Sequence record: NC_061447.1
DNA: 64,000 nucleotides
Direction: 5' to 3' (one strand)
In this document: positions 1-64,000 of the stretch, piece after piece
How positions within the stretch are numbered: position 1 is the stretch's first letter
How the letters are laid out: each line of letters begins with the position of its first letter
Program-made: the position numbers and the translations under genes
Notes under the pieces: model-generated
Databases searched by the model: none
What the model saw: the letters and a program-made list of their open reading frames with translations, nothing else
Told to the model about the DNA's origin: nothing

Positions 1-1455
1 CCAAAGATTAAGGAAGCATACAGGACGGCCATGATGGGCCGTCTTGGCGTTTCTCACTTTAGTTCGGAAGTCACTCGCAAGGCATTCCGCCGCATAACTA
101 AGCTGGTGGAAGTCAAGAGCGAAATAATTGAATGGGAAGACTTGCTGGAAGACCCTAACCTGAGCGAGGAGTTCAGGGATAGTCTGCGTGGAGCGGAAGA
201 GACACCAGCAAAGACCATGAAAGGGTTCGATAAGATTTATGACAGTCTGGAGAAGTATCGCCAGCGTCGTGATATCATGAACCTGGGTAAGATGATTGCC
301 AAAGACTTTGGTGAAGCTGACCCGGAAGAGTTTGACGAGCAGACGTACATGCAAGAGCTGGCAGATAAGCTCGGGCAGGCGCAGCGTGGCACACGAACGA
401 CCGAGAAGGTTTGGACGTTTGGTGGCAAGAAGTCGAACGCAACCAAGTTAGCCAAGCAGGTAATCACTAACCCGAAAGAAGTGATGTACAAAACTGGCTT
501 CAACTCCTACGACAAGAAGAACGGCGGCTGGCCGACTACTGGCGTTGTGTTGTTAGCTGGTTCAACTTCTGGTGGTAAGTCTGTGTTGTCAATGAACATC
601 GCAGACCGCATGGCAAAGATCAATGGCATTCACTGTCTCAAGGTCACACTCGAAATGACCGCCGAGCAGGAAATGAAGCGTATGCTGTCCATGATCAGTG
701 GCATCGACTTCTGGAAGATCAAGCAGGGTAAACTCTCGAAGCGTGAGCAGAAAGAACTGCTGAAAGCCGCGAAGAAGTACGACAAGCTCATGAGCAAGTC
801 GAAGGGTCGTAACTCGTTTACCAGCCCTGAGCGCGGCATGTCGATTGATGACGTTTTGTATATGTCGATTCCATATGGCGTACACGTAACGTTCATCGAC
901 TACGTTGGTCTGCTTGAAGGTATTGATAACGACAACCAGTGGCGTGAACTGTCTACCGTTGTGCGTAAAGCGAAAGTACACGCATCGGCGACAGGCCAGC
1001 TCGTTGTTATCCTGTGTCAGTTGGATGACCAGTCTGGTCGTATTCGTTATTCTGGCGGTATGCGTGAACACGCCGACGTTGTATGGGCGTGGAACTACTC
1101 TGACCCTGAAATCCGTGAAGGCAAAATCATTCCTGTTCAGGTAATGAAAGCGCGTGACGGTGAACTGTTCGAGATGCCACTCAAAGACCTCTTTGAGAAA
1201 ATGCGCGTCGAAGATGCAGACGAGGGCACAGAGGTACCGAAGTCGAAAGCGATATCTGCTGACGATATGGAAGGCGGAGATTCCAAGAAGAAATTCGGAA
1301 AAGGTAATTTCAAGAAGAAAGGTGATAAGATTGAGATTAAGAAGTCTCGTCGTGGTGCTGCTGCGTTCCTCAATTCAGGCAACGATAGCGATGACGACGA
1401 TGACGACGACCTGCCGAAGAAAAAGAAAAAGCGTAAGTCTTATGACGTAGCTTAG
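1..1455 (+). CDS. DnaB-like (SF4) replicative DNA helicase, 5' partial
   Basis: Walker A LLAGSTSGGKS, VTLEMT, Walker B FIDYVGLL, LCQL, KARDG. Frame is open from base 1, so the true start lies upstream. Poly-Asp/poly-Lys C-terminal tail. Confidence 0.85.
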   Translation, partial: PKIKEAYRTAMMGRLGVSHFSSEVTRKAFRRITKLVEVKSEIIEWEDLLEDPNLSEEFRDSLRGAEETPAKTMKGFDKIYDSLEKYRQRRDIMNLGKMIAKDFGEADPEEFDEQTYMQELADKLGQAQRGTRTTEKVWTFGGKKSNATKLAKQVITNPKEVMYKTGFNSYDKKNGGWPTTGVVLLAGSTSGGKSVLSMNIADRMAKINGIHCLKVTLEMTAEQEMKRMLSMISGIDFWKIKQGKLSKREQKELLKAAKKYDKLMSKSKGRNSFTSPERGMSIDDVLYMSIPYGVHVTFIDYVGLLEGIDNDNQWRELSTVVRKAKVHASATGQLVVILCQLDDQSGRIRYSGGMREHADVVWAWNYSDPEIREGKIIPVQVMKARDGELFEMPLKDLFEKMRVEDADEGTEVPKSKAISADDMEGGDSKKKFGKGNFKKKGDKIEIKKSRRGAAAFLNSGNDSDDDDDDDLPKKKKKRKSYDVA

Positions 1456-1463
1456 GAGTCTTC

Positions 1464-1706
1464 ATGGACAATATCGAGTGGCTAGTCTTTGATGACGAAG
1501 CCCGCAACAACATAGACAAGGATTATGTCTATTACGTTCGCACCAAGGAGGGTGCAGAACTCTCTGGTATGTACCCGAACGGTAATGGGTTCCACTGCCA
1601 GAATCCAGGTGAACCTAATCGTACTGACATGAGTGACGTTTCTCACTATGCAGTGCAGATGACGTTCGATGATCATGCCGACAAGTACGTGTTTGCCCGT
1701 GAGTAA
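1464..1706 (+). CDS. hypothetical protein
   Basis: 80-aa ORF, AGGAG upstream, tightly packed after helicase. Confidence 0.7.
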   Translation: MDNIEWLVFDDEARNNIDKDYVYYVRTKEGAELSGMYPNGNGFHCQNPGEPNRTDMSDVSHYAVQMTFDDHADKYVFARE

Positions 1707-2496
1707 CTTCGAAGGCCCATACGGACTTGTTGAGTCTGATTCAATGGTACCACGCTGGACGTACCCTGTTAAGCATGGGCAGGTGCGTCGTGTAGAAGCG
1801 TGGGAACTCGATAGATTATCAAACGCCACAGCGCCTGTGCGTATGGTGAATGATATCCATGCTATTCATAGTACCCCTGTAGAGGACCACGACGATGTAC
1901 TCGACCTCGACGAAGAAGCCGCAGCGCTCTCGAAAACTGAGTCCCGACTTCTTATCAAGCCTCGACTCAATGAAGTCCGAGCCCGTAAAAACAAAGACCA
2001 CGTTGGTCCAGAAAACGTCTTCTCAGTCGAAAGTGAAGTAATCGACGGTGCGCTTGACAGCATAGACGAACACTCGAAAACCTTCCGTGACTATTTGCTG
2101 CATCAGGTATTCAGCCCGATACTTGGGTTTGATATCGCAGCGGGTGAAGTCGAAGCAATCTCTAAGGACTGCCTCAAAACAGATCTGGAGATTGATAGTG
2201 AACTCGTGCCTTACATTGAACGTGTTGGCTTGGCAAACATCATTGGTGTGATGTTGTCTAAGTCTGATTCGGTTCCAGAGTCTGTGCGTACTGACGTGCT
2301 GAAAGACTGGCTGATCAAATCGTTCGATGATGTGCGAGCGGAGTATAAGTTGAAACACGGAACGAATACCTTACGTGATAAACTGCGCCGCTTGATGCAC
2401 GGTAACGATGACCTTGTTGCTAAAGGCGTTGGGATAGGAACAACGCGTGGTTATACTGAACACAGGAAAAAGCTGACCGAAAATGGCCAAGCCTAA
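1699..2496 (+). CDS. hypothetical protein (adjacent to TerL; small-terminase role possible but unsupported)
   Basis: Long ORF; GTG at 1699 overlaps the previous stop; overlaps TerL start. Confidence 0.65.
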   Translation: MSNFEGPYGLVESDSMVPRWTYPVKHGQVRRVEAWELDRLSNATAPVRMVNDIHAIHSTPVEDHDDVLDLDEEAAALSKTESRLLIKPRLNEVRARKNKDHVGPENVFSVESEVIDGALDSIDEHSKTFRDYLLHQVFSPILGFDIAAGEVEAISKDCLKTDLEIDSELVPYIERVGLANIIGVMLSKSDSVPESVRTDVLKDWLIKSFDDVRAEYKLKHGTNTLRDKLRRLMHGNDDLVAKGVGIGTTRGYTEHRKKLTENGQA

Positions 2497-5311
2497 AAAG
2501 GGCCCAGCATTCACGATACGTCCGAAACGAATCGCTGCGTTTGATGCGCTGCTTGGTGACGACGTAGGTGTGTCTGCCGCTTCCGACATGGACTTTTTGT
2601 CGGAGAATAGTTCGAGTGCGATTAACTTTCTCGAAAAGGGTGAGGTCAACATTGTTGATCTCGTCGAGGGTGCTTTGGAGCAACGCACACTTGTGCCGCG
2701 CGATTTGAAGTTTGATGACAGTTCAATGCCAAAGGCGAAACACTTCCTTGAGTGGTGTACTAGTCCTGACTTCTTAAAAGCAGAACCGTATCTCGAACAG
2801 GCCCTTATTGGCCTTCGTCTATTCGGTGAGATCTGTGTACGCTGTAGTCCTAACTTGCAATGGATGTACACAGAGAACCACGAGCCGCAAGAAACCACAG
2901 CCGCGATTGAGAAGCATCTGCACCTGTTACACAATGGTGTATGCCCTCATTGCGGCGCTCGTCGTTCTGAGATGATTAAAAAGGGCGAGATGAACTTCTA
3001 CAACGAACTGGCGGTGAACGCCGGACAGCGTTGTGTGATTGCATCTACGCCTGTTGTGACTTCTCGTGGTATTATGCCTATCGGTCATATGATGATTGGC
3101 CACGACAGCCCTGGGTTCCACAAGCCGCAGCGTAACTTCAATGCGCATAACGGCCGTGAGATTCGAAGCGTCAGTCAAGTCTATGTGTCCGATGTTGCGC
3201 CAACCAAAGTCGTCATGCTTGCAAACGGCATGTGGATTGAAGCTACCCATGAGCACCCTGTGCGCACTGAGGAAGGCTTTAAGAAAGTGTCTAAGCTGCG
3301 GGGTGGTGAGCGTATCGAAATCAAACTCGGTACGAACGCATGGGGCAAGATTCAACGGCCTGTCAGTATCTACGATGCTGGCCTGTCTACGCGAGAAGAA
3401 GCGCTGCGTTACATTGCCGAGAGAAGTGTGCCTCTTGGTGATAAGATGCAGTACGTTACTGACGACACCGACGCACTTCAAATGGTGTGGTCGATTCTGA
3501 TCAACGCTGGTCATATGCCGCAAATCGTTCACGGTACGCGCATGTGGAGCTTGGTCTACGATTTGACTGAGCAGCCTGAGTGCCGTTCCGTTCACGTCGA
3601 AGTGATATCCGTTGATGATGGTACTCCGCAGGTTACGTATGACTTGCAGATGGAAGGCCTACCGCAGTTCGTTGCGTCAGGCATCCTACACCACAACAGC
3701 GGTAAGTCGGTCGTAGTAGCAATGATCTCGACCTATCTGACGCACAGGCTGCTTATGTCGCAGTCGCCTACTGGCATCTTGAGCATCGACAACACAACCG
3801 TATTGCACGGCACGTTCGTCGCGCTGACTCAGAAGCAAGCGTCCGATACACTCTGGACTCCGTACTTCAACTACATCATGGGTAGCCCTTGGTTCCAAGC
3901 CTATCATGATCTGATTCGCAAACACGAACGCCGTTACGGCATCGAGGTGATGAAGATTCGTGATACGTTCGTGCTATACGGACACAGGAACTTTGTTATC
4001 TACCCAGCAGGTCCAGATGGTCGTATTCTTCGTGGTCGAACCCGTGTACTGGCGGTAATCGACGAAGTGGCGTACTTCGACAACGACGCCCAATCGAAGA
4101 AGATTAAAGTTAGTGCTGGTGCGGTATACGGAGCACTTGACCGTTCACTCGCAACCGTTCGTGCTAAAGAAAAACGCCAGGTCGAAGCTGGCTATGATGA
4201 AGCGTTCACAGGTTACTTCTGCAACATTAGTAGTCCTGTACACGCCCGTGATAAGATCAACGAACTGCTTCGTATGTCAGTTGGCTCGAAGACGCTGCTT
4301 GGGATTCACGCTCCTACATGGAAGATGAACCCAGACATGCCGCGCAACTCCGAGTTCCTGTTAGAAGCATTTCGTCGTGACCCTGTAGGTGCCGCTCGTG
4401 ACTATGGAGCAGAAGCACCGTTGTCGGCTAACCCTTTCATCACGCAGCCTACGTTTATCGCAGATGCTATTCGTGAGAAAGGTCGTTCGATGTGTACCTA
4501 TACCCACCACATCATTCGACATAAGGACGGCGAGCGCCAGCGTTATGGTAGTCTCGTCAAAGCGGCCTCAACGACAAAAGCGTCGATACTTGCAATTGAC
4601 GCAGGCTTCTCGAACAACAGTTTTGCTCTGGTCACAGGCTCACGCGATGATGCCGGGATTATCAGTGTCGATTGTCTGGTAGAGATCGTACCGAAGCCTG
4701 GCATACCATTGAACTACACCCTCATATTCGATGAACTCCTAATTCCGTTGTGCAAATCGCGTAACGTGCGCGTGATGCTCGCTGACCAGTGGCAGTCACT
4801 CAAGCTGCTGCAAGATGCGAAACTGAAAGTGGATTCGATTGAGGAGTCTGCCCAGTACAGCCTGAAATATCAGGATATGTGGACTGTTAAGACGATGTTC
4901 GAATCGCAGCCAAGCCGCATCAGTCTGCCTCGCATGACTCACGCGAAAACTATTGCGGACACGTTGAAGTATGATGGCGACGAATATCCTCAGTGCTTCG
5001 AAAACAAACCAACAGAGCACTTGATTATGCAGCTCCAGACTGTGCAAGACACAGGCCGCAGCGTAATCAAGAACACAGGGGCAACCGATGACCTGTGGCG
5101 TGCTATGGCACTCATGGTCTATGGCTTCGAGTGTGGTGAGTATGACGAGTATCTGACGAAAGCTCCTGAGATAGCTATGAACCGTGACCCGAATCGCTTG
5201 GGACGCGTGGCACACAGACTCAACTCAGGTACTGCTGGTAGCTCGCGTGTTGCGCTTACTGGCGGTCGTGTTCTCGGTTCTGCGCGTACTCGAATGATTG
5301 GCCGTAAATAA
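2483..5311 (+). CDS. terminase large subunit, intein-containing
   Basis: After removing the intein, Walker A reads GQR/SGKS; GRTRVLAVIDE Walker B; nuclease AIDAG and DDLWRA acidic motifs; precedes portal. Confidence 0.9.
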   Translation: MAKPKKGPAFTIRPKRIAAFDALLGDDVGVSAASDMDFLSENSSSAINFLEKGEVNIVDLVEGALEQRTLVPRDLKFDDSSMPKAKHFLEWCTSPDFLKAEPYLEQALIGLRLFGEICVRCSPNLQWMYTENHEPQETTAAIEKHLHLLHNGVCPHCGARRSEMIKKGEMNFYNELAVNAGQRCVIASTPVVTSRGIMPIGHMMIGHDSPGFHKPQRNFNAHNGREIRSVSQVYVSDVAPTKVVMLANGMWIEATHEHPVRTEEGFKKVSKLRGGERIEIKLGTNAWGKIQRPVSIYDAGLSTREEALRYIAERSVPLGDKMQYVTDDTDALQMVWSILINAGHMPQIVHGTRMWSLVYDLTEQPECRSVHVEVISVDDGTPQVTYDLQMEGLPQFVASGILHHNSGKSVVVAMISTYLTHRLLMSQSPTGILSIDNTTVLHGTFVALTQKQASDTLWTPYFNYIMGSPWFQAYHDLIRKHERRYGIEVMKIRDTFVLYGHRNFVIYPAGPDGRILRGRTRVLAVIDEVAYFDNDAQSKKIKVSAGAVYGALDRSLATVRAKEKRQVEAGYDEAFTGYFCNISSPVHARDKINELLRMSVGSKTLLGIHAPTWKMNPDMPRNSEFLLEAFRRDPVGAARDYGAEAPLSANPFITQPTFIADAIREKGRSMCTYTHHIIRHKDGERQRYGSLVKAASTTKASILAIDAGFSNNSFALVTGSRDDAGIISVDCLVEIVPKPGIPLNYTLIFDELLIPLCKSRNVRVMLADQWQSLKLLQDAKLKVDSIEESAQYSLKYQDMWTVKTMFESQPSRISLPRMTHAKTIADTLKYDGDEYPQCFENKPTEHLIMQLQTVQDTGRSVIKNTGATDDLWRAMALMVYGFECGEYDEYLTKAPEIAMNRDPNRLGRVAHRLNSGTAGSSRVALTGGRVLGSARTRMIGRK
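3032..3697 (+). mobile_element. intein (222 aa) in TerL Walker A
   Basis: Begins CVIASTPV, block B ATHEHP, ends YDLQMEGLPQFVASGILHHN followed by Ser+1. Confidence 0.9.
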
Positions 5312-5350
5312 GCTAATTTAGTAGAGTCAGTTATCACAAGGAACAAGATC

Positions 5351-5566
5351 ATGAGCAAGCATTACAATCCGTTGCTGGACAATAACTCTGTAAAGTCAGA
5401 GTCAGGTACCAAAGGTGCAGTAGAGAGCACAAGCGCGTTCGTTGTTGATAGCGCTAACTACTGCCCTAAATGTGGTTCCTCAACAGTGCCGACTAAACTG
5501 CTTTCTGGTGAGGACGTCATGTTCTGCACTGGTTGCCGCGTAAGTCTCGCCATTCCGTTACAGTGA
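5351..5566 (+). CDS. small zinc-ribbon protein
   Basis: CPKC...CTGC; lies between TerL and portal. Confidence 0.7.
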   Translation: MSKHYNPLLDNNSVKSESGTKGAVESTSAFVVDSANYCPKCGSSTVPTKLLSGEDVMFCTGCRVSLAIPLQ

Positions 5567-5573
5567 GGTTCAG

Positions 5574-7517
5574 ATGGGTATTCAGGTCGGGCGTCGTCAA
5601 TTGGGCGCTGCACCCTCGGAGCCTGCAAAGAAGAAAACAAACAATTCTCTCGGCGCAGCCTCTTTACCGCGCGAGATAGGCAAAGCAATCCGCAGTGAGA
5701 GTTCGCGTCGTCACACTGACTTCGTATCTCAATCTGCGGGTGGCGCAGGGATGGCTGCCGGTAATATGCAAATTGGTACCGTGCCTCTTGATATCGACTT
5801 AGAGCCGATGATGGAAGGTATGGACTATGATGCTGACGACCGACAGCTATTCAACGTCTACCGCGATATGTATCACTTCGATCCAATCTGCGGCTCTTAT
5901 GTGGACTTGTTCTCAACGCTACCATTCTCCGATGTGAGTTTCAGTGGCGCGAAAGACAGTGTGCTTGAGCCGTATTACGAAGTGAACGAACGTCTGTCAC
6001 TGACCACCAGTATGCCGAACATCACAACCGATATTCAGGTTACTGGCGCGTTCGTTGGCAGTATGATCTACAACAAAGACCGTAAGAAGTTCATCGACCT
6101 GATGACGCACCGTTACGACAATATCGACGTGACAGCTCTGCCGTTTATCAGTCAAGACCCGATGTTCGAACTGCGCATTCCTCAGTACGTGAAGTCTGCT
6201 TTCGCCAAAGAAGGTAAACGTATTGACGCGCTGAAAAAAGAACTGGGCCCTGCGTTCGTTGATAAGTTGATGAACGACACGACGATGGAACTCGACCCCA
6301 TCGGCACAATCTACATTCCACGTAAGACGTTCAGCTTTGGCGAAGGTATCTCGGTGTTACGCCGTGTGCTGCCAATCTGGCTGATCGAAAAGAACCTGTA
6401 TCGTGGTACGCTGATTGAGTCGGGCCGTCGTCAACGCGGTATCTTACACGCCCAGCTGGGTGATGGTGATCAGTGGGAACCGTCGCAAGAAGAAATGGAC
6501 TTTATGACCGACCTTCTTCTGTCTGCGGATAGTGACCCGATTGGATCTATCATTACCACACGCTTGGGTGTGAACATCAGCGAGTTCCGTCAAGGCGGTG
6601 ACTTCTGGAAGATTACGGATATCTGGGACCAGACTGCTCAATTCAAAATGCGAGCTATGGGTATCAGTGAAGCGTTCCTCAGCGGTGAAGCGAACTATGA
6701 CTCTGGCGCTGCTGGCCTGACGATTTTCGTTGAAGCGATGCGAGCGTTCCGTGATCATCTGACGCGTAAAGTCTACTACGAGAAAGTCTTCCCTCTTATC
6801 AGTATGATGAACGGCCTTGCTGTTCAGCGTAACGGTAAGATCATCAAGAAGAACAATCTCATGGACGGCGGCTTGACCGAAGTAATGTACAAACTGAATG
6901 ACGGTAGCAAACTGTTTATTCCGAACGTGCATTGGTCTAAGCAACTGCGTCCTGACGTTGACCAAGCGATGATGGAAAACTTACGTGCGATGACTGAGCT
7001 GGGCGTTCCAGTTCCGTTACGTGCTATCGCTGCGGCTGGCGGGTACAACTTCGACCAGATTCTTATGGATCAGGATGAAGACCTCGCTATGCGTCGTAAG
7101 CTGATGGCCTATCGCAAACGTATGTCTGAAATCGACGCTGAGTTCGCACCTCCTGAGCCGGGTGCTGGTGGTGACGGTGACAGCTTTAGTTCTGTCAGTA
7201 GCATGTCTGGTGACCGTGACCTGCAACGTCGCCGTCGTCATATCGCTGGTATCGGCCTGTCATCTGCTGTTCTTGGTGGTGAGAAGCGTAAGCTGCTTAA
7301 CCGCGACTTCGGTGAACGTTCTGAAATCTTTGAACTGTCCAAGACAGGTAAGAAGAAACACGTCTTCCGTCAGTCTGTGGCGAACAGCCGTGCTAACGAC
7401 CAAATCTGGAAAGCTGCTAAGAACTATGAAGCCAACAAAACGATGCCTCTCGATAACGGCAAGGTTTCATTCCAGCCTACACCGGGTGAGCTTCGTGCAA
7501 TGTCGAGACTCCGTTAA
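5574..7517 (+). CDS. portal protein
   Basis: 647 aa downstream of TerL; YRDMYHFDPICGSYVD resembles the N-terminal motif of myovirus portals; synteny. Confidence 0.7.
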   Translation: MGIQVGRRQLGAAPSEPAKKKTNNSLGAASLPREIGKAIRSESSRRHTDFVSQSAGGAGMAAGNMQIGTVPLDIDLEPMMEGMDYDADDRQLFNVYRDMYHFDPICGSYVDLFSTLPFSDVSFSGAKDSVLEPYYEVNERLSLTTSMPNITTDIQVTGAFVGSMIYNKDRKKFIDLMTHRYDNIDVTALPFISQDPMFELRIPQYVKSAFAKEGKRIDALKKELGPAFVDKLMNDTTMELDPIGTIYIPRKTFSFGEGISVLRRVLPIWLIEKNLYRGTLIESGRRQRGILHAQLGDGDQWEPSQEEMDFMTDLLLSADSDPIGSIITTRLGVNISEFRQGGDFWKITDIWDQTAQFKMRAMGISEAFLSGEANYDSGAAGLTIFVEAMRAFRDHLTRKVYYEKVFPLISMMNGLAVQRNGKIIKKNNLMDGGLTEVMYKLNDGSKLFIPNVHWSKQLRPDVDQAMMENLRAMTELGVPVPLRAIAAAGGYNFDQILMDQDEDLAMRRKLMAYRKRMSEIDAEFAPPEPGAGGDGDSFSSVSSMSGDRDLQRRRRHIAGIGLSSAVLGGEKRKLLNRDFGERSEIFELSKTGKKKHVFRQSVANSRANDQIWKAAKNYEANKTMPLDNGKVSFQPTPGELRAMSRLR

Positions 7518-7852
7518 TGTACAACGTTTCAACGTGTCCAATTGACGGTACTGAGGGGGTGGTTGTTTATCGCCACCCAATCTTTACCGATTATGGCTTG
7601 GGGTTGAAGATTGATCGTAGTGGCGAAATGACTGTCGTTGAGTGCAACATCGTTAATGGTGTTATTGACGGCCAGTCAAAGCTGGAAGTAATCACGGACC
7701 ACACCGCACCGTTGGATGTTCAACTGTGGTGTTTTACGTGTATGATCAATCTGAGAGAATCTGTAAATAGACAGAGCCTTTCACTAGATGCCTTATTCCC
7801 TAATAATGGGGGCATCGTTTATTACAATCAAAATCAGGAGAGTACATCGTGA
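7517..7852 (+). CDS. hypothetical protein
   Basis: TAATG coupling with portal. Confidence 0.65.
   Translation: MYNVSTCPIDGTEGVVVYRHPIFTDYGLGLKIDRSGEMTVVECNIVNGVIDGQSKLEVITDHTAPLDVQLWCFTCMINLRESVNRQSLSLDALFPNNGGIVYYNQNQESTS
7761..7769 (+). promoter_or_regulatory. CTGTAAATA promoter-like motif
   Basis: Recurrent 9-mer, 80 nt upstream of the 7849 start. Confidence 0.55.
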
Positions 7853-8235
7853 GTGGATTATTCCCGCATCGCGTTATCGATCAAAAAGAAGGTTTCGTGT
7901 TCATCGTTCAGCCCGCTGACGACAACGATCCTGACGCGGTAGAAGCTGCGCGTGAAGTCGAAGAAGTGTTGGCAGAAGCCTGGCCGACTGCGCCTTCTGA
8001 ATTGACCGTCGATGACGTGCGCGATCCAGAAGAAGCCGAACTGATTTACGCCGACGTAGCGCAACTGCTGGAAGAAGCAGAGCGCGAAGAAGCGAAACAG
8101 ATCGTGATCACCAGCGTTGTAGTTGCTGGTAACATGGCCATCGTCAACTGTATGCTGACTGGCGAAGACATGGAAGAAGACGACGAAGACGAAGATGATG
8201 ATTCCGTTGAAGCTGACGAAGAAGACTTCGATTAA
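7849..8235 (+). CDS. highly acidic hypothetical protein
   Basis: AGGAG SD, GTG start; Asp/Glu-rich throughout, tail EDMEEDDEDEDDD. Confidence 0.75.
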   Translation: MSGLFPHRVIDQKEGFVFIVQPADDNDPDAVEAAREVEEVLAEAWPTAPSELTVDDVRDPEEAELIYADVAQLLEEAEREEAKQIVITSVVVAGNMAIVNCMLTGEDMEEDDEDEDDDSVEADEEDFD

Positions 8236-8244
8236 CGTCTGTCG

Positions 8245-8264
8245 TGAGGACCTTCGGGTCCTCA
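8245..8264 (+). promoter_or_regulatory. UUCG hairpin containing the GAGGA SD
   Basis: TGAGGACC-TTCG-GGTCCTCA perfect 8-bp stem, no U tract, ends at ATG 8264. Confidence 0.5.
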
Positions 8265-8398
8265 TGAATCTTGCTGATACTAACGTGGCTTATGCAGCAA
8301 AGTTCCTTACTAACAAGACAGACGACGAAGCACGTAGTCTGCTTGCTGCCCTTAACAATGAGGAAGTAGAATCACTCTATAACTTCTTGGTGGCATAA
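8264..8398 (+). CDS. small hypothetical protein (44 aa)
   Basis: ATG after hairpin; TAATG coupling to the next gene. Confidence 0.5.
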   Translation: MNLADTNVAYAAKFLTNKTDDEARSLLAALNNEEVESLYNFLVA

Positions 8399-8895
8399 TG
8401 GAAACAAACTCAGTGGACGGAAGTCCTAATAGCGCAAGGCATCGCATTTTCTTCAAGCAGCCGAAACGAGTACCTCCCTTCGATACAGCTTTCGTTCGTT
8501 CCTCAAACAAGGAAGGACTGAAAGTTCTCCTATCGGCTGCTCCTGAACATTGTCAGATTATTTTGTTTACGGACGGCCCCGGCGCCGCTTACGCCTTGAA
8601 ACGCCTCTTTAAGCGCAACTTCAAACTCTGTTCGCAAGCTCCACAACTTGACCTTAGGACACTTACGTTCACAGGTCAGGTCGTTCTACAGTTCGTTCGC
8701 GGTGGTGCAGTCGTCGATCCACTCGCTCGTTACTTCTGTGCTGGTGATAGCTATCTGCATGAGCTTGCCCAGACGTCGAAGATTGCCGAAGTCGATACAG
8801 ATACGATTGATATGTTCTGTTGCGGCTTGGGGTTTCATCATGCGCTACGCGAACGCGGTCGAGGCCGTTCTCTCGTATTCGCGGAGGAACAATGA
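8398..8895 (+). CDS. hypothetical protein
   Basis: 165-aa ORF coupled on both sides. Confidence 0.65.
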   Translation: METNSVDGSPNSARHRIFFKQPKRVPPFDTAFVRSSNKEGLKVLLSAAPEHCQIILFTDGPGAAYALKRLFKRNFKLCSQAPQLDLRTLTFTGQVVLQFVRGGAVVDPLARYFCAGDSYLHELAQTSKIAEVDTDTIDMFCCGLGFHHALRERGRGRSLVFAEEQ

Positions 8896-9920
8896 GTAGA
8901 TCGTTCGCCTCTATCGGGAAAACTCCCGTTGCTGGCACGACACCGAAGATGAAAATCAAGTACGGTAAGCTGCCTATGCTGCATATCGTTGATGCCTCGA
9001 ACTGGATGTGCCGAGCATACTTTGCCACGAACAAGAATCCGACTTACGCCAAAGATGGTACTCCCAACTATGGCTTGCGTCAGTTCATGAACATGGCGAA
9101 AGACTTGATTGATATTGCGGCGAAAGACCCTAACGGTGCGTACATTGCGTGGTGCTTCGACCCAAGCAGTTCCGCAACATGGCGCTACCGTGCGATTCAA
9201 CAATGGGCTGCCGAGAACAAAAAGAAATACGTTAAGGAGGTCTTCAAGAAGTCGAGCGACTATAAGGGCAACCGAGATCGTTCGCTGACTGTCGAACTCC
9301 CTGTGCAAATGGAACTGGCGCAGCGTATTCTTGAAATGGCTGGGTACTACGTTGGCATAAAAGCGCCTTACGAATGTGATGACCTTGTAGGCACACTGAG
9401 TGATCGCTTCAAGCACAACTATCTGGTCAAGCTATACTCGCGTGATAAAGACTACGTGCAACTTGTGGACCACAAGAACGTTGAGCTTATCATGCAAGCG
9501 CAGTCTAATGCAGCCGAGCGTCGCTTCACGCTTAAAACTGCTCAAGGATTCTTTGGCGTACCTCCGGATCGCGTTATTGATATGCTGGCACTTTCCGGCG
9601 ATAGCGTTGATAACGTTCCAGGGATTCCGGGCATTGGCGAAAAGACTGCGGCCGAGTTCATTCACCGTTATGGCGGCGCGCTCGAACTTCGAGATGCGTT
9701 GTTGAGCGGCAAGTTGAAGTCGAATGCTCGTTGGGCGCAAGCACTGACAGGCAAGGTACCTTCAATGGATATTGAATTGCAAATGGAGCTTGTAACTATC
9801 GACCGTAACGTTCCGACTTTGCCTCGCAAGATCGAAGCGTTCGCGCCAGGCAGACCTGATATAAAAGCGTTGAAAGCAACTATGAAACGCTTGGGTCTAC
9901 CGCATCTATTACACGTCTAA
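8892..9920 (+). CDS. 5'-3' exonuclease / flap endonuclease (PolI N-terminal, T4 RNase H / T5 D15 family)
   Basis: IVDAS..YFA, CFD, YKGNR, ECDD, SRDKD, GDSVDNVPGIPGIGEKTA (H3TH). Confidence 0.92.
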   Translation: MSRSFASIGKTPVAGTTPKMKIKYGKLPMLHIVDASNWMCRAYFATNKNPTYAKDGTPNYGLRQFMNMAKDLIDIAAKDPNGAYIAWCFDPSSSATWRYRAIQQWAAENKKKYVKEVFKKSSDYKGNRDRSLTVELPVQMELAQRILEMAGYYVGIKAPYECDDLVGTLSDRFKHNYLVKLYSRDKDYVQLVDHKNVELIMQAQSNAAERRFTLKTAQGFFGVPPDRVIDMLALSGDSVDNVPGIPGIGEKTAAEFIHRYGGALELRDALLSGKLKSNARWAQALTGKVPSMDIELQMELVTIDRNVPTLPRKIEAFAPGRPDIKALKATMKRLGLPHLLHV

Positions 9921-9930
9921 TGAGGATATC

Positions 9931-10473
9931 ATGACGGATAAGATTACGCAGTTGGAGAAATGGTACGGAGCGGCGAAAGTCGCGTTTAAGATGGGCACTG
10001 TCAATCCTGATGGTGATGCAGCACTGCTTCTGGCTATTTATAAGCGATTGGCGAAAGCTGCCGAAGATTCGGGTGACAAAGACACTGTGACCGCAGATCG
10101 ATTGAATCTGCAAGAGTTCCTTGAGGATTTGCGCAAAGAACTCCGCATGTACGACCTGATCTGCCGCCGTTTCAATACTGACTTGTACCCACACATCAAA
10201 GTCAGTGAAGACGTTAAAATCTATATCGCACTCATGGCCACAACTCCAGGCAGTGCGGTAATGGCAATGACATATCTGTACCTTGCTCGCTGCTATTCGC
10301 TGCAAGACATGGTGCTGAATTTCCTGCCGAGTGGTTACCCTGGTGAAGATGCTCTTGGCCTTACGTGGAGCATTCAGAAAGGGAACAGCGATGCCTTCAC
10401 CGGAAACCTGGTGGACGATATCGAAACTGTAAATAGCCTGTACAATAAGATGTATAACTCGGGAGAGAAGTAA
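9931..10473 (+). CDS. hypothetical protein
   Basis: GAGGA SD, 180 aa. Confidence 0.7.
   Translation: MTDKITQLEKWYGAAKVAFKMGTVNPDGDAALLLAIYKRLAKAAEDSGDKDTVTADRLNLQEFLEDLRKELRMYDLICRRFNTDLYPHIKVSEDVKIYIALMATTPGSAVMAMTYLYLARCYSLQDMVLNFLPSGYPGEDALGLTWSIQKGNSDAFTGNLVDDIETVNSLYNKMYNSGEK
10427..10435 (+). promoter_or_regulatory. CTGTAAATA promoter-like motif
   Basis: 38 nt upstream of the 10473 start. Confidence 0.55.
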
Positions 10474-11066
10474 TGGATTTGTCTGCTATCGGTTACGCTC
10501 CGAAGCAGTTTCGAGTAATCCCCGTTGAGAAGGGCAATCTCGTTACTGACTTCATTCAAGGTAAGTTCCGCGTTATCGGCGTTGAGTGCAACGCTCGTGG
10601 TGCTTACGGTAGTCCCATTCAAAAGAGCATTGCACGTCGATTCCCGGAGGTTGTGCGCAAGGTCGAATCAATCGACTACGAACACGAACTCACTATCGGT
10701 AAGACGCACATGGTTCGTGTGGGTACTCAGCACCGCCGCAATCTGTTTGTGGCCAACATGCACATCGCTCGCGGTTTCGGTCTCGGCCAGAACGGTTCTT
10801 CGGAAGGTTATCACAAACCTATCAATCGTTTCAGTGAGAAGTTCCTGACGCGAGCGTTCGAAGACCTGCTGGAACAGGCAGACAAACTGAACATTGCATT
10901 GGACCGACAGATCGCTATTCAGCGTTTCTATGGCGGACTCGGCGGGGTTTCGTGGGAAGAAGTATGTGTCGTCCTTGATGCTATCTGTGAGAAGCACCAG
11001 TTCAACATGTACGCATACTTACCACGCAACTACAACACTAACTTTGTGCGGGGCGTTGCGCAATAA
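10473..11066 (+). CDS. macrodomain protein (Poa1p/DarG-like, divergent)
   Basis: KGNLV...ECNARGAYGSPIQKSIARRFP...VANM...IAIQRFYGGLGGVSW matches the macro-fold layout. Confidence 0.7.
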   Translation: MDLSAIGYAPKQFRVIPVEKGNLVTDFIQGKFRVIGVECNARGAYGSPIQKSIARRFPEVVRKVESIDYEHELTIGKTHMVRVGTQHRRNLFVANMHIARGFGLGQNGSSEGYHKPINRFSEKFLTRAFEDLLEQADKLNIALDRQIAIQRFYGGLGGVSWEEVCVVLDAICEKHQFNMYAYLPRNYNTNFVRGVAQ

Positions 11067-11078
11067 CTCTGGGGTGTA

Positions 11079-11423
11079 TTGATGAATACAATACGCGGAT
11101 TTGATTGGCTCTTTTACGGAGATGGAACCGATAGTGGCCAACACTCTATTTTAAGCGTCGTTGTTGAAGAAGCAACGAAATCAGTGCAGGTGGAAGTTAA
11201 GCCAGGAGTGGCGGTGCCTGTAATTCAAGCGATTCAGGAAAATGAAGTCCTGTACGCTCAGACGGAAGAAGGCCTGTATCGCATTCGCTATGGCTGTTCT
11301 TTCCGTACTCTGGATGCTAACGCATTCCCGAAAGACAAAACTGTTTTCCGCTTGAAGCTGATTGCATGTGACTTCCTTGCGGGTGTAACAACGCACGATA
11401 AGCTGTCGGAGTACGTGCCATGA
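11079..11423 (+). CDS. hypothetical protein
   Basis: ORF track, operon packing. Confidence 0.65.
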   Translation: MMNTIRGFDWLFYGDGTDSGQHSILSVVVEEATKSVQVEVKPGVAVPVIQAIQENEVLYAQTEEGLYRIRYGCSFRTLDANAFPKDKTVFRLKLIACDFLAGVTTHDKLSEYVP

Positions 11424-12181
11424 TAACTGTGCAGAAAATTGAAGCCCGTTTAAACAGACTGGATTATACTCGGCCCTCACCTGATCGTGAGATGCTTGAG
11501 GGACTTATGAAAGACGGACGCACTCGCATCCTCAGCAAGTCTGCTGAAAGTGATTTGTGCGCTGACTCAGATCGCTACTTTGAGTTCTGTCTTTCGCAGG
11601 TCGGCTCTTTCTGTACTGCCTCGTATAACGCTGTGGAGATTGGTCTGTCTCTCAACATCCAACCGATCTATATCGCTGCCGCTATTCATCTGTATGGCAG
11701 CGACTGGCAGTTCCGCTTCCTCGAACTTAAACGCTTCGGTCAACTGGCTAGGGGTGATTACTCGGTATGGAAGTCTGCTGACGCGTGGTTCGGTTTAGGT
11801 GAATGTCGCCGTCGTCTAGTGAGTGTTGGCACTACGTCTGAGATCTCAACTGGGCAATCTATTCTTCGCATGGCTGTACGCAAAGGCGAGATGGATAAGA
11901 TTCGTGAGATTGCTGAGGCGCACCCACATCGCATGATGTCCATTCTCGGCATGAAGCGTGAGCCACTCTATACTGATCCACGCATCGTCGCTTCAAAGAA
12001 GGCGCGTGAGAAAGCAAAAGCAGACGCGGCCGCTGCTGGTAAGAAACTGGCCGAGCCTCGCTCCTATGCAGACCTTACTCCTGCGTTCAACGGCTCTATC
12101 GCTCCACGTGACGTTACTCGTGGGTTCAGTGATCCCTCTGAAACTCGTAGTACGGTTAACGGTCGTCGTTTTCGCGTTTAA
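11420..12181 (+). CDS. hypothetical protein
   Basis: ATGA overlap, 253 aa. Confidence 0.7.
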   Translation: MITVQKIEARLNRLDYTRPSPDREMLEGLMKDGRTRILSKSAESDLCADSDRYFEFCLSQVGSFCTASYNAVEIGLSLNIQPIYIAAAIHLYGSDWQFRFLELKRFGQLARGDYSVWKSADAWFGLGECRRRLVSVGTTSEISTGQSILRMAVRKGEMDKIREIAEAHPHRMMSILGMKREPLYTDPRIVASKKAREKAKADAAAAGKKLAEPRSYADLTPAFNGSIAPRDVTRGFSDPSETRSTVNGRRFRV

Positions 12182-12190
12182 GGAAAAATA

Positions 12191-12574
12191 ATGGATAAGA
12201 AAATAATCAGTTTTCTTGTGGACAGTCTAAGCAGTGATGAAAGGGAACCTGCGGAGAAGTATGTGGGTAAAACTGCGGGACAAATAGCCAAGGAAGAGAC
12301 AGGCATTGCGTTTATCGTCAACAACGCATTCGCCATGAATCATCTTCTTTGGTTGCCTGATATGGAGCATGATTGGTTCACACCAGTCGAAGCCCTGATT
12401 CATTTATCAAGCGGTCTTATTGGTCATGTCGGCGATGTGCCTGTTTACAGCGATTGGTATTACGGTAGCCCGAGTGACCGTCAGCGGCCGTGTGATAAAA
12501 TAGCTCGCGTGGGCGTCGTCGATATTGCGGCCAATCAAATTTCTTTGCTGACTGTCGAACAATTTGCTCGCTAA
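12191..12574 (+). CDS. hypothetical protein
   Basis: AAGGA SD, 127 aa. Confidence 0.65.
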   Translation: MDKKIISFLVDSLSSDEREPAEKYVGKTAGQIAKEETGIAFIVNNAFAMNHLLWLPDMEHDWFTPVEALIHLSSGLIGHVGDVPVYSDWYYGSPSDRQRPCDKIARVGVVDIAANQISLLTVEQFAR

Positions 12575-12615
12575 CGGTAATTTCGAGCGTCAAAACAAAT
12601 AACGGAAATCCAATC

Positions 12616-13386
12616 ATGAGCAACGTTGATAAAACAATGCCGGAAGGTCGCTGGGAGTTCAATGAGCCAGTAGCTTCTGTGTTCGATAACATGCTGCAAA
12701 ACTCAATCCCATCGTATGACCGTATGCGTGACCTGACGTACCGTCTTGGTCGCCAGTTCGTAACACCTGGCTCGGCCATTGTCGATCTTGGCGCATCACT
12801 CGGTCGTGCTGTCGAACCGTTCTGTGCAGAGTTCGGCGAGTACCTGTATCTTCACGCTGCTGATCGTCCTGAGCCAGACCGTGAAGTAGGTAACCTGTAC
12901 TGCTGCTACGAAGTCGCGCCTGCGATGCTTGAGCGTCTGCGTGAAAACCCTGTGCTGAAAACGGCTAAAGCGAAGATCAGTAGTGAGTCGCTGGTGGAAG
13001 TAGACACGTTCCGCTTCGACGAGCAGGTTGAGTGCTCACTGATTCTGTCTGTGCTTACTCTACAGTTCACGCCGATTGAACACCGTCAGCACATCCTGGA
13101 GAAAGTGTACGACTCGTTGCAGAAAGGCGGCGCGTTTATTCTGGTTGAGAAAGTGTTGGGTGATGACAACTTCCTCGACCGTCTGCTGGTAGACACCTAC
13201 TACGGCATGAAAGGCGATAACGGCTACTCGCAAGAATCTATTGCGGCTAAGCGTAAGTCCCTCGAAGGCGTACTGGTGCCTGTGAAAGCTGCATGGAACG
13301 AAGAACTGCTGCGTAAAGCTGGCTTCGACCGTGTAGAGTGTTTCTACCGCGACCTGAACTTTGCTGGATGGATCGCAGTCAAATAA
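12616..13386 (+). CDS. cmoA: carboxy-S-adenosyl-L-methionine synthase (CmoA-like)
   Basis: WEFNEPVASVFDNMLQNSIPSY, DLGASLG, LTLQF, GGAFILVEK, NGYSQESIAAKRKSLE, AGF...LNF are colinear with E. coli CmoA, including the KR Arg. Confidence 0.88.
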   Translation: MSNVDKTMPEGRWEFNEPVASVFDNMLQNSIPSYDRMRDLTYRLGRQFVTPGSAIVDLGASLGRAVEPFCAEFGEYLYLHAADRPEPDREVGNLYCCYEVAPAMLERLRENPVLKTAKAKISSESLVEVDTFRFDEQVECSLILSVLTLQFTPIEHRQHILEKVYDSLQKGGAFILVEKVLGDDNFLDRLLVDTYYGMKGDNGYSQESIAAKRKSLEGVLVPVKAAWNEELLRKAGFDRVECFYRDLNFAGWIAVK

Positions 13387-13397
13387 GGTAAAACGAA

Positions 13398-14453
13398 ATG
13401 AGCGTAAGTGGTGATATTTATAACATCCCTCAACCGTTCGCCATGTATTGTGGCAACTGTGAAACTCGTGCTCAGGCAAAAGTTGCCTCAGGCACAATCG
13501 AATGGGCGGCAGAGAAAGTCTGCTGCGTTGTTGCCGACGATAACGGCCTGTTCCCTGATGTGCCTCACGTCAACATCGCAAGCGTCCATGCCACAGATGC
13601 ACGTACTCTGGTAATCGGCTGTGCACCGTTCGGCGGTAAGATTGACGAGCACATGGACCGCACTATTCGCAGTGCTATCTATCGTGGCATGAACGTCGCT
13701 GCCGCTATGCACAATCGTCTGGCTGATAATGCCGAGTACGTTGCGTTGGCCGAACAGTATAACGTCAAGCTGTATGACTTCCGCCACCGTCCTGATGCGT
13801 ACCCTCTAGGTACTGGCGAGAAGCGCAAAGGCATTCGTCTGCTAACTGTTGGCACCGATAGCTCCTGCGGTAAGAAGTTCACGACGTTGACTCTGTTTAA
13901 CGCGCTTAAGGCTCGTCATCCAGATACCGTATTCTGCTCTACTGGCCAGACTGGTTTTCTGATCAGTAACTGCGGCATCAACAACGATACGCTGGTGGCT
14001 GACTTCCTTGCAGGTGCTGCTGAGTCTTTATCTCCAGATGGTCCTGCTGATCGTGTGTATCTGATCGAAGGTCAGGGTGCTATTACTCACCCAGCGTATA
14101 CTGGCGGCAGCATGAGCCTGATTGCTGGCTCGCAGCCTGACTACTTCATCATGTGTCATGCGTGGGGCCGTAAGAACCAGCTCGGTGTTAAACGTGCGCC
14201 TGACCTGACATTCGAATTGACTGCTAACCTGGACGCAGCGGCCATTCACGGTCTTACTCCTGAGTATCTCGGTATCAGTGTCAATTTCTCTGAAAGCGAC
14301 CTGACTATCGAAGAACAAGACGATGCTATGCGCGAGATGGAGGACCTGTACTCGATGCCTGTGTTCGACCCATCGCGCGATCTGTCTTACGTTGCTGACA
14401 TTGCTGATCGACTTGAACGAGAGGCTATGTGCAGGAGCGAGTCCAATGGCTAA
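13398..14453 (+). CDS. DUF1611 family protein (DgcN-like, Rossmann plus P-loop)
   Basis: LLTVGTDSSCGKKFT, STGQTG, DFLAGAAE, IEGQGAITHPAY, GSQPD..IMCH. Confidence 0.85.
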   Translation: MSVSGDIYNIPQPFAMYCGNCETRAQAKVASGTIEWAAEKVCCVVADDNGLFPDVPHVNIASVHATDARTLVIGCAPFGGKIDEHMDRTIRSAIYRGMNVAAAMHNRLADNAEYVALAEQYNVKLYDFRHRPDAYPLGTGEKRKGIRLLTVGTDSSCGKKFTTLTLFNALKARHPDTVFCSTGQTGFLISNCGINNDTLVADFLAGAAESLSPDGPADRVYLIEGQGAITHPAYTGGSMSLIAGSQPDYFIMCHAWGRKNQLGVKRAPDLTFELTANLDAAAIHGLTPEYLGISVNFSESDLTIEEQDDAMREMEDLYSMPVFDPSRDLSYVADIADRLEREAMCRSESNG

Positions 14454-15315
14454 ACATCCTCTTCGCAAGCTGTTTGAACAGCACGTAAAGAAAGAGGTCA
14501 AAGCCAAAGAAGTGGCCGTTCTGCTTTCGAGCGGCCTCGACGGTTTGGTTAGCGCACTCGCCGCGCACGATCTCGGCATGAAGGTCCATGCCTTTACTTT
14601 CCAGATGGGCGACAACCAGAGCTTCGATAGCAAACACGCCGCAATCGTCGCACAGAAGATGGGCTGGGAGTTCACGCTCGTCAAAGTGCCTACGTCTGAC
14701 AGTGCTATCGCTCAGGGTTGGAAGACGCTACATAAAAAGTTCCGCTGCATTAAGAAGCGTGACTATGAGTGTGCGTACCCTATGGTGTATTGCTACAAGG
14801 CGATCAAAGAAGCTGGGTTTAAGTATGTGCTCAGTGGTCTGGTGGCCGACGGTTACTTCCTGTATAACCGCAATACGCACATTCAGAAAGTAAGTGGCCC
14901 GCACTCAGTCGCTGAAAAGTATCACGCGTACCGCACCGAATACTTCCGCCCGTGGATCAAAGACGGTAAGAAGTCTCTCGGTGTTGATGGGTATAACCCA
15001 AGCGGTATGCTGCAACACGAAATGCTGTGTGACCACTTCGGCCTCGTTCACGTTAACCCGTGGATGCAGCCGAAAGTATTTGATTACTTCATCAAGTACA
15101 CATGGCAGGAACTCAATCAGCCTAAGCAGAAACAACCTATTACAGAAGCATGGGCTGACCACATCGCTATTGTAGGGCATCGCCCACATCGCGGATATCA
15201 AACAGAAGCTGGAGTACCTGCGTACTTCGAACGCTTACTGGATAATCCTGAGATCAACTTCAACGGGCGCAAGCGTATCATGGATGTTGCCCGTGATTGG
15301 TCAACGAGGACGTAA
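14446..15315 (+). CDS. asparagine-synthetase-like ATP-dependent amide ligase (synthetase domain only)
   Basis: PP-loop VLLSSGLDG, AFTF, VLSGLVADGYF (cf. SGEGADE); no N-terminal Ntn glutaminase domain. Confidence 0.78.
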   Translation: MAKHPLRKLFEQHVKKEVKAKEVAVLLSSGLDGLVSALAAHDLGMKVHAFTFQMGDNQSFDSKHAAIVAQKMGWEFTLVKVPTSDSAIAQGWKTLHKKFRCIKKRDYECAYPMVYCYKAIKEAGFKYVLSGLVADGYFLYNRNTHIQKVSGPHSVAEKYHAYRTEYFRPWIKDGKKSLGVDGYNPSGMLQHEMLCDHFGLVHVNPWMQPKVFDYFIKYTWQELNQPKQKQPITEAWADHIAIVGHRPHRGYQTEAGVPAYFERLLDNPEINFNGRKRIMDVARDWSTRT

Positions 15316-15316
15316 C

Positions 15317-15937
15317 ATGTTAGTACACATCATTGACGGTGGCGTAGGCTGCAATTATGTAGCTGAGAAATTGCGTGAGTCGAATATCAACTGTCGCACT
15401 CATGCTCCAAACAATCCGCGCATTCGCGCTCAGTATGCTCCTTATCCTTCACTGTCTATGGGCTTTGAGGCACAGGAGATCGAGAAACATATCGGTAACG
15501 TGCTGGGCACCTATCGCGGACTGTTCCTGATCAGTAGTTACGTCGGCTCTCTTGTTGCACGTAGCATGATTGATCAATGCGGCCAGAGCCATAACATCAT
15601 CTATTGTGATGACTTGCAGTGTGGCTCAACGCCTGTTGTTGCTTCCTCAATTTCTGTAAACATCTACAAGAAGCAACGGCAACTCGGACGCATCGCTGGG
15701 CGCATCAAACACTTCGACCTTGACCACGAATTTATTATCGCTGATAAGTCAGTGCGGTTCGCGTCAGGCTTGGAGTTTGATGAACGCGGCGCGCGTGAAG
15801 AACTGGACGATACGCCTAAGTTCTTATCGAGTCCGTCAATGATTGTTGCAGCACACAAACTCGGTGTGAAGCGCAGCATGTATCACAACTATGCAGGGTT
15901 GGTGCGAGAGTTCCTTGAAAAGCGCCAGCAGCAATAA
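15317..15937 (+). CDS. divergent Asp/Glu racemase (MurI)-like protein
   Basis: IIDGGVG (cf. VFDSGVG), APYPSLS (cf. FPYGEKS), LISSYVGS where MurI has VACNTAS; catalytic Cys residues not evident. Confidence 0.45.
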   Translation: MLVHIIDGGVGCNYVAEKLRESNINCRTHAPNNPRIRAQYAPYPSLSMGFEAQEIEKHIGNVLGTYRGLFLISSYVGSLVARSMIDQCGQSHNIIYCDDLQCGSTPVVASSISVNIYKKQRQLGRIAGRIKHFDLDHEFIIADKSVRFASGLEFDERGAREELDDTPKFLSSPSMIVAAHKLGVKRSMYHNYAGLVREFLEKRQQQ

Positions 15938-15949
15938 CGCGAGGGCACG

Positions 15950-16213
15950 ATGATTAATCGCTTTCAGTTAAAACGAGTTCCAGTGATTGAAGCCTGTCAG
16001 TGGAACGGTGAGAACGTTGAGGAGATGAATAACTTTCTCAACGGCAGCGGTTACGTTGTAGGGCGTTACGTTCAAATCGGTGTGACTGACCAGTACGGCA
16101 AGCCCACTCTTGCGAACGTGGCAGTTGGCAACTATGCAATAAAACGCGAAGATGGTAAGTTCGATGCACTCACAGCATCCGAGCTGCACACCAACTACGT
16201 GTTGGCAGATTGA
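15950..16213 (+). CDS. conserved phage hypothetical protein
   Basis: IEACQWNGEN...GNYAIKREDGKF pattern common in phages. Confidence 0.7.
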   Translation: MINRFQLKRVPVIEACQWNGENVEEMNNFLNGSGYVVGRYVQIGVTDQYGKPTLANVAVGNYAIKREDGKFDALTASELHTNYVLAD

Positions 16214-16217
16214 GGGC

Positions 16218-16676
16218 ATGATGAACCTGTTTTCTATTTTAAAACAGCAAGTGAAAAAAGCGCTATCGACCGAAGCGAATCACGAGCCTGAGATTCGTTC
16301 GTTGTTCGACTGGCGTTACTCTGTGGAAATCAAAGGCCAGATGTATATCGTCGGCAAGACTGGCGCTAACACCTGCTTCTATATTGAGCCAGGTACTTCT
16401 GAGCCTATCGCTTGTTACCCTGATGCGTTACTCGAAAAGATCGACGAGTGGGGAGCGAGCAAGTACGTGTCGTATTCGATCTTCTTTAAACGCTTCGATA
16501 GCCCTGTCGCCGAGAACATCAAAACTCTCGAAAAGGCAATGAGCGGTAAGCCTAAGTCATTTAAGAAAGGCTACTTCATCTGTGGCGTGACGCCTAAAGG
16601 TAAGCGTGAGAAACTCTATCGCTTGCAGCAAGGTCTGTCAGGTATGCAGTGGGTAGCTGTGGAGAAACAAGCATGA
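16218..16676 (+). CDS. hypothetical protein
   Basis: GAGGG SD before ATG 16218. Confidence 0.65.
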   Translation: MMNLFSILKQQVKKALSTEANHEPEIRSLFDWRYSVEIKGQMYIVGKTGANTCFYIEPGTSEPIACYPDALLEKIDEWGASKYVSYSIFFKRFDSPVAENIKTLEKAMSGKPKSFKKGYFICGVTPKGKREKLYRLQQGLSGMQWVAVEKQA

Positions 16677-16882
16677 GTAAGCGCATTCAATTCCTTTTGT
16701 CCTGTAGCGCGTTTGTCTCAGGCTTGTTCCTGACTCTGGTGATCTTCGCTCTGATCGTGTTCAACGCGGTTATGGACATATCGAAGGAAGTAACCACGCC
16801 GCTGTTGATCGTTCTCGTTGTCTGTTTTATTAACAACATGTCAACGGTGTTCTTGATGCGGACCAACAACTCTAAATCGTAA
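16673..16882 (+). CDS. small membrane protein (2 TM)
   Basis: Two hydrophobic stretches; GGAG SD. Confidence 0.65.
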   Translation: MSKRIQFLLSCSAFVSGLFLTLVIFALIVFNAVMDISKEVTTPLLIVLVVCFINNMSTVFLMRTNNSKS

Positions 16883-16911
16883 CGCACGGTCTGTCCGTGT
16901 GAGGAGCAAGT

Positions 16912-17205
16912 ATGATTAGTGACATTACAGTCGGCCATATCTACAAGTCGCATAGCGACAAGCCATTTATTGTTGACTGCATTGCTGCACACGGACAGGA
17001 TTGCTCACTACCTATGGTTGTCTATCGTAATCTCGAACCTACGTCAGACAGACCTGCTGATAGCGTGTGGGTAATCCCAGAATCGTTGTTTGTGATGCAG
17101 TTCTCTGAGTACGAATCAGGAGAGCACCATGAACACAACGAGCTTGTATCGTCATCTGGAATCAAGGGGATTTGCTCCTTCTTCCTATCACTGTTGGCTA
17201 AGTGA
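16912..17205 (+). CDS. DUF1653-like SH3-fold protein
   Basis: IYKSHSDKPFIV...MVVYRNL...VWVIPESLF. Confidence 0.6.
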   Translation: MISDITVGHIYKSHSDKPFIVDCIAAHGQDCSLPMVVYRNLEPTSDRPADSVWVIPESLFVMQFSEYESGEHHEHNELVSSSGIKGICSFFLSLLAK

Positions 17206-17645
17206 AACGCAAATGACCGTGCCTCTGTTTGGCTTTGATCGAGCCATGCGCGGTCTACAGGTCTACACACCAGATGCACCAAAGCACGATAAGAACCCAA
17301 AAGAGTGTCGCTACTTCACGCGGGCATTCGGTGGCAAGCAGTTGGTGTGGGGATCGGAAATTAAACCTGAACGGGTCGACCGTATTCTTAACTGAGTCTG
17401 TGTTCAAGGCATGTGCTCTGCATCGCGTTGGACTTAACGCTTGGTCCGTTCTAGGCTCGGATGTTAGTCTGCACCTTTACCATCAGTTGCGTCTTCTCGG
17501 TCTACGCTTCGTCTGTCTTGGTGACAACGATGCAGCAGGTGAAAAGTTTAGTCAGACGTTTGGACTAGGCACCACCAGCAAAGACCTTGATGAAATGACT
17601 GACAGTGAACTTCTCGATCTAACTCTCCCATTCGTGAGGAAGTAG
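17129..17645 (+). pseudogene. Toprim/primase-like gene split by a frameshift near 17360
   Basis: The N-half frame ends ...VWGSEIKPERVDRILN*; the next frame continues LNLNGSTVFLTESVFKA...VLGS...GDNDAAG (Toprim E and DxD motifs). Confidence 0.65.
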
Positions 17646-17668
17646 CTCTGAAAACTTTCTGCGTGATA

Positions 17669-17833
17669 ATGTATGTCATCTGCATCATCTTTATTGTGCT
17701 TGCAGTTGGCACTCTTGTACTGAATCTTTGGTTGAAGTGGGACCCTTCCTGCAATCTATCAATTGTTGGACTTATCGCTGTGGGTTTCTGTAACTTCATG
17801 GTCTTTCGTTATCTCCTTAAAGGATGTTCGTAA
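17669..17833 (+). CDS. small 2-TM membrane protein (54 aa, not in ORF track)
   Basis: MYVICIIFIVLAVGTLVLNLWLKWDPSCNLSIVGLIAVGFCNFMVFRYLLKGCS; TAATG coupling. Confidence 0.65.
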   Translation: MYVICIIFIVLAVGTLVLNLWLKWDPSCNLSIVGLIAVGFCNFMVFRYLLKGCS

Positions 17834-18267
17834 TGGAAAATAAACACAAAATCATCGTGCGTATTCTCGGCGATGTTGGTAGCGGTAAGTCTGCTGCCTA
17901 CTGTCGCATTGCTGCGATGCTGAAAGACAGTGGCGCGACCGTTGTTCATGCTGACGAGAAGGCGTGGAACATGTTGCAGAATGCTGGCGAAGCGGCTTCG
18001 GCTCAGGCTGACCTGTATCAGTTTGCTCCAGAAGTTGTTCTGGAAGAAGCCTGCATCCGCACCGACTCCGCCATGTCGAAAAATCAGATCATGCAGTATT
18101 TCGCATACGCCCATCTGCCGCCTCATTTGCAGCGTGTCAGTAAACCTTTCGCGCTGCTGGCGCAAGAGATGGACCTGTATCTGCCTGACGGTGCTGAGAA
18201 GTCTGCGGGTCTGCGTAAACTTCTCGAAGCCAAAGACTGCGCTGTTCGTGCAGTAGTCGCTAAGTAA
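17833..18267 (+). CDS. P-loop-like N-domain fused to an Acb2/Tad1-like helical hairpin
   Basis: GDVGSGKS; C-terminal YFAYAHLP...LPDGAEKSAGLRKLLEAKDCAVRA. Confidence 0.55.
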   Translation: MENKHKIIVRILGDVGSGKSAAYCRIAAMLKDSGATVVHADEKAWNMLQNAGEAASAQADLYQFAPEVVLEEACIRTDSAMSKNQIMQYFAYAHLPPHLQRVSKPFALLAQEMDLYLPDGAEKSAGLRKLLEAKDCAVRAVVAK

Positions 18268-18281
18268 TCTGGAGCACAAAC

Positions 18282-18665
18282 ATGCCTCGTTTTATTCGAC
18301 CGCCTGTGATCGTTAAGTCTGTACCTACAGTATCAACTACGTCAGCTACTGACTTTTTCGGCCAGCTAGCTCCTGTTAACCACGTCATTAATCTGGACGC
18401 TGTGCAGGCGCTGCATCGTGAGATGATTGGTGCGGGTCACATCGAACAGTTCACTGCTGATATCGGTCTGCATCCAGACGACGTTCTGCCTGATAACGAG
18501 AGTCACGTAAGCGTACCAGCTCTCGCTTTCTTCCTTGAAGGTGGCGAGAGTGAAATCTGGTACTTCTGCGGACCTGAGCGTACTTTGGCCGAATGGGCAG
18601 TAGTGCGTGATAAGGTTGAACAGGCTGTGTTCGATAACTCGTACTATCATGAGATCGAAGCCTGA
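18282..18665 (+). CDS. hypothetical protein
   Basis: GGAG SD; apparent paralog of the next gene. Confidence 0.7.
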   Translation: MPRFIRPPVIVKSVPTVSTTSATDFFGQLAPVNHVINLDAVQALHREMIGAGHIEQFTADIGLHPDDVLPDNESHVSVPALAFFLEGGESEIWYFCGPERTLAEWAVVRDKVEQAVFDNSYYHEIEA

Positions 18666-18994
18666 TGCAGTTGAACCTAATCTGCCCTCCGATTGACCTG
18701 CGTGAAGCTGTGTACATGCGGCACGATTATGCCAACGTTGCGATCAACATTCAGAACATCATCTACGTCAGGGCCACGACATTTAAAGTCAGTCCTGACG
18801 AAGAAGGTACGCCTGCAATATCTTTCGTAGTTGTGGGCAAAGACCCTGTTCTGTGGTTGTTCCCCAAACATCGTTTTGGTTTTGATCGAGCTGTTGCTTT
18901 GCGCGATGCTGTACTCGAACAGATAGAGCGTGGTACGTATTCGCAGGACTTCACGACCACGCAGTATCTTGAGGCGTTAAAAATAACCAGCTAA
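18665..18994 (+). CDS. hypothetical protein
   Basis: TGATG coupling. Confidence 0.7.
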   Translation: MQLNLICPPIDLREAVYMRHDYANVAINIQNIIYVRATTFKVSPDEEGTPAISFVVVGKDPVLWLFPKHRFGFDRAVALRDAVLEQIERGTYSQDFTTTQYLEALKITS

Positions 18995-19005
18995 AGGAGG
19001 CGATC

Positions 19006-19032
19006 ATGAGCGATTGGTTCTACGACTGGTAA
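19006..19032 (+). CDS. possible 8-aa micropeptide MSDWFYDW
   Basis: AAGGAGG SD 5 nt before ATG; ends just before a terminator. Confidence 0.35.
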   Translation: MSDWFYDW

Positions 19033-19037
19033 TACTC

Positions 19038-19064
19038 AAAGGGTGGCCATTTGGCTGCCCTTTT
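19038..19064 (+). terminator. intrinsic terminator
   Basis: GGGTGGCC-ATTT-GGCTGCCC-TTTT. Confidence 0.75.
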
Positions 19065-19189
19065 CTGATCTTAGACAACTAAAACAAGCCCATAAGGACC
19101 ATGTAGAACCGTGCGTAAACAGTATAAAACCATGTGTAGGCAGCGTAGAAACACCACCTTTTTCTTGAGCAATGGTAAGCGCTTAAAAA

Positions 19190-19198
19190 CTGTAAATA
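19190..19198 (+). promoter_or_regulatory. CTGTAAATA promoter-like motif
   Basis: After a terminator, 19 nt upstream of dam. Confidence 0.65.
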
Positions 19199-19216
19199 CT
19201 GATAAAGGAGAGAAAA

Positions 19217-20059
19217 ATGACCGTAATCAGTCCAATCCGTTATCAGGGCAATAAGCGAAGCCTTATCCCTCTTATTCTTGAGCACACACCAAGCGTACAG
19301 GACTGTCCTCGTATGGTCGATGTGTTTGGTGGTAGTGCTACCGTCTGCGCTAACATGCCACAGAAGTTTCGCGTGTACAACGAGCTTAGTCCTCAGGTGT
19401 TTGAGATCGTTAAGATGCTGGTGGAACAAGACCCGAAGAAAACTCTCGGTCAAGTCAAGCGTCTGGTCAAACACTGGTGTCTGACAAACAGCAACGAAGC
19501 GAACTATGATGCGTTTCGAACTGTCGTCCAGAAGAAGCGTACACCGATACTACATTACGTTGCACACAGACACGCGCACTCGAACATGCTGCGCTTCAAC
19601 CAGCAAGGTGTGTATAACGTCGGCTTCGGTGATCGTGGCCTGATTGGAAAGTTCGACGAGCTGGAGCATGAACTCACTACCTTCCACAGTCACATGCAGG
19701 GTGTCCACCTGACGAACATGAAGTATGGTAAGTTGCTGAGTCGCTTAGGCCATCAACTGAACTGTAACACGTTCTGCTACTTCGACCCTCCATATCTGGC
19801 GAGCGGTGCAATGCAGTACGGCAAGTGGACGGAAACTAACGAGCGTAACCTGCTGGCCACTCTGGAGCAACTCAATCGTTTAGGCGTACCGTGGATGTTG
19901 AGCAACGTGACCGAGCACCGACACTTCTCAAACGATTTGTTGAAGCGTTGGTTAAAGAAACATGCAACAACCGTGCTGTACCCAAACAAAAGCTATGCGA
20001 TGAACAACGGCCAGAGTGGCTCGCATGGTACTGTTGAAATTCTGGCAATGAACTATTGA
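19217..20059 (+). CDS. dam: DNA adenine methyltransferase (Dam/D12 class)
   Basis: SPIRYQGNK, DVFGGSATV, YNEL, YFDPPY, WMLSN. Confidence 0.9.
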   Translation: MTVISPIRYQGNKRSLIPLILEHTPSVQDCPRMVDVFGGSATVCANMPQKFRVYNELSPQVFEIVKMLVEQDPKKTLGQVKRLVKHWCLTNSNEANYDAFRTVVQKKRTPILHYVAHRHAHSNMLRFNQQGVYNVGFGDRGLIGKFDELEHELTTFHSHMQGVHLTNMKYGKLLSRLGHQLNCNTFCYFDPPYLASGAMQYGKWTETNERNLLATLEQLNRLGVPWMLSNVTEHRHFSNDLLKRWLKKHATTVLYPNKSYAMNNGQSGSHGTVEILAMNY

Positions 20060-20066
20060 GGCTAAT

Positions 20067-20372
20067 ATGACTATGCGTACAAACCAAAAACTTATCTTCG
20101 TCTTAAAGGCTCTGACGCGCAAGCTGGAAGAGGTTAACGCTCTAGCCTGGTCAATATCGAAAGATCCCAAAGATACTTGCGGAGCTATTGATATGTCTGC
20201 CATATCTGACTACTCAGATGAAGGTCTGATCAAAGAAATTGAAATACGCGCCAATCAAATCGAAGAACGTAAGCGCTACATTGCGGGTCTTCATGGCGGC
20301 GCTGATGGTCATTGCCGCGCTGCAAATAGCCAGGCCGACGAGCTTTACCAGAAATACTGCCCCAAGAAGTAA
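20067..20372 (+). CDS. hypothetical protein
   Basis: GAGG SD. Confidence 0.7.
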   Translation: MTMRTNQKLIFVLKALTRKLEEVNALAWSISKDPKDTCGAIDMSAISDYSDEGLIKEIEIRANQIEERKRYIAGLHGGADGHCRAANSQADELYQKYCPKK

Positions 20373-20424
20373 TCTGTAAAACAATAACGTACCAACCATT
20401 TGACTACACATTAAGGATATAAAA

Positions 20425-21006
20425 ATGAAAGAGTTCCTGTCTAAGTATTTCGACCTGCGTGAGTACGATAGCTGGCCACTGGGTCTGATGTTCCTCGGCA
20501 TTCTCTGGGGAATGGCCAGTGACTTCCTGTTCGACTACAACGCCATCTGGCCGTCAATCGTTGTTGTCGCAATCTACTCGGTTGCGGTGGTTCTCGATGT
20601 TCGTAAGATTATGGACAGCGGCAACACTTCGCCATCGTGGGGCTGGTTGCTGTTCATTCCTATCTACTTGTGGAAGCGCGATACACTGACGAAGAAAAAG
20701 AATCGCAATATCTTCTGGGCGTGGATGTTGTTGTGTGTAATCTCTTTCGGCACCAGCTTCCTTGCTATGTCAAAAGACAACAACGTGCAAGTTGAACAAG
20801 ACGTGTGCCGCATTCTCAATACGCTGGATAGTCTGAAAGAGAACGACGTTACCTGCGTTCGTGCGTACAACATGGAAGAGCAATACGACGGCTACTGGAA
20901 AGGTAGTGCGCATCTGTCCAACAACCGCGACGTAAACGTAAGTGCCGACTACAATAAACAACAAGGCATGGTGTACGTTCAAATCCACAGTCTGCTTGGA
21001 GAGTAA
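20425..21006 (+). CDS. membrane protein
   Basis: Several hydrophobic segments and a soluble C-terminal domain; AAGGA SD. Confidence 0.75.
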   Translation: MKEFLSKYFDLREYDSWPLGLMFLGILWGMASDFLFDYNAIWPSIVVVAIYSVAVVLDVRKIMDSGNTSPSWGWLLFIPIYLWKRDTLTKKKNRNIFWAWMLLCVISFGTSFLAMSKDNNVQVEQDVCRILNTLDSLKENDVTCVRAYNMEEQYDGYWKGSAHLSNNRDVNVSADYNKQQGMVYVQIHSLLGE

Positions 21007-21007
21007 C

Positions 21008-21706
21008 ATGGAACAGGAACAAGACCTGCGCGATCTGCCTCAGCACATCGTTAACGGCTTTTCATTCCGCGACGGTTCGGCGCAACTCATGTCCTTTGCT
21101 TTAGACGTCGTTCGTCTTGGTGGTAGAATTGACGAGTCTTTCTGGGAAGACCGCATCGTCGAAGACCCCAACAAGATTGATCTCATGTCCGTTATCCATA
21201 TCACAGGGCCTGTTATTGGTCGCCGTCAGTTTGATTTGTTTGAATCGCTGGAGACCTGCCGCAAAAATGCGCACGTTGTTCTTGGTGCTCTTATCTACGG
21301 CCTCGATTTGTTGATGCGAGAATTGAAGACTGCGTTCCTAAGAGAAGAGGGAGCGTTTACTCGTATTCGCCACAACGAAACGAACATGTTCAGCCGTGAA
21401 CTGATTAGTTATCTGACGCGCCCTGCCGAAGAGAAAGACATTCTGATGCTTCACACGTATCGTCGTCAGTCGGCCAGTCTGTGTGACGCCGAGCCTGTTT
21501 TGTTTGGCATTCACTCCAGTGGCGGCAGCCAGTTTGTCTGGAACGGTGATTGGCGGGCGTACCTGAAGCAGCCACTGGAGATGCGTAAGATGCACCTCTC
21601 CAGCTGGCATCACAATCACGCGCTTACTGAGCACCGCATGAAAGAAATGCTCAATGCGTACCTATATAATAAATTCCCTGAGCAGTTCGGAGGCAAGAGT
21701 GCGTAA
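21008..21706 (+). CDS. hypothetical protein
   Basis: GGAG SD before ATG 21008. Confidence 0.7.
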   Translation: MEQEQDLRDLPQHIVNGFSFRDGSAQLMSFALDVVRLGGRIDESFWEDRIVEDPNKIDLMSVIHITGPVIGRRQFDLFESLETCRKNAHVVLGALIYGLDLLMRELKTAFLREEGAFTRIRHNETNMFSRELISYLTRPAEEKDILMLHTYRRQSASLCDAEPVLFGIHSSGGSQFVWNGDWRAYLKQPLEMRKMHLSSWHHNHALTEHRMKEMLNAYLYNKFPEQFGGKSA

Positions 21707-22037
21707 GATCGTTGCTGTATTGAAAATGCGTTTTCTGGAGCAGTTGCGTAACGGCTATGAAGACGGTCCTCTGTTTGATATCATCTTCTTTGACGGCGAC
21801 CCTAAAGCTGCGCCGGACTTTGTTCGCAACCGCGTGTGCGACAAGCTGTTTCCAAACTGCATCGAAGATTCCATCGTAGGCGGTTATGACTACATGGTAC
21901 TCAACGTTCGTGATATGGACGTTGAAGTCGAACTCAAGCCTGGTGACTTCGTTGTGTTCCGTGATAACGATAGCTTCACGACTATTCGTGGCTTCGATAA
22001 AGCAGAGGTAGTCGATGGCACCCTCATCCTTCACTGA
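21699..22037 (+). CDS. hypothetical protein
   Basis: GGAGG SD before GTG 21699. Confidence 0.65.
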   Translation: MRKIVAVLKMRFLEQLRNGYEDGPLFDIIFFDGDPKAAPDFVRNRVCDKLFPNCIEDSIVGGYDYMVLNVRDMDVEVELKPGDFVVFRDNDSFTTIRGFDKAEVVDGTLILH

Positions 22038-22494
22038 GTTACGTGAGCGTCTGGTTAAGGCGCTCGATATGTCCGTAGTAAGCGACGGCCCATCTGCCTG
22101 TTACGTCGATGCAACTGGCAACCCAATGGGTCTGGTCAGTCAATGGCGTCCTGAGTCGGCAGAGAACATTCTGCTTGTGATCGAGCGCTATGGTCTGCAT
22201 GTCGAGCGCACTGTCGATCCACGACACAAACCAAAGCCTGGCGAAGAAGACAGAATTGTGTGGGAGTTTAACGTGTGGTCCCGCAATCCTATCTATCGCA
22301 ACCTATCTCAGGACTACGGACGTGCGTTGCAGAACGGACCGCGTATCGTTGGTCCTGACCTGACAACTGCCGTGTTTACGTGGGCTGTACTTCGCGCCGA
22401 GCGTGTTAAGCAACTGCGCGAGTCTAAAACAGAAGGTAAGCTCTACCACTTCGGTGCACTGCGGGAGAAAGTCTATGTATCGCCAGCTGAGTGA
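22015..22494 (+). CDS. hypothetical protein
   Basis: GAGG SD, operon packing. Confidence 0.7.
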   Translation: MAPSSFTELRERLVKALDMSVVSDGPSACYVDATGNPMGLVSQWRPESAENILLVIERYGLHVERTVDPRHKPKPGEEDRIVWEFNVWSRNPIYRNLSQDYGRALQNGPRIVGPDLTTAVFTWAVLRAERVKQLRESKTEGKLYHFGALREKVYVSPAE

Positions 22495-22885
22495 TGATGC
22501 CTCGTCCGATGAAATCCGCCGTTACTACGAGCAGATTCATCGTGATGCCGAAGCGGTCATGCAGCAGGTGTGGGCGCTTCGTGGTTGGACTGTACGTTGG
22601 GCATGGCACAATGGCATTTGCGACGATTGTGAGTTTGTCTTTGACGAGACAGGCAAGTGTCGGGGTACTAAGTCTGACTGCATCCCACAACAAATGGGCA
22701 TAGCTGATCGCATTGACGAGCTAAAGCTGTTTGTCTCGCATACCAAGAAATCTGTAAAGATCAGCAACAAGGGCGATGAAAATCCAGTTGAAGGTAAAGG
22801 CCGTAATCTGCGGCTTGCCTATCTTGATTGGTTGCTCAACGTCGAAAAGAGAAAAGCGGAGGAAAGAACGTGCGCTGCACCTTAA
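22475..22885 (+). CDS. hypothetical protein
   Basis: GGGAG SD before ATG 22475. Confidence 0.65.
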   Translation: MYRQLSDDASSDEIRRYYEQIHRDAEAVMQQVWALRGWTVRWAWHNGICDDCEFVFDETGKCRGTKSDCIPQQMGIADRIDELKLFVSHTKKSVKISNKGDENPVEGKGRNLRLAYLDWLLNVEKRKAEERTCAAP

Positions 22886-23391
22886 ACGAATTACCGATTA
22901 ACATCACTCAGGCTGAACACATCATGGCGAGCGTGTTTACTCTGGCTGGTGCTTCAAAGTCAAAACGTCGTGCGACTGCTGCGATGTTGATTCATTTCCA
23001 CAACGGCTTCCCTACCATTGTGAGCAGCGGCGTTAACGGTACTGAGCCTGGCGCAAGCAACGTCATGGAGAACGAAGACCTGACGTTATCGCTCGACACG
23101 GTTATCCATGCAGAGGTGAACTGCCTAAACCGCATGGAAGAGTACAGCATGTGGGCAAACGAAGAAGATATTCTGTTCTGCACCGATTCGCCGTGCCCTA
23201 ACTGTTTGGCTGATCTCGAAGCCGAAGGCGTTAAGACAGTTGTGTATGCGCGTGAATATCGCCTGACTGATCATCTGGACGCATCTCCTATCAAGATGTT
23301 CTGTCTGGATATGGACAGCGTTGTCCGGCGTATGCAGCACGGCATCGACCGCATCAAAGAAGTGATCGCAACAACACCAGCGTCTAACTAA
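22870..23391 (+). CDS. dCMP deaminase
   Basis: GVNG, IHAEVN, TDSPCPNC, VVYAREYR zinc-deaminase motifs. Confidence 0.88.
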   Translation: MRCTLNELPINITQAEHIMASVFTLAGASKSKRRATAAMLIHFHNGFPTIVSSGVNGTEPGASNVMENEDLTLSLDTVIHAEVNCLNRMEEYSMWANEEDILFCTDSPCPNCLADLEAEGVKTVVYAREYRLTDHLDASPIKMFCLDMDSVVRRMQHGIDRIKEVIATTPASN

Positions 23392-23416
23392 GACCAATAA
23401 CTGAGAGGCTCTCAAC

Positions 23417-24199
23417 ATGGAAAAGCATTACAACACTGCGCAACCTACAGAGGCACAGATACGTCAGGTTACTGACGCAGAAGATCGACGGTTCTTAGAC
23501 GCAATGGCTGAGATTGAAAAAAGTCGTCGCCGTAATCTGGAGCGTTTTGTGCAGATGATTGAATCCAGTCCTGAGTTGAGGGCCAAGTACGGTCTGTGGC
23601 TAGACAAGGATCAGAAGAAGTTTGAGAACCTCGACCTGTCTGCGCTTGAGAAAGTCATAGCCTCGCAGGCTGATGTTCATGCTGATCGTATGCAGCAGCC
23701 ACGCGGACATGTCTCACCTACGTTACGTCGCACGTCAGGCGTAACTCGCGGTGTTGTGCAGCGCTTTCCTATAATGATGGACAATCTGCCTCGTGATGGA
23801 CGTATTAAAGTTGACGTAGCACCAGGGAAACGTATTATGCAAACTGATATCTATGCAGGCAATGTGAAGACCGAAGATTTGGGCGATGCGCTTGCCGCAT
23901 TTGCGTATGGTCTTAGTGGCGAACAACTTGGCGTTATTCCTGCTGAGTCTGGTGGCGGCCAATCTACACCAGAACATCTCCCTCTGCATTATCTGCAATC
24001 TGAGAGAGGCCTTATCGTCGATTTCAAAACAACCGGCGACCCTAAAGGCCCTCAGGGTTCTGGTCGTGCGCTGCGTGTACGCCGTGGCTCTAATTGGTCT
24101 GCCGAACGCCGTGATCGTGCTGCAACATCCGCTTCTGATCGCAAGAAGCTCCGTGCCAAAACACGCGCCCAGAAGAAAGCGCGTCGTAAACAACGCTGA
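23417..24199 (+). CDS. hypothetical protein with basic C-terminus
   Basis: 260 aa, GAGG SD. Confidence 0.7.
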   Translation: MEKHYNTAQPTEAQIRQVTDAEDRRFLDAMAEIEKSRRRNLERFVQMIESSPELRAKYGLWLDKDQKKFENLDLSALEKVIASQADVHADRMQQPRGHVSPTLRRTSGVTRGVVQRFPIMMDNLPRDGRIKVDVAPGKRIMQTDIYAGNVKTEDLGDALAAFAYGLSGEQLGVIPAESGGGQSTPEHLPLHYLQSERGLIVDFKTTGDPKGPQGSGRALRVRRGSNWSAERRDRAATSASDRKKLRAKTRAQKKARRKQR

Positions 24200-24209
24200 G
24201 GTAACAGCA

Positions 24210-24698
24210 ATGATTGATCTTAAAGAAGTTGCGATTCAGCGCTACCGTGCTCTCGGTCTGCCTGATGATTTTATGAATCTCTTCCCAGACGATGACGCTG
24301 CGCGTTTTGTGGATAGTCTCTCCGAAGAGAAGCGTCGCAAGATGGTTGTCGGCCTGGCGCTGCTGCAACTCCAAATTCCTGATGAAGTTCGTTTTGAGTT
24401 ACTGACGAACCATCTGGACGAAACTGAGCGTCTGGTTAATACTGCGTATCAGGACCTGAGTGCCTCGCTTGTGAACAAGCTGACGCAAGCAGGTGACGCG
24501 GAAACTAAATCGACACTCGGTAGTGTTCGTCTGGCTATGCTGATGAACATTCTGGGTTTTGATGATGCCACTCTCACTGGCGTCTTGACCGACCCGATTC
24601 TCGCTCGTCGCGCCAGCCTTGTTGCTGTGACGTGCATGAACGAGATGGGTCAGAAAATCCAACAATTGTACGACGAGAAAAGCAATGAGCCAACCTGA
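24210..24698 (+). CDS. hypothetical helical protein
   Basis: GAGGT SD before ATG 24210. Confidence 0.7.
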   Translation: MIDLKEVAIQRYRALGLPDDFMNLFPDDDAARFVDSLSEEKRRKMVVGLALLQLQIPDEVRFELLTNHLDETERLVNTAYQDLSASLVNKLTQAGDAETKSTLGSVRLAMLMNILGFDDATLTGVLTDPILARRASLVAVTCMNEMGQKIQQLYDEKSNEPT

Positions 24699-24843
24699 AA
24701 ACCCCTTAGCGAAATTCTTCGATGAATCTGCATCTATCCCTGGTCTGGACGAAGCCCAAGAGCGTGTTGAAACAATGCGTGACGGTGGCGGTGAAGTTGT
24801 AGAAGCATCCGATGAATGCGAAGGTGGCGGCTGCAAGATCTAA
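24685..24843 (+). CDS. 52-aa acidic protein ending in an NrdA-like redox tail (DECEGGGCKI); not in ORF track
   Basis: Translated by hand: MSQPENPLAKFFDESASIPGLDEAQERVETMRDGGGEVVEASDECEGGGCKI; immediately followed by a terminator. Confidence 0.7.
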   Translation: MSQPENPLAKFFDESASIPGLDEAQERVETMRDGGGEVVEASDECEGGGCKI

Positions 24844-24846
24844 TTC

Positions 24847-24869
24847 ATGGGGCCTAGTGCCCCATTTTT
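24847..24869 (+). terminator. intrinsic terminator
   Basis: ATGGGGC-CTAGT-GCCCCAT-TTTT. Confidence 0.75.
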
Positions 24870-24880
24870 GTTTGGAGAAC

Positions 24881-25411
24881 ATGATGCAAACAGCATACCG
24901 TTGTAAACACTGCAAGTATGTCCACATCGGAAAAGTCAGTAGCTGCGACTGTCAGGGCAGCACAAAATTCGAATACACGTTGGTGCAAATCATTGACGTG
25001 CCTGAGAACGAAGACGGTGTACCTCCGTTCAAAGATCTCAAACACTCACGCGCTCAACGTTACGTCAACGTAAAGAACGGAACGTATGGCAACGGCATTT
25101 ATGAGCTACGTGAAAAGCGAGAAGGCGAGCGCTACTGGTGGACGCATCTGGGTCAGATGCAAAGCGGTCTGGACAGCACTGACGCAGGATATAAGATGTG
25201 CGAAGATAACCGCAGAGCCAACTGTGTGCTGGCTGCTGCTGGTCCTGTTATGCTCGAAGCGCTGTACATGACCTATCAGTATTTCCATCGTAAGCGTCTG
25301 GTGCAAGGCGATACGCCACAGACTGCTATGCGTCTATCCATCATCGCAGATGCAATTCGTCAGGGCACAGACCTGTCTGTGTTCGACACACCTCAGATAC
25401 CTAAGGAATGA
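24881..25411 (+). CDS. hypothetical protein (CxxC...CxC N-terminus)
   Basis: GGAG SD before ATG 24881. Confidence 0.65.
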   Translation: MMQTAYRCKHCKYVHIGKVSSCDCQGSTKFEYTLVQIIDVPENEDGVPPFKDLKHSRAQRYVNVKNGTYGNGIYELREKREGERYWWTHLGQMQSGLDSTDAGYKMCEDNRRANCVLAAAGPVMLEALYMTYQYFHRKRLVQGDTPQTAMRLSIIADAIRQGTDLSVFDTPQIPKE

Positions 25412-26049
25412 CCATGTTGATTGATACGTTGAAAGCTATACCTGCGGTAATCCTGTGCTACATCCTCTGGCGTTATGTCACGAACAAGGTCGAACGTGAC
25501 CGCCACTTGATCAAAGCGCAGGAACACTACAACTGCGGTCGTCTTGACAGTGGCAACGTTTGGGTCCATTTGAAAACTGGCCGACCGTACACTGTGCTGT
25601 GTCTGACCAATACAGGCACTTCAAAGGCTGGGTGGGAGGTTAACGTCGTCTACACGAATGACTTTGAACAGATCTACAACAGGCCTTTCAGTGAGTTCTG
25701 CCATAAGTTCACGCACGTTAGTCGTGGTGGAAATGAAGAACACTTCACTAATATTCTGGCTGGCTTGCAGATGGAGGCTAACACCCGCATCCTTATTCCT
25801 CGTGAGGGTGAGATATGGTTTGAAGGCACAGTCCATGCAACACCGCCAGAGTTAGTTGCACGAGGCCACGCGCCTCAGGTTGTATCTCAACGCCGTGCGC
25901 ATGTTGATATGGTGCTTGGCTTAGGTGAAGCGCATCCAGTCGTTGTATATACTGTAAATGAAAAGCAGACAGCAATGTTGCTCTCGCAATTCATTTTCAT
26001 CTATCGCAAAGAGGTGTCCTTCGATGGAACAACCAGCTCTTGTGTTTAA
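25408..26049 (+). CDS. membrane-anchored protein with DUF1653-like domain
   Basis: N-terminal TM; WVHLKTGRPYTV...VVY...YNRPFSEF. Confidence 0.6.
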   Translation: MTMLIDTLKAIPAVILCYILWRYVTNKVERDRHLIKAQEHYNCGRLDSGNVWVHLKTGRPYTVLCLTNTGTSKAGWEVNVVYTNDFEQIYNRPFSEFCHKFTHVSRGGNEEHFTNILAGLQMEANTRILIPREGEIWFEGTVHATPPELVARGHAPQVVSQRRAHVDMVLGLGEAHPVVVYTVNEKQTAMLLSQFIFIYRKEVSFDGTTSSCV

Positions 26050-26371
26050 GTACGTGATGTTCGTCCGCACTCGTAATAAAGAGCGTACGGACGGCGTACA
26101 CATGCCAGTGATCTTTCCGTCGCATATCATGCACTCTGATATGGACGAAGCCATGATTGGCTACGCGGTCTATAATGGCCACGTGGAGAATCACTACTAC
26201 CAGCAGATGAAAGCCGTGTCTGCTGGCTTCATCGATCTGCGTACCCTTCAATGCTTCGGTGAGTCTGAATCTCTGGAACTCAAATCACGCCCAGAAGACA
26301 GTCAGATAATTGCCGAGTACATGAAGACTCAGGGCAAAGGTGCAGAAGCGCCTCCAGAGGACGACGCGTAA
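26024..26371 (+). CDS. conserved phage hypothetical protein
   Basis: PVIFP..H...VSAGF...CFGESESL..KSRPED pattern. Confidence 0.7.
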   Translation: MEQPALVFKYVMFVRTRNKERTDGVHMPVIFPSHIMHSDMDEAMIGYAVYNGHVENHYYQQMKAVSAGFIDLRTLQCFGESESLELKSRPEDSQIIAEYMKTQGKGAEAPPEDDA

Positions 26372-26712
26372 TGGACATGCTTAAAGCAATCTGGAACAGT
26401 CCTTTCTGGGACGAGCCTATCAGTGCGTTCGTCGTGCCTGTTATCGTCATCGGCTATTTCATTTTCACCGAATGGCGTGAGCGTCGTACTCTGCGTTTGT
26501 CCCGCAAGGCTTTCGCAGACGGCTGGGGTCCTAAGAAGAATGCGCGTTTTCGTCACAAGTGGTTCCCGTTTATGACGTGTCGCGTTGACTTCTACTCGAA
26601 CAGCCCGAACGATAAGTTCACGCCGTCCGTGTTCGTACAAAGAAATGGTGGGCGTTATGTTGAAATGCCTGCCTGTGTATTACGCTACCGCTACAGCGAG
26701 ATAAAAGAATGA
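26371..26712 (+). CDS. hypothetical membrane protein
   Basis: One TM segment, TAATG coupling. Confidence 0.65.
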   Translation: MDMLKAIWNSPFWDEPISAFVVPVIVIGYFIFTEWRERRTLRLSRKAFADGWGPKKNARFRHKWFPFMTCRVDFYSNSPNDKFTPSVFVQRNGGRYVEMPACVLRYRYSEIKE

Positions 26713-27071
26713 CTCCAGTAATTCGCTTTGATGCTAAGACGCGTGAACTGCTGGCAAAGATCTTCGGCATACACAAGCCGTTCTTTGTCGTGCGTCGAGA
26801 TACAATCATTGGCGGCCCAGGTCCTGATTCAGATTTAGGTTCAGCGCTGGGCTTTCGTGTGTATCTGTCTAATGGCACGAACACTGTTACCGTTCCTCGC
26901 GTCAAAGGTCTTGACCTTGGCGACAAGCTCTATCTGGGCGAAGACGAGGAAGTGTACGAATGGCATCCGCATTTCGACCGTGAGTACATGGCAGTCGGTG
27001 ATAGCCAACCAGAAGCACTCGCCTTCGAACTCCATCCAATCATCTACCATAAAGACAGACGGAACTCGTAA
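26709..27071 (+). CDS. hypothetical protein
   Basis: ATGA overlap. Confidence 0.65.
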   Translation: MTPVIRFDAKTRELLAKIFGIHKPFFVVRRDTIIGGPGPDSDLGSALGFRVYLSNGTNTVTVPRVKGLDLGDKLYLGEDEEVYEWHPHFDREYMAVGDSQPEALAFELHPIIYHKDRRNS

Positions 27072-28177
27072 TGAGCAAACAACAAACCCTTGATCTGCGT
27101 GACCCTAACCAGTACGAACTCTACTCTCTACATTGCGTAGACGAGCAGTACATCAATCTGGGCAACGCTATCATGATGCACGGTACCGACGAAACGGACC
27201 CAGGCCGCACCGAAGATACGTGGCGCACTCTGATTGGTGTTGGATTCCAGTTGTCTAACACGCTGATCGCTTTCCCTGCGCTGGTGTCTGCGCGTAAGAA
27301 CTGGTACGCTGCTGTAGATGAAATGTGCTGGATGGCTCGCGGTGAAACGAACATCGGCAGCCTCGGCTCCAAAATCTGGAACGAGTGGGCAGACGAAGAC
27401 GGCGAGTGCGGTCCTATCTACGGTCTGATGTGGCGTATGTGGCCTGATATCAAAACGTTCCCGACTATTGAGTCGATGAAAGAACGTCAGATTAGCGATG
27501 CTGAAATCGAGCGTATCTCCAAAGAGATCAATCGCATGAAAGCCGCTGGTTATACCGAAACACAAATGGCAGATGGCCGTGTGTGCTATGAAGGTACTGT
27601 TGATCAGTTCGCTGATGCTCTGCGCCAAGTGATGAACCGCAGTCGCTCTCGTCGTATTCGCGTTCAGGCATATAACCCAGCGTATCTCCACATGCAGGGT
27701 CTGCCTCCGTGCCACACCGAGTTCGAGTTCAACGTCACTAAGCCGACGCTGTATGAAGTTGCTCAGATGGAAGCGCGTCAAATGGCACCTGCCGAAGATA
27801 CGCTGCATATCACTGTGACCATGCGTTCCAACGATGTGCTGCTTGGGCGTCCGTTCAATATCATGGGCTACAGTGCGATGCACCAGATGATCGCCAAGTG
27901 GGCTGGCCTGAACGTAGGTAGCTTTACGCTGAACACTACCAACACTCACCTGTATACGCATCACTTCGAAGCGTTTGAAAAGCAACGTGAGCAGTGGGCA
28001 GTTCTCGCAGACAACATGAAACGCACAGGCGAACCTGTTGTCTATCCTATGCTGGAAATCAGCGACGACATTCTCGGCCTGACGCCAGAAGAGTTGCTGG
28101 ACAACGCCAACGCAGAGTGGTTCCAGCTCCTCGATTATGCGCCATCACCAGCGGTTAAGGGACGTGTGACCAAATGA
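27071..28177 (+). CDS. thyA: thymidylate synthase
   Basis: IWNEWADEDG.CGPIYG, SRRI, LPPCH, MRSNDVLLGRPFN, THLY; dUMP-type Asn. Confidence 0.92.
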   Translation: MSKQQTLDLRDPNQYELYSLHCVDEQYINLGNAIMMHGTDETDPGRTEDTWRTLIGVGFQLSNTLIAFPALVSARKNWYAAVDEMCWMARGETNIGSLGSKIWNEWADEDGECGPIYGLMWRMWPDIKTFPTIESMKERQISDAEIERISKEINRMKAAGYTETQMADGRVCYEGTVDQFADALRQVMNRSRSRRIRVQAYNPAYLHMQGLPPCHTEFEFNVTKPTLYEVAQMEARQMAPAEDTLHITVTMRSNDVLLGRPFNIMGYSAMHQMIAKWAGLNVGSFTLNTTNTHLYTHHFEAFEKQREQWAVLADNMKRTGEPVVYPMLEISDDILGLTPEELLDNANAEWFQLLDYAPSPAVKGRVTK

Positions 28178-28827
28178 ACAACGATAACTTCATGTTGATT
28201 AAACGCTTGAGTGCGTTCCTGTATGTCGGGTATGCAGAGCATGAGCTGCATATTCCTCGTCGTGGTGTCCAGAGCGTCCACGTTGTCATCCCAGATCCAA
28301 AAGGTGATGATGAACCTATTCTGGACATGCAGGCTCAGTGTATCTACCACCTGCCGCACAACTGCTTTATCTTGCAGGCTAGACCTGGTGCAGAAGGTAA
28401 TGAGACAATGTGTGCTATGAAGTCGCATTGTAAATTCAACGAAGGTTTGTTCCAGAAGTCAGTGCATGGCCGCGAGCAGGCTGCTATCAATCTGATCCTG
28501 AACGAACTGCGCGATGCAGAAACAGATCATCCTACGTGGCCAGAAGAATGTATTCACGCTGCGTCTATCGTGGTTGAAGAAGCAGGTGAGTTGCTGCGTG
28601 ACTGCGCAACGTTTGAAGAAAACGGCGATGCGCGTCTGATCGAAAACATGCGCATTGAGGCGATGCAGACAGGTGCAATGGCTCTGCGCTTCCTCAAGAA
28701 CCTGCCGTTCAGTCAGAAGCGTACAATCCCTAACAAGGCGATTCGCTCTGTGCTTGAATCGGACATGACACCTGAGCAGCAGGTCGCAGAAATGCGTAAG
28801 CTACTCGATTTGGGAGAGATGCAATGA
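28174..28827 (+). CDS. protein with C-terminal MazG-like (NTP pyrophosphatase) domain
   Basis: ELRDAETDHPTWP...IVVEEAGEL...EAMQTGAMALRF. Confidence 0.6.
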   Translation: MNNDNFMLIKRLSAFLYVGYAEHELHIPRRGVQSVHVVIPDPKGDDEPILDMQAQCIYHLPHNCFILQARPGAEGNETMCAMKSHCKFNEGLFQKSVHGREQAAINLILNELRDAETDHPTWPEECIHAASIVVEEAGELLRDCATFEENGDARLIENMRIEAMQTGAMALRFLKNLPFSQKRTIPNKAIRSVLESDMTPEQQVAEMRKLLDLGEMQ

Positions 28828-29714
28828 AGCTATTAGGTTATGAGGCTTGCGGTGGCACGCCGTTTCGTATTCTGCGAGTAGAAGACTCAGGCCAACTCAC
28901 TGACGGTACGCATGAACGTATCGACCTGTTCGACTGCATCTTCACCAACGTTGACGTGTCGCACGACATTGATACGGGCCATGCGATTCTCGCTTTGCCT
29001 GCGGCTACTGATTGGCGTGTTGACCTGACCAGTAAGATGTTCACTAAAGAATACATGGACTGGTTCAACGGCTATTCACCGACAATCGAAGTCCTGCTTG
29101 ATGCGCATAAGCTGAAAGCACTTCTGCCTAACATCACTCAGGAGTTTGATCAGTTCGTTGAGTGGTTGAAAGCAGAAACAGCCAAGATGCCTACGCTCGA
29201 AGTCACGTTTAAATACGACACGCTTACGGCAGTTAAGACAGGTAGTAAGTACGATATCTGGATGTTGTACAAACACTACCTGATGGTTGAAGGTAATCTG
29301 ACTGTGACGCGCAACCCTGAAGGTGACGTTATCTTCCACGATGCGCATATCTCTGAAAAGGGTACGCAGCACTGGCTGCACGAGCACAACAAAGAGATGA
29401 TGCGCCTTGCAGCGGAAAACGATCTGCTTGCAGCGTACATCACTTTCGGTGTCGACCGTGGTAGACCTCAATACCAGTACACATTTGTTGCGCGTGATGG
29501 TGGGTACGCGACTCGTCAAGTTGATGATGCAGAGTTCATGCACATCGCAATTCGTGGACTGATGCCGAAAGTGTTGATGCAGGACGCTGGCGCCAATCTA
29601 AACATGACGGTAAGTATCGAACATCACTTCCCGCAAAAGTATCTGGACTTTGAGCGCAGTGCTCGACCTACCATCGGTTATAACCATGCACTGAATCTGA
29701 TTCGTTTCATCTGA
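28824..29714 (+). CDS. hypothetical protein
   Basis: 296 aa, ATGA overlap. Confidence 0.75.
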   Translation: MKLLGYEACGGTPFRILRVEDSGQLTDGTHERIDLFDCIFTNVDVSHDIDTGHAILALPAATDWRVDLTSKMFTKEYMDWFNGYSPTIEVLLDAHKLKALLPNITQEFDQFVEWLKAETAKMPTLEVTFKYDTLTAVKTGSKYDIWMLYKHYLMVEGNLTVTRNPEGDVIFHDAHISEKGTQHWLHEHNKEMMRLAAENDLLAAYITFGVDRGRPQYQYTFVARDGGYATRQVDDAEFMHIAIRGLMPKVLMQDAGANLNMTVSIEHHFPQKYLDFERSARPTIGYNHALNLIRFI

Positions 29715-29764
29715 CCGGCGTTGGCCTCCTGTCAGTAATTTGATTGTCTAACAGGAGAGCTAAC

Positions 29765-30100
29765 ATGAAATATGATCCGAAGAAAGACTTCCATCCGTTT
29801 CAATATCTGGGCGCACCTAAAGCTCCGCACACAGGGTTCTTAGGTAACACAGTGAACTTGGTGGAGAACGATGTAAACATCGGCAGCGATGAATGCACGT
29901 TCGAGTTCACTGTGGCTCAGATGAATCAGATGGACCGAGGTACTGTTACGTTCAGGGCTAAAGACTCTGGCGGAGGTATCGACATTAAGAAATGCTCTGT
30001 CTCAGGTCTGAAAATGGTAATTAAGCTGGACCGACGTGTGATTGAGTTCGGCAAAGTTCAAGTTGAATGGCAGACCACTCCTCGTCACTACTATTACTGA
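29765..30100 (+). CDS. hypothetical beta-rich protein
   Basis: AGGAG SD before ATG 29765. Confidence 0.65.
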   Translation: MKYDPKKDFHPFQYLGAPKAPHTGFLGNTVNLVENDVNIGSDECTFEFTVAQMNQMDRGTVTFRAKDSGGGIDIKKCSVSGLKMVIKLDRRVIEFGKVQVEWQTTPRHYYY

Positions 30101-30102
30101 AT

Positions 30103-30111
30103 CTGTAAATA
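30103..30111 (+). promoter_or_regulatory. CTGTAAATA promoter-like motif
   Basis: 35 nt upstream of the ParB-like/MTase unit; 20-nt context identical to the 7761 copy. Confidence 0.65.
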
Positions 30112-30145
30112 GACAGAGAAAGAGCAACCGATAAGAGATACGACA

Positions 30146-30856
30146 ATGGCAAAAACTGCTATCAAAGCAAAGGACGGGAAAAAGAAAAAGAATGACGGAC
30201 TAAAGTTTGAGTTGAATAAACTCAGCTCCGTCTCTCAGTTGAAGGGGGCTACGTACAACCCGCGTTTCATTACAGACAGTCGCCTGAAAGCACTCGAAGG
30301 TTCTTTGGGTAGCTTCGGCGACTTGTCTGGTATCGTGTTCAACAACAACATCAAATCTGGTGTGTTGATCTCTGGCCACCAGCGCCTGAAATCAATCGAA
30401 GGCTGGAAGACTCGTATCGAGATTCAGAAGTCTGTTGATAAGCACGGCACAATCGGCCTGGGTTACATTCACGCGACGCATCCAAAGAAAGCTGATAAAG
30501 TGATCAGCATTCCTCTGCGTGTCGTGAACTGGACCGATAAGAAAGCCGAGTACGCTGCGAACATCGCGGCAAACGCCCATGGCGGTGAGTTCGATAACAA
30601 GAAACTCGCCAAGCTGGTTGAACAACTCGACCTCAATACAATCAAGCCTCAACTGCTCGGTCTCGACCCGTTAGAAATTCGCGGTCTTCAAGCCAAGCTG
30701 AAAGTTCAGGCCGTTGTGCAGGACGAGAAACGTGCTGGCAAGACTACTGGCCAGATGAACGGTAGTACAGGCAAGTTCAACGAGTATAGCCCAGATGATG
30801 TGGGTGACGCTCTGAACTGCACCTGCCCGCGTTGTGGATTCAAGTTCGAGGGATAA
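30146..30856 (+). CDS. ParB/Srx-like N-terminal domain protein with CPRCG tail
   Basis: YNPR.I...L..SL..FG...IVFN...LISGHQRL...ANIAAN...GEFD; C-terminal CTCPRCGFKF. Confidence 0.8.
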   Translation: MAKTAIKAKDGKKKKNDGLKFELNKLSSVSQLKGATYNPRFITDSRLKALEGSLGSFGDLSGIVFNNNIKSGVLISGHQRLKSIEGWKTRIEIQKSVDKHGTIGLGYIHATHPKKADKVISIPLRVVNWTDKKAEYAANIAANAHGGEFDNKKLAKLVEQLDLNTIKPQLLGLDPLEIRGLQAKLKVQAVVQDEKRAGKTTGQMNGSTGKFNEYSPDDVGDALNCTCPRCGFKFEG

Positions 30857-30858
30857 TA

Positions 30859-32988
30859 ATGATCATCAAGCCGCCTACGATGAAGGAAATCAACAAGCTG
30901 GATAAACCCTGGCGTGGTATGAGTTTCTTCGCAGGTTGCGGTGGTTCTTCTACCGGTCACAAGATGGCCGGTATCAACATCGTGCTGAGTAACGAGTTTG
31001 TTGACTCGGCGCGTGAGTCGTATGAAGCAAACCACCCGACAACCAAAGTGCTGCCGCATGATATTCGTCGCTTAGACCCAGGCAAGCTGATGCGCTATGC
31101 TGGTCTGTCTAAAGGCGAATTGGATTTACTTGACGGTAGTCCTCCTTGCTTTACCGAAGACACTATCATTCATACAGCAGACGGCATGAAGTTCATCTCG
31201 GACATGAACGTCGGCGATAAAGCGATGACAAGCATCGGTCAGTATCTTCCTGTGTATGACACTATGGTTCGTCCGTATGTCGGTACTATGCACAAGATTG
31301 AAACTCTGATCAGTGCAAACAACGCAACGCCCGAGCATCCGTTCTTCATTCGTCGTCCGCTTGAGTCTGGTGGCTTCTCTGACCCGTTCTGGTGTGACGC
31401 TAAAGACGTGCAGGAAGGTGACCTGGTCGGTACTCCAAGAACTACTCCTGACATTGGTGCAGATGCAGTACACGCCCAGATGGAACAACTGCCGAAGTTG
31501 ATTCAGCAGTGGGTGAGCATCCCTGAGTTCTGGTGGATGGTAGGTCACTGGTGTGATCGCGGTTCAATCGAGACTGTTAGTGGTGTAGAAGTTGTTAGCT
31601 TCGAATCGCATACCAGTCTGGAAAACGCGATGATTGAGCAGGCGTTTGATGCGCTTAAACTCAGTAGCCTGAACCGTATCGACCGCATGACAGCACAACG
31701 TAAAACGTTCCGTACTGTTATCGACGCCGAGCTGGTGCAGTTCCTGCGCCGCTTCGTCAGTGCTGGCAACAACACGTTCTCTCGTCGTCTACCTGCTCTG
31801 GTATTCCACCTGAGCACCGAGCTGAAACGTCAATTCATTCTCGGCTGCGCTGGGCATGACTACGTTACAGCGATGGGCACTGGCCTTGCTATCACGTCTT
31901 CAAGCAAGCGCTTCCTGTTAGAGATGAACTACCTGTGCTGTTCTGCGTTCAACCGTCCGCTATTCGACGGAATGATTTGGGGCGACGTGTACTTCGGTAG
32001 CGCGTTAACTCCAAAAGAGCGTAACAGTGCGCGTGAACATCTCGGCTATTTGTTCCTGCAGGAAGAGCACAACTTCTTCCACGAGTTCGATAAAGAAGAC
32101 CCGAACCTGTGGGTACAAGTGATTGAGAACCTTGCGTATCAGGCAACTTGTGACGTCTATAACTTCTCGGTTGAAGTTGACGAAACCTACGTGGCTAATG
32201 GTACTGTGGTGCACAACTGCAAAGGCTTCTCGACTGCTGGCGTGAAAGAAGAAGGCTGGGGCAAAGAAGTTAAGTACAGCGATAACAAGTATCAGCAGGT
32301 TGATGACCTGTTCGATCAGTATTGCCGTATGCTGGAAGGCATGATGCCGAAAGTGTTCACTGCGGAGAACGTTAGTGGTCTTGTTAAGGGCGCTTCGAAA
32401 GGTTACTTCATCGAGATCATGAAAGAGTTCGACAGGATTGGGTATTACGTCCGAGCGCCGCTGCTTAACGCTGCCTGGCTCGGTGTGCCTCAGTCCCGTG
32501 AGCGTATCATCTTCATGGGTGTACGCAAAGACGTAGCACACGCTCTCGGTCACAAGAGCATTAAGACCGCTGTGCCTGATGTTGTGCCTTGTGACACAAT
32601 GGCATTCCTTGCCGATGCGCTGCCGCATATTCAACGGTATAAGTCCACGAAGAAAGATATCATTACGTATCTGCCTGCGATGAACGGACCGATGCCGACT
32701 ATCACTGCGGCCGATGCGATAGCCTATGAAACTGCGCGGTTCTCGTCTGCTGGTTTCATCGAAGATAACAAAGGCCATCGCCGTAAACTGACCATCGACG
32801 AACTCAAAGTTATTTCTGGTCTGCCCTCTGACTATAAGCTGGTGGGCAAATTCGAAGAACAATGGGAGCGTCTCGGTCGTATCTGTGTGCCAGCAATGAC
32901 ACACGCTGCATCCAAAGCGCTTATCGAACACGTCTTACTTCCGTACGCGAAGAAGCGTAAGAAGAAGCCTGGCGATATCTTCAAGTAA
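30859..32988 (+). CDS. C5-cytosine DNA methyltransferase homolog with intein; motif X GN->GR (candidate carboxymethyltransferase)
   Basis: Motif I FFAGCGG, IV GSPP/C (split by intein), VI AENV, VIII QSRERIIF, X WERLGRICVP. Confidence 0.9.
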   Translation: MIIKPPTMKEINKLDKPWRGMSFFAGCGGSSTGHKMAGINIVLSNEFVDSARESYEANHPTTKVLPHDIRRLDPGKLMRYAGLSKGELDLLDGSPPCFTEDTIIHTADGMKFISDMNVGDKAMTSIGQYLPVYDTMVRPYVGTMHKIETLISANNATPEHPFFIRRPLESGGFSDPFWCDAKDVQEGDLVGTPRTTPDIGADAVHAQMEQLPKLIQQWVSIPEFWWMVGHWCDRGSIETVSGVEVVSFESHTSLENAMIEQAFDALKLSSLNRIDRMTAQRKTFRTVIDAELVQFLRRFVSAGNNTFSRRLPALVFHLSTELKRQFILGCAGHDYVTAMGTGLAITSSSKRFLLEMNYLCCSAFNRPLFDGMIWGDVYFGSALTPKERNSAREHLGYLFLQEEHNFFHEFDKEDPNLWVQVIENLAYQATCDVYNFSVEVDETYVANGTVVHNCKGFSTAGVKEEGWGKEVKYSDNKYQQVDDLFDQYCRMLEGMMPKVFTAENVSGLVKGASKGYFIEIMKEFDRIGYYVRAPLLNAAWLGVPQSRERIIFMGVRKDVAHALGHKSIKTAVPDVVPCDTMAFLADALPHIQRYKSTKKDIITYLPAMNGPMPTITAADAIAYETARFSSAGFIEDNKGHRRKLTIDELKVISGLPSDYKLVGKFEEQWERLGRICVPAMTHAASKALIEHVLLPYAKKRKKKPGDIFK
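31147..32217 (+). mobile_element. intein (357 aa) with degenerate LAGLIDADG region, inserted before the catalytic Cys
   Basis: CFTEDT..., block B ATPEHP, block F/G VYNFSVEVDETYVANGTVVHN then Cys+1; LAGLIDADG-like boxes (MVGHWCDRGS, FILGCAGHD) lack canonical acidic residues. Confidence 0.9.
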
Positions 32989-32996
32989 GGTCACCT

Positions 32997-33101
32997 ATGT
33001 TCTGGACAGGCTTAGTGGTAGGTATCGTGGTGGGAGTTGTCATCACGCTATTCAGCTTGTGGTATTTCTTCCTTAAGGACTTCAAGGTGTTCAAGTCTTG
33101 A
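32997..33101 (+). CDS. 34-aa single-TM peptide (not in ORF track)
   Basis: MFWTGLVVGIVVGVVITLFSLWYFFLKDFKVFKS; AAGG upstream. Confidence 0.55.
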   Translation: MFWTGLVVGIVVGVVITLFSLWYFFLKDFKVFKS

Positions 33102-33134
33102 TACAACAGGACAAGGACGTCCAGGAGATTTAAA

Positions 33135-33698
33135 ATGTCATACAGTTTAGTTCGTTCAATGATGATTGCGCATGTGCAAGAAGGTCAGCTTGTTTGCTCT
33201 AAGTACAAGGTCAAACTCGGTGGTAAAGACTCCACAACGCTGTTCAACTTCATGCACCGCGTCTTCTTTGAGTACAATGGTCGCATTCTACTTGAAGACG
33301 AGCAGGACCGTGACCTGATGCCTACGCTTAACTACCGCAAGATGGCCAAAGTGCTGGAAGGTAACGGCAGCGTATTCTCTCGCATTGTTCAGCTTGCTCT
33401 GAAACATGGCGTTAACTGTCGTCTGGTGAACTGTTTCAAAGACACAACTGACGTGGCCTCTGTGTTTTATCTGACGCAGCCTTCGGCAGTTGCCTGTCAG
33501 GTTCTGGAGACAGACAAAGAAGACCTCTTCGGTAAAACGTTGTTTGTTGGCGCAGACTCAGACGTCGATTACGTCGGTCGCAATGTCGTGCCTGTTGTGT
33601 GCGATGATAACTTTGACGTCGATGATAAAGTTCTCGGCGTCAACATGTTCTCACTGTATGATGACAGCAGCAAGCTGATGGTTCTGGTTGGTAAATAA
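33135..33698 (+). CDS. hypothetical protein
   Basis: AGGAG SD. Confidence 0.75.
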   Translation: MSYSLVRSMMIAHVQEGQLVCSKYKVKLGGKDSTTLFNFMHRVFFEYNGRILLEDEQDRDLMPTLNYRKMAKVLEGNGSVFSRIVQLALKHGVNCRLVNCFKDTTDVASVFYLTQPSAVACQVLETDKEDLFGKTLFVGADSDVDYVGRNVVPVVCDDNFDVDDKVLGVNMFSLYDDSSKLMVLVGK

Positions 33699-33699
33699 A

Positions 33700-33867
33700 A
33701 TGATACGCTACCCGATAATATTCCTCGCTACATGGATTCTGGTAGCGTACTCGTTATCGACAATGGACGTTACATATGAGTGGTGTGAGAAGATAGGCAT
33801 CGTTTGCGCTGCGCTTGTCACACACTTCGAAATCAAATGGCAACGTTTTATCAAGGGGCAGAGTTAA
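33700..33867 (+). CDS. small membrane protein (55 aa, not in ORF track)
   Basis: MIRYPIIFLATWILVAYS...; TAATG coupling to the next gene. Confidence 0.55.
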   Translation: MIRYPIIFLATWILVAYSLSTMDVTYEWCEKIGIVCAALVTHFEIKWQRFIKGQS

Positions 33868-34277
33868 TGAGTAAGCGCCAAGACGCCCTCAACGTTCTGA
33901 AAGAGTTCGGCTTCGACCACCAGCGTGGGTTTATTCGTATCGTTCGTGGCGAATATCTTTCAGCATTCCAGTTCCATCTGGACGAAATTCGTGAAGTCAC
34001 CATAGAACGTGGTGAAGGTGTTAACAGTGTAGATGGAAGCATTGTCATTGTATGCCGTGTCAATATCTGCCTGGTTAGCGGTGGTTCTGCACACTCAGTG
34101 GCTATGCACCCCGAGCGCGATAAGAAAGACCTTTCGCGTTTGGCTTCTGCATTTTTGTTGTTGCGTGATTCTTCTTGCGGCCTTCCGTACGCGGACTATC
34201 ACGTCAGCATCGTCGATACCAAGTTTTACATCAATCCGCCTGTAGTTAAGTGGCCGGTTGAAACTCCCGCCGAGTAA
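33867..34277 (+). CDS. hypothetical protein
   Basis: Start moved to the coupled ATG 33867. Confidence 0.65.
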   Translation: MSKRQDALNVLKEFGFDHQRGFIRIVRGEYLSAFQFHLDEIREVTIERGEGVNSVDGSIVIVCRVNICLVSGGSAHSVAMHPERDKKDLSRLASAFLLLRDSSCGLPYADYHVSIVDTKFYINPPVVKWPVETPAE

Positions 34278-34335
34278 TCGGCATTCGGTGTGTAGCACAA
34301 ACGTGACTACACCCTCTACCTAAAAGGTATGTACT

Positions 34336-35241
34336 ATGTCAAAGCAACATGTGTCTTATAGCAGTGCGTTCGCAATCGGTGAGATGGCGTTACTGTCTCT
34401 CGATAACTTTGGTCAGAACAAAGTACCTTACGGCGTTATCGAAGGTGTGATGTTCTACGGACGTCAGCGTCTGTATCGCGTGTCGTTATTCGTTAACGAT
34501 GGACCAGAGTCGAACCCATCTGCGTTCTTGCACCAGGGTCGTCCTGTTGATGGTTTCATTGCGCAGGACTTGAAGCCGATTCTTGATCGTCAGTATATCG
34601 ATCACATCGGCCATGTTGGTAAGTTCGAGCGTCCTGACGAAGCGTACTCAGGTAACACGCAGTTCATTCCTGGTCAGCTTGTCGAAGTTGATATCGACCT
34701 CGAAGGAACTGGCGAACAGGATAAGTTCAACATTCCTGTTATGGTTACTGGCGTTACCTACGTCGAAGGTAAAGTGCTGTACGAAGTGAGCATTCAACGT
34801 GCTTATTATGAAGATGGTCGTGTTAAAAACGGCCGTCTGGTGCGTGATACTCTGAGCAATATCGACAGCATCTATCTGAAACCTGTTGGTGGTTGGCCTG
34901 AAACCGTTCTCGATTCTGAGAAAGGTGATGTAGCGCTCACCATTAAAGGTGATGGCACTGTGGCTATCGACTGCGACGCAGAGCTGGTTATTACAGCCAA
35001 CTCAATCGCATTCGAGCCTACCGCTGTACCAATCTCCAACGATCTGTTCGACGCTGCATATGAAGCGCATCTCAACGGTGTGCTGTGCGGCGATAGTAAC
35101 AAAGACGCGGCACGTAACTTCTTAGGTCAGTATATCCATGAACAGGAGAAACGCCTCAGCGCATTCCGTTCTAAGGGTACAGTTACAGGTCGTGTTAGCT
35201 GTGCGCATGAAAACCTGAGCGAGATTCCTCGTTCTAAGTAA
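34336..35241 (+). CDS. hypothetical protein with PolA-like TxTGRxSxxxxNLxxIP tail
   Basis: C-terminal GTVTGRVSCAHENLSEIPRSK. Confidence 0.7.
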   Translation: MSKQHVSYSSAFAIGEMALLSLDNFGQNKVPYGVIEGVMFYGRQRLYRVSLFVNDGPESNPSAFLHQGRPVDGFIAQDLKPILDRQYIDHIGHVGKFERPDEAYSGNTQFIPGQLVEVDIDLEGTGEQDKFNIPVMVTGVTYVEGKVLYEVSIQRAYYEDGRVKNGRLVRDTLSNIDSIYLKPVGGWPETVLDSEKGDVALTIKGDGTVAIDCDAELVITANSIAFEPTAVPISNDLFDAAYEAHLNGVLCGDSNKDAARNFLGQYIHEQEKRLSAFRSKGTVTGRVSCAHENLSEIPRSK

Positions 35242-35248
35242 GACCCTG

Positions 35249-35273
35249 TGGGTGGCTTCGGCCGCCCATTTTT
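35249..35273 (+). terminator. intrinsic terminator
   Basis: TGGGTGGC-TTCG-GCCGCCCA-TTTTT. Confidence 0.85.
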
Positions 35274-35284
35274 GTATCTGAATA

Positions 35285-35293
35285 CTGTAAATA
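35285..35293 (+). promoter_or_regulatory. CTGTAAATA promoter-like motif
   Basis: Immediately after a terminator, 30 nt before the 35323 start. Confidence 0.65.
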
Positions 35294-35322
35294 TCTGATA
35301 CACAAACAAAGAGAGAATCAAT

Positions 35323-35982
35323 ATGAATCTTGAGCACGTACAACTGGCCACTGTGGCTGTGGTAAATCTCGTTAATGAGATGAAAAGCGAAGCAGAAAAA
35401 CAAGGCTTCGAAGTCAAAGATACAACGGACGGCATTCGTATCTTCTACCCAGGCTTTAACGGAAGTCAGGAGTATGACTTCTTGCGTCTATCTCGCATGG
35501 CCCTTGTAGGTGTCGTATCGAAGTGTCCGTTTAAAATCAAACTCGACGAGCGCTACGGGCCAGTGATGTTGCCTGAAATCGATCTTGATGCGTATGAGGG
35601 TGACTTTCCAACTACAAGGGAGATGTTCGGTACGCTGAACAAAGAGCTGCGCGAGTTCTTGGCTGCACAGGGAGATCTTGCGCCTGCACACATCTTCTGG
35701 TCACAAGCCGAAGCACCAGGGGTCAACGCAAGCAAAGAAGAACGCGATTATTTCGCTGTGTTGGGTAACGTGTACGAAGACGGGCGCTTCCGTAATCTTA
35801 CTATCACCCTTAACCACTTCTCGTACATCTACCTGACGGCTAACGTCAAGTACGCAGTGCTGGAGAATCCAGAACGCGGCCAGTATGTCGATCTGCACGA
35901 AGACTCAGACAAGGCATACGGCGAGATTTGCTGGGAAGTATTCAGTCGTGTCAAACGTGAACTCCATACCGTTCAATCATAG
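35323..35982 (+). CDS. hypothetical protein
   Basis: 219-aa ORF. Confidence 0.75.
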   Translation: MNLEHVQLATVAVVNLVNEMKSEAEKQGFEVKDTTDGIRIFYPGFNGSQEYDFLRLSRMALVGVVSKCPFKIKLDERYGPVMLPEIDLDAYEGDFPTTREMFGTLNKELREFLAAQGDLAPAHIFWSQAEAPGVNASKEERDYFAVLGNVYEDGRFRNLTITLNHFSYIYLTANVKYAVLENPERGQYVDLHEDSDKAYGEICWEVFSRVKRELHTVQS

Positions 35983-35990
35983 AGGTTAAC

Positions 35991-36341
35991 ATGGAGCAGG
36001 ATAAACAGGCAGTCAAACAAATGGCCGACTACATATCGAAGCGTGTTAATGAGAACGCTGTAGAAGGCCTCGATATCAGCGATGAAGCGATTAAAAGCCA
36101 CGTCCGTGATATCGTTCAGGGCGTGGCGAAATCGCTTGCTGCACACAATTGCGGTATGCGTGTTGTCTGCGATGAATCAAACAATCCGCAGTACAATCTC
36201 GAAAACAACATCTTGACTATGCGCCTGGAGATTAACAGGCCAAGCAGGATCCAAGTAATTCTCGAAACGGGGAACGACAATGCTAAAACGTCTGTTGGCT
36301 TTATTCAGCAAGAAGAAACCGCAGGTCAAAAAGACCTTTGA
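35991..36341 (+). CDS. hypothetical protein
   Basis: GAGGT SD. Confidence 0.7.
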   Translation: MEQDKQAVKQMADYISKRVNENAVEGLDISDEAIKSHVRDIVQGVAKSLAAHNCGMRVVCDESNNPQYNLENNILTMRLEINRPSRIQVILETGNDNAKTSVGFIQQEETAGQKDL

Positions 36342-36768
36342 AGAAAAGCTGGATGCGATTGCGGACGCTACACAGGAAGAACGTCTGGCTGATCAGATTC
36401 GTCGTGACGAGGAACGTCTACGTCGTGCTCTGCATCCTGGGCATCAACCTGTGCGTAAGAAAGAGCGTCATGTGGTAGTCGATGCGCCGCGCAAGCGATA
36501 TCAGCCTCAACGTTCGGCAGCTCGTCCTGAACCGTTGAATCGTGGCATGACAATCAATCAGACTACTTCTAATCGCGTTGTTTCGGATGATCTGACAATG
36601 GCTATGCTGATGCGGGAAACCTATGTTGCACCAGCACCCATTCGTTCGTATGATGATAACTGCCGCGTAGACCATACGCCAAGTCATCGTCATAGTGACC
36701 CTGATCCAAGCCCAGCATACGATGGTGGTTCGGACTCTGGGTATAGCGGAGGTAGCGGCTGTGATTAA
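36280..36768 (+). CDS. hypothetical protein with Ser/Gly/Asp low-complexity tail
   Basis: Ends SPAYDGGSDSGYSGGSGCD, a common phage accessory pattern. Confidence 0.65.
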   Translation: MLKRLLALFSKKKPQVKKTFEEKLDAIADATQEERLADQIRRDEERLRRALHPGHQPVRKKERHVVVDAPRKRYQPQRSAARPEPLNRGMTINQTTSNRVVSDDLTMAMLMRETYVAPAPIRSYDDNCRVDHTPSHRHSDPDPSPAYDGGSDSGYSGGSGCD

Positions 36769-37102
36769 ACGTCTAATGAACTGGATAGGCTTGATGCTTA
36801 TCTCAGACGCAAACAAGCGCAAGCTGCGCCAGCACGAAGCGATGATGCGCGCCTGTACTGACGTGTACGACTGGTGTGGTGCAGACCTACCACAGACGGC
36901 GGAGGCTGTTGAGTATGTTCGTACACGCGCTCTCGGTTATGAAAACCGATTGAACATTCATAACGGTAAAATCATGACGCCGTATGAGTGTCACACAGGC
37001 ATAAGCGATTGGCGTGATGCCATGCGTCGTAAGTACAGAGACATTCCTGAACTTGACTTCGATGGTAAGGACTTCAAGGTCAAATCAGTTTCTGTAAACT
37101 AA
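36761..37102 (+). CDS. hypothetical protein
   Basis: GGAGG SD before GTG 36761. Confidence 0.65.
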   Translation: MIKRLMNWIGLMLISDANKRKLRQHEAMMRACTDVYDWCGADLPQTAEAVEYVRTRALGYENRLNIHNGKIMTPYECHTGISDWRDAMRRKYRDIPELDFDGKDFKVKSVSVN

Positions 37103-37131
37103 CAGTACGATCAACATATACCGAGAAAAAT

Positions 37132-37341
37132 ATGCTTCTAGTCAACTTCGCTTTTGCATGGGTTACAATAGGTTTGCTCGTTTCTGCCGCTGCGACAATG
37201 AGCCTGTTAGGTGAAATCACATTTCGCAGACGTAACAGAACAATGCTGATGCTTGCCGTTCACATGTTTGCGGCGATCATCGCATGGCCAATCATTGTGT
37301 TTGCCAACCGTACGTATCAGAAGATACTAAATCGTTTTTAA
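37132..37341 (+). CDS. small 2-TM membrane protein
   Basis: Two hydrophobic helices. Confidence 0.65.
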   Translation: MLLVNFAFAWVTIGLLVSAAATMSLLGEITFRRRNRTMLMLAVHMFAAIIAWPIIVFANRTYQKILNRF

Positions 37342-37359
37342 CTATACCGAGAATAAACT

Positions 37360-37827
37360 ATGGAACGTAACACTGATGAAAAGGTTGTGGTGCTGGATAA
37401 AGATGTGTACCGCACCCTTGTACAATACGCAGAGTGCGGTGAACGCGACTGCGGGGAAGGCTTCTTCGGGAAATCCATGAACGAACTTCAAAAACATGCG
37501 CGACACTTCAATCCGCATCTACGTCCTCCGTTCGAGCGTATGCTTGAAAATGAACGCTTAGGCAAAGCAGAACGTCGTCGTCTGGTTAAGAAAGCGCGCC
37601 GCCTGAGTTCGCAACGCGAGCCTGTTCGTTTTCTCGTTGACCACCAGCATAGGGTAATCTATCCGATTGTCATTATTGGTGTGTCGTCTGACAATCAACT
37701 ACGCTTGAAGTATCGCGCACTGTCTGACGGTTGGGAGTCGTGTGCTATGGCAGATCTGATCTTTGAAAAGCCAGAAGAACTGCCGCAGTCGTATCGTGTG
37801 CTCAAAGAAGGAGAGAAAGCAGAATGA
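37360..37827 (+). CDS. hypothetical protein
   Basis: 155-aa ORF. Confidence 0.7.
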   Translation: MERNTDEKVVVLDKDVYRTLVQYAECGERDCGEGFFGKSMNELQKHARHFNPHLRPPFERMLENERLGKAERRRLVKKARRLSSQREPVRFLVDHQHRVIYPIVIIGVSSDNQLRLKYRALSDGWESCAMADLIFEKPEELPQSYRVLKEGEKAE

Positions 37828-38222
37828 AAGCACTTTCCATTCGACAACCCTGGGCGTGGCTGATAACTCAAGGCCACAAGAAGATTGAGAACCGTACGTG
37901 GGACACAAAGAAGCGCGGACGTTTTCTCATTCACGCCAGCTCGAAGCGGCCAAGCGACGATGACATGCAAGCAGCCTCAGAGATTTGTGCTGGCCTGAAC
38001 ATCAAGCTGCCTGAGAAGAATGAGTTTGTTCTCGGTTCTATCGTCGGTTACGCAACGTTGTGTGGTACGACAACGAAATCAGACGATCCATTCTTCTTCG
38101 GTCCTGTTGGTCTGCAACTGAAAGACTGTCGTGCCGTTGAGCCTGTCCGCTTCAAAGGCGCTCTCAGTTTCTTCAACACACCGTACTGTGTAATAGGCGG
38201 TAAGCTGGCTAAAACACAGTGA
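37824..38222 (+). CDS. ASCH domain protein
   Basis: MKALSIRQPWAWLI..GHKKIENRTW...RGRFLIHAS. Confidence 0.9.
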   Translation: MKALSIRQPWAWLITQGHKKIENRTWDTKKRGRFLIHASSKRPSDDDMQAASEICAGLNIKLPEKNEFVLGSIVGYATLCGTTTKSDDPFFFGPVGLQLKDCRAVEPVRFKGALSFFNTPYCVIGGKLAKTQ

Positions 38223-38434
38223 GGCCGATACTGGTTGTATTCCGTGGCAAGGTATTGCCCGCACAACTGGTTAATGAAGATCGTAATGACGTGTATTTCG
38301 TTCGGCACATGCAGGTACGTGGCGCAACAATCTACACTACAGGCATTGCACCAGTTGCTGCCGTTGTCTTTCTCTATGGCTACTCGCCTACTGCTGATGA
38401 CTATGAAGTTGTTAGGCAGATGCGAGGTATGTAA
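38219..38434 (+). CDS. hypothetical protein
   Basis: GTGA overlap. Confidence 0.55.
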   Translation: MRPILVVFRGKVLPAQLVNEDRNDVYFVRHMQVRGATIYTTGIAPVAAVVFLYGYSPTADDYEVVRQMRGM

Positions 38435-38479
38435 AACAAGGGTGGCCTCGTGCTACCCTTTTCGCGTTTAAGGAGCACC

Positions 38480-38905
38480 ATGTTACCGTTTGCACCTAAG
38501 ACCCGCGTAGTCAGTATGCGTAATGGCAATAAGGACTATGACGTTCGTATTGACCGTGAGACTAAGTGGGGTAATAAGTTCTACATGACCCACGAGTCTG
38601 TCGCCGAACGTGACCGAGTATGTGATGAACATGAGATAGATTTGTGGCTCAAGATATATGACGGTGAGATACGCATCGGCCATTTGCTCGAACTCTACGG
38701 CAAGCGTCTTGGTTGTTGGTGTAGCCCAAAGCGTTGTCATGGTGACGCGTTGGCTAGAGCGGCAGAATGGGCATACAATGCAAACTGTAAATGGGAGCGT
38801 ATAAAAGCCACTTACAGGAAACGTCGTCGTGCAGCAGCCAAAGCCAATCGTCAAAAAGACGGGAAGAAAGTTTCTCGCAAAAAGCCCATCACTAAAAGCC
38901 GTTAA
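38480..38905 (+). CDS. DUF4326 domain protein
   Basis: YDVRIDRETKWGNKF...LYGKRLGCWCSPKRCHGD. Confidence 0.85.
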   Translation: MLPFAPKTRVVSMRNGNKDYDVRIDRETKWGNKFYMTHESVAERDRVCDEHEIDLWLKIYDGEIRIGHLLELYGKRLGCWCSPKRCHGDALARAAEWAYNANCKWERIKATYRKRRRAAAKANRQKDGKKVSRKKPITKSR

Positions 38906-39395
38906 TTGGGAAGTGTACGTGAGTCCATTCAGCGGTACTGCTTACGGCCAGTTCGCTGTGGCGTGGGGAGATTCCTACGTTGTGATTCACACACTAGACG
39001 CAACTGATGCGATACGCGATAACTGCGATCAGTTATACATCGACAAGCTGACCAAAATCATCGACTGCCTGAATGCGTTCATGGACCTGCTGGGTACGAC
39101 CAACACTGGTCATTGCCGTGAATGGTTGAACCCTATTGAGACGGGAGCCACAGGCAGTGTTGCTTTCTGCTATTCAGTTACGCCAAAAGAGGCCACCATC
39201 TATTTCGAACTGGCCTCATGTACGGAGAAGATTCGATTCTACCCAGCACCCACGGGACGCAATAGACTGCGTACCCTAAAGACCACCCTTGAGCGTCTGC
39301 GTGTAGAATTAGCCAACCACAGGCAAGCTATGCTTGATACCATGGGCGTGGTCAACGAAACACGGGCTATGTTGAAATCTGTAAATAAAGCATAG
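38829..39395 (+). CDS. hypothetical protein
   Basis: 188-aa ORF; start uncertain. Confidence 0.6.
   Translation: MQQPKPIVKKTGRKFLAKSPSLKAVNWEVYVSPFSGTAYGQFAVAWGDSYVVIHTLDATDAIRDNCDQLYIDKLTKIIDCLNAFMDLLGTTNTGHCREWLNPIETGATGSVAFCYSVTPKEATIYFELASCTEKIRFYPAPTGRNRLRTLKTTLERLRVELANHRQAMLDTMGVVNETRAMLKSVNKA
39379..39387 (+). promoter_or_regulatory. CTGTAAATA promoter-like motif
   Basis: 38 nt upstream of 39425. Confidence 0.6.
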
Positions 39396-39424
39396 AACCA
39401 CTATACCAAGAATAAGGACCTATT

Positions 39425-39751
39425 ATGGCTATGACAGAATTGCAGTTTGCTCTTTCCATGTTTGCTCAGAAGTGTACTGAGGCCTCAGCCCTTGCTATTG
39501 AGGCACAGCAGTTTGGTCTGGAGCACAAAGATGGTAACGGCAAGTCGGTTGAGGCGCGTCTGTACGGCAGCCTGCGTGATATTGACGCGGCCCGTTATCT
39601 GCTTGAAGAAAAGACGCGTGGGTTTGAATACGTTCCTGACCTGATTCGTGCGTTGAACCGTACTGACGAATTGAAGGCTCTCATGGAAGAAGCCAAAGAT
39701 AATGGTCAAGTGTTACGTGAAGACGAAGCCGACGAAGACGAGGACGAATAA
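39425..39751 (+). CDS. hypothetical protein, possibly degenerate MazG-like fold
   Basis: FAQKCTEASALAIEAQQFG...LRDIDA resembles LAEECxE...KxxRFG...ExxD with acidic residues lost. Confidence 0.5.
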   Translation: MAMTELQFALSMFAQKCTEASALAIEAQQFGLEHKDGNGKSVEARLYGSLRDIDAARYLLEEKTRGFEYVPDLIRALNRTDELKALMEEAKDNGQVLREDEADEDEDE

Positions 39752-40266
39752 TGAGCTATTCATTTGTTGTTGACTGGAACATTCGCTTGAAGCCTGATAC
39801 ACCCAAAGAGGTTATCAGCATGTTGAAGCAGTGGCACAACAATCCACACGGGTTTGATGACTTCCTGCATCTCGGTATTGATGTTGGTGCTGCTTTGGGT
39901 TGCCGCGATAGTGAAGGCTTTGCTGGTGTTGTACCTGAACGTAACTTCATTCATGGTTCTGGCGTCGTATCGTATATCCGCACCAGTGCCAACTTCTCTC
40001 GTCGCGCTCAAGGCACAGACCGTCTCGTAGGATTTATCAACTGGCTCGAACCATACATCGATCATCGTGATGAAGTAATTGGTGTTATGCGAGGCGAAGA
40101 CGACCTGTATAATATTCACGATGATCGTGTGAACATCTGGGCAGACGAGCCAAGCACTCCGTCGCACACGTACTTCGAAATCCGTATCGTCAATAACCAT
40201 GCACAAATCAAATACGTGCGTGGCGATCTCTACAACCTCTACCCGTGGGTACAACATGCTTACTAA
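39751..40266 (+). CDS. hypothetical protein
   Basis: TAATG coupling. Confidence 0.7.
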   Translation: MSYSFVVDWNIRLKPDTPKEVISMLKQWHNNPHGFDDFLHLGIDVGAALGCRDSEGFAGVVPERNFIHGSGVVSYIRTSANFSRRAQGTDRLVGFINWLEPYIDHRDEVIGVMRGEDDLYNIHDDRVNIWADEPSTPSHTYFEIRIVNNHAQIKYVRGDLYNLYPWVQHAY

Positions 40267-40930
40267 CATTGCTCGTCTTGTCGCTACACAAGCTCACTCT
40301 GGTCAGATTCGTAAGTACACCAACGAGCCGTACATCAATCACCCGCTTCGTGTTAGCCAGTGGTTGTCTCAGTTTCACGTTGGTGAACTGATCGAAGCCG
40401 CCGCGATCTGCCATGACGTTATCGAAGACACAGGTGTCGGTCACAGTGCTCTCGAACTGACGGTCGGTACACAGGTTGCCGATCTGGTACTCGAAGTAAC
40501 CAACAACGAATACCCTGAAGGTACACCGCGTGTTGAGAAGTTCTGGGGCAACATCATCAAGCTGCTGCAAGCGAGCCATCAGGCGCAAACGCTCAAGTGC
40601 GGTGATATCTATGACAACTGCAAAGACGTTTACGACCTTGACCCTGCGTATGCTGCACGTTACATCGCAGAGAAGTTCTTCCTGGTTCGCATGTTCACTC
40701 GCGCTCAGGGTGACGTTCGTGCCGCAGTGATTCTCCTGCTGTCTGATATCTTCAACAAAATGGCAGACGAGCACCGCATCTACTGTCTGGAGTATATGCA
40801 GCGTCTGGAACGCGAATGTCCAGACAGTCTGTTAATCCACTTCCACAATGCGCTGGCCGAAGCACAGAACTACAACGGCTACACGCTGCATATCGGAGAT
40901 TCATATGGACATGAAGCTGCCTCCGTTTAA
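40256..40930 (+). CDS. HD-domain hydrolase (RelA/SpoT hydrolase, Mesh1/SAH-like)
   Basis: AHSGQIRKYTNEPYINHP, CHDVIEDT, VLEVT, LKCGDIYDN. Confidence 0.85.
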   Translation: MLTNIARLVATQAHSGQIRKYTNEPYINHPLRVSQWLSQFHVGELIEAAAICHDVIEDTGVGHSALELTVGTQVADLVLEVTNNEYPEGTPRVEKFWGNIIKLLQASHQAQTLKCGDIYDNCKDVYDLDPAYAARYIAEKFFLVRMFTRAQGDVRAAVILLLSDIFNKMADEHRIYCLEYMQRLERECPDSLLIHFHNALAEAQNYNGYTLHIGDSYGHEAASV

Positions 40931-41279
40931 AACTCGTAGCGTGTTGGTTGAAAACATGGAAGTTAAAAACAAACACGCTAATGCAGTTCTGTCCGTAAGC
41001 GAAACAAGCTGGTGGGGTTTTCGTAAACGTCATCTGCGTGTGGCAATGCGCTGCGATAAGATCACTCGTAAGGAACCTGAGTGGTCTGCGCTTGTAAAAT
41101 GGGATGATGGCTTTATCGTCACTCCCATCTGCAAGGACAGTGAAGTCTTGACAGTAGCAACCAATACACTACGCGATATGCGCAACATGAACATGACTCA
41201 TTATGATCAGTTGCTTGCGCATCGCCTTTCTATTCACATGAGGAAGAATCATGGCCGCCTTATCTCTGCATCTGTTTGA
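40905..41279 (+). CDS. hypothetical protein
   Basis: GGAG SD. Confidence 0.6.
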   Translation: MDMKLPPFKTRSVLVENMEVKNKHANAVLSVSETSWWGFRKRHLRVAMRCDKITRKEPEWSALVKWDDGFIVTPICKDSEVLTVATNTLRDMRNMNMTHYDQLLAHRLSIHMRKNHGRLISASV

Positions 41280-41634
41280 GAACGTAGCGAACGAACAGGA
41301 GTTCGCTGAACGTCGCTTCCACAAAAGCATTATGTTCATGCACGGCGTATCGTCGAATAGTCCGTACGCCAAAGACAGTCAGCCTGTGACGTTCGCTGTA
41401 TACGAAGTAGGTGACACCCGCACGTATGCTGCTACTGTTGGCCAGAAGCTGCCTGAGCACCTGCAGGACGCGATGAATCTTGAACCTGTGCGTGTCTGGC
41501 AGTTGATTCGTCGCGGCAACGATGTGTTCTTTGTTGGCGAAAGCTCCGAAGCAATCGTCGCAGACAACGTGGTGCCTGTAGAGATCCGCGTGGAAGGAGG
41601 GCAAGATGCTGAACGCTGCTGGGCCCGCGCTTGA
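41251..41634 (+). CDS. hypothetical protein
   Basis: GAGGA SD. Confidence 0.65.
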   Translation: MAALSLHLFENVANEQEFAERRFHKSIMFMHGVSSNSPYAKDSQPVTFAVYEVGDTRTYAATVGQKLPEHLQDAMNLEPVRVWQLIRRGNDVFFVGESSEAIVADNVVPVEIRVEGGQDAERCWARA

Positions 41635-42256
41635 GCTAACAGCCAAAGACGTTGAAGCGTACTGGCGTGGTCGTGCGTACATTGAAGCTGCTCGTTTGGC
41701 TCATGATGCGCACGACGACAAGACCGCCAACACCATGACGTATCAGGCGATTGAGCCTTATCTCGAACAAGGCCATGCTGCTATTGCTGATGAACGAGCG
41801 GCTCATACAGGCGATGATTTGCCTGATGCTGTGTTTGAGGAAGGGCAGACGCTTGAAGCACGTTTCGTTGTGCTGCTGGCTCTGATGCTGGACAGTGATC
41901 GGCACGAAGTTGGTGGGAAGACGATTCTTTCTATGGCGCATCTGTCTGCTGCTGCGCGTGATAAGAAGATCGTGTTAGTGCTTAATGGTCACGGTACTGC
42001 GCTGGCTAAACATCTGGCCCTTGAGTCTGGTTATGAGGTACGTGACTCAGGCCAGATTGCGGCTATTAGCGAAAAGATGGCCCGATGTTCACAGAGCACA
42101 GGCTTCTTCGAACTTGATACGCCTCGTGTGCGCAAAGAGCCTGACCCTAATCTGAAAGCAGTTCGTCAGACGCATAATCGTGTAGGCAGACACTTTGGCA
42201 ATCAGCGTTTCAGCGCGAAGCCTCAGCGTCAGAACTTTAAAGGTCGCGGTCGTTGA
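41606..42256 (+). CDS. hypothetical protein
   Basis: GGAGG SD; basic tail. Confidence 0.7.
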   Translation: MLNAAGPALELTAKDVEAYWRGRAYIEAARLAHDAHDDKTANTMTYQAIEPYLEQGHAAIADERAAHTGDDLPDAVFEEGQTLEARFVVLLALMLDSDRHEVGGKTILSMAHLSAAARDKKIVLVLNGHGTALAKHLALESGYEVRDSGQIAAISEKMARCSQSTGFFELDTPRVRKEPDPNLKAVRQTHNRVGRHFGNQRFSAKPQRQNFKGRGR

Positions 42257-42400
42257 CAAACAATCCACCATCTCTGCCGCAGCATCCAATTGATGCGGTA
42301 TCGACACGCACACAGGTTTTTCTTGATGTGCTTAATAATGAACGTACACCAGCAGGTCAGTGTATCAGCCGTGTTGTAGATGCAGAGCTTGCTCAGGGGA

Positions 42401-42754
42401 ATGGCCATGAGTATCAAAGACTGGTTGATAACGACGGAGACAGTCATCCACAAGATGATTGTTGATGCCGAAGAAGGCACAGCGGTTGGTCTAGTAGAGA
42501 CTGTCTACTACGGACCTAAGCGCACTGGAGGTCGTCGTATTCATGGTTCAAGTCTGTCCTGCATCTGCCACGATATCTATCGACGCCATCTGACGTGGAC
42601 TGATACTAACGGCATGGCAGACTTGCTGCCTAAAGATAACCGTGCAAAGTCATTGAGCCGTAGACTGCGCACTGAACTTAACAAACTCGTTGCAGAAGGT
42701 AAAGTAAATGGCGAGTCCTTTATCCGAAATCAACATCGGGAGCCCGCTGCCTGA
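42401..42754 (+). CDS. hypothetical protein
   Basis: ORF with GGGG SD; start approximate. Confidence 0.55.
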   Translation: MAMSIKDWLITTETVIHKMIVDAEEGTAVGLVETVYYGPKRTGGRRIHGSSLSCICHDIYRRHLTWTDTNGMADLLPKDNRAKSLSRRLRTELNKLVAEGKVNGESFIRNQHREPAA

Positions 42755-43433
42755 CAGTGGCGACCTGATTTACAAACAGATTCTCGATGGTAGCATTGAG
42801 ATTCTGGACAGCACCCTTGACCTGCACAGGCACAGCAGTGTGGTGCTACGCTCTACGAAAGAGCTAGGCGTTGATTTACTCAACGGTACTTGGACCTACA
42901 CTCCGAAGTACACGTATGAGAACAAACACCCTCTGGCCTATACGTTCGGTCATATGCTGGCTGATCCAAACGCTACGTACACTGACCTGGCTAAAGCAAT
43001 AACGGCGAAAGCGGAGCAGGACCTGTTCTATGCACCGTTGCGCAAGCTCCGCGCTTTCTTGATCAACCACGATCCGGTAACAGCAAAAACCGAGTTGCGT
43101 ATGCCAGAAGCGTGGATCGTTAATATCGACGATGCGCTCAATATGCGTGACTTTATGGGTGTAATTGAAGGCTATGTTCACTCAGGTCCTCGCCAGGAAA
43201 TCTCGTCAGTGGTGTTTGAGAAATATTACGCCACAGGTGAGAGCATGAGAAATTCCAAGGCGCGTCTGCTGTTTAGTGGCGGCAATCTGATCGTGGTTGA
43301 CCCTGACAGACATACAGCAGGTACAGCGAATCTGTTTGATATGACGCCTGTGTTCAAATTCATTACCCAGCCGTGGGATCACGGTCTGACGCAAGAACAT
43401 CTGCGCGCCTATCGCAAGTTAGTAAATCTGTAA
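42708..43433 (+). CDS. hypothetical protein
   Basis: AAGGT SD, 241 aa. Confidence 0.7.
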   Translation: MASPLSEINIGSPLPDSGDLIYKQILDGSIEILDSTLDLHRHSSVVLRSTKELGVDLLNGTWTYTPKYTYENKHPLAYTFGHMLADPNATYTDLAKAITAKAEQDLFYAPLRKLRAFLINHDPVTAKTELRMPEAWIVNIDDALNMRDFMGVIEGYVHSGPRQEISSVVFEKYYATGESMRNSKARLLFSGGNLIVVDPDRHTAGTANLFDMTPVFKFITQPWDHGLTQEHLRAYRKLVNL

Positions 43434-43436
43434 ATA
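43428..43436 (+). promoter_or_regulatory. CTGTAAATA promoter-like motif
   Basis: At the preceding stop codon, 63 nt upstream of 43499. Confidence 0.6.
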
Positions 43437-43498
43437 CTAACTGCTAAAGTTATCTATCTAAACTAACTCTATCTATCAAATATCAGAAGGAACAAAGT

Positions 43499-44200
43499 AT
43501 GGCTTCTAAAGAACGTGGTGGTGCTGTCGATAACTCTGCTAAGTCTGCCCGCTCCGGTGGCTCTGCTGGTAAGCGTGTGACTGCGCCTGTCTATAACGGT
43601 GTCCAGGCCTCGGCTGTAGTTGAAGCGGGTGCTGCTACCTCAGCCTGCATCGGTCTGTCTGTAGCCCAGCAGATCTATGGCCGCATTGATAGCCTAAACT
43701 CCGCTCGTTCGCAACTGGCGGACACGCTGATGGCTCTCGGCCTGTACGAGCCATCCCCAGCCAAAGCAGAAGATCTGGCAGCGAGTCAGCACCACAACGT
43801 GCTGCGCATCCTTAATGAAGATCTGAACGTGGCTCTGCGTCACACCAACCATCTGGTGTATGAAGCTGTTAACGGTGATGGTGAGCGTGATGAAATGGGC
43901 GAAGACGAAGACGTAGCCAAAGAGCCTACCGGCCTGATCATGAAAACGCAGTATGGTCGTAGCGTGTATCATGACTCACAGACTGCTATTCTTCGTCTGC
44001 TGTCTATTCAGAGCCAGGCCAATCGTCTGAACGCTTCTATGATCGGCGTAGAGGGTCCTGCTGACCGCCGTGAAGCTGAGGTGACCGATAGCGTTCACGC
44101 TTGCCTGTGCAATCTGGTTGATCACCTGGACGACACAATCTCTACCCTGCATCGCGTCAATGCAGACCTGTCAAACAATCTGCTGGGAGCCACTTTATAA
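43499..44200 (+). CDS. hypothetical coiled-coil protein
   Basis: AAGGA SD; biased, highly-expressed-looking codons. Confidence 0.75.
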   Translation: MASKERGGAVDNSAKSARSGGSAGKRVTAPVYNGVQASAVVEAGAATSACIGLSVAQQIYGRIDSLNSARSQLADTLMALGLYEPSPAKAEDLAASQHHNVLRILNEDLNVALRHTNHLVYEAVNGDGERDEMGEDEDVAKEPTGLIMKTQYGRSVYHDSQTAILRLLSIQSQANRLNASMIGVEGPADRREAEVTDSVHACLCNLVDHLDDTISTLHRVNADLSNNLLGATL

Positions 44201-45222
44201 TGATCGACTTTACCGCTGTTAAATTCGATGATGACCGTAACCCGTACATTGTTGTACGCGGCGAGAAAGGCAAGTTCAAGCGTCACTATCTGACAGACGC
44301 AGAACAGCAAGCACACAAAGAGTGGGACGCCGACCGTGTTCGTAAACTGAACTCTCAGGCGGTAGCACCTGCTCGCGGTCAGACACAATCTTTCCAACAC
44401 GCTGACACTATCGGTACTGATCGTGCCGCTGCGCGTAACTCTACTCTGCGTACTGGTTACGGTTTGGCTGATGGTCCTACTGGCGCACTCGGCCCAGGTC
44501 CTTGCCCACGCGGCTCTGCATCTAGCCCGGGTCCTGCTGGTGTAATCTCTCACATTCCACCGTCAATCGAAAGTGGCTCAGACACAGAAGTGCCAATCGG
44601 CCCGCGCGTTGCTCGCCGCTCTGTGAACCTGATGGACAGCATTGCACATCTGACTGTCGCGCTGTATGACTTCGGTGCGATTGACAATGCCTGCGTTGCT
44701 GACCTGCGTTCTCGCATCAACGAAATATTTGAAGGCCAGAACGAAGCGGACGCTGATGGTGATATTCGTGCAGACGGCGAACTGGTTCCTGCATACGATT
44801 ATGTACGCAGCATGGCATACTACATGCACAATTCGTACTTCGAATCGCGTACTCAATCGCCGCTGAAAGTTGTTGGCTGCCACGCCGCACCGATCATCAC
44901 TCTGACTCAGTTCCTCATGGGTCAGGTATTCCCTGACGGTGATATGGCCCGTCGTGCGCAAGAAGGCGTGCTGCTGAACCGTGCAGATCAAGACGTTCGT
45001 GATCTGGCTATGGACATTCTTGTTGTCTACAATAACATTCAGGCGGATATCAGTGAAGCTGGTTTGCGTCTGTTGGGTGAGGCGCCAGAAGAAATCGGCG
45101 GAATCAATGTGGGCTTTAGTGAACTGGCTAAGCTCGAAATTGTTCGCGCTATTGACGAGATGCTGGAGTATCTGGTGATTCGTGTTGATGGTCTGACTCA
45201 GATGATCAACGACCAGCTGTAA
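44200..45222 (+). CDS. hypothetical protein
   Basis: TAATG coupling, 340 aa. Confidence 0.75.
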   Translation: MIDFTAVKFDDDRNPYIVVRGEKGKFKRHYLTDAEQQAHKEWDADRVRKLNSQAVAPARGQTQSFQHADTIGTDRAAARNSTLRTGYGLADGPTGALGPGPCPRGSASSPGPAGVISHIPPSIESGSDTEVPIGPRVARRSVNLMDSIAHLTVALYDFGAIDNACVADLRSRINEIFEGQNEADADGDIRADGELVPAYDYVRSMAYYMHNSYFESRTQSPLKVVGCHAAPIITLTQFLMGQVFPDGDMARRAQEGVLLNRADQDVRDLAMDILVVYNNIQADISEAGLRLLGEAPEEIGGINVGFSELAKLEIVRAIDEMLEYLVIRVDGLTQMINDQL

Positions 45223-45238
45223 TCTGCTGTAGAAAAGC

Positions 45239-45276
45239 AAAAAGGGCGGCCCTCGTAATTGAGAGTCGCCCTTTTT
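45239..45276. terminator. bidirectional intrinsic terminator between convergent blocks
   Basis: AAAAAGGGCGGCCCTC-GTAATT-GAGAGTCGCCCTTTTT. Confidence 0.85.
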
Positions 45277-45278
45277 CG

Positions 45279-45743
45279 TTATAGCGCTAAACCTATACCG
45301 ATAGCTGCCGCAATGCGCGTCAACCACAATTGAAAATCGGCTGACTTCTGATCTTCAATACGTGCCTTGCGCTCTGCTGCTAAGTCATCGGATAGTCCGT
45401 TCGCCCTCACCTCTTCGGCTTGAGCCAAACGCAGTAGTTTGTTGCGTTCATCAATCGTCAGATTCAACACATCGAGTAGCTTGTTTCGTTCTTCGGTGCG
45501 TGTCTTACCTGACTCATACAAATTGATCAAATCAACCATTCCCTTATTGTCGAGCACTGCAACCTTCTTGTCGTCTACAACTTTGACAACGACTTGAGGC
45601 TTGGCAGGAACGGCTTCCTTTTCCCACTCAACACGATTGATCTGCTGAATGTCTTGCATGGTTGTTTTCTTGGTCGGTTCGATGCCAGACAACGAACTAC
45701 AACCAGTCACTAGCAAGCACAGGAGTAACGTGATTATTTTCAT
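45279..45743 (-). CDS. lipoprotein, spanin-like (o-spanin or unimolecular)
   Basis: Lipobox LVTG-C, coiled-coil body, hydrophobic C-terminus. Confidence 0.65.
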   Translation of the reverse strand: MKIITLLLCLLVTGCSSLSGIEPTKKTTMQDIQQINRVEWEKEAVPAKPQVVVKVVDDKKVAVLDNKGMVDLINLYESGKTRTEERNKLLDVLNLTIDERNKLLRLAQAEEVRANGLSDDLAAERKARIEDQKSADFQLWLTRIAAAIGIGLAL

Positions 45744-46036
45744 AGCTTATTGTACCTGTCCACCAGCTCGTCCATGCTGTCTTCTTTGGTCGGAGGCTTA
45801 ACATCAGTCTCAGGCTTCCGCGTGTTCAGTTCTTTCACCGCCTCGTTGACAGTCTTGCTGTCTTGGACTTGGTTCTCGATTGCTGCTTCACGCGTATTGT
45901 CAGCGGCTTTCTGTTCACCTGTGGTAGTTGAAGGACTTGTCTTAGGGCGACGGAACAACAACGCCGTAACGACAAGCACAATAACAGATGCGAAAACCTT
46001 CCAGTATTTTCTCACGATCTCAATAGCCTTAGACAT
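45740..46036 (-). CDS. inner-membrane spanin-like protein (i-spanin)
   Basis: N-terminal TM (YWKVFASVIVLVVTALLF) and periplasmic helix; overlaps the lipoprotein start. Confidence 0.55.
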   Translation of the reverse strand: MSKAIEIVRKYWKVFASVIVLVVTALLFRRPKTSPSTTTGEQKAADNTREAAIENQVQDSKTVNEAVKELNTRKPETDVKPPTKEDSMDELVDRYNKL

Positions 46037-46050
46037 AATCACGCACTCCA

Positions 46051-46359
46051 CTATTCGGCTTTGTCTTTATCCTGCTCCTGAGCTTTGGTGGTCTGCATGT
46101 TGACAAGGTTCTCAACTGTGAACGCCAAAGAGAAGTAGGTAAGATGGTCTGTCTGGCCGTTCATCAGTAAACCAATGAACATACCTGTAGACACAAACAC
46201 TGCGGCGACGGAAGAGATTGGATTCAGAGTCCAATACTCTTTCCAGTTTAAGCCTTCTCGCTTAGTCTTGACCACATAGTTCATCAAGACGCCGCCAACA
46301 TATGAAAGGAAGAAGGCTACGATTTGGATCGTTGGCATTTGTGATAACACATCACCCAT
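46051..46359 (-). CDS. holin-like membrane protein
   Basis: 102 aa, 2-3 hydrophobic segments, charged C-tail, upstream of spanins. Confidence 0.55.
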   Translation of the reverse strand: MGDVLSQMPTIQIVAFFLSYVGGVLMNYVVKTKREGLNWKEYWTLNPISSVAAVFVSTGMFIGLLMNGQTDHLTYFSLAFTVENLVNMQTTKAQEQDKDKAE

Positions 46360-46380
46360 GTTTAATACTCCCTATTAGAC

Positions 46381-46409
46381 AAAAAGAAAGGGCAGCCGAA
46401 GCCGCCCTT
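46381..46409 (-). terminator. intrinsic terminator
   Basis: Minus strand AAGGGCGGC-TTCG-GCTGCCCTT-TCTTTTT. Confidence 0.85.
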
Positions 46410-46414
46410 ATCGA

Positions 46415-46636
46415 TCAAAGTTGCTCAGAGGTAATCTGACCATCTTGATACAGTTCACGCTTACGCGCTTTCCACGAAGAGGAAAGTTCAGAGAAGAACT
46501 CCCTCATACGATCATCGTCCAGCTCAAACGGTTGCTGTACGCCATACTTCGCGCACATACCATTGAACGCGTCAGCATACTCCTTCTGGAGCAGTGACTT
46601 CTCTGCGCTTACGCTGATATACTGCTTAGCCGACAT
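46415..46636 (-). CDS. small hypothetical (virion?) protein
   Basis: ORF ending just before the terminator. Confidence 0.6.
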   Translation of the reverse strand: MSAKQYISVSAEKSLLQKEYADAFNGMCAKYGVQQPFELDDDRMREFFSELSSSWKARKRELYQDGQITSEQL

Positions 46637-46688
46637 AGCTACTGAAAGTTGCATAATACCATCCTCTTATCTGTACTCGCTTAAATTA

Positions 46689-47288
46689 TCAAGCGAATTT
46701 CAAAACGAGGTCGTTAATGATAACAGCTTTCGACTGATCAGTAGGCGTGGTATTGTTTGCGAATACCTTGCCTCCAAGCAGCTTCAAGTCTGCGCTTGAG
46801 TTTTCATCGCCTACACTACAGACTGCGAGGAAAGAAGCTCCTGCATCGTTGCTGCCTGTCTGCAAGTTAACTGTATTCGAATACGCACCGATGACGATAC
46901 ACCATGTAGGGAAAGCGTCTTTCAGGAAGTAGCTTGCACGGTAGTCGTTGTAGGTGTTATTCAGACGCATGTTCATCGCAGAAGACATAGGAACAATGAC
47001 GTTGTTTGCCATCTGAGTAACAACAGGCTTGTTGCCCGTCACACCGCCAACGTAGTCTGCAACACGCGCAGTAAACAAAGGACCTACTCGCGTATACGCC
47101 GCGTTACCACCAGCCAATTGCGTTCCCTCGGCAAGCAGCGACTGCACCTCTGCTTTGGTCGGCATCGTGCCTGTGTAGAACAAAACAGACATGGTAGTGG
47201 CAGTAAACGCCGTAGGTGATGCGTTACCGACCAAGTTGATAAGCGCATTTCGCATCATGGCGTTAGCGGTTGCTGGAAGCATCTTCAT
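46689..47288 (-). CDS. virion fibre-array protein, short paralog
   Basis: FYTGTMPT...FPTWC...VGDENSSADLKL shared with 48200 and 49851 ORFs. Confidence 0.7.
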   Translation of the reverse strand: MKMLPATANAMMRNALINLVGNASPTAFTATTMSVLFYTGTMPTKAEVQSLLAEGTQLAGGNAAYTRVGPLFTARVADYVGGVTGNKPVVTQMANNVIVPMSSAMNMRLNNTYNDYRASYFLKDAFPTWCIVIGAYSNTVNLQTGSNDAGASFLAVCSVGDENSSADLKLLGGKVFANNTTPTDQSKAVIINDLVLKFA

Positions 47289-48190
47289 TATACACTCCCC
47301 AAGAAGTTATCAGAGATGCGGATAGTGAAATCAGATACCGCAAGAGTTCCATACTGGCCGATAGACGGAGTACCGAGTACGATATCCGTACCTACATCAA
47401 GCACAAGACCATAATAGTCTTCGGCGCTTGCCCCAAGATAGGGCTGAGTTGTTGTAGGGACAGCAGGCGTCAGAGGTACGAGCACAGCGTGTGTAAAAGC
47501 GGCTGTAACGAAGTCACTGCCTTTCTCTGCATACGGCGTAAACATGATTTGGGTGACCGATGAGGTACCGTTCGTGTTGATACGCAGTTTACGTGCTGTG
47601 ATATCGACTTCATTCATACCAAGAGCAACTACGATGCGCGTCCACACCAGAGTCGTCGGGTCTTGATACTCCAGTCGGATATTGCCTGTGTTTATACCCG
47701 AGGTTGCGATCATAAATGAACGGAAACGCAGAGTACGTCCGTAGTCGTACTCCATTGTATCGTTCGCATCCCAAGACTGAGCAATAGGCAACGTAATGTC
47801 AGAGCAGGAGCAAACGTTGGCCATTATCTGCTGAGGTGTTTTAGACCAACCAATAGATGGTGTATAGCGCGAGTATTCAGGGAACACTGCATACGTTTGC
47901 ACAGACTGTTTGGTTGTAGTGTCAAATGCGACACGGCCTTGACCGTAGCCACCAATAGGCATCAGGCTTCTAACCTTGCTGTACTGACGACACAGAATGC
48001 CATTAGGGTCTGCGGTCTGCGTTTGGTACTTCAACTCAACGGCAGCGCGAGATGAAGCCACGAGATCAGTAAACGCTTTCGGTACGTTGTTGCTACTTCC
48101 GTTTCGGAAGAAAGCAGCCCAGCCGTTACTGGCGCTAGTACCAACTGTTTGCAGTAGCTGATACAGCGCCTGTTTTTCAGAGACTAACAT
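47288..48190 (-). CDS. virion fibre-array protein, long paralog with discoidin-like insert
   Basis: EYDYG...IRLEYQD...W...ARKLRI beta-sandwich pattern. Confidence 0.6.
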   Translation of the reverse strand: MLVSEKQALYQLLQTVGTSASNGWAAFFRNGSSNNVPKAFTDLVASSRAAVELKYQTQTADPNGILCRQYSKVRSLMPIGGYGQGRVAFDTTTKQSVQTYAVFPEYSRYTPSIGWSKTPQQIMANVCSCSDITLPIAQSWDANDTMEYDYGRTLRFRSFMIATSGINTGNIRLEYQDPTTLVWTRIVVALGMNEVDITARKLRINTNGTSSVTQIMFTPYAEKGSDFVTAAFTHAVLVPLTPAVPTTTQPYLGASAEDYYGLVLDVGTDIVLGTPSIGQYGTLAVSDFTIRISDNFLGSV

Positions 48191-48199
48191 AATGCCTCC

Positions 48200-48733
48200 T
48201 TAGAGTTTGATACGCATATCAGGTACGCGCACAGGCTGACCAGCAGTAACAGCACCACCAACGATTTTGAGATCTGCTGCGGAGTTCTCGTCGCCAACAG
48301 TACCGACGATGCAGTTGTACAGGTTGGTACCTGATACAAAGTTTGCCCAAGCGTCAGCGTTCGATGCCGCGGAGCACTGACGCAACATAAACCATGTAGG
48401 TGTTCCCGACGTTGCGATAGTGAACAGGTTAGTCTGAGCACTTAACGGCAGATTAAACACGTTGTTGTCGAAGTCCATAGTTGGAACGAACGCGCCTAGA
48501 GCAACGTTACCCAAGAAATTCGTCTGTGTTGCAAATGCTGAGATAAGTGATGCAGACCACGAGGTCATCGTGTTAGTTGTAGCCAGCAGTGTCTGCAACT
48601 GGTCATCTGTAGGAGGAGTGCCTGAGAACAAGGCAACGTGAACAGCTCCAGCCGTGACTGCCTGCCCTGGTGGCATACGGATGCAAAGAGCAATTTGGGC
48701 CTGGAGTGTGTTGTATGCTTTTGAGACGCGCAT
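48200..48733 (-). CDS. virion fibre-array protein, short paralog
   Basis: LFSGTPPT, GTPTWF, GTVGDENSAADLKI. Confidence 0.7.
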   Translation of the reverse strand: MRVSKAYNTLQAQIALCIRMPPGQAVTAGAVHVALFSGTPPTDDQLQTLLATTNTMTSWSASLISAFATQTNFLGNVALGAFVPTMDFDNNVFNLPLSAQTNLFTIATSGTPTWFMLRQCSAASNADAWANFVSGTNLYNCIVGTVGDENSAADLKIVGGAVTAGQPVRVPDMRIKL

Positions 48734-48734
48734 A

Positions 48735-49790
48735 TTAGTATACCTCAGTTGCGACAGGTTTATAGGTTACAGTGAACGAGCTTACAGCTTGTTCCTGCGC
48801 AGGGTAAACAGTGGCGTCATTGATAACGAGGTCAAAGTTTGCGGCCTGTTTCAAATCGTCAGTAACAGTCAGGCCATAGTGACCGAAGTAGCGTCCGTAT
48901 GCCACCGTGCTTAGGCCGTTAGACATAGACACAGAACCCCACGTTGTGGCATACATAACAGGCATGATCACTGCGTGTTGAATCTTTGCCAGAGTACGTG
49001 GTGACGTACCTGAAACGTAGTCGCCATAGAAGTGCAAAATAAACGGACCCAACCCTGTAGGGAATGGGTTGGTTGCCGCTTTAGAGACGACACGCCAGCG
49101 ACGACCTTGAACTGTAGCAGGGAGCTGGAAATACTTCTCGGATTGTGCTGTGGTGACGGATAGGTTCGTGTTGATGTTCGTCACGTCAACCCAGGAGCTA
49201 CCCTGCTGAACTTGCAGGAAGGTTAAGTTTCCTGCTGTGACACTGAACAAGTTATTCGCTGGTATCATGCATATTGCAGCCAAACTATTTACTACAACCT
49301 CAGCGCCAAAATCATATTCAGCAAGAGTCCATGACCCATCTGCGTTGACGTTCTTAACCGGAGGTACAGATGAGTTCGTTGAAATACACGGCCCAATATA
49401 TGCGGCTGTAGTGGACGCGGTGCGGTGGGCCAGAATAGTGAAGAACAACATATCAAGCTGTGTGCTGTTGAGGGACAGGTTGGCCACAAGATCTTGATAG
49501 ACAGTGCTGTATGTTGCGAAGGTCACTTTAGGCAGGACGCGCTTTCCACGGTAGCCCTGCACAGTAGTCCAGGCAGGAGCTGGAGATACTTGGTAGTTAG
49601 AGACAGCGGTAGGCACCAGTTGCTGCTGGGAGTTACCGATGTTGTTTTGCAGAAAAGCACGACCACTCACCATGTTATTCAACACAGTTTGGAGATCGTA
49701 GTTCAGTGTAGTCGGAAGATTCCCTTCCATGAAGGCGCCGAACACAGCAAGTGGTGTGTTCTGATAGATAGGTACAATTTTCATATACAT
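48735..49790 (-). CDS. virion fibre-array protein, long paralog (discoidin-like)
   Basis: WTLAEYDFGAE, WVD, LPATVQGRRWR, GRYFG...VTDD shared with the 50372 ORF. Confidence 0.65.
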   Translation of the reverse strand: MYMKIVPIYQNTPLAVFGAFMEGNLPTTLNYDLQTVLNNMVSGRAFLQNNIGNSQQQLVPTAVSNYQVSPAPAWTTVQGYRGKRVLPKVTFATYSTVYQDLVANLSLNSTQLDMLFFTILAHRTASTTAAYIGPCISTNSSVPPVKNVNADGSWTLAEYDFGAEVVVNSLAAICMIPANNLFSVTAGNLTFLQVQQGSSWVDVTNINTNLSVTTAQSEKYFQLPATVQGRRWRVVSKAATNPFPTGLGPFILHFYGDYVSGTSPRTLAKIQHAVIMPVMYATTWGSVSMSNGLSTVAYGRYFGHYGLTVTDDLKQAANFDLVINDATVYPAQEQAVSSFTVTYKPVATEVY

Positions 49791-49850
49791 GCCCTTGGTT
49801 TAAAGACAGTTCAAATTAATGACGTGGCAGCCGAAGCCACCACGTAGATA

Positions 49851-50375
49851 TCACAGCTGGATTGTCAGATCGAGGAAGCGATATGCTTGACCCGTCACAA
49901 TCTGACCTCCGATGAACTGGAGTTCGGCATCAGAACCCTGTGTACCCACAGAGCCAATCCAGAAGGGCCCTGTCAGACTAGCGCTGTACGCAAAACCTGC
50001 CCAGTTGTTCGATGCGTTTGCAGGTAGAATACGTGCAACGTAGAACGTAGGCGTACCGTCAGCAACACCAGTAAGAGTAGCAGCCTGACCAGCAAGAGGC
50101 AGTGTTACTGTACGCGCCTGTGTATTAACAACAGGTGTGATCGCAGCAGAGGCCAGTACACCGAGAAAATCGGCGGACACAAGTCCCAGGTTTGCACACA
50201 CGGTGTTCCAGTTCAGTAGACTATTGACAGCACCTGGAGGTAACACGTCAAGCGCCTTACTAATCTTAGGAGCTGTGCCTTTGAACAGACCAATATGCAG
50301 AGAGTTGGCAACGAGTGGTGTAGCAGGGAATCCCGCATTCATCTGAGCCAAAGAAACAGCTTTATTGCTAATCAT
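49851..50375 (-). CDS. virion fibre-array protein, short paralog
   Basis: LFKGTAP, GTPTFY, GSVGTQGSDAEL. Confidence 0.7.
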   Translation of the reverse strand: MISNKAVSLAQMNAGFPATPLVANSLHIGLFKGTAPKISKALDVLPPGAVNSLLNWNTVCANLGLVSADFLGVLASAAITPVVNTQARTVTLPLAGQAATLTGVADGTPTFYVARILPANASNNWAGFAYSASLTGPFWIGSVGTQGSDAELQFIGGQIVTGQAYRFLDLTIQL

Positions 50376-51448
50376 ACGCCCCTCCCTACGAGTGCGTCTT
50401 GCTTCACACGGAACGTAGGCACAGGCGCTTCACCGAATGCTGTGTTATACGTTGTGTCCAGCATTACGATATCGTTACTGGCTGACAGCTTAACGTCGTC
50501 GGTGACAGTGAAGTGTGTCATACCGAAGTATCGGCCAGCAACCGTAGCCTCTAAGGCAGGCCAGTTGAAGTGCCACTGGGTGCTGTTTGCATAGCTTGCG
50601 CTGGCAATCAGGTTAAGCACCGACATGTGTTTGTACTTACCCAACGTGCGAGGCTTAACACCTGTATAGTTGCCGTAGAACTGCAAGCTAAACGGATAGT
50701 GGCCAAGCGTTGTCCACGGCCATGATACTGATTTATTGATCAGCCTAAACTTCTGAGCTTTGACAGATGCAGGCAGCGTATATGCAATAGGAGCCCAGTT
50801 AGTTATTGTACGAACGTTAGCGTAGCAGTCTACCGCATCTACCCACTGATCATTAACGTAGGCTTGTAGTACGGTACCTTGTGTACCGAGTACCATAAGT
50901 GTGTTCACGGCAGCGCCTACTGAAACACCCACGAGACCTTTGAGTTCCATCTCGGCACCGAAATCATACTCGGCGATCAGCCAATTACCTGCTTCTGTTA
51001 GATTGTACTGAGGACTCAAGTACAGACTGGTAGTCGTTGAGAATTGGCTTGCCGCGTTGCCCATCTTGTGCGCAAGGATAGTAGTTGCCACACTCTCGTT
51101 ATACTTACCGACAGTTGCAGCAAAACGGTTGTCGAGTGCAGGCAGACGCAACTTAGGAATGATGCGAGTCATTGCGTTGATCGCAGCGCCATATCCGAAC
51201 GTGGCGTTAATCTCCACCCAAGCTGGGTAGAAGTTATTACCGACAAAGGTCGAGGCCGATACTGGCGTGTACTGCCAACGAAACGGCGCTGTGCTCATTG
51301 GCGTCTTTTGTAGCAGACGAATCGTAATGGCATCGTTGAACGTGCTGTGAATACCACGCTCACCATTCTCAGGCACGTCTGTATCGTACAACAGGCCGAG
51401 CGAGAACAGAGAAGCTACGTTCGCTGCCTGATACGGAAAGAGTTCCAT
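50372..51448 (-). CDS. virion fibre-array protein, long paralog (discoidin-like)
   Basis: WLIAEYDFGAE, WVD, LPASVKAQKFRL, GRYFG...VTDD. Confidence 0.65.
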   Translation of the reverse strand: MELFPYQAANVASLFSLGLLYDTDVPENGERGIHSTFNDAITIRLLQKTPMSTAPFRWQYTPVSASTFVGNNFYPAWVEINATFGYGAAINAMTRIIPKLRLPALDNRFAATVGKYNESVATTILAHKMGNAASQFSTTTSLYLSPQYNLTEAGNWLIAEYDFGAEMELKGLVGVSVGAAVNTLMVLGTQGTVLQAYVNDQWVDAVDCYANVRTITNWAPIAYTLPASVKAQKFRLINKSVSWPWTTLGHYPFSLQFYGNYTGVKPRTLGKYKHMSVLNLIASASYANSTQWHFNWPALEATVAGRYFGMTHFTVTDDVKLSASNDIVMLDTTYNTAFGEAPVPTFRVKQDALVGRGV

Positions 51449-51457
51449 AATGCGTCC

Positions 51458-52036
51458 TTAGCTGAATGTGATGTTGTTGATATTGACAGTGCCATTCAGG
51501 TTGAACGTACCATCACCGTTATCAGTCAGAGGAACACCCATAGAGATCAAATCTTGCGGTGTGAACTCAACCAGAGATGAAACAGAAGCCGTACCTGTCC
51601 CAAGAGCAGACACGCTATTGCCCAACAGCAGATACATGCGGTTGAACGCCTTAGCATAGGCGAAGCGACCGAGCGCAGTATACAGATCGAACATGCGCTT
51701 ACCGTTGCCCAGATTGACGATACGAATCGTACCAGACGAGGCAAAGGTTGATTCCATTACGCAGCCAGGAACGTTCGCTGTCAGGTATGTGCGCAATGAA
51801 GTCAGACTGAATGGTGCCTGCGCTTGGTTGTTCCACACTGAATCGGGAATAGTATCGCCAGCAGAGAAAACAAGAGCGGCAGTAACTTCGGCCGAGATCG
51901 GAATGCCACCCGCCTGTAGATTACCTGAGTTATATCCCACAAAAGATGCAGGCTGACACGGGTTTTCAACAGTCGGGTTGGCCGTTGACCCAAGCGAATC
52001 CCCGCGCATGTTGAGCATTGCTTTAGAGATATACAT
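51458..52036 (-). CDS. virion fibre-array protein, short divergent paralog
   Basis: LVFSAG.IP pattern; position in the alternating array. Confidence 0.55.
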   Translation of the reverse strand: MYISKAMLNMRGDSLGSTANPTVENPCQPASFVGYNSGNLQAGGIPISAEVTAALVFSAGDTIPDSVWNNQAQAPFSLTSLRTYLTANVPGCVMESTFASSGTIRIVNLGNGKRMFDLYTALGRFAYAKAFNRMYLLLGNSVSALGTGTASVSSLVEFTPQDLISMGVPLTDNGDGTFNLNGTVNINNITFS

Positions 52037-52941
52037 CAGCTACTCCTTTGCGTGAATCGCAGTTTAGGACAGTACATCAACGTCTTCTGACTTGGGATAA
52101 CCTGATCCACCAGCTTGAACGGACCCTGATTCCCCACAGCGCCGGCAGTGTACATGATGCTGTCCGAGTAATCGGTATCGCCGTGCGTGAACGTATTGCA
52201 GTGTGCGAGCGCCGCCCACGTAGGAGAAGTTACAGCAACAGAAGACGGCACATCAACAGAGCTGAGTAGCACACGCATAGCGCTTGCTGCGGTCAGGCTC
52301 GTTGACTTAAAGCGATAGCGCTTCGACGCCTTAGGCGCGGACAGAGACATGGCGGTGGCGTCACCTGTAACTGTGGAAGCTCCACCAAGAGTTGACTCAG
52401 TGGTTCCATCGTCAGATAGCGCAACCAACTGGAAGCCATCAGTCACGGCACTATTAAATTTGATATGTGTCACTGTGACAGCCGTATCGAACTCAATGTC
52501 AATATCGACACCACCGAAACGAACAGCAGGTTCTGCAACGCTACCAGCTCCCATAACTAACGTGATGTTACGATCAGTAACGCCTGAACGAGTGATACGA
52601 TGAGGCACAAGTTGAGATACCACAATAGCAGGAGTGCCAATGGTCCCATAGTACGATACCCCTTTAGGGATGTACTGAGATTGAAGGGCAAGTGCAATCA
52701 CGTTGCCGTTTTCAATACCAGTAATAGGGTTTCGCACAATGCCGATAGCTTGGTTATACATATCAGCAAGTGACTTATTGTTGAAGGCCGCTTCGAAGCC
52801 TTCTTTAGACGTAGGCAGTTTGCCACTAAACGCAAAGATGTTCCAGCCAGCACCTACGTTTGGGTCGTTGAGTAGTGCTGCCGTGTTTGCGTTCGTGCCT
52901 ACAACTGCTTGCGCCATGATACGTGTGTTAATGATCTTCAT
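52036..52941 (-). CDS. virion fibre-array protein, long paralog
   Basis: IFAFSGKLPT; IDIEFD...SKRYRF insert; AGAVG tail. Confidence 0.6.
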   Translation of the reverse strand: MKIINTRIMAQAVVGTNANTAALLNDPNVGAGWNIFAFSGKLPTSKEGFEAAFNNKSLADMYNQAIGIVRNPITGIENGNVIALALQSQYIPKGVSYYGTIGTPAIVVSQLVPHRITRSGVTDRNITLVMGAGSVAEPAVRFGGVDIDIEFDTAVTVTHIKFNSAVTDGFQLVALSDDGTTESTLGGASTVTGDATAMSLSAPKASKRYRFKSTSLTAASAMRVLLSSVDVPSSVAVTSPTWAALAHCNTFTHGDTDYSDSIMYTAGAVGNQGPFKLVDQVIPSQKTLMYCPKLRFTQRSS

Positions 52942-53396
52942 TAGCTCACCACCGGTGCAACAGATTTGTTATTCGCTTTCGTATCAGACAGGTCAAGCGC
53001 AGGAACCGACACACGGAACACGATGTTATCAAACAGCGGTTCAATGGTCTGGTCAGTCACGAAAGCACCAGTAGCCAGAGGTACGTCGATACGGCCTGGC
53101 GTGACACTGGAGTTAAACGTGCGGGCCGTGAATTTCGACTGCACCTGAGTGACAAGTGCTGCAACAAACACAAGCGTGTCTGCGCTCGTTATCTGCTGAT
53201 TGAGAATCTGTGACCAACGATACACAGGAATCGTTTGAGACAGAACATCAGCCACACGTTCCTGAGGAATGTATGTGGCTTTCTCGTTCGTCGTAGGCTT
53301 AGACGGCTGTGATGCCGTGCTGATTTCAAGCTGCGACATAACGAACACGAAGTCAGCAAAGAGATCAGGATCATACGCAATGACAGGTACAAACAT
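52941..53396 (-). CDS. virion fibre-array protein, short
   Basis: Coupled ORF in the array. Confidence 0.55.
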   Translation of the reverse strand: MFVPVIAYDPDLFADFVFVMSQLEISTASQPSKPTTNEKATYIPQERVADVLSQTIPVYRWSQILNQQITSADTLVFVAALVTQVQSKFTARTFNSSVTPGRIDVPLATGAFVTDQTIEPLFDNIVFRVSVPALDLSDTKANNKSVAPVVS

Positions 53397-53397
53397 G

Positions 53398-54486
53398 TTA
53401 TGCTCCTTGTCTCACGCTGTAGTTGTTGATGATAGGTGTATACGAGGCATTGCCTCCGCCGTAACCACCAGTTACCTGCTGTATTGTTGCTGTAGCCGGT
53501 TTGGTGACTGCGTAGGTGAACTGATCAACCTGAGTACCGTTGATATACACAGTATGTTGGTTGGTCGTAGCATCGTACACATACTTGATATGCACGATAG
53601 AGCCTGACCACAAAGCTGAATAGGCAGAAATAGAACGTGACACTTTGGCTGTAGCAGAACCGCCGTTAGTGTTGTTCCATATACACAGACCACGCTCGTT
53701 TGAGCGGTCGAATGCGATTGCAAAGCGGTCTGAGGTGCCTGTGCCGATCTTGAGTATTGACCATTCGGCATAATCAGCGTTACCTGATTGGTGGTAGTCA
53801 CACTCAATCGTGAATGACTTACTCGGATCGAAACCAGGAACAGATGGTGTTGAGATTACACCGGCAGTGCCGAGATCGATACCTTGACCGTCTGTGGCAA
53901 CTTTGGTTCCTGTCGATGTGTACGCAATACCTACGTAGTCAGTGAATGCTCCAGTGTTGAAGCAACCAAGGTCGAATGCTGTAGACTCAGAACCTGTCAG
54001 CCACGTAGCGCCAGTAGTCTCTGACCACATCTGCGTCAGGCTGATAGAGAACGCAAGGATAGTGATCTGCGTCTTATAGCCATTAGGGTCATACTTGATG
54101 TTCAGGTCAGGATAGAGCAACGTCACATCCGTGCCCACAGTCAGGCAGATAGGGAGAATGCCACCGAGAATGAGATGGGTAGGCACACCTTCCGCTAAAG
54201 CCGTAAGCAAGCAGTCAGAGATAGACAGCTTGTTGCGATCAATAGTACGAACGCAGTTAGTGCCTTTGGCCAACACAGTACAGATACCGCTGGACGCTGC
54301 AAGTGCTGCATCGAACACATATCCTGCGCCAGTTTGTGTCTGGTAGTTAAGGCACTTGTTGATATCTGCTTCGGTGTAACCCGCATTCAGCTTTACCAGA
54401 TAGCAGGACTTATCATCCGCCGTCGCTTGAGCAAACAAACGTGTCAACTGAGGCACAGCAGAGTTAGCAAACAACTTATAGTTCAT
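53398..54486 (-). CDS. virion protein with C-terminal LamG/ConA-like lectin domain
   Basis: SFTIECDY...HIKYVYD...VYINGTQV; start set at ATG 54486 after GAGGT. Confidence 0.65.
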   Translation of the reverse strand: MNYKLFANSAVPQLTRLFAQATADDKSCYLVKLNAGYTEADINKCLNYQTQTGAGYVFDAALAASSGICTVLAKGTNCVRTIDRNKLSISDCLLTALAEGVPTHLILGGILPICLTVGTDVTLLYPDLNIKYDPNGYKTQITILAFSISLTQMWSETTGATWLTGSESTAFDLGCFNTGAFTDYVGIAYTSTGTKVATDGQGIDLGTAGVISTPSVPGFDPSKSFTIECDYHQSGNADYAEWSILKIGTGTSDRFAIAFDRSNERGLCIWNNTNGGSATAKVSRSISAYSALWSGSIVHIKYVYDATTNQHTVYINGTQVDQFTYAVTKPATATIQQVTGGYGGGNASYTPIINNYSVRQGA

Positions 54487-54487
54487 G

Positions 54488-55444
54488 TTATACCTCGGTA
54501 GACAGACGAAGCTGGGCGACAGAAGCAAACTCACCAGGACCGAGTGCTGTAGAAAGTAACTCGATAGGTTTGCCGCTACCAATGGCGCCTACTTCACAGG
54601 CGAAGTAAGTAGGGATGTAGCTGCCATTCGCTAGAGCACCGTAGTTGGTGTCTTGAATAACAACCAGCGCTGTCTTAATCGTTCTGTATGCTGCGTTGCG
54701 GCCTACATCTGATGCAGTTACAGGCAGCACACGACGAGTACCAGACGTCTGAATGAAGCGATAGCGGTTGGACTGAGGCACAGCGGTAGCAATCACGTTG
54801 CCCTCTTGGTTTGCTGCAATCGACCAAGCGACAGCAGTACCAACAACGCCAGAACCATCAATAGGAGCAATGGTACCTGCTGCGGCAGTGCTCATATCAC
54901 CAACGTCAGACAGCACCGCATCAATCGTAACAGCGAAGTCAAACGTCAGGTCAGTAGTTGACAGGTGGAGGCCGGGCATGAGTGCGTCGTGAGGAACGCC
55001 CGCATAGTCCCAGGCACGATAGCCAGCAGGACCAGCTCCCCACAGAGCTTTGTTACCTGCATCGTTGCTTGTGGTGTACGCAGTTTGAATCTGAACAGAA
55101 GCCGCACCGTTATAACCGATAGGACGAGCCTTAGACGGGTAGTGTACGGTAGCGCCGTTCTTGATCTCATACACATGACCAGAACGAGCTTTCCATCCTT
55201 CCTGTTGGTCCATAAGAGGCAACAGGCCTTCTGTAGTTGGACGCAGTGTGAGTCGTGTTGCAGCAACAGCGTTGTCGAACAGGTTACGCATGTCCAACAG
55301 ATGCTGTGAGAAGTTACCTTGATCGGCCATCTCAGTGTCGAAGAAGAATACGTTAACAGGAATGCCGTTAGCCGCGTTCGACGCCCAACCAGAACCTAAG
55401 TTGAGCACACTGAAAGGCAGAAGGTTGTGTCCTAAGATGCGCAT
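54488..55444 (-). CDS. virion fibre-array protein, long paralog
   Basis: LTFDFAVTID...NRYRF insert; PTYF..EVGAIGSG tail. Confidence 0.6.
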   Translation of the reverse strand: MRILGHNLLPFSVLNLGSGWASNAANGIPVNVFFFDTEMADQGNFSQHLLDMRNLFDNAVAATRLTLRPTTEGLLPLMDQQEGWKARSGHVYEIKNGATVHYPSKARPIGYNGAASVQIQTAYTTSNDAGNKALWGAGPAGYRAWDYAGVPHDALMPGLHLSTTDLTFDFAVTIDAVLSDVGDMSTAAAGTIAPIDGSGVVGTAVAWSIAANQEGNVIATAVPQSNRYRFIQTSGTRRVLPVTASDVGRNAAYRTIKTALVVIQDTNYGALANGSYIPTYFACEVGAIGSGKPIELLSTALGPGEFASVAQLRLSTEV

Positions 55445-55941
55445 TAGAACTCCTTAGAATCTTTGACGACGGTAGCAAGGAACTTACCGTTACGCAGGTT
55501 AGATGCAGACAGAATCAGGTCAGCACCAGAGCCAGCAGCGCCGATAGTCAGAATCAAGAAGCCACCATAAGGCGTGCTTGCAATATCTTTGTTGAAGACA
55601 ATCACGTTGTACGCGTTCAACAAATCAGAGATAGTGCCCGCGAATGTGCCTTGCAGCGTAGCGCTCAGACGGAACTTGTATTTGTTATCGGAGCCGTGAA
55701 TCCAGCGCACAGGGTTAACGGTAACAGAAGTCAGGTCAAGCACCGCAGTAGCCCCGATAGCTGTCTGCACTGTAGTGCCGTCGGCAACAACAATGTTCGC
55801 AGGGTCAGGTACCTTAGCGAGGCAGATTGTCTTCTGCATGTTTGAAAGGCCGTACTTCAACGGCGGATCAGTTACAGGACGTTTGCCTGCATCTGGAATC
55901 ACAATGCCGTTGGCGACCAAAGGGAATGAAACTATTTCCAT
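55444..55941 (-). CDS. virion fibre-array protein, short paralog
   Basis: TIGAAGSGADLIL C-terminal motif. Confidence 0.6.
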   Translation of the reverse strand: MEIVSFPLVANGIVIPDAGKRPVTDPPLKYGLSNMQKTICLAKVPDPANIVVADGTTVQTAIGATAVLDLTSVTVNPVRWIHGSDNKYKFRLSATLQGTFAGTISDLLNAYNVIVFNKDIASTPYGGFLILTIGAAGSGADLILSASNLRNGKFLATVVKDSKEF

Positions 55942-55998
55942 TGTATGTCTCCAGTTAACTCGCTATAAAATTACTGACAAGTCGAATACGCTAGGCCA

Positions 55999-56949
55999 TC
56001 ACAGACGTATGGGATCTGTAGAGTATATGTCAGGCTGAGGTTGGATATTGAATGAAGTTGTGTTGCCTACACCCAATGTCTTAACGCCAAAATCTTCTTC
56101 GGTATAAAGCACTGTGCGGACGCGCGTACCTTCCCAAATAAACAGCGCGAACTTATCTATGGTCTGCGGTGACTCTGCATAGCCGCTGTTTCCGTATGGG
56201 TTTGAGCAGCAAACATACTTGCCTGCATCGTAGGTATTGCGGCGTACTGGAGTTGTTGCTCGCCACCAGCCTCCATTTGAAAAGGATTCCAGATATGCGC
56301 CCATACTGAACGCCATCAAGTCTGTTTGGTCAGATGCCCATGAGGAGTAGTTTGTGCCTGTGAAATTATACGACCACGAGTGAACAGACTTAGTGACTGT
56401 AGTTGCACTCGTTGACGTAAACAGTCTACGTCTGTGATTGTAAGCATCACCCGTCTGTCTACTAGCAGACGATACAGTGACTTGCGTATCAGGGAATGAA
56501 GCCAGGAATGTTGTAGGTAGCGTTGTCCCTTGAATAGCACTCGGTACTAATGAGAAAGGCGTATATGCAAAGTTTGTTGTATTCCCTGTGAATGGTGTGT
56601 TCGAGTTGTAGTTATCAATAAAGTCCATCTGGCTAGACTTACGTCCGTAGCCGTCCTTAAGACCTGTAACCAATAACGTTCGAATGACGCCATCATCCGA
56701 TGTGAAGTCCGGCGGTTCGGCAACCATGGTTAACTTCGAGTAATAGAGTCGTGCTTGTGTGTTGTACGCAGCGACACCCATCATTGGTTGACAGGTTATC
56801 GTGTTTCCAGAGATACTTGCAACGGAGCTTCTGCTATTACGAATTAAATCACGTAGCTCGGATATGCTTTTGAATTGTATCTGCTGGTTCGAATCGAAGA
56901 AGAATCCGTATTTACGAACATCATCCTGCTTCGGAAGAACAAGCAACAT
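55999..56949 (-). CDS. putative virion/fibre protein (lower GC)
   Basis: 316 aa, Ser/Thr/Asn-rich, within the structural block. Confidence 0.55.
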   Translation of the reverse strand: MLLVLPKQDDVRKYGFFFDSNQQIQFKSISELRDLIRNSRSSVASISGNTITCQPMMGVAAYNTQARLYYSKLTMVAEPPDFTSDDGVIRTLLVTGLKDGYGRKSSQMDFIDNYNSNTPFTGNTTNFAYTPFSLVPSAIQGTTLPTTFLASFPDTQVTVSSASRQTGDAYNHRRRLFTSTSATTVTKSVHSWSYNFTGTNYSSWASDQTDLMAFSMGAYLESFSNGGWWRATTPVRRNTYDAGKYVCCSNPYGNSGYAESPQTIDKFALFIWEGTRVRTVLYTEEDFGVKTLGVGNTTSFNIQPQPDIYSTDPIRL

Positions 56950-56958
56950 ATTGTGTCC

Positions 56959-58002
56959 TTACACTTTGAACAGTGTTTTGGTCCCAAATGGGTTCTCAAA
57001 TTCGATGTTCAATACAGCAACATCGCCAGTGGCCGCGGGTGCGGTCTGTATAATGTCCTGGCCAATTTTGGCACGAAGCATATACCCTTGACCATTGCAT
57101 TTAAACATCATCATGCATGAGGTCAGAAGCACGTCAGGCGTATTGTCTTTTCCAGTGACCGCAGTGCGCATAGGAAAAGCCGCACTATCACGGACATAAC
57201 CGCCGACGCCATTCGAAACAGTAGGTGCATCCCAAGCAGTAAACTGATTAAGTCCACTATAGCTGTAGCGTTTACCAACAGGCCTAATGAATGTGATATG
57301 AGGATTAGAAGCAGGACCACTAAGGACAGAAGGGATGCCTTGTATCGGCGAAGAGGTAGTCTGAATGTAGGAATAAGACTGCGCTCCTGATTCTGCCCGC
57401 GTATTCAGATTAAGAGAAGCATTCATAAATCCTGCATCATAACCACTATACGTTCCCCAGAAACCATCAACGTACCTAGAATACTGACTGCCTGCCTTAG
57501 AACTGTATGATTCAATTATGGATGATTCACGCATGTTCTCAGGGAAGACGAGCATACAGGATGAAGGCCAATAGTAACCAGTCTCGCCCGTATCTCTACT
57601 GACGCCGTTCCAGCCATTGAACACAGGATTGCCGTTAGCCCACTGCTGACCATTTCCTGCAGCTGTATCGTACACACAGAAATAACGTTCGGCCATAGCC
57701 TTATAGGTCTGAATTGCCGTGTAGCTATTGTGAGGAGCAGAGTTGCCTGAGATTAGGTTAGCACTACGCGCAGGGTAGAAGTAGTTGTCCTTAACACCGC
57801 TCATAGGGCTTAAGGTAACTTGGTCGCCTTGTGTATCAGAGCTATTTCCCCAAGCACGGGCAGAAGCAATCTTAGATATGTAATGCTCCTCGTCAACGTG
57901 TGCGTCTGATATGTCTGTCTGATCATCAAAGTAAAGACCTCGATGTACAGCCAGCTTGGCAATCGCATTCGCCTTATTGTTATGGTACGTGGCATACAAC
58001 AT
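56959..58002 (-). CDS. putative virion/fibre protein (lower GC)
   Basis: 347 aa, AGGAG SD; C-terminal KIGQDII resembles the array tails. Confidence 0.55.
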   Translation of the reverse strand: MLYATYHNNKANAIAKLAVHRGLYFDDQTDISDAHVDEEHYISKIASARAWGNSSDTQGDQVTLSPMSGVKDNYFYPARSANLISGNSAPHNSYTAIQTYKAMAERYFCVYDTAAGNGQQWANGNPVFNGWNGVSRDTGETGYYWPSSCMLVFPENMRESSIIESYSSKAGSQYSRYVDGFWGTYSGYDAGFMNASLNLNTRAESGAQSYSYIQTTSSPIQGIPSVLSGPASNPHITFIRPVGKRYSYSGLNQFTAWDAPTVSNGVGGYVRDSAAFPMRTAVTGKDNTPDVLLTSCMMMFKCNGQGYMLRAKIGQDIIQTAPAATGDVAVLNIEFENPFGTKTLFKV

Positions 58003-58011
58003 AAAAACTCC

Positions 58012-58647
58012 TTAATCTAATTCGAATGCGCTAGCAGGAGGTACGAATGTGGTGTCGTAACGAGAGAAGTTACTCACACGAATCTGATCCCAATAACTAT
58101 TCGAGGACCCTTCGTACCCACCAATGCGCAGAGGTACGGCGGACATGCCGAATCCAGGAGCGGTGTCAGTAGTAGTCATTTTAGCAACACCATCAATCCA
58201 GATAGTATATACGTTGCCCTTGCGCGTTAACGCTAGGTGATACCAACGACCAACAGGAATGATCGCAGCAGCAGAAGCCATAGCGTATTGTGTGCGAGTC
58301 TGTAGATACACGTTGCCTTGATATGTCTTAAAGCAACTCGACACACCATCACCCTTACTCAACCACCACTGATTGCCTGTGATACTAATCGTATACACCC
58401 AGCCCTCAATAGTGAAGTCACCGATCTCGAATGGCAAGTCTGTGGTACCGAAGTCCACATAACCGTTGTTCATCAGAAAGGATTTGTCACCAAACTTGGA
58501 TTGTGCCGTGCTTACGACAGGGCTTGTCCACAGTGTTAGCTTTCTTCCTGGAACGGCGAGATCGTTGAATCCGTCTGTAGCTCTCAAGAGCACACGCGTC
58601 TTGTCGCCAACATCGAAGTCATACGTCAATGCTTGGACGTAAGTCAT
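58012..58647 (-). CDS. LamG/concanavalin-A-like domain virion protein
   Basis: SKFG..S, GDFTIEGWVY, WYHLALTR...IWIDG, YWDQIRVS..RY...FVPP. Confidence 0.85.
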   Translation of the reverse strand: MTYVQALTYDFDVGDKTRVLLRATDGFNDLAVPGRKLTLWTSPVVSTAQSKFGDKSFLMNNGYVDFGTTDLPFEIGDFTIEGWVYTISITGNQWWLSKGDGVSSCFKTYQGNVYLQTRTQYAMASAAAIIPVGRWYHLALTRKGNVYTIWIDGVAKMTTTDTAPGFGMSAVPLRIGGYEGSSNSYWDQIRVSNFSRYDTTFVPPASAFELD

Positions 58648-58670
58648 GGTGAAAATCTCCGATAGAAGGT

Positions 58671-58702
58671 AAAATGGCCCGTACCATTAAGATACAGGCC
58701 AT
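58671..58702 (-). terminator. probable intrinsic terminator
   Basis: Minus strand ATGGCCTGTATC-TTAAT-GGTACGGGCCAT-TTT. Confidence 0.55.
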
Positions 58703-58707
58703 ATATG

Positions 58708-59289
58708 TTACACCAGCAGACGGCCTGCGATAGTGATTGCCACGCCGTTCAGTGTCGTATCAGCAGTATCTGGTGCGACAACGCGGAGCTGGTCACCAGC
58801 AACCAGAATGATCTCAGTGTCGAGATATGCAGATAACGGTGCGAATACGCCAGTCTTAGAACCAGCACCGAACGTGATGGTACCAAGCTGAATGACAGCC
58901 TGAGTAACTGTGTCGTATGCGCTTACTTTGAACACCGCTTGAGCGGTAGCAGCAACATCAGCATTCGCCATAGAGCCAGCGAAGTTTTTGATGATTGCAG
59001 TGGTACGTACTGACAGGTAACGCGCAATCTCTTGGCCACCAGCGTAGCGCTTGAGAATGCTCAGGCCTACGTCATATGGATTTACAGACTGCAACTGGTT
59101 AACCCACTTAGCGCGGACAGTCGAGTAGACGTACAGGCCAGGCTGGTTAGCGCCAACAACAGCAGTCAGGTTCCATACACGACCGTTTGTTGGGTTTGAA
59201 GGAAAGGTAGGTCCAGATGAATTAGGGTCACCTGGTGCGCGTGTAATCTGAGCTTGTTCGCCTGCGAGTTGCAAACCAAAAGTATACAT
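58708..59289 (-). CDS. virion/fibre-associated protein
   Basis: FPSNPTNG..W..W motif and beta-sandwich C-domain (LVAGDQL...D.TL). Confidence 0.65.
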   Translation of the reverse strand: MYTFGLQLAGEQAQITRAPGDPNSSGPTFPSNPTNGRVWNLTAVVGANQPGLYVYSTVRAKWVNQLQSVNPYDVGLSILKRYAGGQEIARYLSVRTTAIIKNFAGSMANADVAATAQAVFKVSAYDTVTQAVIQLGTITFGAGSKTGVFAPLSAYLDTEIILVAGDQLRVVAPDTADTTLNGVAITIAGRLLV

Positions 59290-59300
59290 TGTTTATCTCC

Positions 59301-59522
59301 TTAGGCGATCCGCACATGCCCCGTAACTGCATACGGGAATGTTACTTTGACCGTATTCATATCCACAACGATAACATCGAGTGGTAGCACTTGATGGAGC
59401 TTACCATCAGGCATATTCACGCAAGTTGTCACTGCGACGTAGCGGCCGAAGTTATGTGCGATCGTCCATTCGGTCGCGGGCGTCTCCTGTTCAAAGGTGC
59501 GCCCCATCGAATAGTTGATCAT
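59301..59522 (-). CDS. single WxxxHN(L/F)G module protein
   Basis: WTIAHNFGRYVAV...DMNTVKVTF...GHVRI. Confidence 0.65.
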   Translation of the reverse strand: MINYSMGRTFEQETPATEWTIAHNFGRYVAVTTCVNMPDGKLHQVLPLDVIVVDMNTVKVTFPYAVTGHVRIA

Positions 59523-59533
59523 GCGAATCTCCC

Positions 59534-60130
59534 TTAATACAGAATAACAGTACCAGACTGCGCACTGTCAAACGTGATGGTGAGCTGGGTATTGCTATCA
59601 TGGACGATAGACTTAGGCTGAACTTCTTTCGTACCTTGATAGATACGAACAGCAGGATGGTAGCCGAGGTTATGAGTAACAACCCACACAGCTTCGTCAG
59701 TGAATGACGCAGTGAACGCAACTGTAGGTGCAGGCAGACCGCTCTCGATACCAGACAGCAGAACAGCAGTACCAGCAACAGGCTCAGGGAACAGCACGAT
59801 TGTGGTGTTAGCATCTTGCGCTTTGATCGAGGAAGGCATCAGCACTTCACCATTTCCATCGTAGCACTGTACGATAGGTGTTGCTGTGTTCATGTTGTGG
59901 GCGATTTCCCAGCGAGATGAAGCAGATGCCTGTGCATGACGGTACATCGTCATTTGCTGAGTCAGTGGAACCCAGATAGGTAGCTCCAGAAACTCAACAC
60001 AGAACATCAGTCGCTTGTCCATGAAGATTGCCATGCCCGGCTGAGGGTTAGTTGGCCAATCAGAAACTTCTTCGAACTTGAAGTTCTTGATCGAACCGAA
60101 CTCTAAATCTAAACTCCCGAGGACTTTCAT
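59534..60130 (-). CDS. fibre protein with two WxxxHN modules
   Basis: WEIAHNMN..., WVVTHNLG...; start at ATG 60130 after AGGAG. Confidence 0.7.
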   Translation of the reverse strand: MKVLGSLDLEFGSIKNFKFEEVSDWPTNPQPGMAIFMDKRLMFCVEFLELPIWVPLTQQMTMYRHAQASASSRWEIAHNMNTATPIVQCYDGNGEVLMPSSIKAQDANTTIVLFPEPVAGTAVLLSGIESGLPAPTVAFTASFTDEAVWVVTHNLGYHPAVRIYQGTKEVQPKSIVHDSNTQLTITFDSAQSGTVILY

Positions 60131-60150
60131 AAATCTTCTCCTGAAAGGTA

Positions 60151-60178
60151 AAAAGGGCAGGCAGATGCCCACCCTTTT
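60151..60178 (-). terminator. probable intrinsic terminator
   Basis: Minus strand GGGTGGGC-ATCT-GCCTGCCC-TTTT. Confidence 0.6.
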
Positions 60179-60188
60179 ATTATGCTAC

Positions 60189-61814
60189 TTACGCTTCTGG
60201 TTCAACGTAGGCGTTAGTACCAGTTACGAATGCGATTGCGACTTTCTTCGCAGTAGCCAGCTCAACACGCAGACTGTTTGCGTCGATGAACACAACTTCA
60301 TCAGGGATGATCTGATAGCCAGTGTCGTCAACAACGGTGACAGTACCGTACTTCACGCCAGCATTGTGGGTGAAGGTGTGGGCAGTTGCGGCAGCATCAC
60401 CAGCAGCAGTTTTGTCGTACTGGTACAGTTTAGCAGCAGCGCCGCCAGAACCAGCAGCGATAGCATCGTCAACGTATTTCTTGCTGACAGCAGAAACGTC
60501 GGTCAGAGCACCAGTACCAGTCAGGTTGATGTGGTCAACGTCACCACCGTTTGCGTCGATGAAGCCACCAGCAGTTTTAACCGCAGCAACGTCAACAGCG
60601 ATTTTGCTGTTAGTGGTGTCCTGTTTCAGGCCATCACCCAGGGCAGCCGCAGCAATCTGAGTATAGCCCACACCGCCGTCAGCAATCGCCAGACCATCGA
60701 CAGAACGTGCCAGAGTAGCGCCGTCCAGTTTAACGCGAGTGCTACCAGCGTTATCTTCCAGGCCACCAGCAGAGTCCAGCTTCGCAGTCACAGCGTTAGA
60801 GGTGATCTGAATACCAGCACCAACAACGACGTTAACAACGTTACCAGATTTGTTCAGACCGTCACCGGCGTTGAACTCAGAAGCACCGCCGAACGTAGTC
60901 CACACAGTGCCGTCAAAACGACGATACTCTTTGATGGACTTAATCCAGGTAACAGCGCCACCAGCTTCGCTGCCAGTAGGGTCGAACACGATAACGAACG
61001 CAGTGCCGTTATAGCGAACGATCATGTTGTCTACCAGACCAGTGATAGAACCGAAGTTCGGGTTGATCTGGTCAGCGGCCAGAATCAGGTACTGTTTGCC
61101 AGCTACCAGCTCTGGGTCGAGAGTACCGTCTTCCTGGATAGCGTCAGAGTCTTGCAGCCAGTCGATGCCTGCGATAGCGTTGTCGATATCGATCTTACGA
61201 GCGGCATCGTTCGCGTTAGCAGGTGCAGCCAGGTTAGAAACGGTGTTACCGTTCGCGTCGAGGTCACCAGTCAGTTGACCATTAGCAGCGTTCAGCTTAC
61301 CAGCCAGAGCAGTTTCGTTCGCGTTAGCTTTGTTGCTAACCGCAGTGATCTGCGACTGAATGTTGGAGCTTGCGCCAGACAGATAGCCCAGCTCGGCAGC
61401 AGTTACGTTTGAGGTTTGCAGTTCGTTGTCTGCACCAGCAACCACTACGCCGTTTTCAGTCAGGCCGGTCAGCTTGTCCTGCTTGGTAGCAACAACTGTT
61501 TCAACGTGCTTTTTAGACACAGCAGCGTTGTCACCAGAAGCAGACTGGTCAGGGCCAGACAGCAGCAGGTCAGCAGTCATCGGTACAGTACCGTCAGCCA
61601 GGATAGCGCCTTCTACAGAACCGCCACCGCCCAGCTCTTTGATTGCAGTACCATCGAAGTATTTGTACTTCCCGTCGGTGCTGTTGTACCACATACGTGC
61701 AGTTTGTGCCTGCACCAGATCGCCTACAACTGGGTCAGTAGCAAGAACCTCTGGACGGAAGTTCTTAATCTGAGCACTGAGCATCAGTTCAATATTACCA
61801 GTACGCATTGTCAT
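60189..61814 (-). CDS. long tail-fibre/whisker-like structural protein
   Basis: 541 aa, Gly/Ala-rich; AVSKKYVD / AARKIDID fibre motifs; C-terminal HN module; strongly biased codons. Confidence 0.75.
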   Translation of the reverse strand: MTMRTGNIELMLSAQIKNFRPEVLATDPVVGDLVQAQTARMWYNSTDGKYKYFDGTAIKELGGGGSVEGAILADGTVPMTADLLLSGPDQSASGDNAAVSKKHVETVVATKQDKLTGLTENGVVVAGADNELQTSNVTAAELGYLSGASSNIQSQITAVSNKANANETALAGKLNAANGQLTGDLDANGNTVSNLAAPANANDAARKIDIDNAIAGIDWLQDSDAIQEDGTLDPELVAGKQYLILAADQINPNFGSITGLVDNMIVRYNGTAFVIVFDPTGSEAGGAVTWIKSIKEYRRFDGTVWTTFGGASEFNAGDGLNKSGNVVNVVVGAGIQITSNAVTAKLDSAGGLEDNAGSTRVKLDGATLARSVDGLAIADGGVGYTQIAAAALGDGLKQDTTNSKIAVDVAAVKTAGGFIDANGGDVDHINLTGTGALTDVSAVSKKYVDDAIAAGSGGAAAKLYQYDKTAAGDAAATAHTFTHNAGVKYGTVTVVDDTGYQIIPDEVVFIDANSLRVELATAKKVAIAFVTGTNAYVEPEA

Positions 61815-61832
61815 TCTCCTGAGTGCGTGGGA

Positions 61833-62576
61833 TTAGAAGAAGTTACTTTCACAGTCATCGAGGCTACAGCGTAGCTTCTGGTAGGCCGTAATTCTTTCTT
61901 CCGTAAGATTGATATATTTATCATCAATATTGTACTTCACTCGGATTGGCACATCGTACCCATCGAGCAGGCCGTGACGTTGATAAACTTCAAGGCGAAG
62001 TACCGGGGCGCTGACTCCACCGCGTTCCATAATGGTGAGGTCAATCTTGTCGGCATAAATGAATGGTCGTTCACGCTTACACAAGATGTAGTCAATCTCA
62101 TGCAAATTAAACAATGTGAAATTCATATAGCCAATAATGAACTCGGCTATGAGTTTAAACGATTCACTCATGTCCTGCCGAAACTGTTGTGTGAGAATCT
62201 GATCAACGTAAGGTCGAATTACCATACGCATCTCATACCAACTCTCACAGAACAGCGCGGGAAAGTCTTCTGGGTGGTGGGCCATAAGACCCAACACCTC
62301 GTTTTCCGTATCTGCAAAGGAACTTAAAATATCAGTGGCATCGTGTTCCATTTCGACACCACGACCAGTTGAAATGAATCGACGTTCAATGTCTCTCAAC
62401 CAAGACTCCGACGCAGATAGGTATTGAAGCAATGTTTCTCGTGCGGCAGCCGTGAAGTCATGCCTGTTGGAGTCAAGGACTTCACCAAGCATAAAGGCTT
62501 TCGCTTTGTAGAAATCACCATAGCGTTCGGCGGTGAATCGTCTGAACCCTATGTTATTCTTCAAATAGCCCATCAT
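61833..62576 (-). CDS. hypothetical protein
   Basis: 247-aa ORF. Confidence 0.65.
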   Translation of the reverse strand: MMGYLKNNIGFRRFTAERYGDFYKAKAFMLGEVLDSNRHDFTAAARETLLQYLSASESWLRDIERRFISTGRGVEMEHDATDILSSFADTENEVLGLMAHHPEDFPALFCESWYEMRMVIRPYVDQILTQQFRQDMSESFKLIAEFIIGYMNFTLFNLHEIDYILCKRERPFIYADKIDLTIMERGGVSAPVLRLEVYQRHGLLDGYDVPIRVKYNIDDKYINLTEERITAYQKLRCSLDDCESNFF

Positions 62577-63091
62577 CGCAATGCCCTCAAATCATTCAAC
62601 TCCGTGTTGCCTTGAGCATTCGGGGTTGTATAAAGAGAACTGGATATGCTCTGCAATCGCAGACCGAGCTTCTCAAGTTCTTGTTGACTCCCACCTAACT
62701 TATCAAGCACTTCGCGCATTAGCTCGACTGATACCTGATGGTCATGGGACTGCTGGGATATGATTCGTTCGAAGCGCTGCATCGCACGGAGAACTGAGTT
62801 CAATCCCTCTTTCATGTCCAAATTATCGACTGGTGCGGAGTCGGCGATTGACTGAATCAGTCGCATCATCTGCGCCAAGTCGGCTTGCACTATACTGCTA
62901 TCTGGATTGACAGCAGTAGTCGCGGCTTCCAGCTCTGCATTCCGCTCTTTCAGTTGCTCCAGTTCTTCAAGCTGAGGCAGTATTTTCCACCAAACATAGC
63001 CACCGCCAATGATCAGTAGAACAACAGAGAAGACAGTCGCATAGTTGGACGCGAGCAACTTGTCTAAAATTTCCGCCCACATTATATTCAA
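62573..63091 (-). CDS. membrane-anchored coiled-coil protein
   Basis: N-terminal TM, heptad-like body. Confidence 0.7.
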   Translation of the reverse strand: MNIMWAEILDKLLASNYATVFSVVLLIIGGGYVWWKILPQLEELEQLKERNAELEAATTAVNPDSSIVQADLAQMMRLIQSIADSAPVDNLDMKEGLNSVLRAMQRFERIISQQSHDHQVSVELMREVLDKLGGSQQELEKLGLRLQSISSSLYTTPNAQGNTELNDLRALR

Positions 63092-63372
63092 CCCTTACAG
63101 GTGTTGTCGTTCAGATCAACAATAATCCTCTCGGCACCTGGTTCGTTTACGTCAGTGGTTTTGTACGTGTGCGCCATCCTAGGCTTGAACTCTAAGCAAC
63201 TCTGTCCGTAACGACCATCGACGACACAAATGGCAGACAAGCAGCTAACATCTTCCTTGAGTATTAAATTTTCAGGAGACTCGTTGGCGCTCCTAACAGC
63301 AGTGATCACGAAACCAACCACAGCGAGAGAAACGGCAACGACAATCGCAATCCTAATTCGCTTGGCTTGCAT
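63088..63372 (-). CDS. small membrane-anchored protein with three Cys
   Basis: N-terminal TM; CLSAIC...C. Confidence 0.6.
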   Translation of the reverse strand: MQAKRIRIAIVVAVSLAVVGFVITAVRSANESPENLILKEDVSCLSAICVVDGRYGQSCLEFKPRMAHTYKTTDVNEPGAERIIVDLNDNTCKG

Positions 63373-63436
63373 TTCGGGTTCTACCTCATGGTCCTTTTAT
63401 CTGACTGAAATTAGCGAACCACTTGTGTACGGAAGG

Positions 63437-64000
63437 TCATTCCTTCAATACACCACCAATCTCCGCAAACATATTTTTGTAAACCAATGAGCCATCCAGC
63501 TTGTCCAATCGTTCAGCCTGAACATAAAGTCTAGGTGATGTGCGCATGTTAGCCCACGTCTTCTCATTACGGTCGAGTCCACCAAGCATCGGGATAATGA
63601 CCATACTGAGATTCCTATTTGCTCTGACGAAACCTATGTCAATATGCTTCCTGTTTATGCTTATGAACAGTCTATTGATTGCGTCCAAACCAACAGGCCG
63701 ATTGAATTCCGTGTCACTAACAGTATTGACCAAGCTAATGAGAAACCCTTTCTCCTTACTTTCGATATCAAACAAGTTCTCTTTTAAATCGCCAACAGTT
63801 GACGCAGAGTAATACGATACGTCATGACCATAATCTTTGAGGCAAGCACCTAACGCACGAGCAGATTCGATGTGCGCAACGTTATCATCTCTCAGGATAT
63901 AGACAGGAGCATCGGACTGATAGGTCTTCTGCGCAACCATGTTGATAAGATCGCAAGAGGGCTTGCCTACAGTGGCCAAGCCCTTATTGGCGATAAAGAA
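63437..64000 (-). CDS. hypothetical alpha/beta protein, 5' partial
   Basis: Frame is open to the window end (FFIANKGLATVGK...). Confidence 0.6.
   Translation of the reverse strand, partial: FFIANKGLATVGKPSCDLINMVAQKTYQSDAPVYILRDDNVAHIESARALGACLKDYGHDVSYYSASTVGDLKENLFDIESKEKGFLISLVNTVSDTEFNRPVGLDAINRLFISINRKHIDIGFVRANRNLSMVIIPMLGGLDRNEKTWANMRTSPRLYVQAERLDKLDGSLVYKNMFAEIGGVLKE

Follow-up and report, generated by a model that had tools for sequence, protein, structure and literature searches.

A CmoA-CmoX-CmoY type cytosine hypermodification locus with additional DUF1611 and racemase-fold genes, predicted in Erwinia phage pEa_SNUABM_33

In Synechococcus phage S-B43, CmoA makes carboxy-SAM (Cx-SAM), CmoX (structure 8YF3) forms 5-carboxymethylcytosine, and the AsnB-like CmoY (SpCmoY), which alone is enough for amide formation, joins glycine to this base to yield 5-glycylcarboxymethylcytosine (Yang et al., Nat Commun 2025, PMC12783734). 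In this phage, cmoY lies between cmoA and cmoX. A preliminary description of the locus studied here had mentioned a cyanophage pathway made up of CmoA, a methyltransferase and an amide ligase, and the S-B43 system is such a pathway. The same paper cites M.MpeI N374K, an engineered bacterial C5-methyltransferase acting at CG sites, in which a basic residue in place of the motif Asn allows the use of carboxy-SAM, and points out an association of ParBc with CmoX in many contigs. A further point of comparison is DgcN-DgcA, a pathway by which marine bacteria break down D-glutamate (Yu et al., ISME J 2023; DgcN structure 7XRJ, called a D-glutamate acetyltransferase in a preprint).

The window, which is the whole stretch of 64,000 nucleotides that was analysed, comprises bases 1-64000 of Erwinia phage pEa_SNUABM_33 (NC_061447.1; Alexandravirus), and bases 12000-16500 matched that genome at 100% with identical coordinates. 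Homologs of all three S-B43 enzymes were found, together with a ParB-like gene beside cmoX. Unlike in S-B43, however, cmoX is split by an intein and located about 15 kb downstream of the gp017-gp020 operon that holds cmoA and cmoY, the CmoY falls in a subfamily of its own, cmoA and cmoY are separated by a DUF1611/DgcN-like gene, and the cluster continues with a racemase-fold gene and a phrog_23597 gene; the phage itself is a 263-kb jumbo phage whose host is an enterobacterial plant pathogen. The features concerned are as follows.

12616-13386, forward strand: gp017, CmoA homolog, predicted carboxy-SAM synthase (TIGR00740, phrog_4752, 4GEK)
13398-14453, forward strand: gp018, DUF1611 protein related to DgcN (Pfam DUF1611_N and DUF1611_C, NF041892, 7XRJ)
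14446-15315, forward strand: gp019, CmoY-type amide ligase homolog, predicted to be ATP-dependent (PF00733, similarity to S-B43 CmoY)
15317-15937, forward strand: gp020, orphan protein with a predicted glutamate-racemase-like fold (AlphaFold2 model and Foldseek)
15950-16213, forward strand: gp021, small conserved ORF between gp020 and gp022 (phrog_36935)
16221-16676, forward strand: gp022, phrog_23597 protein, of a family that travels with CmoA/CmoY clusters
30146-30856, forward strand: gp049, ParB-like protein directly upstream of cmoX (phrog_620)
30859-32988, forward strand: gp050, intein-bearing CmoX homolog, predicted DNA cytosine C5-carboxymethyltransferase (8YF3, PF00145)
31147-32217, forward strand: intein within cmoX (Cys start, His-Asn end, SPPC Cys next)

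Genes gp017 to gp020 are tightly packed on the same strand, being separated in order by an 11-nt gap, an 8-nt overlap and a 1-nt gap, which bears out the earlier claim of four coupled genes at 12616-15937; gp018 is translationally coupled to gp019. Mechanical ORF starts at 14323 (gp019) and 15284 (gp020) were rejected, as homologs point to 14446 and 15317 as the true starts. Comparison with three relatives gave dN/dS values of 0.00-0.14 across the four genes (0.03-0.08 for gp017), indicating purifying selection on all of them. Judged from homology to described enzymes, these genes, together with gp049 and gp050, are likely to constitute a post-replicative cytosine hypermodification pathway of the CmoA-CmoX-CmoY type with extra tailoring parts.

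Bacterial CmoA works with CmoB in tRNA cmo5U modification, and the family of gp017 is labelled tRNA methyltransferase in both RefSeq and PHROG. It is nevertheless highly improbable that gp017 serves tRNA cmo5U through a host CmoB, with unrelated genes as its neighbours. As the preliminary description had claimed, no tRNA was found in the 64-kb window, and neither the RefSeq annotation nor a scan of ten mid-size ORFs revealed a CmoB-like protein. Furthermore, the phage encodes a CmoX homolog that carries the Cx-SAM arginine, and cmoA, cmoX and cmoY come and go as a set: phages AD1 and Y3 have cmoA, the asparagine synthase and the C5-methyltransferase, and the related phage JA11 has none of them; the S-B43 precedent is also for a role on DNA (PMC12783734). 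Assignment of gp017 as a CmoA look-alike retaining the C-terminal KR arginine was supported by TIGR00740 (E 3.5e-42, 144.7 bits, as against just 115.6 bits for the biochemically verified SpCmoA, to which gp017 is 30% identical), by phrog_4752 (E 6.6e-80) and by the E. coli CmoA structure 4GEK (E 4.2e-30), in the alignment to which the Lys-Arg of AAKRKSLE in gp017 falls on the Lys-Arg of the E. coli enzyme. In some relatives, cmoA is adjoined by chorismate mutase or DAHP synthase genes, which fits a need for prephenate.

The variant C5-methyltransferase at 30859, gp050, had been proposed to use Cx-SAM, and its sequence is consistent with this prediction. It matched PF00145 (E 1.8e-37), its best solved relative was SpCmoX (8YF3, E 5.6e-54), the SPPC motif is retained (as GSPPC), and the Arg of its ERLGRI segment aligned to R350 of SpCmoX, the Cx-SAM arginine found in place of the usual Asn. 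It thus resembles M.MpeI N374K in carrying a basic residue at the motif Asn position, although here the enzyme is natural and the residue is Arg. The intein is inserted directly before the catalytic Cys, beginning with Cys and ending with His-Asn followed by the SPPC Cys, so that gp050 needs to undergo protein splicing for activity. Matches to Hint and Intein_splicing were both under cut-off. The intein matched 51 records of Erwinia, Dickeya and Yersinia jumbo phages (62-100% identity among the matches listed), and was missing from the CmoX of PaBG and of the metagenomic contigs compared. The preceding gene product, gp049 (phrog_620, E 3.3e-32), shares 42-47% identity with the ParB-like products encoded ahead of CmoX in PaBG, L019, L020, L021, L033 and L034.

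The product of gp019 had been described as an AsnB synthetase domain with no glutaminase, and this was upheld by profile coverage: matches extended over the asparagine synthase PP-loop part only (PF00733, E 1.6e-13, positions 2-132 of 354; TIGR01536, positions 233-387 of 517), and no glutaminase domain is present. On sequence similarity, gp019 is homologous to CmoY and falls in a distinct subfamily, whose members share 60-87% identity with one another and 21-27% with other jumbo-phage CmoYs, and which carries the PP-loop SSGLDG and an insertion of about 14 residues. The similarity of gp019 to SpCmoY is closer, at 33-34% identity (E 5e-35 to 5e-46), or 33-36% in the comparison with the other jumbo-phage CmoYs. 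The PP-loop ends in Gly in gp019 and in Ser in SpCmoY and other phage CmoYs, a difference that was counted against the hypermodification reading.

For gp018, identification as a DUF1611 protein was confirmed by both Pfam domains (DUF1611_N, E 7.5e-18; DUF1611_C, E 5.8e-46), and its best solved relative was 7XRJ (E 1.6e-51 over 319 aligned residues), with the GTD..GK loop kept. The NCBIfam DgcN model NF041892 was also matched (E 1.5e-83). The score of 280.5 bits, however, lies under the equivalog cut-off of 480, suggesting that the substrate, and even the acyl donor, may differ from those of DgcN. Bacterial DUF1611 homologs adjoin an MR_MLE (DgcA-type) racemase gene, whereas the neighbour of gp018 is the CmoY ligase; the substrate is presumably not free D-glutamate bound for catabolism.

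A neighbourhood survey for co-occurrence, proposed earlier as a check, found DUF1611 just upstream of CmoY in CmoA/CmoX clusters of every phage lineage inspected. All 34 phage records matching DUF1611 also hold a gp019-type CmoY. In metagenomic phage contigs (DUF1611 35-55% identical), DUF1611 lies upstream of CmoY, either directly or one gene apart, the lone gene that sometimes intervenes being alanine-racemase-like, and several of these contigs have ParB-CmoX and CmoA as neighbours. DUF1611 stays beside CmoY while the cluster is reshuffled, occurring in the orders ParB-CmoX-DUF1611-CmoY-CmoA, CmoA-DUF1611-CmoY and chorismate mutase-CmoA-DUF1611-CmoY. As these contigs may represent one broad jumbo-phage lineage, shared ancestry adds to the co-occurrence. 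The new element relative to the known pathway is the DUF1611 gene, upstream of CmoY within CmoA/CmoX clusters.

The persistence of this pairing through three different cluster orders speaks against a reading, judged very unlikely, in which gp018, gp020 and (in relatives) the alanine-racemase-like gene would be auxiliary metabolic genes unrelated to DNA, acting on free D-amino acids of the host (e.g., peptidoglycan precursors) and placed beside cmoY by inherited order. Such a role would suit the D-glutamate catabolic function of DgcN, the fold of gp020, which is that of the enzyme making cell-wall D-glutamate, and the extra racemase-like gene itself. The bacterial MR_MLE partner, however, was never seen in the phages inspected, and no phage DUF1611 of at least 35% identity was found outside the CmoA/CmoX/CmoY cluster. 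Another alternative is that CmoA, CmoX and CmoY alone produce a glycine or other plain amino-acid amide as in S-B43, with gp018 and gp020 peripheral (e.g., adjusting amino-acid pools) and the final base unchanged. The sufficiency of SpCmoY for amide formation, the greater closeness of gp019 to SpCmoY than to other jumbo-phage CmoYs, and a known DgcN reaction that does not obviously feed an amide ligase all speak for this, but it was judged unlikely given that the gp019-type CmoY stands apart as a subfamily with a distinct PP-loop variant and insertion, and that DUF1611 is under purifying selection and coupled to this CmoY type, in a position kept across lineages and rearrangements.

Under the preferred reading of a hypermodification pathway with tailoring parts, close homology to characterised enzymes suggests that gp017 would convert SAM and host prephenate to carboxy-SAM, that spliced gp050 would move the carboxymethyl group onto cytosine C5 of phage DNA, and that gp019 would adenylate the resulting carboxylate for amide formation. 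Based on its conserved gene position and homology to a D-glutamate N-acetyltransferase, gp018 may act with gp019 on the amino-acid part. If the alpha-amine of glutamate were N-acetylated, CmoY would have no amine to use, and something more must be assumed for the simple DgcN reaction to fit. Two routes can be envisaged: gp018 might either N-acylate a (D-)amino acid or a diamino acid, ahead of ligation or following it, or serve as an amine-presenting partner, a cytosin-5-yl-acetyl group replacing acetyl on a D-acidic amino acid. By either route, the final base would be a 5-carboxymethylcytosine amide that should differ from the glycine amide of S-B43. Since the known pathway enzymes are here joined by D-glutamate-acetyltransferase-like and racemase-shaped proteins undescribed for that pathway, the final base of pEa_SNUABM_33 is probably new. 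As in hydroxymethylpyrimidine-based phage hypermodification, which PMC12783734 discusses and in which 5hmdU or 5hmdC is the attachment point for added groups, a reactive C5 handle on the pyrimidine would then be acted on by variable tailoring enzymes from a swappable cassette, although here the handle would be a carboxylate installed post-replication from carboxy-SAM and decorated by amide formation, not via a hydroxyl. A likely advantage, in line with the proposal made for S-B43, would be that the phage DNA is shielded against nucleases of the host.

The large bioinformatic set of PMC12783734 probably includes the core genes already; that paper and its supplements mention neither DUF1611, a racemase nor Erwinia. 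The searchable literature yielded no later paper on a version with DUF1611 and racemase-like partners, in agreement with the preliminary description, and no report on the DNA chemistry of pEa_SNUABM_33 or its relatives.

The remaining operon gene product, gp020, had no match in sequence searches of Pfam, NCBIfam, PHROG and PDB, and its family comprises only five clusters among 1.84 billion representatives. The MurI-like fold suggested at the outset was recovered in a confident AlphaFold2 model (pLDDT 91.5, pTM 0.88), for which the nine best Foldseek PDB matches were all glutamate racemases (E 4.7e-5 to 1.7e-3, TM 0.44-0.62). The predicted fold has the two domains of MurI/RacE, and its first strand-loop-helix weakly echoes residues 24-41 of E. 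coli MurI. In contrast, identity to these enzymes is about 10% with no profile match, and gp020 has 206 residues as against about 265-285. By positional mapping and not superposition, Ser residues stand at two strand-to-helix turns where E. coli MurI has its catalytic Cys92 and Cys204; both (S74 and S172) are invariant among homologs, and the modelled protein apparently lacks catalytic cysteines.

The gp020 family tracks neither DUF1611 nor any single CmoY subfamily. Some relatives that lack DUF1611 have it, and one DUF1611-bearing subgroup does not, so that gp020 is not tied to the DUF1611 step. Among the relatives, pEa_SNUABM_39 and Y3 are without DUF1611, while pEa_SNUABM_23 has gp020 and pEa_SNUABM_13 lacks it. 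Of the earlier proposal that genes 2 and 4 supply or tailor the amine, the pathway link of gp018 is supported by its conserved place beside CmoY, while the role given to gp020 is unsupported. It is possible, though doubtful, that gp020 lies outside the pathway as a catalytically inactive protein of racemase fold that works through binding, conceivably inhibiting host DNA gyrase, as is reported for glutamate racemases of E. coli and M. tuberculosis (PMC1635304). The serine substitutions and the family distribution would agree with this. Against it, homologs of gp020 are invariably located close downstream of the cmoY region (with two genes intervening in Y3), twelve residues are invariant down to 25% identity, suggesting a ligand site, and the MurI residue mapping is positional. 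Within the hypermodification pathway, gp020 and gp022 would be accessory parts.

Downstream of gp020, gp021 (phrog_36935, E 1.7e-43) corresponds to an annotated ORF of equal length (264 nt) at the same place in relatives. The adjacent gp022 (phrog_23597, E 1.6e-75) is, from the gene positions of its homologs, a sixth conserved gene of CmoA/CmoY clusters: its family includes PaBG_00179, which sits between cmoA and cmoY, and homologs directly follow cmoY in L019, L021 and L022 and lie inside the cluster in L020 and L017. In a tblastn search of the phage collection, the phrog_23597 family was found only in the Erwinia, Dickeya, Yersinia and PaBG group, in which close CmoX relatives are also present.

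The window corresponds to bases 1-64000 of the Erwinia phage pEa_SNUABM_33 genome (NC_061447.1), with 100% identity at matching coordinates over 12000-16500. This jumbo phage of 263 kb, an Alexandravirus from Erwinia amylovora, counts among its near kin Dickeya phage AD1, the Erwinia phages 2910A and Alexandra and a large number of pEa_SNUABM isolates. The four-gene arrangement that the preliminary description had placed at 12616-15937 was borne out by the gene boundaries and spacing. Purifying selection acts on each of the four (dN/dS 0.00-0.14), and they are arranged as follows.

Genes of the candidate hypermodification operon
12616-13386, same strand as the three genes below: gp017, CmoA homolog
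13398-14453, same strand: gp018, DUF1611 protein, beginning after an 11-nt gap from gp017
14446-15315, same strand: gp019, PP-loop ligase, overlapping gp018 by 8 nt
15317-15937, same strand: gp020, protein of racemase-like fold, beginning after a 1-nt gap from gp019

Promoter and terminator scans returned no sites above the level of shuffled sequence. The window contains no tRNA, and no CmoB-like protein was found in the annotation or among the ten ORFs scanned, in keeping with the claim that neither a tRNA nor cmoB is present.

The cyanophage pathway of CmoA, methyltransferase and amide ligase mentioned in the preliminary description was traced to Synechococcus phage S-B43 (Yang et al., Nat Commun 2025, PMC12783734). 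In this phage, CmoA makes carboxy-SAM, CmoX, a C5-methyltransferase homolog, yields 5-carboxymethylcytosine, and CmoY, an asparagine-synthetase homolog, performs the ATP-driven ligation of glycine onto 5-carboxymethylcytosine (PMC12783734). The hallmarks of CmoX are an SPPC motif and Arg350, which holds the carboxymethyl group and stands in place of the usual Asn; a ParBc protein is frequently encoded nearby, and other ligase clusters probably take other amines, according to the authors (PMC12783734). The pathway dates from late 2025, and the glycine amide is its sole chemically known product. Neither the paper nor its supplements mention DUF1611, racemases or Erwinia phages, and the literature searched yielded no later work on the subject, which agrees with the earlier statement that no version with DUF1611 and racemase-like partners was known. 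Judged by its sequence, the core of the pEa_SNUABM_33 locus is a member of the CmoA-CmoX-CmoY kind, with the testable defining features present, save that the PP-loop of gp019 is a variant of that in SpCmoY.

The product of gp017, described beforehand as a close CmoA look-alike retaining the C-terminal Lys-Arg, gave E 3.5e-42 against TIGR00740 and E 4.2e-30 against 4GEK, the solved CmoA of E. coli. Its score of 144.7 bits on TIGR00740 is below the NCBI equivalog cut-off of 193.3, which is no argument against function because the biochemically verified CmoA of S-B43 (SpCmoA) scores lower still (115.6 bits). The C-terminal Lys-Arg of CmoA serves in carboxylate binding, and the Lys-Arg within the AAKRKSLE motif of gp017 did align with that of 4GEK. 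This test is weaker than it appears, however, since the verified SpCmoA has Glu in that column, with an Arg three residues later (MAFFT alignment).

The gene noted as a variant C5-methyltransferase at 30859, gp050, was identified as a CmoX homolog. It matched PF00145 (C5-methyltransferase, E 1.8e-37), and its closest solved relative was the S-B43 enzyme SpCmoX (8YF3, E 5.6e-54), far above the HaeIII and HhaI methylases. An intein of 357 residues (31147-32217) lies directly before the catalytic Cys, and the exteins were compared one by one, unjoined. The GSPPC motif is conserved, with the N-extein ending in GSPP and the Cys being the first residue past the intein, and the Arg of ERLGRI falls on R350 of SpCmoX as counted in the printed 8YF3 alignment; an equivalent Gly-Arg is also present in the CmoX of phage PaBG and of locus L020. 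The intein termini are intact (first residue Cys, end His-Asn, +1 Cys), and the intein was matched in 51 Erwinia, Dickeya and Yersinia jumbo-phage records, with 62-100% identity among the matches listed. Neither PaBG nor the metagenomic contigs have this intein in their CmoX. Directly upstream of gp050 is the ParB-like gene gp049 (30146-30856, phrog_620), which is 42-47% identical to the ParB-like genes preceding CmoX in PaBG and the metagenomic contigs. The cmoA and cmoY genes lie 15 kb upstream of gp050 in pEa_SNUABM_33, and ParB, cmoX, cmoA and cmoY are contiguous in relatives.

An AsnB synthetase domain without glutaminase had been proposed for gp019, and this was upheld: solely the PP-loop part of asparagine synthase was matched (PF00733, E 1.6e-13), the glutaminase domain being absent. 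A sequence search of PDB chains with gp019 gave no match. By tblastn, gp019 shares 33-34% identity with the S-B43 gene located between cmoA and cmoX, which encodes SpCmoY (E 5e-35 to 5e-46). In an alignment of 14 phage CmoYs, gp019-type proteins formed a subfamily of their own, with 60-87% identity inside it, 33-36% identity to SpCmoY and 21-27% identity to the other jumbo-phage CmoYs. The PP-loop reads SSGLDG in this subfamily and SGGVDS in SpCmoY, the final Ser being replaced by Gly in all six members, and an insertion of about 14 residues is also present.

Beyond these three components, a specific and recurrent fourth enzyme is indicated here, one related to a D-glutamate acetyltransferase. 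The assignment of gp018 as a DUF1611/DgcN protein was supported by the presence of both DUF1611 domains (DUF1611_N, E 7.5e-18; DUF1611_C, E 5.8e-46) and by a match to the DgcN model NF041892 (E 1.5e-83); at 280.5 bits, under the equivalog cut-off of 480, gp018 is as scored no DgcN equivalog. Among solved structures, 7XRJ is the nearest to gp018 (E 1.6e-51). The identity of the DgcN enzyme was taken from NCBIfam and from a citing preprint, which equates 7XRJ with the D-glutamate acetyltransferase that Yu et al. described in 2023; according to a later survey, D-acidic amino acids can be racemised by an irreversible route that begins with this enzyme.

All 34 phage-collection records containing DUF1611 were Erwinia or Dickeya jumbo phages, and all 34 encoded a gp019-type CmoY. 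In public assemblies, homologs with 35-55% identity were found on phage contigs, always upstream of CmoY, with either nothing or one alanine-racemase-like gene in between. A survey of gene neighbourhoods, as had been suggested in the preliminary description, placed DUF1611 and CmoY together with CmoA and/or CmoX in several loci, and the gene orders observed were as follows.

Gene orders at DUF1611 loci on phage contigs
L014, L016 and L017: DUF1611-Alr-like-CmoY (Alr-like, alanine-racemase-like)
L020 and L033: ParB-CmoX-DUF1611-CmoY-CmoA
L019: ParB-CmoX, chorismate mutase, CmoA-DUF1611-CmoY
L022: as L019 from chorismate mutase on, the contig beginning at that gene
L021: CmoX-DUF1611-CmoY
L034: ParB-CmoX, CmoA-DUF1611-CmoY

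As the cluster orders vary, the DUF1611-CmoY pairing outlasts cluster reshuffling; it also holds for CmoYs of a second subfamily. A single broad jumbo-phage lineage may embrace all of the contigs, in which case part of the co-occurrence would be inherited. Two bacterial homologs of gp018 (36-39% identity) adjoin an MR_MLE racemase gene, which is the DgcN-DgcA arrangement. The partner of DUF1611 is CmoY in the phages, whereas in these bacteria it is a DgcA-type MR_MLE racemase. When gp018 was used as a single-protein query, close relatives only were recovered, and an alignment query reached farther loci. Seven loci (L035-L041) on UViGs of 30-58 kb, with 29-31% identity to gp018, contained no cmo genes and were treated as an outgroup. 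The DUF1611 gene is a probable new element of the system.

Closely related cultured Erwinia and Dickeya phages were found to have cassettes, defined here as the genes between cmoA and those after cmoY, that differ by one or two genes. Four layouts were found.

Cassette layouts among sister phages
Layout 1: DUF1611-cmoY-gp020, in pEa_SNUABM_33, AD1, 2910A, Alexandra and SNUABM_16, 18, 22 and 28
Layout 2: adds a 420-residue protein with a weak match to glycosyltransferase and an alanine-racemase-like protein, in SNUABM_23 and its group
Layout 3: 420-residue protein present, gp020 absent, in the SNUABM_13 group
Layout 4: another CmoY, DUF1611 absent, in SNUABM_5, 39 and Y3, with Y3 adding a 2OG-Fe(II) oxygenase

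The match of the 420-residue protein is a weak one to glycosyltransferase-1, and the extra cassette genes of sister phages occupy 2773-5995 of L003, 3697-4956 of L004 and 4271-4906 of L008. When pEa_SNUABM_33 was compared with AD1 (L011), the DUF1611 gene showed a dS of 0.63 with 89% amino acid identity, whereas the flanking cmoY and gp020 showed a dS of 0.08 with 99-100% amino acid identity, suggesting recombinational cassette exchange of the DUF1611 gene alone. According to the paper on the Dickeya phages, the methyltransferase (cmoA), asparagine synthase and cytosine methyltransferase are common to AD1 and Y3 and missing from the related phage JA11. Beside cmoA or cmoY, chorismate mutase was encoded on two contigs (L019, 4622-5089; L022, 36-317) and DAHP synthase on one (L017, 9943-10806), which fits a boost by the phage to the supply of prephenate, used by CmoA as co-substrate. 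The window itself contains no homologs of the chorismate mutase, the DAHP synthase, the alanine-racemase-like protein, the glycosyltransferase-like protein or the Y3 oxygenase. As the sister phages with different cassettes are in culture, their chemistry is directly comparable, and one chemical step could be assigned per gene.

A further gene, gp022 (16221-16676, phrog_23597), is apparently a so far overlooked member of the system. Its homologs occur in the clusters of PaBG and of five metagenomic contigs, being located between cmoA and cmoY in PaBG, directly past cmoY in L019, L021 and L022, and elsewhere inside the cluster in L017 and L020. A tblastn search of the phage collection with a family member recovered phrog_23597 only from the group made up of Erwinia, Dickeya and Yersinia phages and PaBG, in which close relatives of CmoX are present as well. 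No match to gp022 was found in Pfam or the PDB.

The MurI-like fold attributed to the fourth gene product, gp020, stood as a fold and was supported neither by the sequence profile nor by the catalytic cysteines. The family is small: among 5.8 billion proteins it makes up 17 clusters at 90% identity, and among 1.84 billion representatives it accounts for five. By sequence, gp020 matched no family, none of 15 family members matched Pfam even at E 10, and a search of PDB chains, profile included, was empty. AlphaFold2 modelling with 16 close homologs only gave a pLDDT of 43.8, and with four distant homologs added a pLDDT of 91.5. The nine best PDB fold matches of the model (Foldseek) were all glutamate racemases (E 4.7e-5 to 1.7e-3, TM 0.44-0.62, probability 0.99-1.00). 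When the family was aligned with E. coli MurI by hhalign, the probability was 2.9% and only the first 18 residues were aligned, and a global pairwise alignment of the two proteins was meaningless. For this reason, the Cys-to-Ser statement rests on model positions: the turns past strands 69-72 and 168-170 of gp020 carry S73-S74 and S171-S172, of which S74 and S172 are invariant, no invariant Cys is located at or beside those turns, and E. coli MurI has Cys92 and Cys204 at comparable turns, mapped by position rather than by superposition. By this catalytic-residue test on the model, gp020 is not a glutamate racemase. Relatives without DUF1611 have homologs of gp020 too, whereas the SNUABM_13 group has none, so that gp020 is not bound to the DUF1611 step. 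Inhibition of DNA gyrase has been reported for cellular glutamate racemases (PMC1635304), and by analogy gp020 may alternatively have a non-enzymatic role. A 203-residue protein following CmoY in PaBG was considered as a gp020 homolog and not accepted (hhalign probability 9%).

By homology to the tested enzymes, gp017 would make carboxy-SAM, spliced gp050 would transfer the carboxymethyl group onto C5 of cytosine in DNA, and gp019 would adenylate the carboxylate and then form an amide. Synteny and family membership suggest that the amino-acid part is handled by gp018 together with gp019. In its plain form, the DgcN reaction acetylates the alpha-amine of D-glutamate, which would leave the ligase without an amine, and two versions of the gp018 step were therefore considered. 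In the first, gp018 would N-acylate a diamino acid, or a residue already attached that retains a free amine. In the second, the adenylate formed by gp019 would be offered a D-acidic amino acid by gp018, and the product would be an analog of N-acetyl-D-glutamate with its acetyl methyl borne by cytosine. In both versions of this most likely mechanism, the final base is predicted to be something other than the glycine amide.

A joint reading of these elements is offered tentatively, and is considered possible but rather unlikely to hold in full. The DgcN-like enzyme and the dedicated CmoY subfamily would produce a D-amino-acid-derived, possibly N-acylated, amide of 5-carboxymethylcytosine; the swappable cassette between cmoA and cmoY (DUF1611 alone, with the glycosyltransferase-like protein, with the alanine-racemase-like protein, or the 2OG oxygenase of Y3) would yield different bases among near-identical Erwinia jumbo phages; and gp020 would be a Ser/Ser variant of the glutamate racemase fold that acts on this moiety in a new way. 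If this were true, a DNA base bearing a D-amino acid would result. New amide-linked DNA bases bear on phage evasion of restriction and other nucleic-acid defences, and are a source of enzymatic DNA-labelling tools. As the phages are candidates for fire-blight biocontrol, the predicted hypermodification of their DNA is also relevant to sequencing and quality control.

A few kb downstream of the operon, 19217-20059 encodes a D12-class N6-adenine DNA methyltransferase (PF02086, E 5.7e-23), and adenine or DNA methylases are annotated near the equivalent position in several relatives of pEa_SNUABM_33; the phage DNA may therefore hold 6mA besides the cytosine modification. The product of gp045 (27071-28177, annotated as hypothetical) is a thymidylate synthase family member (E 1.4e-55) with some 100 additional residues. 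It was considered as a pyrimidine hydroxymethylase competing for C5 and set aside, its best solved relatives being ordinary thymidylate synthases. A dCMP deaminase is annotated at 22870-23391, and gp011 (8892-9920, annotated as hypothetical) contains both 5'-3' exonuclease domains (E 1.5e-24 and 2.5e-18). At 17129-17645, RefSeq has only a 60-residue 'DNA primase', and a longer overlapping ORF in another frame runs on downstream, so that the primase gene may be split by a frameshift over two frames; the matching position in Y3 has two overlapping ORFs, one of which is named putative DNA primase. Finally, the gene at 10473-11066, annotated as hypothetical, is syntenic with genes of Y3 and pEa_SNUABM_5 annotated as O-acetyl-ADP-ribose deacetylase or Appr-1-p processing protein (macro domain).

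Follow-up and report, generated by a model that had tools for sequence, protein, structure and literature searches.

The DUF1611/DgcN-like gene described here very probably belongs to a CmoA/CmoX/CmoY cytosine hypermodification pathway. Its product is most likely an acyl-CoA-dependent N-acyltransferase that would tailor a D-amino-acid side chain on 5-carboxymethylcytosine (5cxmC), at a step and on a substrate that we infer. We give a probability of about 0.4 to this reading, in which a neofunctionalised member of the DgcN/DUF1611 family has been built into the pathway as an accessory tailoring (capping) enzyme; confidence in the specific capping mechanism is far lower than in membership of the pathway. 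The literature searched contained no description of a base-modification role for DUF1611, in agreement with an earlier note on this DNA which had considered such a role new for the family.

The window analysed is a stretch of 64,000 nucleotides of record NC_061447.1, which originates from the Erwinia jumbo phage pEa_SNUABM_33. The DUF1611 reading frame is intact over exactly the interval given in Table 1, includes no internal stop codon and is preceded by a Shine-Dalgarno sequence (AAGG). The protein exhibits the full signature set previously read from it: GTDSSCGKKFT (aa 152-162), TGQTG (182-186), EGQGAITHPAY (224-234) and GSQPD (244-248). Profile searches confirm the assignment, since both Pfam domains (PF07755 + PF17396) score above their cut-offs: 156.9 bits against 25 (5.8e-46) for the DUF1611 C-terminal P-loop domain and 65.1 bits against 22.6 (7.5e-18) for DUF1611_N. 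The scan of the phage's own genome also returned the DUF1611 match (2.2e-47).

Table 1. Coordinates in the window of the DUF1611 gene and of the genes related to its proposed pathway
Feature	Length (aa)	Position	Strand	Remarks
CmoA homologue (carboxy-SAM synthase)	256	12616..13386	+	TIGR00740 CmoA 3.5e-42, under equivalog cut-off; phrog_4752 6.6e-80
DUF1611/DgcN-like protein	351	13398..14453	+	N-terminal Rossmann-like domain plus C-terminal DTBS-like P-loop domain
CmoY-type AMP-forming amide ligase (asparagine-synthetase C-domain / PP-loop)	289	14446..15315	+	Asn_synthase 1.6e-13; start as annotated in AD1
Conserved gene directly after ligase	206	15317..15937	+	In all cassette variants, including DUF1611-less Y3; pathway membership uncertain
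ParB-like protein, directly upstream of CmoX candidate		30146..30856	+	phrog_620 ParB-like 3.3e-32
CmoX-type DNA cytosine C5-carboxymethyltransferase candidate, intein-interrupted		30859..32988	+	Intein about nt 31147-32217

The gene starts 11 nt past the CmoA homologue, and the junction sequence shows that the ATG of the ligase overlaps its stop codon by 8 nt. This ligase is 33% identical over aa 44-287 to SpCmoY, the characterised glycine ligase of phage S-B43. The other Cmo gene of the window lies 17 kb apart from these. This CmoX candidate has SpCmoX (8YF3) as its top PDB match (6e-54), carries a GSPPC motif and aligns a GRI with the GRM that contains Arg350 of SpCmoX; its PHROG alignment begins at aa 10 of the ORF. 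The ORF includes Hint and intein domains (extein junction ...GSPP/C...HN/CKGFS), so that the mature protein would need intein splicing. The phage base-modification context proposed earlier is borne out by these three elements: a CmoA homologue upstream, a CmoY-type ligase coupled downstream and a 'GR'-motif CmoX-type methyltransferase in the window. Judged by sequence, the window carries a CmoA/CmoX/CmoY system. For the 206-aa gene next to the ligase, an alpha/beta-hydrolase identity was a weak lead only; it was unconfirmed and there is no Pfam match.

The reference for this system is the conversion of 5-carboxymethylcytosine into its glycine amide by CmoA, CmoX and CmoY in Synechococcus phage S-B43 (Yang et al. 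2025, Nat Commun, PMC12783734). Glycine is the single appendage known for the pathway, and the authors asked which other amines are used; the paper makes no mention of DUF1611 or of a racemase, and it reports ParBc proteins as companions of CmoX (PMC12783734). The S-B43 pathway was reconstituted in E. coli, and the ions given there are m/z 286.1 for 5cxmdC and 343.1 for its glycine amide; by calculation from residue masses, amides with other amino acids would lie near 357.1 (Ala), 415.1 (Glu), 414.2 (Lys) and 458.2 (diaminopimelate), each acetyl adding 42.01. The window resembles S-B43 in its CmoA homologue, in a CmoX homologue with SPPC and the Cx-SAM-binding Arg, in the ParB-like neighbour and in the AsnB-type ligase. 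However, S-B43 has neither DUF1611 nor racemase, whereas the ligase of the window falls in a distinct clade, invariably accompanied by DUF1611; moreover the CmoX of the window is split by an intein and the genes are distributed between two places.

The association of DUF1611 with the ligase extends well beyond the window. The gene is conserved in 34 phage records, and the type-1 ligase (at least 84% identity) is found in all of these DUF1611-positive records and only in those. Locus L193, considered as a type-1 ligase without DUF1611, proved to be only a distant relative (3e-10). Linkage to a single ligase subtype does not hold outside the Erwinia phages, where more distant loci pair DUF1611 with the Y3-like ligase type. 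Among 20 distinct Cmo-context loci (36-100% identity), all have CmoA and/or a C5-MTase alongside, and in 19 of them DUF1611 is followed by the ligase, with or without a racemase gene in between; at L033, the exception, the contig ends within the gene that follows DUF1611. CmoA homologues adjoin the C5-MTase, the ligase and DUF1611 in all related loci. A complex prediction of DUF1611 with the ligase scored 0.00, which is no answer and counts neither way.

DUF1611 is nevertheless a minority accessory: of the 80 best CmoA loci, 7 carry it. The earlier note had regarded absence from most cmoA phages as a refutation of its proposal. Such absence is indeed what is found, but an accessory tailoring role is compatible with it, since the partners used for tailoring are variable. 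Erwinia phage Y3 provides an example: in closely related jumbo phages its cassette (CmoA, a type-2 ligase and a 2OG-Fe(II) oxygenase) fills the same position, flanked by CmoA and the 206-aa gene, and likewise combines a ligase with a single tailoring enzyme, but its ligase is only ~26% identical and the oxygenase replaces DUF1611.

The gene might instead have entered the cassette by chance and encode an enzyme acting apart from DNA, which would acetylate free D-Glu or D-Ala, for example to drain peptidoglycan precursors or to recycle D-amino acids. This would agree with the known bacterial role of the family, with its D-amino-acid catabolic neighbours and with the conserved catalytic core. However, ligase adjacency is kept, with overlapping reading frames, across phage lineages down to 36% identity. 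The phage proteins constitute a single Cmo-context clade co-diversifying with the ligase, no phage contig of this clade was found without Cmo genes, and the phage genome has no DgcA-type partner. We consider a free-metabolite role very improbable.

The 20 Cmo-context DUF1611 proteins group in a single clade (SH-aLRT 99, stem 0.81), separate from their 80 nearest cellular homologues; in this tree the backbone among the cellular groups is not resolved, and a sister or a nested position of the phage clade both fit. The preferred reading includes a single capture of DUF1611 by phages. Two phage subclades parallel the two ligase types. Fifty-four alignment positions are conserved alike in the phage clade and in the 80 cellular homologues. 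They include the P-loop (G152-T153-D154...G158-K159...T162), T182-GQTG186, D197/D202/F203/E209, E224-GQG227, H231, Q246/D248 and C253/H254/R258. With the conserved core residues presumed to be catalytic and cofactor-binding, the simplest reading is that the catalytic core would be unchanged between phage and cellular proteins. In contrast, ten positions conserved at 90% or more in cellular DgcN-like proteins, including W86, H219 and W220, are relaxed in the phage clade, suggesting that the substrate pocket is probably altered.

The gene evolves under purifying selection (pN/pS ~0.08 over aa 1-300 in comparison with phage AD1) and yet diverges far more than its partner: identity to pEa_23 is 58% for DUF1611 against 85.5% for the ligase, and pS to AD1 is 0.37 against 0.08 for the ligase and 0.08-0.16 for flanking genes. 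Positive selection was rejected as the cause of this divergence since pS is also raised and pN/pS of the core is ~0.08; for the same reasons recombinational allele exchange is the better reading.

The closest characterised relative is DgcN, which is recorded as a D-glutamate N-acetyltransferase (EC 2.3.1.312), in agreement with the earlier note; it is reportedly the subject of work by Yu et al. in the ISME J in 2023. The top PDB sequence match of the phage protein is 7XRJ (1.6e-51, aa 10-328), entitled 'N-acetyltransferase DgcN-25328'. The AF2 model (pLDDT 93.3) reproduces the two-domain fold of the solved DUF1611 members 2G0T, 2OBN and 7XRJ, with TM scores of 0.77-0.83 across all three (Foldseek; 7XRJ comes first at 0.79/0.83, followed by 2G0T and 2OBN). 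The phage protein therefore has the same fold as DgcN (TM about 0.8) as well as the core motifs and the 54 common positions. However, it reaches only 280.5 bits with the DgcN equivalog NF041892 (NCBIfam), which has a cut-off of 480 bits, and thus fails it; it belongs to a separate long-stemmed clade and has lost the constraint on the ten positions mentioned above. The genomic role also differs, DNA hypermodification for the phage protein and D-Glu catabolism for DgcN. An MR_MLE gene lies directly downstream of DUF1611 in 56 of the 80 nearest cellular loci, in line with the earlier note, which places bacterial DUF1611 genes usually next to enolase-family epimerases, and no Cmo genes occur at these 80 loci. 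Conversely, no MR_MLE (DgcA-type) domain was found in the whole phage genome or at the loci of the Cmo queries. The failed equivalog cut-off and the lack of a DgcA partner together suggest a neofunctionalised relative rather than DgcN itself.

Following the DUF1611 structures, the fold matches of the model are dethiobiotin synthetase (DTBS), CobB and ParA/Soj P-loops, in each case limited to the C-domain, which agrees with the resemblance to the DTBS P-loop noticed earlier. The matches to the dethiobiotin synthetase and cobyrinic acid a,c-diamide synthase folds might point to an ATP-dependent second ligase. Its P-loop would phosphorylate a carboxylate as in BioD and CobB/CobQ; the enzyme would activate the free carboxyl of the amino acid that 5cxmC already carries and add a D-amino acid, so that the side chain becomes dipeptide-like. 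The P-loop and the acidic residues are invariant, and the incoming D-residue could come from the racemase neighbour. The likeness to these P-loop amidoligases lies in the C-domain fold and the GTDxxxGK P-loop, but the DTBS-type matches are weak (TM 0.3-0.38). Moreover the Walker A motif, G-x5-G-K-K, has a Lys after GK where the usual Mg2+-ligating Ser/Thr is expected, the Thr lying 3 residues past the GK lysine (K159 to T162). The one characterised DUF1611 member is recorded as an acetyl-CoA N-acetyltransferase, an acyl-CoA transferase and not an ATP-dependent ligase, and the core is fully common to both proteins. Such a second ligation is improbable.

Sister cassettes carry additional genes. 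Alr-type racemase genes are inserted between DUF1611 and the ligase at several loci (L006/7, L008, L009/10, L011, L015, L019-22 and L032), and the PLP-Lys and second-base Tyr are invariant in five aligned examples. The presence of these racemases, with their catalytic residues intact, gives independent support to a link with D-amino acids. This bears on the earlier proposal that the protein acylates or ligates an amino-acid appendage, possibly Glu or D-Glu. The D-amino-acid part gains from the racemases of sister phages. A Glu or D-Glu substrate is not favored, since the racemases are homologues of alanine/serine racemases and not of glutamate racemases, ten positions are relaxed and the score is well below the DgcN equivalog cut-off. 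The cassette of the window phage has no racemase, the gene having been lost in its lineage.

Many sister cassettes have a weakly GT-B-like gene, encoding 400-420 aa, that lies upstream of DUF1611 and is translationally coupled to it. A homology search with its product returned only the query itself, and a model built from three homologues reached a pLDDT of 44. This coupling, together with pocket positions unlike those of cellular DgcN, would suit a pathway member with other chemistry, with the amine donor or an additional decoration (e.g. an amino sugar added by the GT-B-like protein) as its target, or with a non-acetyl acyl-CoA, for instance succinyl- or malonyl-CoA, as its donor. However, the window phage has no GT-B-like gene and yet retains DUF1611 and the ligase, so that DUF1611 must have a substrate independent of the GT-B-like protein. 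We regard this alternative as distinctly unlikely.

Under the preferred reading of accessory N-acyl tailoring, CmoA would supply carboxy-SAM, the intein-containing CmoX homologue would place 5cxmC on the phage DNA, and the CmoY-type ligase, translated together with DUF1611, would form the adenylate of the 5cxmC carboxyl and then join an amine to it. These predicted steps up to the amide on 5cxmC are shown or strongly supported. DUF1611 would retain the family chemistry, in which an acyl group (acetyl or other) passes from acyl-CoA to the alpha-amino group of a D-amino acid. The amino acid acylated would be the one that ends up on 5cxmC, and the reaction could take place on DNA once ligation is complete or on the free amine donor ahead of it. 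The D-isomer would come from the Alr-type racemase in sister phages and from host D-centres in the window phage, and the final product would be an N-acyl-D-amino-acid amide of 5cxmC. The 5-acetylaminomethyl-dU of phage PaMx11, attributed to Lee et al. in PNAS in 2018, is said to be a precedent for terminal N-acetylation of an aminated base. Tailoring is favored over obligatory coupling by the length of the ligase, 289 aa and thus close to the 271 aa of the self-sufficient SpCmoY, and by the Y3-like phages, where related ligases are accompanied by the oxygenase in place of DUF1611.

Capping would require an appendage with a second amino group, e.g. a D-diamino acid or the D-centre of meso-diaminopimelate. 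Against it, nothing pointing to a diamino acid was found at the loci examined. Racemase loss in the lineage of the window would fit host-supplied D-Ala or D-Glu, neither of which has a second amine, and the divergence of DUF1611 in excess of that of the ligase would fit DUF1611 as the holder of amino-acid specificity.

In an alternative, an acyl relay, DUF1611 itself would form the amide bond to the DNA, and the ligase would only activate the 5cxmC carboxyl as an adenylate or perhaps a CoA thioester. A D-amino acid would be N-acylated with the DNA-borne substituted acetyl instead of acetyl-CoA, giving the 5cxmC-D-Ala or 5cxmC-D-Glu amide. Such an amide is formally an N-(arylacetyl)-amino acid, an analogue of the DgcN product. 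The scheme suits the D-amino acids that bacteria contain (D-Ala, D-Glu) and an Alr-type racemase. It accounts for the dispensable racemase in the window lineage and for a DUF1611 that diverges and recombines much more than the ligase, and it is consistent with the translational coupling of the two genes. The replacement of W86 and W220 by small aliphatic residues and of V237 by G in the phage clade could widen the acyl pocket. However, we know of no precedent for a DNA-linked acyl-CoA, nor for an adenylate being handed over by an AsnB-type enzyme. Related ligases appear to operate without DUF1611 in Y3-like phages, and SpCmoY, which is similar in length and 33% identical, needs no partner to complete the ligation (PMC12783734). 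This reading is fairly unlikely.

With a DgcN-like enzyme in the pathway and a racemase in related phages, these phages may decorate their DNA with an undescribed D-amino-acid-derived group. It is possible, although doubtful, that these jumbo phages attach a D-amino acid, supplied by a racemase or by the host, to DNA and that DUF1611 either couples it to the activated 5-carboxymethyl group or acylates it once tethered. If true, this would be the first nucleobase to bear a D-amino acid, and DUF1611 would be the first acyltransferase with a P-loop rather than a GNAT fold to act on DNA. The 5cxmC pathway was described only in 2025 (PMC12783734). What is new here is a phylogenetically distinct accessory module, composed of the DgcN-like enzyme with or without the Alr-type racemase and the GT-B-like protein, which is always found with the ligase and mostly in jumbo phages. 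It gives the little-understood DUF1611 family a second biological context and predicts a new D-configured, possibly N-acylated DNA side chain, which can be tested. The enzymes of the module could serve programmable DNA functionalisation. Cassette variants A (pEa_SNUABM_33 or AD1), B (pEa_21), C (pEa_23) and D (Y3) of the Erwinia phages constitute a natural series in which each extra gene should add one mass step.

The DUF1611 gene very probably (probability about 0.85) belongs to the 5-carboxymethylcytosine (5cxmC) pathway. In Synechococcus phage S-B43, carboxy-SAM is made by CmoA, 5cxmC is written by CmoX, a C5-methyltransferase homologue with an SPPC motif and Arg350, and glycine is joined to 5cxmC by CmoY using ATP (Yang et al., Nat Commun 2025, PMC12783734). 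That paper makes no mention of DUF1611, racemases or Erwinia phages, and a literature search found no later papers on CmoX or CmoY. Judged by sequence, the surroundings of the gene represent a CmoA/CmoX/CmoY system. The adjacent ligase is 33% identical to SpCmoY, the S-B43 enzyme; its start codon, preceded by AGGAG, creates an 8-nt overlap with the DUF1611 stop. The CmoX candidate is preceded by a ParB-like gene, in agreement with the arrangement reported for many CmoX genes (PMC12783734). It is split by an intein of ~357 aa located exactly at motif IV (...GSPP/CFTEDT...VVHN/CKGFS), which makes the catalytic cysteine the +1 residue of the intein; the enzyme must therefore be spliced to be active. 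A D12-class methyltransferase is encoded as well, so this phage's DNA is probably modified in more than one way. The 206-aa gene has no Pfam match and no clean GxSxG motif, and ESM Atlas offers only a weak alpha/beta-hydrolase (Ser_hydrolase) lead.

Coordinates of the features in the window and in the compared loci (L-numbers; positions within each locus)
Feature	Sequence	Position	Strand	Remark
127-aa ORF	window	12191-12574		between 253-aa gene and CmoA; present in pEa_SNUABM_21 and Y3, missing in AD1 (383-nt indel)
CmoA homologue	window	12616-13386	+	upstream neighbour of DUF1611
DUF1611 ORF	window	13398-14453	+	351 aa, uninterrupted, all four motifs
DUF1611 3' two-thirds	window	13816-14453	+	differences from AD1 concentrated
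Asparagine-synthetase-type PP-loop ligase	window	true start ATG 14446	+	downstream neighbour of DUF1611
Conserved 206-aa gene	window	15317-15937	+	after ligase in all cassette variants
D12-class (Dam-like) N6-adenine DNA methyltransferase	window	19217-20059
CmoX candidate	window	30859-32988	+	best PDB match SpCmoX itself (8YF3, 6e-54); GSPPC; Arg350 equivalent in GRI
Intein in CmoX candidate	window	~31147-32217	+
394-420-aa protein	L015, L016, L008, L009, L012	2034-3296, 2382-3644, 6770-7990, 6782-7978, 713-1897		upstream of DUF1611
2OG-Fe(II) oxygenase	L017 (Erwinia phage Y3), L131	3595-4233, 8857-9483		behind different ligase type
Chorismate mutase	L014, L033, L131	4622-5089, 1522-1803, 6662-6928		beside CmoA
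DAHP synthase	L009, L010	10943-11806, 4509-5372		beside CmoA
Distant DUF1611 group	L025-L031	6001-6783		tree outgroup only

The family assignment holds: the four motifs quoted in the earlier note are all present and both DUF1611 domains lie far over the Pfam threshold. The closest solved relative by sequence is 7XRJ (1.6e-51; deposited as 'N-acetyltransferase DgcN-25328'). A confident AF2 model (pLDDT 93.3) superposes on it with a TM of ~0.8, bearing out the link with DgcN made in the earlier note, and next matches two older DUF1611 structures. The DTBS-like P-loop is likewise recovered, dethiobiotin synthetase, CobB and ParA/Soj P-loop proteins being matched through the C-domain only; that the protein works as an ATP-dependent ligase of this type is less likely. 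Identity as DgcN was rejected: the score is 280 bits against an equivalog cut-off of 480, and the enolase-superfamily partner DgcA is found nowhere in the phage genome. Bacterial DUF1611 genes do neighbour enolase-family genes, as the earlier note stated: at 56 of the 80 nearest cellular loci, an MR_MLE gene follows immediately in the same orientation; others of these loci carry class IV (D-amino-acid) aminotransferase, M19 dipeptidase or beta-lactamase-fold genes. Phage and cellular proteins share 54 conserved positions, including every motif, and therefore likely the same type of chemistry. Conservation of ≥90% among cellular proteins is relaxed in the phage clade at ten positions (L15, G43, W86, G174, G191, H219, W220, T284, N285 and G329), and N195, N196, L204, F323 and V-to-G237 are phage-specific, which is compatible with an altered substrate pocket.

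DUF1611 is detected by tblastn in only 34 of 50,697 phage records, all from the Erwinia/Dickeya jumbo-phage group; the window matches Erwinia amylovora jumbo phage pEa_SNUABM_33 (263 kb) without difference, and its near relatives include Dickeya phage AD1 as well as Erwinia phage Alexandra. Among sequenced phages, the type-1 ligase (that of the window) occurs at ≥84% identity in exactly the same 34 records, and in jumbo-phage sisters without DUF1611 (Y3, Yoloswag, pEa_SNUABM_5 and others) the corresponding slot is taken by a ligase of 22-29% identity. The contigs of homologues ranging in identity from 100% to 36% provided 20 distinct contexts. Nineteen, on phage-like contigs, show the order DUF1611-(racemase)-ligase adjoining CmoA and/or a C5-methyltransferase; the remaining one (L033) reads chorismate mutase, CmoA-like, DUF1611, the next gene being cut by the contig end. 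Placed in a tree beside the nearest 80 cellular homologues, the 20 proteins group as a single clade (SH-aLRT 99; stem 0.81 substitutions per site); Cmo genes occur at 0/80 of the cellular loci. Two deep subclades match the two ligase types in trees from a quick search, rooted on a distant outgroup for DUF1611 and at midpoint for the ligase. DUF1611 is thus a recurrent and specific ligase partner, and a role on a free metabolite is less likely. The outgroup proteins (29% identity) lie on IMG/VR contigs of prophage size that lack Cmo genes, and are probably encoded by cellular genes next to prophages.

CmoA relatives are encoded on at least 394 IMG/VR stretches. DUF1611 is present in 7 of the best 80 of these loci (like the other loci compared, the best-scoring ones, near-duplicates included), all from Erwinia/Dickeya-type jumbo phages, and a profile-guided IMG/VR scan gave 10 loci of the DUF1611 cassette type, all on 216-268-kb contigs. 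Loci with 'CmoA only' were annotated by single-sequence phmmer, which can miss divergent ligases or methyltransferases. DUF1611 thus belongs to the accessories of the Cmo system, present in a minority of loci, and not to its core. The absence from most CmoA phages that the earlier note would have counted against its proposal is literally observed; it has no bearing on a tailoring role.

Four cassettes occupy the slot between CmoA and the 206-aa gene in the Erwinia/Dickeya group: DUF1611 and ligase (window, AD1); a 420-aa protein, DUF1611 and ligase (pEa_21); the same with a racemase before the ligase (pEa_23); and another ligase followed by a 2OG-Fe(II) oxygenase (Y3). Because the oxygenase and a different ligase fill the same slot in relatives without DUF1611, an alternative tailoring step is suggested, for example hydroxylation of the appendage. 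The 394-420-aa protein, translationally coupled to DUF1611 in many cassettes other than that of the window, has weak Glycos_transf_1 similarity only; its predicted structure was of too low quality for use.

The 300-327-aa gene between DUF1611 and ligase matches Ala_racemase_N (4e-14), Ala_racemase_C and TIGR00492 alr. The PLP-lysine motif IPVVKGxFYGxG and the Tyr of GYG, the second catalytic base, show no variation among the five aligned racemases. The trees suggest that the type-1 clade had the racemase ancestrally and that the window lineage lost it; the window phage genome has no Alr-type gene. With a protein from an acyltransferase family specific for D-amino acids encoded beside a racemase and an amide ligase, a D-configured appendage would be the most economical reading. 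The D-Glu proposed earlier as a substrate is disfavoured by the racemase type in racemase-bearing cassettes. A normal-length alanine racemase also lies 2-3 kb upstream of cellular DUF1611 in a few bacteria (Vibrio L041, L045, L091 and L096; Woeseiaceae L056), so the association is not phage-only.

Compared with AD1, the ligase is 100% identical in amino acids (pS 0.08), CmoA 98.8% (pS 0.16) and DUF1611 89.2% (core pS 0.37). The core pN/pS of ~0.08 argues for a functional, constrained DUF1611 gene. Differences gather above all in the C-terminal tail (aa 301-351), and the hot spot reaches pS 0.82 and pN 0.24 beside the identical ligase protein, which indicates that recombination exchanges DUF1611 alleles separately from the ligase.

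We favour a step in which DUF1611 would cap a D-configured amino-acid unit on the 5cxmC amide side chain by acyl-CoA-dependent N-acylation, because this retains the family chemistry, because the ligase matches the self-sufficient SpCmoY in length, and because Y3-like phages combine related ligases with a different tailoring enzyme. Its weak point is that the appendage must carry a second amino group. The chief alternative is an acyl relay, where the ligase would activate the carboxymethyl group and DUF1611 would couple a D-amino acid to it. D-Ala or D-Glu would suit this scheme, as would the quicker divergence of DUF1611, but the ligase would have to halt half-way, whereas SpCmoY carries the reaction through.

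Chorismate mutase or DAHP synthase genes lie beside CmoA in other phage contigs; the window phage genome has no chorismate mutase. Such neighbours would raise prephenate, the CmoA co-substrate, whose availability was left open by the 2025 paper (PMC12783734).

Follow-up and report, generated by a model that had tools for sequence, protein, structure and literature searches.

In Synechococcus phage S-B43, CmoA makes carboxy-SAM, and the C5-methyltransferase homologue CmoX makes 5-carboxymethylcytosine (5cxmC) in DNA, with Arg350 of SpCmoX binding the carboxyl of carboxy-SAM. SpCmoY, an AsnB homologue without a glutaminase, then carries out the ATP-dependent ligation of glycine to 5cxmC in DNA (Yang et al., Nat Commun 2025; PMC12783734). 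Glycine ligation by the S-B43 enzymes was demonstrated in vitro, in E. coli cells and in the DNA of virions. A ParB-like gene precedes many CmoX genes, and the authors consider different amines to be the probable substrates of the other ligase clusters (PMC12783734). This CmoA/CmoX/CmoY pathway was described in December 2025, and its sole characterised ligase is the glycine ligase.

Here we describe a related locus in Erwinia phage pEa_SNUABM_33 (NC_061447.1), a jumbo phage of the genus Alexandravirus with a genome of 263 kb. The window, the whole stretch of DNA that was analysed, comprises bases 1–64000 of this genome; coordinates below are those of the window, and the features that they locate lie on the + strand. 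Its gene gp019 (14446–15315) encodes a CmoY homologue, a predicted ATP-dependent amide ligase of 289 aa that consists of an AsnB-type synthetase domain only and belongs to the racemase-less subtype of what we call clade A. A tblastn search with gp019 matches the cmoY gene of S-B43, which is located between CmoA and CmoX. The principle of ATP-dependent amide ligation on 5cxmC-DNA is already published (PMC12783734); clade A is an uncharacterised variant with a fixed DUF1611 partner.

A stand-alone AsnB-type synthetase domain

The reading frame at 14446–15315 is free of stops and corresponds to the annotated gp019 of pEa_SNUABM_33 ("hypothetical protein"). A protein of 100% identity, AD1_018, is encoded by Dickeya phage vB_DsoM_AD1, where it is labelled "putative asparagine synthase". 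Comparison with five orthologues gives a dN/dS of 0.08–0.12, and gp019 is a real gene under purifying selection. Near-identical DNA occurs in runs of 13 studies (soil, plant, gut, freshwater, fermentation and wastewater). Two wastewater metatranscriptome runs yield short contigs on the gp019 gene with 1–2 mismatches; because such runs may contain DNA, we do not count these contigs as proof of transcription.

Pfam Asn_synthase matches gp019 at residues 6–138 only (1.2e-13, model positions 2–132), and TIGR01536 aligns from model position 235, scoring 56.4 bits against a cut-off of 267.1. Since both matches cover the synthetase part only, gp019 is without a glutaminase domain, and its N terminus is the point at which the synthetase domain of AsnB begins in the TIGR01536 alignment. 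Neither the N-terminal Ntn glutaminase nor the above-cut-off TIGR01536 score of asparagine synthetase B is found in gp019.

To place the motifs, a profile of 20 homologues was aligned to E. coli AsnB (1ct9). Residues S28–G33, the PP-loop variant SSGLDG (14527–14544), fall on AsnB S234–S239 (SGGLDS); S28, G30 and D32 are family-invariant, and S29 and G33 mark clade A. Residues S130–G136 (SGLVADG), which run into YFLYNRNTHIQ (14833–14886 together), fall on AsnB S346–E352 (SGEGSDE). AsnB E348 becomes L132 and D351 is kept as D135, so that SGLVADG stands in place of the Glu348-containing motif of asparagine synthetase B, which is not found in gp019. Within the following residues, L139 and Q147 track the presence or absence of a racemase gene. 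The KKFRCIKKRDYEC segment (residues 97–109; 14734–14772) lines up with TYDVTTIRA of E. coli AsnB, which is replaced by CIKKRDYEC, the TTIR part becoming KKRDYEC. In the family alignment, residues C101, K103, K104, E108 and C109 of this segment are invariant or almost so. Towards the C terminus, HRPHRG (residues 245–250; 15178–15195) contains the family-invariant H248, the remainder of the motif being specific to clade A.

The sequence-only reading had described a glutaminase-less AsnB-type protein of 289 aa with SSGLDG and SGLVADG, and all of these motifs are read in the translation of 14446–15315. Both basic patches that it named also exist, KKFRCIKKR at residues 97–105 and HRPHRG at residues 245–250. 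Its view that such patches suit a DNA substrate is borne out in part only: in the first patch K103 and K104 are invariant family-wide, HRPHRG is clade-specific, and the high pI of gp019 (9.4) is not common to SpCmoY (5.8). K103 and K104, which replace the aspartyl-AMP-binding segment of AsnB, fit a new substrate without proving one.

The AlphaFold model of gp019 (pLDDT 93.8, pTM 0.91) has its best structural matches in human and E. coli asparagine synthetase, in beta-lactam synthetase and in carbapenam synthetase (CarA), in each case in the synthetase domain. A PDB sequence search with gp019 alone returned no match; profile and fold searches did. The alignment of gp019 with SpCmoY (A0A514ABJ0 / QDH50619) extends over the full length, with 34% identity across 276 aligned residues (E 5e-52), and gp019 and SpCmoY-type sequences form one family alignment with 33 invariant columns.

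Two ligase clades and their gene neighbourhoods

We aligned 62 distinct ligases from protein searches and 80 IMG/VR loci. Clade A, which includes gp019, contains 11 sequences that range down to 57% identity to gp019 and carry SSGLD[GS] together with 13+4 inserted residues and an HRPHRGYQTE motif. Clade B, which includes SpCmoY, contains 50 sequences that are 35–40% identical to gp019 and all carry SGG[VIT]DS; in 47 of 72 clade-B loci, both CmoA and CmoX lie beside the ligase. By this alignment, the clade of gp019 is distinct from that of the characterised SpCmoY. Because it is shared by all 11 clade-A sequences, the altered PP-loop is, as far as sequence comparison can tell, a fixed trait of the clade and neither defect nor decay.

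The constant partner of the clade-A ligase is a DUF1611/DgcN-like gene, represented in the window by gp018 (13398–14453), whose stop overlaps the start of gp019 by 8 nt. A DUF1611 gene adjoins the ligase, or lies one gene off, in every clade-A context read: the window, IMG/VR loci L012–L019 (including AD1, Alexandra and pEa_SNUABM_22, _7, _3, _1 and _17) and metagenomic loci L005–L008 and L093–L098. None of the 72 clade-B loci contains such a gene. Against the DgcN model NF041892, which bears the NCBIfam name D-glutamate N-acetyltransferase, gp018 scores 280.5 bits (1.5e-83), compared with an equivalog cut-off of 480, and along its entire length it matches 7xrj, a relative of solved structure (E 9e-81). 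Judged by these matches, gp018 is a full-length DgcN homologue, not an equivalog. DgcN is cited as the key gene of a D-glutamate racemisation pathway (PMC12363236).

The remaining genes expected from S-B43 are also present in pEa_SNUABM_33. Two genes upstream of gp019, gp017 (12616–13386) encodes a homologue of the carboxy-SAM synthase CmoA (TIGR00740 3.5e-42; 30% identity to SpCmoA). A homologue of CmoX, of the C5-cytosine carboxymethyltransferase type, is encoded by gp050 (30859–32988), directly downstream of the ParB-like gene gp049 (30146–30856), a pairing that also occurs in metagenomic locus L007. Two parts of gp050 match SpCmoX at 53% and 31% identity, and it has an SPPC motif and an Arg674 in motif X that aligns with SpCmoX Arg350. 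An intein (31147–32217; residues 97–453) is inserted at the catalytic Cys, with the junctions reading GSPP/C...HN/CKGFS, and on this reading of the sequence splicing restores SPP/C. The whole genome has one AsnB-like gene and one C5-methyltransferase, and no CmoB was found in the complete genome. Metagenomic relatives hold the ligase in one block with CmoX, CmoA and ParB.

Erwinia phages Y3 (Y3_018) and pEa_SNUABM_5 have a ligase in the same slot, directly after CmoA and before a homologue of gp020. These ligases differ from gp019, with 24–29% identity over partial length, and have no DUF1611 partner; in Y3, a 49-aa ORF and an oxygenase take its place. The gp020 gene (15317–15937) is thus a conserved neighbour, present downstream of the cassette in three phage genera regardless of the type of ligase, with homologues of 61% and 26% identity in the other two genera. 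It has no Pfam match even at E 10 and nothing meaningful in NCBIfam or PHROGs. We considered gp020 as a racemase-like enzyme and rejected this assignment, BLASTP against a real racemase-like neighbour giving E 0.034. Atlas offers a weak alpha/beta-hydrolase lead (scores 0.86–0.90), and the AlphaFold model of gp020 has a pLDDT of 42.

Racemase-like genes and three ligase positions

Most members of clade A have, in addition, an alanine-racemase-like gene; in seven lineages this gene, of 300–325 aa, separates DUF1611 from the ligase. Its matches to the Ala_racemase_N and alr models are weak, but the PLP-lysine motif is kept, and many of the cassettes that bear it also contain a weak GT4-like gene. 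The racemase gene is absent from the window, AD1, Alexandra, pEa_SNUABM_7, L005/L006 and L096, and neither a racemase-like nor a GT-like gene was found in the whole pEa_SNUABM_33 genome.

Three ligase positions follow this gene without exception. Position 139 is L in ligases without the racemase and C or V in those with it, position 147 is Q without and A with it, and position 167 is F without and W with it; gp019 carries L139, Q147 and F167, the racemase-less state. The ligase motif alone correctly predicted the context of three of three unseen contigs, P0005 without a racemase and P0008 and P0014 with one. In a maximum-likelihood tree the racemase-bearing lineages are basal, and the gene was lost at least twice, in the window lineage and in L005, with the same three ligase substitutions each time. 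Positions in DUF1611 track the racemase as well, namely 255 (A vs T), 264 (L/V vs S/T) and 230. As fixed positions in both proteins change with racemase loss, this pattern suggests that the amino-acid moiety is sensed by the ligase and by DUF1611 alike. It also suggests that gp019 uses an amine different from that of its racemase-linked relatives. The association with the racemase stands on two independent losses in a small sample, which recombination of the ligase gene could merge into one.

A candidate pathway and its relation to known enzymes

From this homology, fold and gene set, we consider gp019 likely to be an ATP-dependent amide ligase of the CmoY type whose substrate is phage DNA. 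The sequence-only reading had taken gp019 as the candidate for a second step in which an external amine is joined to carboxymethyl-C as an amide. This proposal is supported: such an activity has been shown experimentally for SpCmoY, and gp019 is a full-length homologue of SpCmoY in a genome with homologues of both CmoA and CmoX. In the pathway that we envisage, gp017 would make carboxy-SAM, and spliced gp050 would place a carboxymethyl group on C5 of DNA cytosines. The PP-loop of gp019 would then bind ATP, and the enzyme would adenylate the 5cxmC carboxylate with release of PPi. An external amine, presumed to be an alpha-amino acid, would attack the acyl-AMP to form the amide and release AMP, and gp018 would modify or prepare the amide side chain. 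Counting against the assignment of gp019 are the distance of 15.5 kb to CmoX, the need for intein splicing and a PP-loop that differs from SGGxDS at 2 of 6 positions.

The amine is probably an alpha-amino acid other than simply glycine, since clade-A ligases are linked with a DgcN-like (DUF1611) enzyme and were ancestrally linked with an alanine-racemase-like one as well. Were gp019 instead a glycine ligase exactly like SpCmoY, it would give 5-glycylcarboxymethylcytosine and the role of DUF1611 would be unrelated. Such an enzyme would account for the full-length homology to the glycine ligase and for the invariance in both clades of R163, K229, R275 and R277, basic residues that may bind an alpha-carboxylate; with no racemase or glycosyltransferase-like gene in the genome, a simple host metabolite would also do. 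However, identity is only 34%, gp019 has the 13+4 insertion and clade-specific motifs, and DUF1611 is found with all clade-A ligases and with none of clade B. Moreover, coordinated changes at fixed positions of ligase and DUF1611 upon racemase loss are unexpected if the substrate were achiral glycine throughout, and we regard an exact counterpart of SpCmoY as rather unlikely. The work could also be divided differently, with the clade-A ligase only converting the carboxymethyl group to acyl-AMP, perhaps followed by a CoA thioester, and the DgcN-like DUF1611 protein forming the amide by transfer of cytosin-5-ylacetyl to an amino acid of D or L configuration. Acetyl-CoA and D-glutamate would give N-acetyl-D-glutamate in a parallel manner, and we infer that the product of CmoY chemistry is itself formally an N-acyl amino acid. 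The matches of gp018 to NF041892 and to full-length 7xrj, the 8-nt overlap with gp019 and the strict co-occurrence of the two genes are in keeping with it. Yet SpCmoY needs no partner (PMC12783734), the NF041892 score of 280 is far under the cut-off of 480, and transfer is less parsimonious than sequential decoration, which makes amide formation by DUF1611 improbable in our estimation.

An action away from DNA, on a small molecule, a nucleotide or tRNA (for example a cmo5U-type base), or as an ammonia-dependent asparagine synthetase, draws on the origin of CmoA as a tRNA-modification enzyme and on the Pfam and NCBIfam naming of the domain as asparagine synthase. It is hard to reconcile with a TIGR01536 score of 56 against a cut-off of 267, with the changes of AsnB E348 to Leu and of TTIR to KKRDYEC, and with a genome that has no CmoB. 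The nearest characterised relative, SpCmoY, works on DNA, and the metagenomic blocks keep the ligase together with CmoX, CmoA and ParB; we give an action away from DNA very little credence. Loss of catalysis, leaving gp019 as a relic or mere binding protein, might be read from the PP-loop, in which S28, G30 and D32 are the same as in the canonical SGGxDS of SpCmoY and positions 29 and 33 differ. But all 11 distinct clade-A sequences, which are as little as 57% identical to gp019, have this variant, S28, G30, D32 and D135 are invariant and dN/dS is about 0.1; a dead enzyme is scarcely credible.

A DNA-directed amide ligase therefore remains our preferred reading of gp019, and the most probable role of gp018 is to attach a further group to that side chain or to prepare one. 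The final DNA base of pEa_SNUABM_33 is probably new, since the clade-A ligase always travels with this second enzyme. More tentatively, and with somewhat less than even confidence, we propose that the Alexandravirus-type cassette of CmoA, DUF1611/DgcN-like and clade-A CmoY genes, with or without alanine-racemase-like and GT4-like genes, specifies undescribed cytosine hypermodifications. In these, 5cxmC would be amide-linked to a non-glycine amino acid, and the DgcN-like enzyme would process the product further. Cassettes with the racemase would use a D-amino acid, and those that have lost it, as here, another substrate; positions 139, 147 and 167 would then form a readable specificity code. 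The paper on Dickeya phage AD1 makes no statement on DNA restriction or modification, and that on PaBG lists an asparagine synthase only.

As pEa_SNUABM_33 is culturable and Dickeya phage AD1 is nearly identical to it, it offers a tractable example of the second ligase clade, and phages of the same genus with and without the racemase-like and glycosyltransferase-like genes provide a natural comparison. Once the product is identified, the known chemistry of hypermodified phage DNA would be widened, a DUF1611 protein of a phage would have its first assigned function, and new amide ligases would be available for DNA labelling.

Among enzymes of known function, asparagine synthetase B (E. coli AsnB, 1ct9; human ASNS) shares with gp019 the synthetase fold (Foldseek E about 1e-10, TM 0.67–0.71 on the query), the position of the PP-loop and an SGxxxD motif in which D135 lies on D351. 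In contrast to AsnB, gp019 has no Ntn glutaminase, carries Leu for E348 and KKRDYEC for TTIR, and scores far under the family cut-offs. Beta-lactam synthetase and carbapenam synthetase (1mc1, 1q19) likewise have the AsnB fold and form amides from adenylated carboxylates that do not belong to aspartate, but unlike gp019 they keep a vestigial N-terminal domain and act intramolecularly on small molecules. SpCmoY, like gp019, is a stand-alone AsnB-type synthetase domain of about 270–290 aa that can be aligned end to end. The two share the invariant residues S28, G30, D32, D61, C101, K103, K104, E108, D135, K229, H248, R275, R277, D280 and D284, and in both cases the genome also encodes CmoA and an Arg-variant CmoX. 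They differ in the PP-loop (SSGLDG in gp019, SGGVDS in SpCmoY), in the HRPHRGYQTE motif and in the 13+4 residues inserted around positions 147–183 of gp019. At the level of the genome, pEa_SNUABM_33 differs from S-B43 in an intein-bearing CmoX that lies 15.5 kb from the ligase, and the clade of gp019 is set apart from S-B43 and 72 similar loci by its constant DUF1611/DgcN-like gene partner.

Protein splicing and nucleotide-metabolism genes

The carboxymethyltransferase homologue gp050 (CmoX homologue; window 30859-32988) is interrupted by an intein of 357 aa (31147-32217), inserted at the catalytic cysteine (GSPP|C...HN|CKGFS). The carboxymethyltransferase, and hence the supply of substrate to the predicted amide ligase gp019, requires protein splicing. 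A thymidylate-synthase homologue (27071-28177) and a dCMP deaminase (22870-23391) also lie near each other in the window. The former is 368 aa long against the 266 positions of the Pfam model and therefore contains large insertions.

Genes accompanying SSG-type ligases

Most cassettes of clade A, the ligase branch that includes gp019, carry an alanine-racemase-like, PLP-type gene, which lies between DUF1611 and the ligase in loci L016-L019, L007, L093-L095, L097 and L098; none is found in the genome of the window's phage. Upstream of DUF1611 there is often a GT4-like glycosyltransferase gene, assigned by a weak match. The most basal SSG-type ligase, P0020 (PP-loop SSGVDS), is found at L009, where the neighboring protein of 192 aa (L009:5193-5771) corresponds to the C-terminal, P-loop half of DUF1611 alone and a ThiF/E1-like gene lies upstream (L009:2541-3266).

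Other genes occur near ligases on metagenomic phage contigs. Directly 3′ of the clade-A ligase of L097 is a DAHP synthase gene (L097:6876-7739; PF00793, 2.4e-42). By feeding the shikimate pathway, this enzyme would provide prephenate, which the carboxy-SAM synthase CmoA uses as its co-substrate. On two jumbo-phage contigs, a GNAT acetyltransferase gene (302 aa; L005:7192-8100 and L006:7526-8434) is located 2-3 genes downstream of a racemase-less ligase. The gene immediately downstream of the L093 ligase (L093:7943-8419) has a weak match to GmrSD_N, the domain found in those type IV restriction enzymes which cleave modified DNA.

Flanking genes and the ligase slot in related phages

Downstream of the ligase cassette, gp020 (15317-15937) recurs in three phage genera independent of ligase type, with 61% identity to Y3_021 and 26% to gene 16 of pEa_SNUABM_5. 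It has no family match, and its AlphaFold model shows no confident fold (pLDDT 42). Between gp015 and CmoA lies gp016 (127 aa; 12191-12574), likewise with no family match; unlike the window's phage, its near-identical twin, Dickeya phage AD1, has no gene annotated at this position. In Erwinia phage Y3, a ligase of another type occupies the slot after CmoA (L010:4260-5116). Next to it come an ORF of 49 aa and an oxygenase gene, instead of the DUF1611 gene of the window's cassette.
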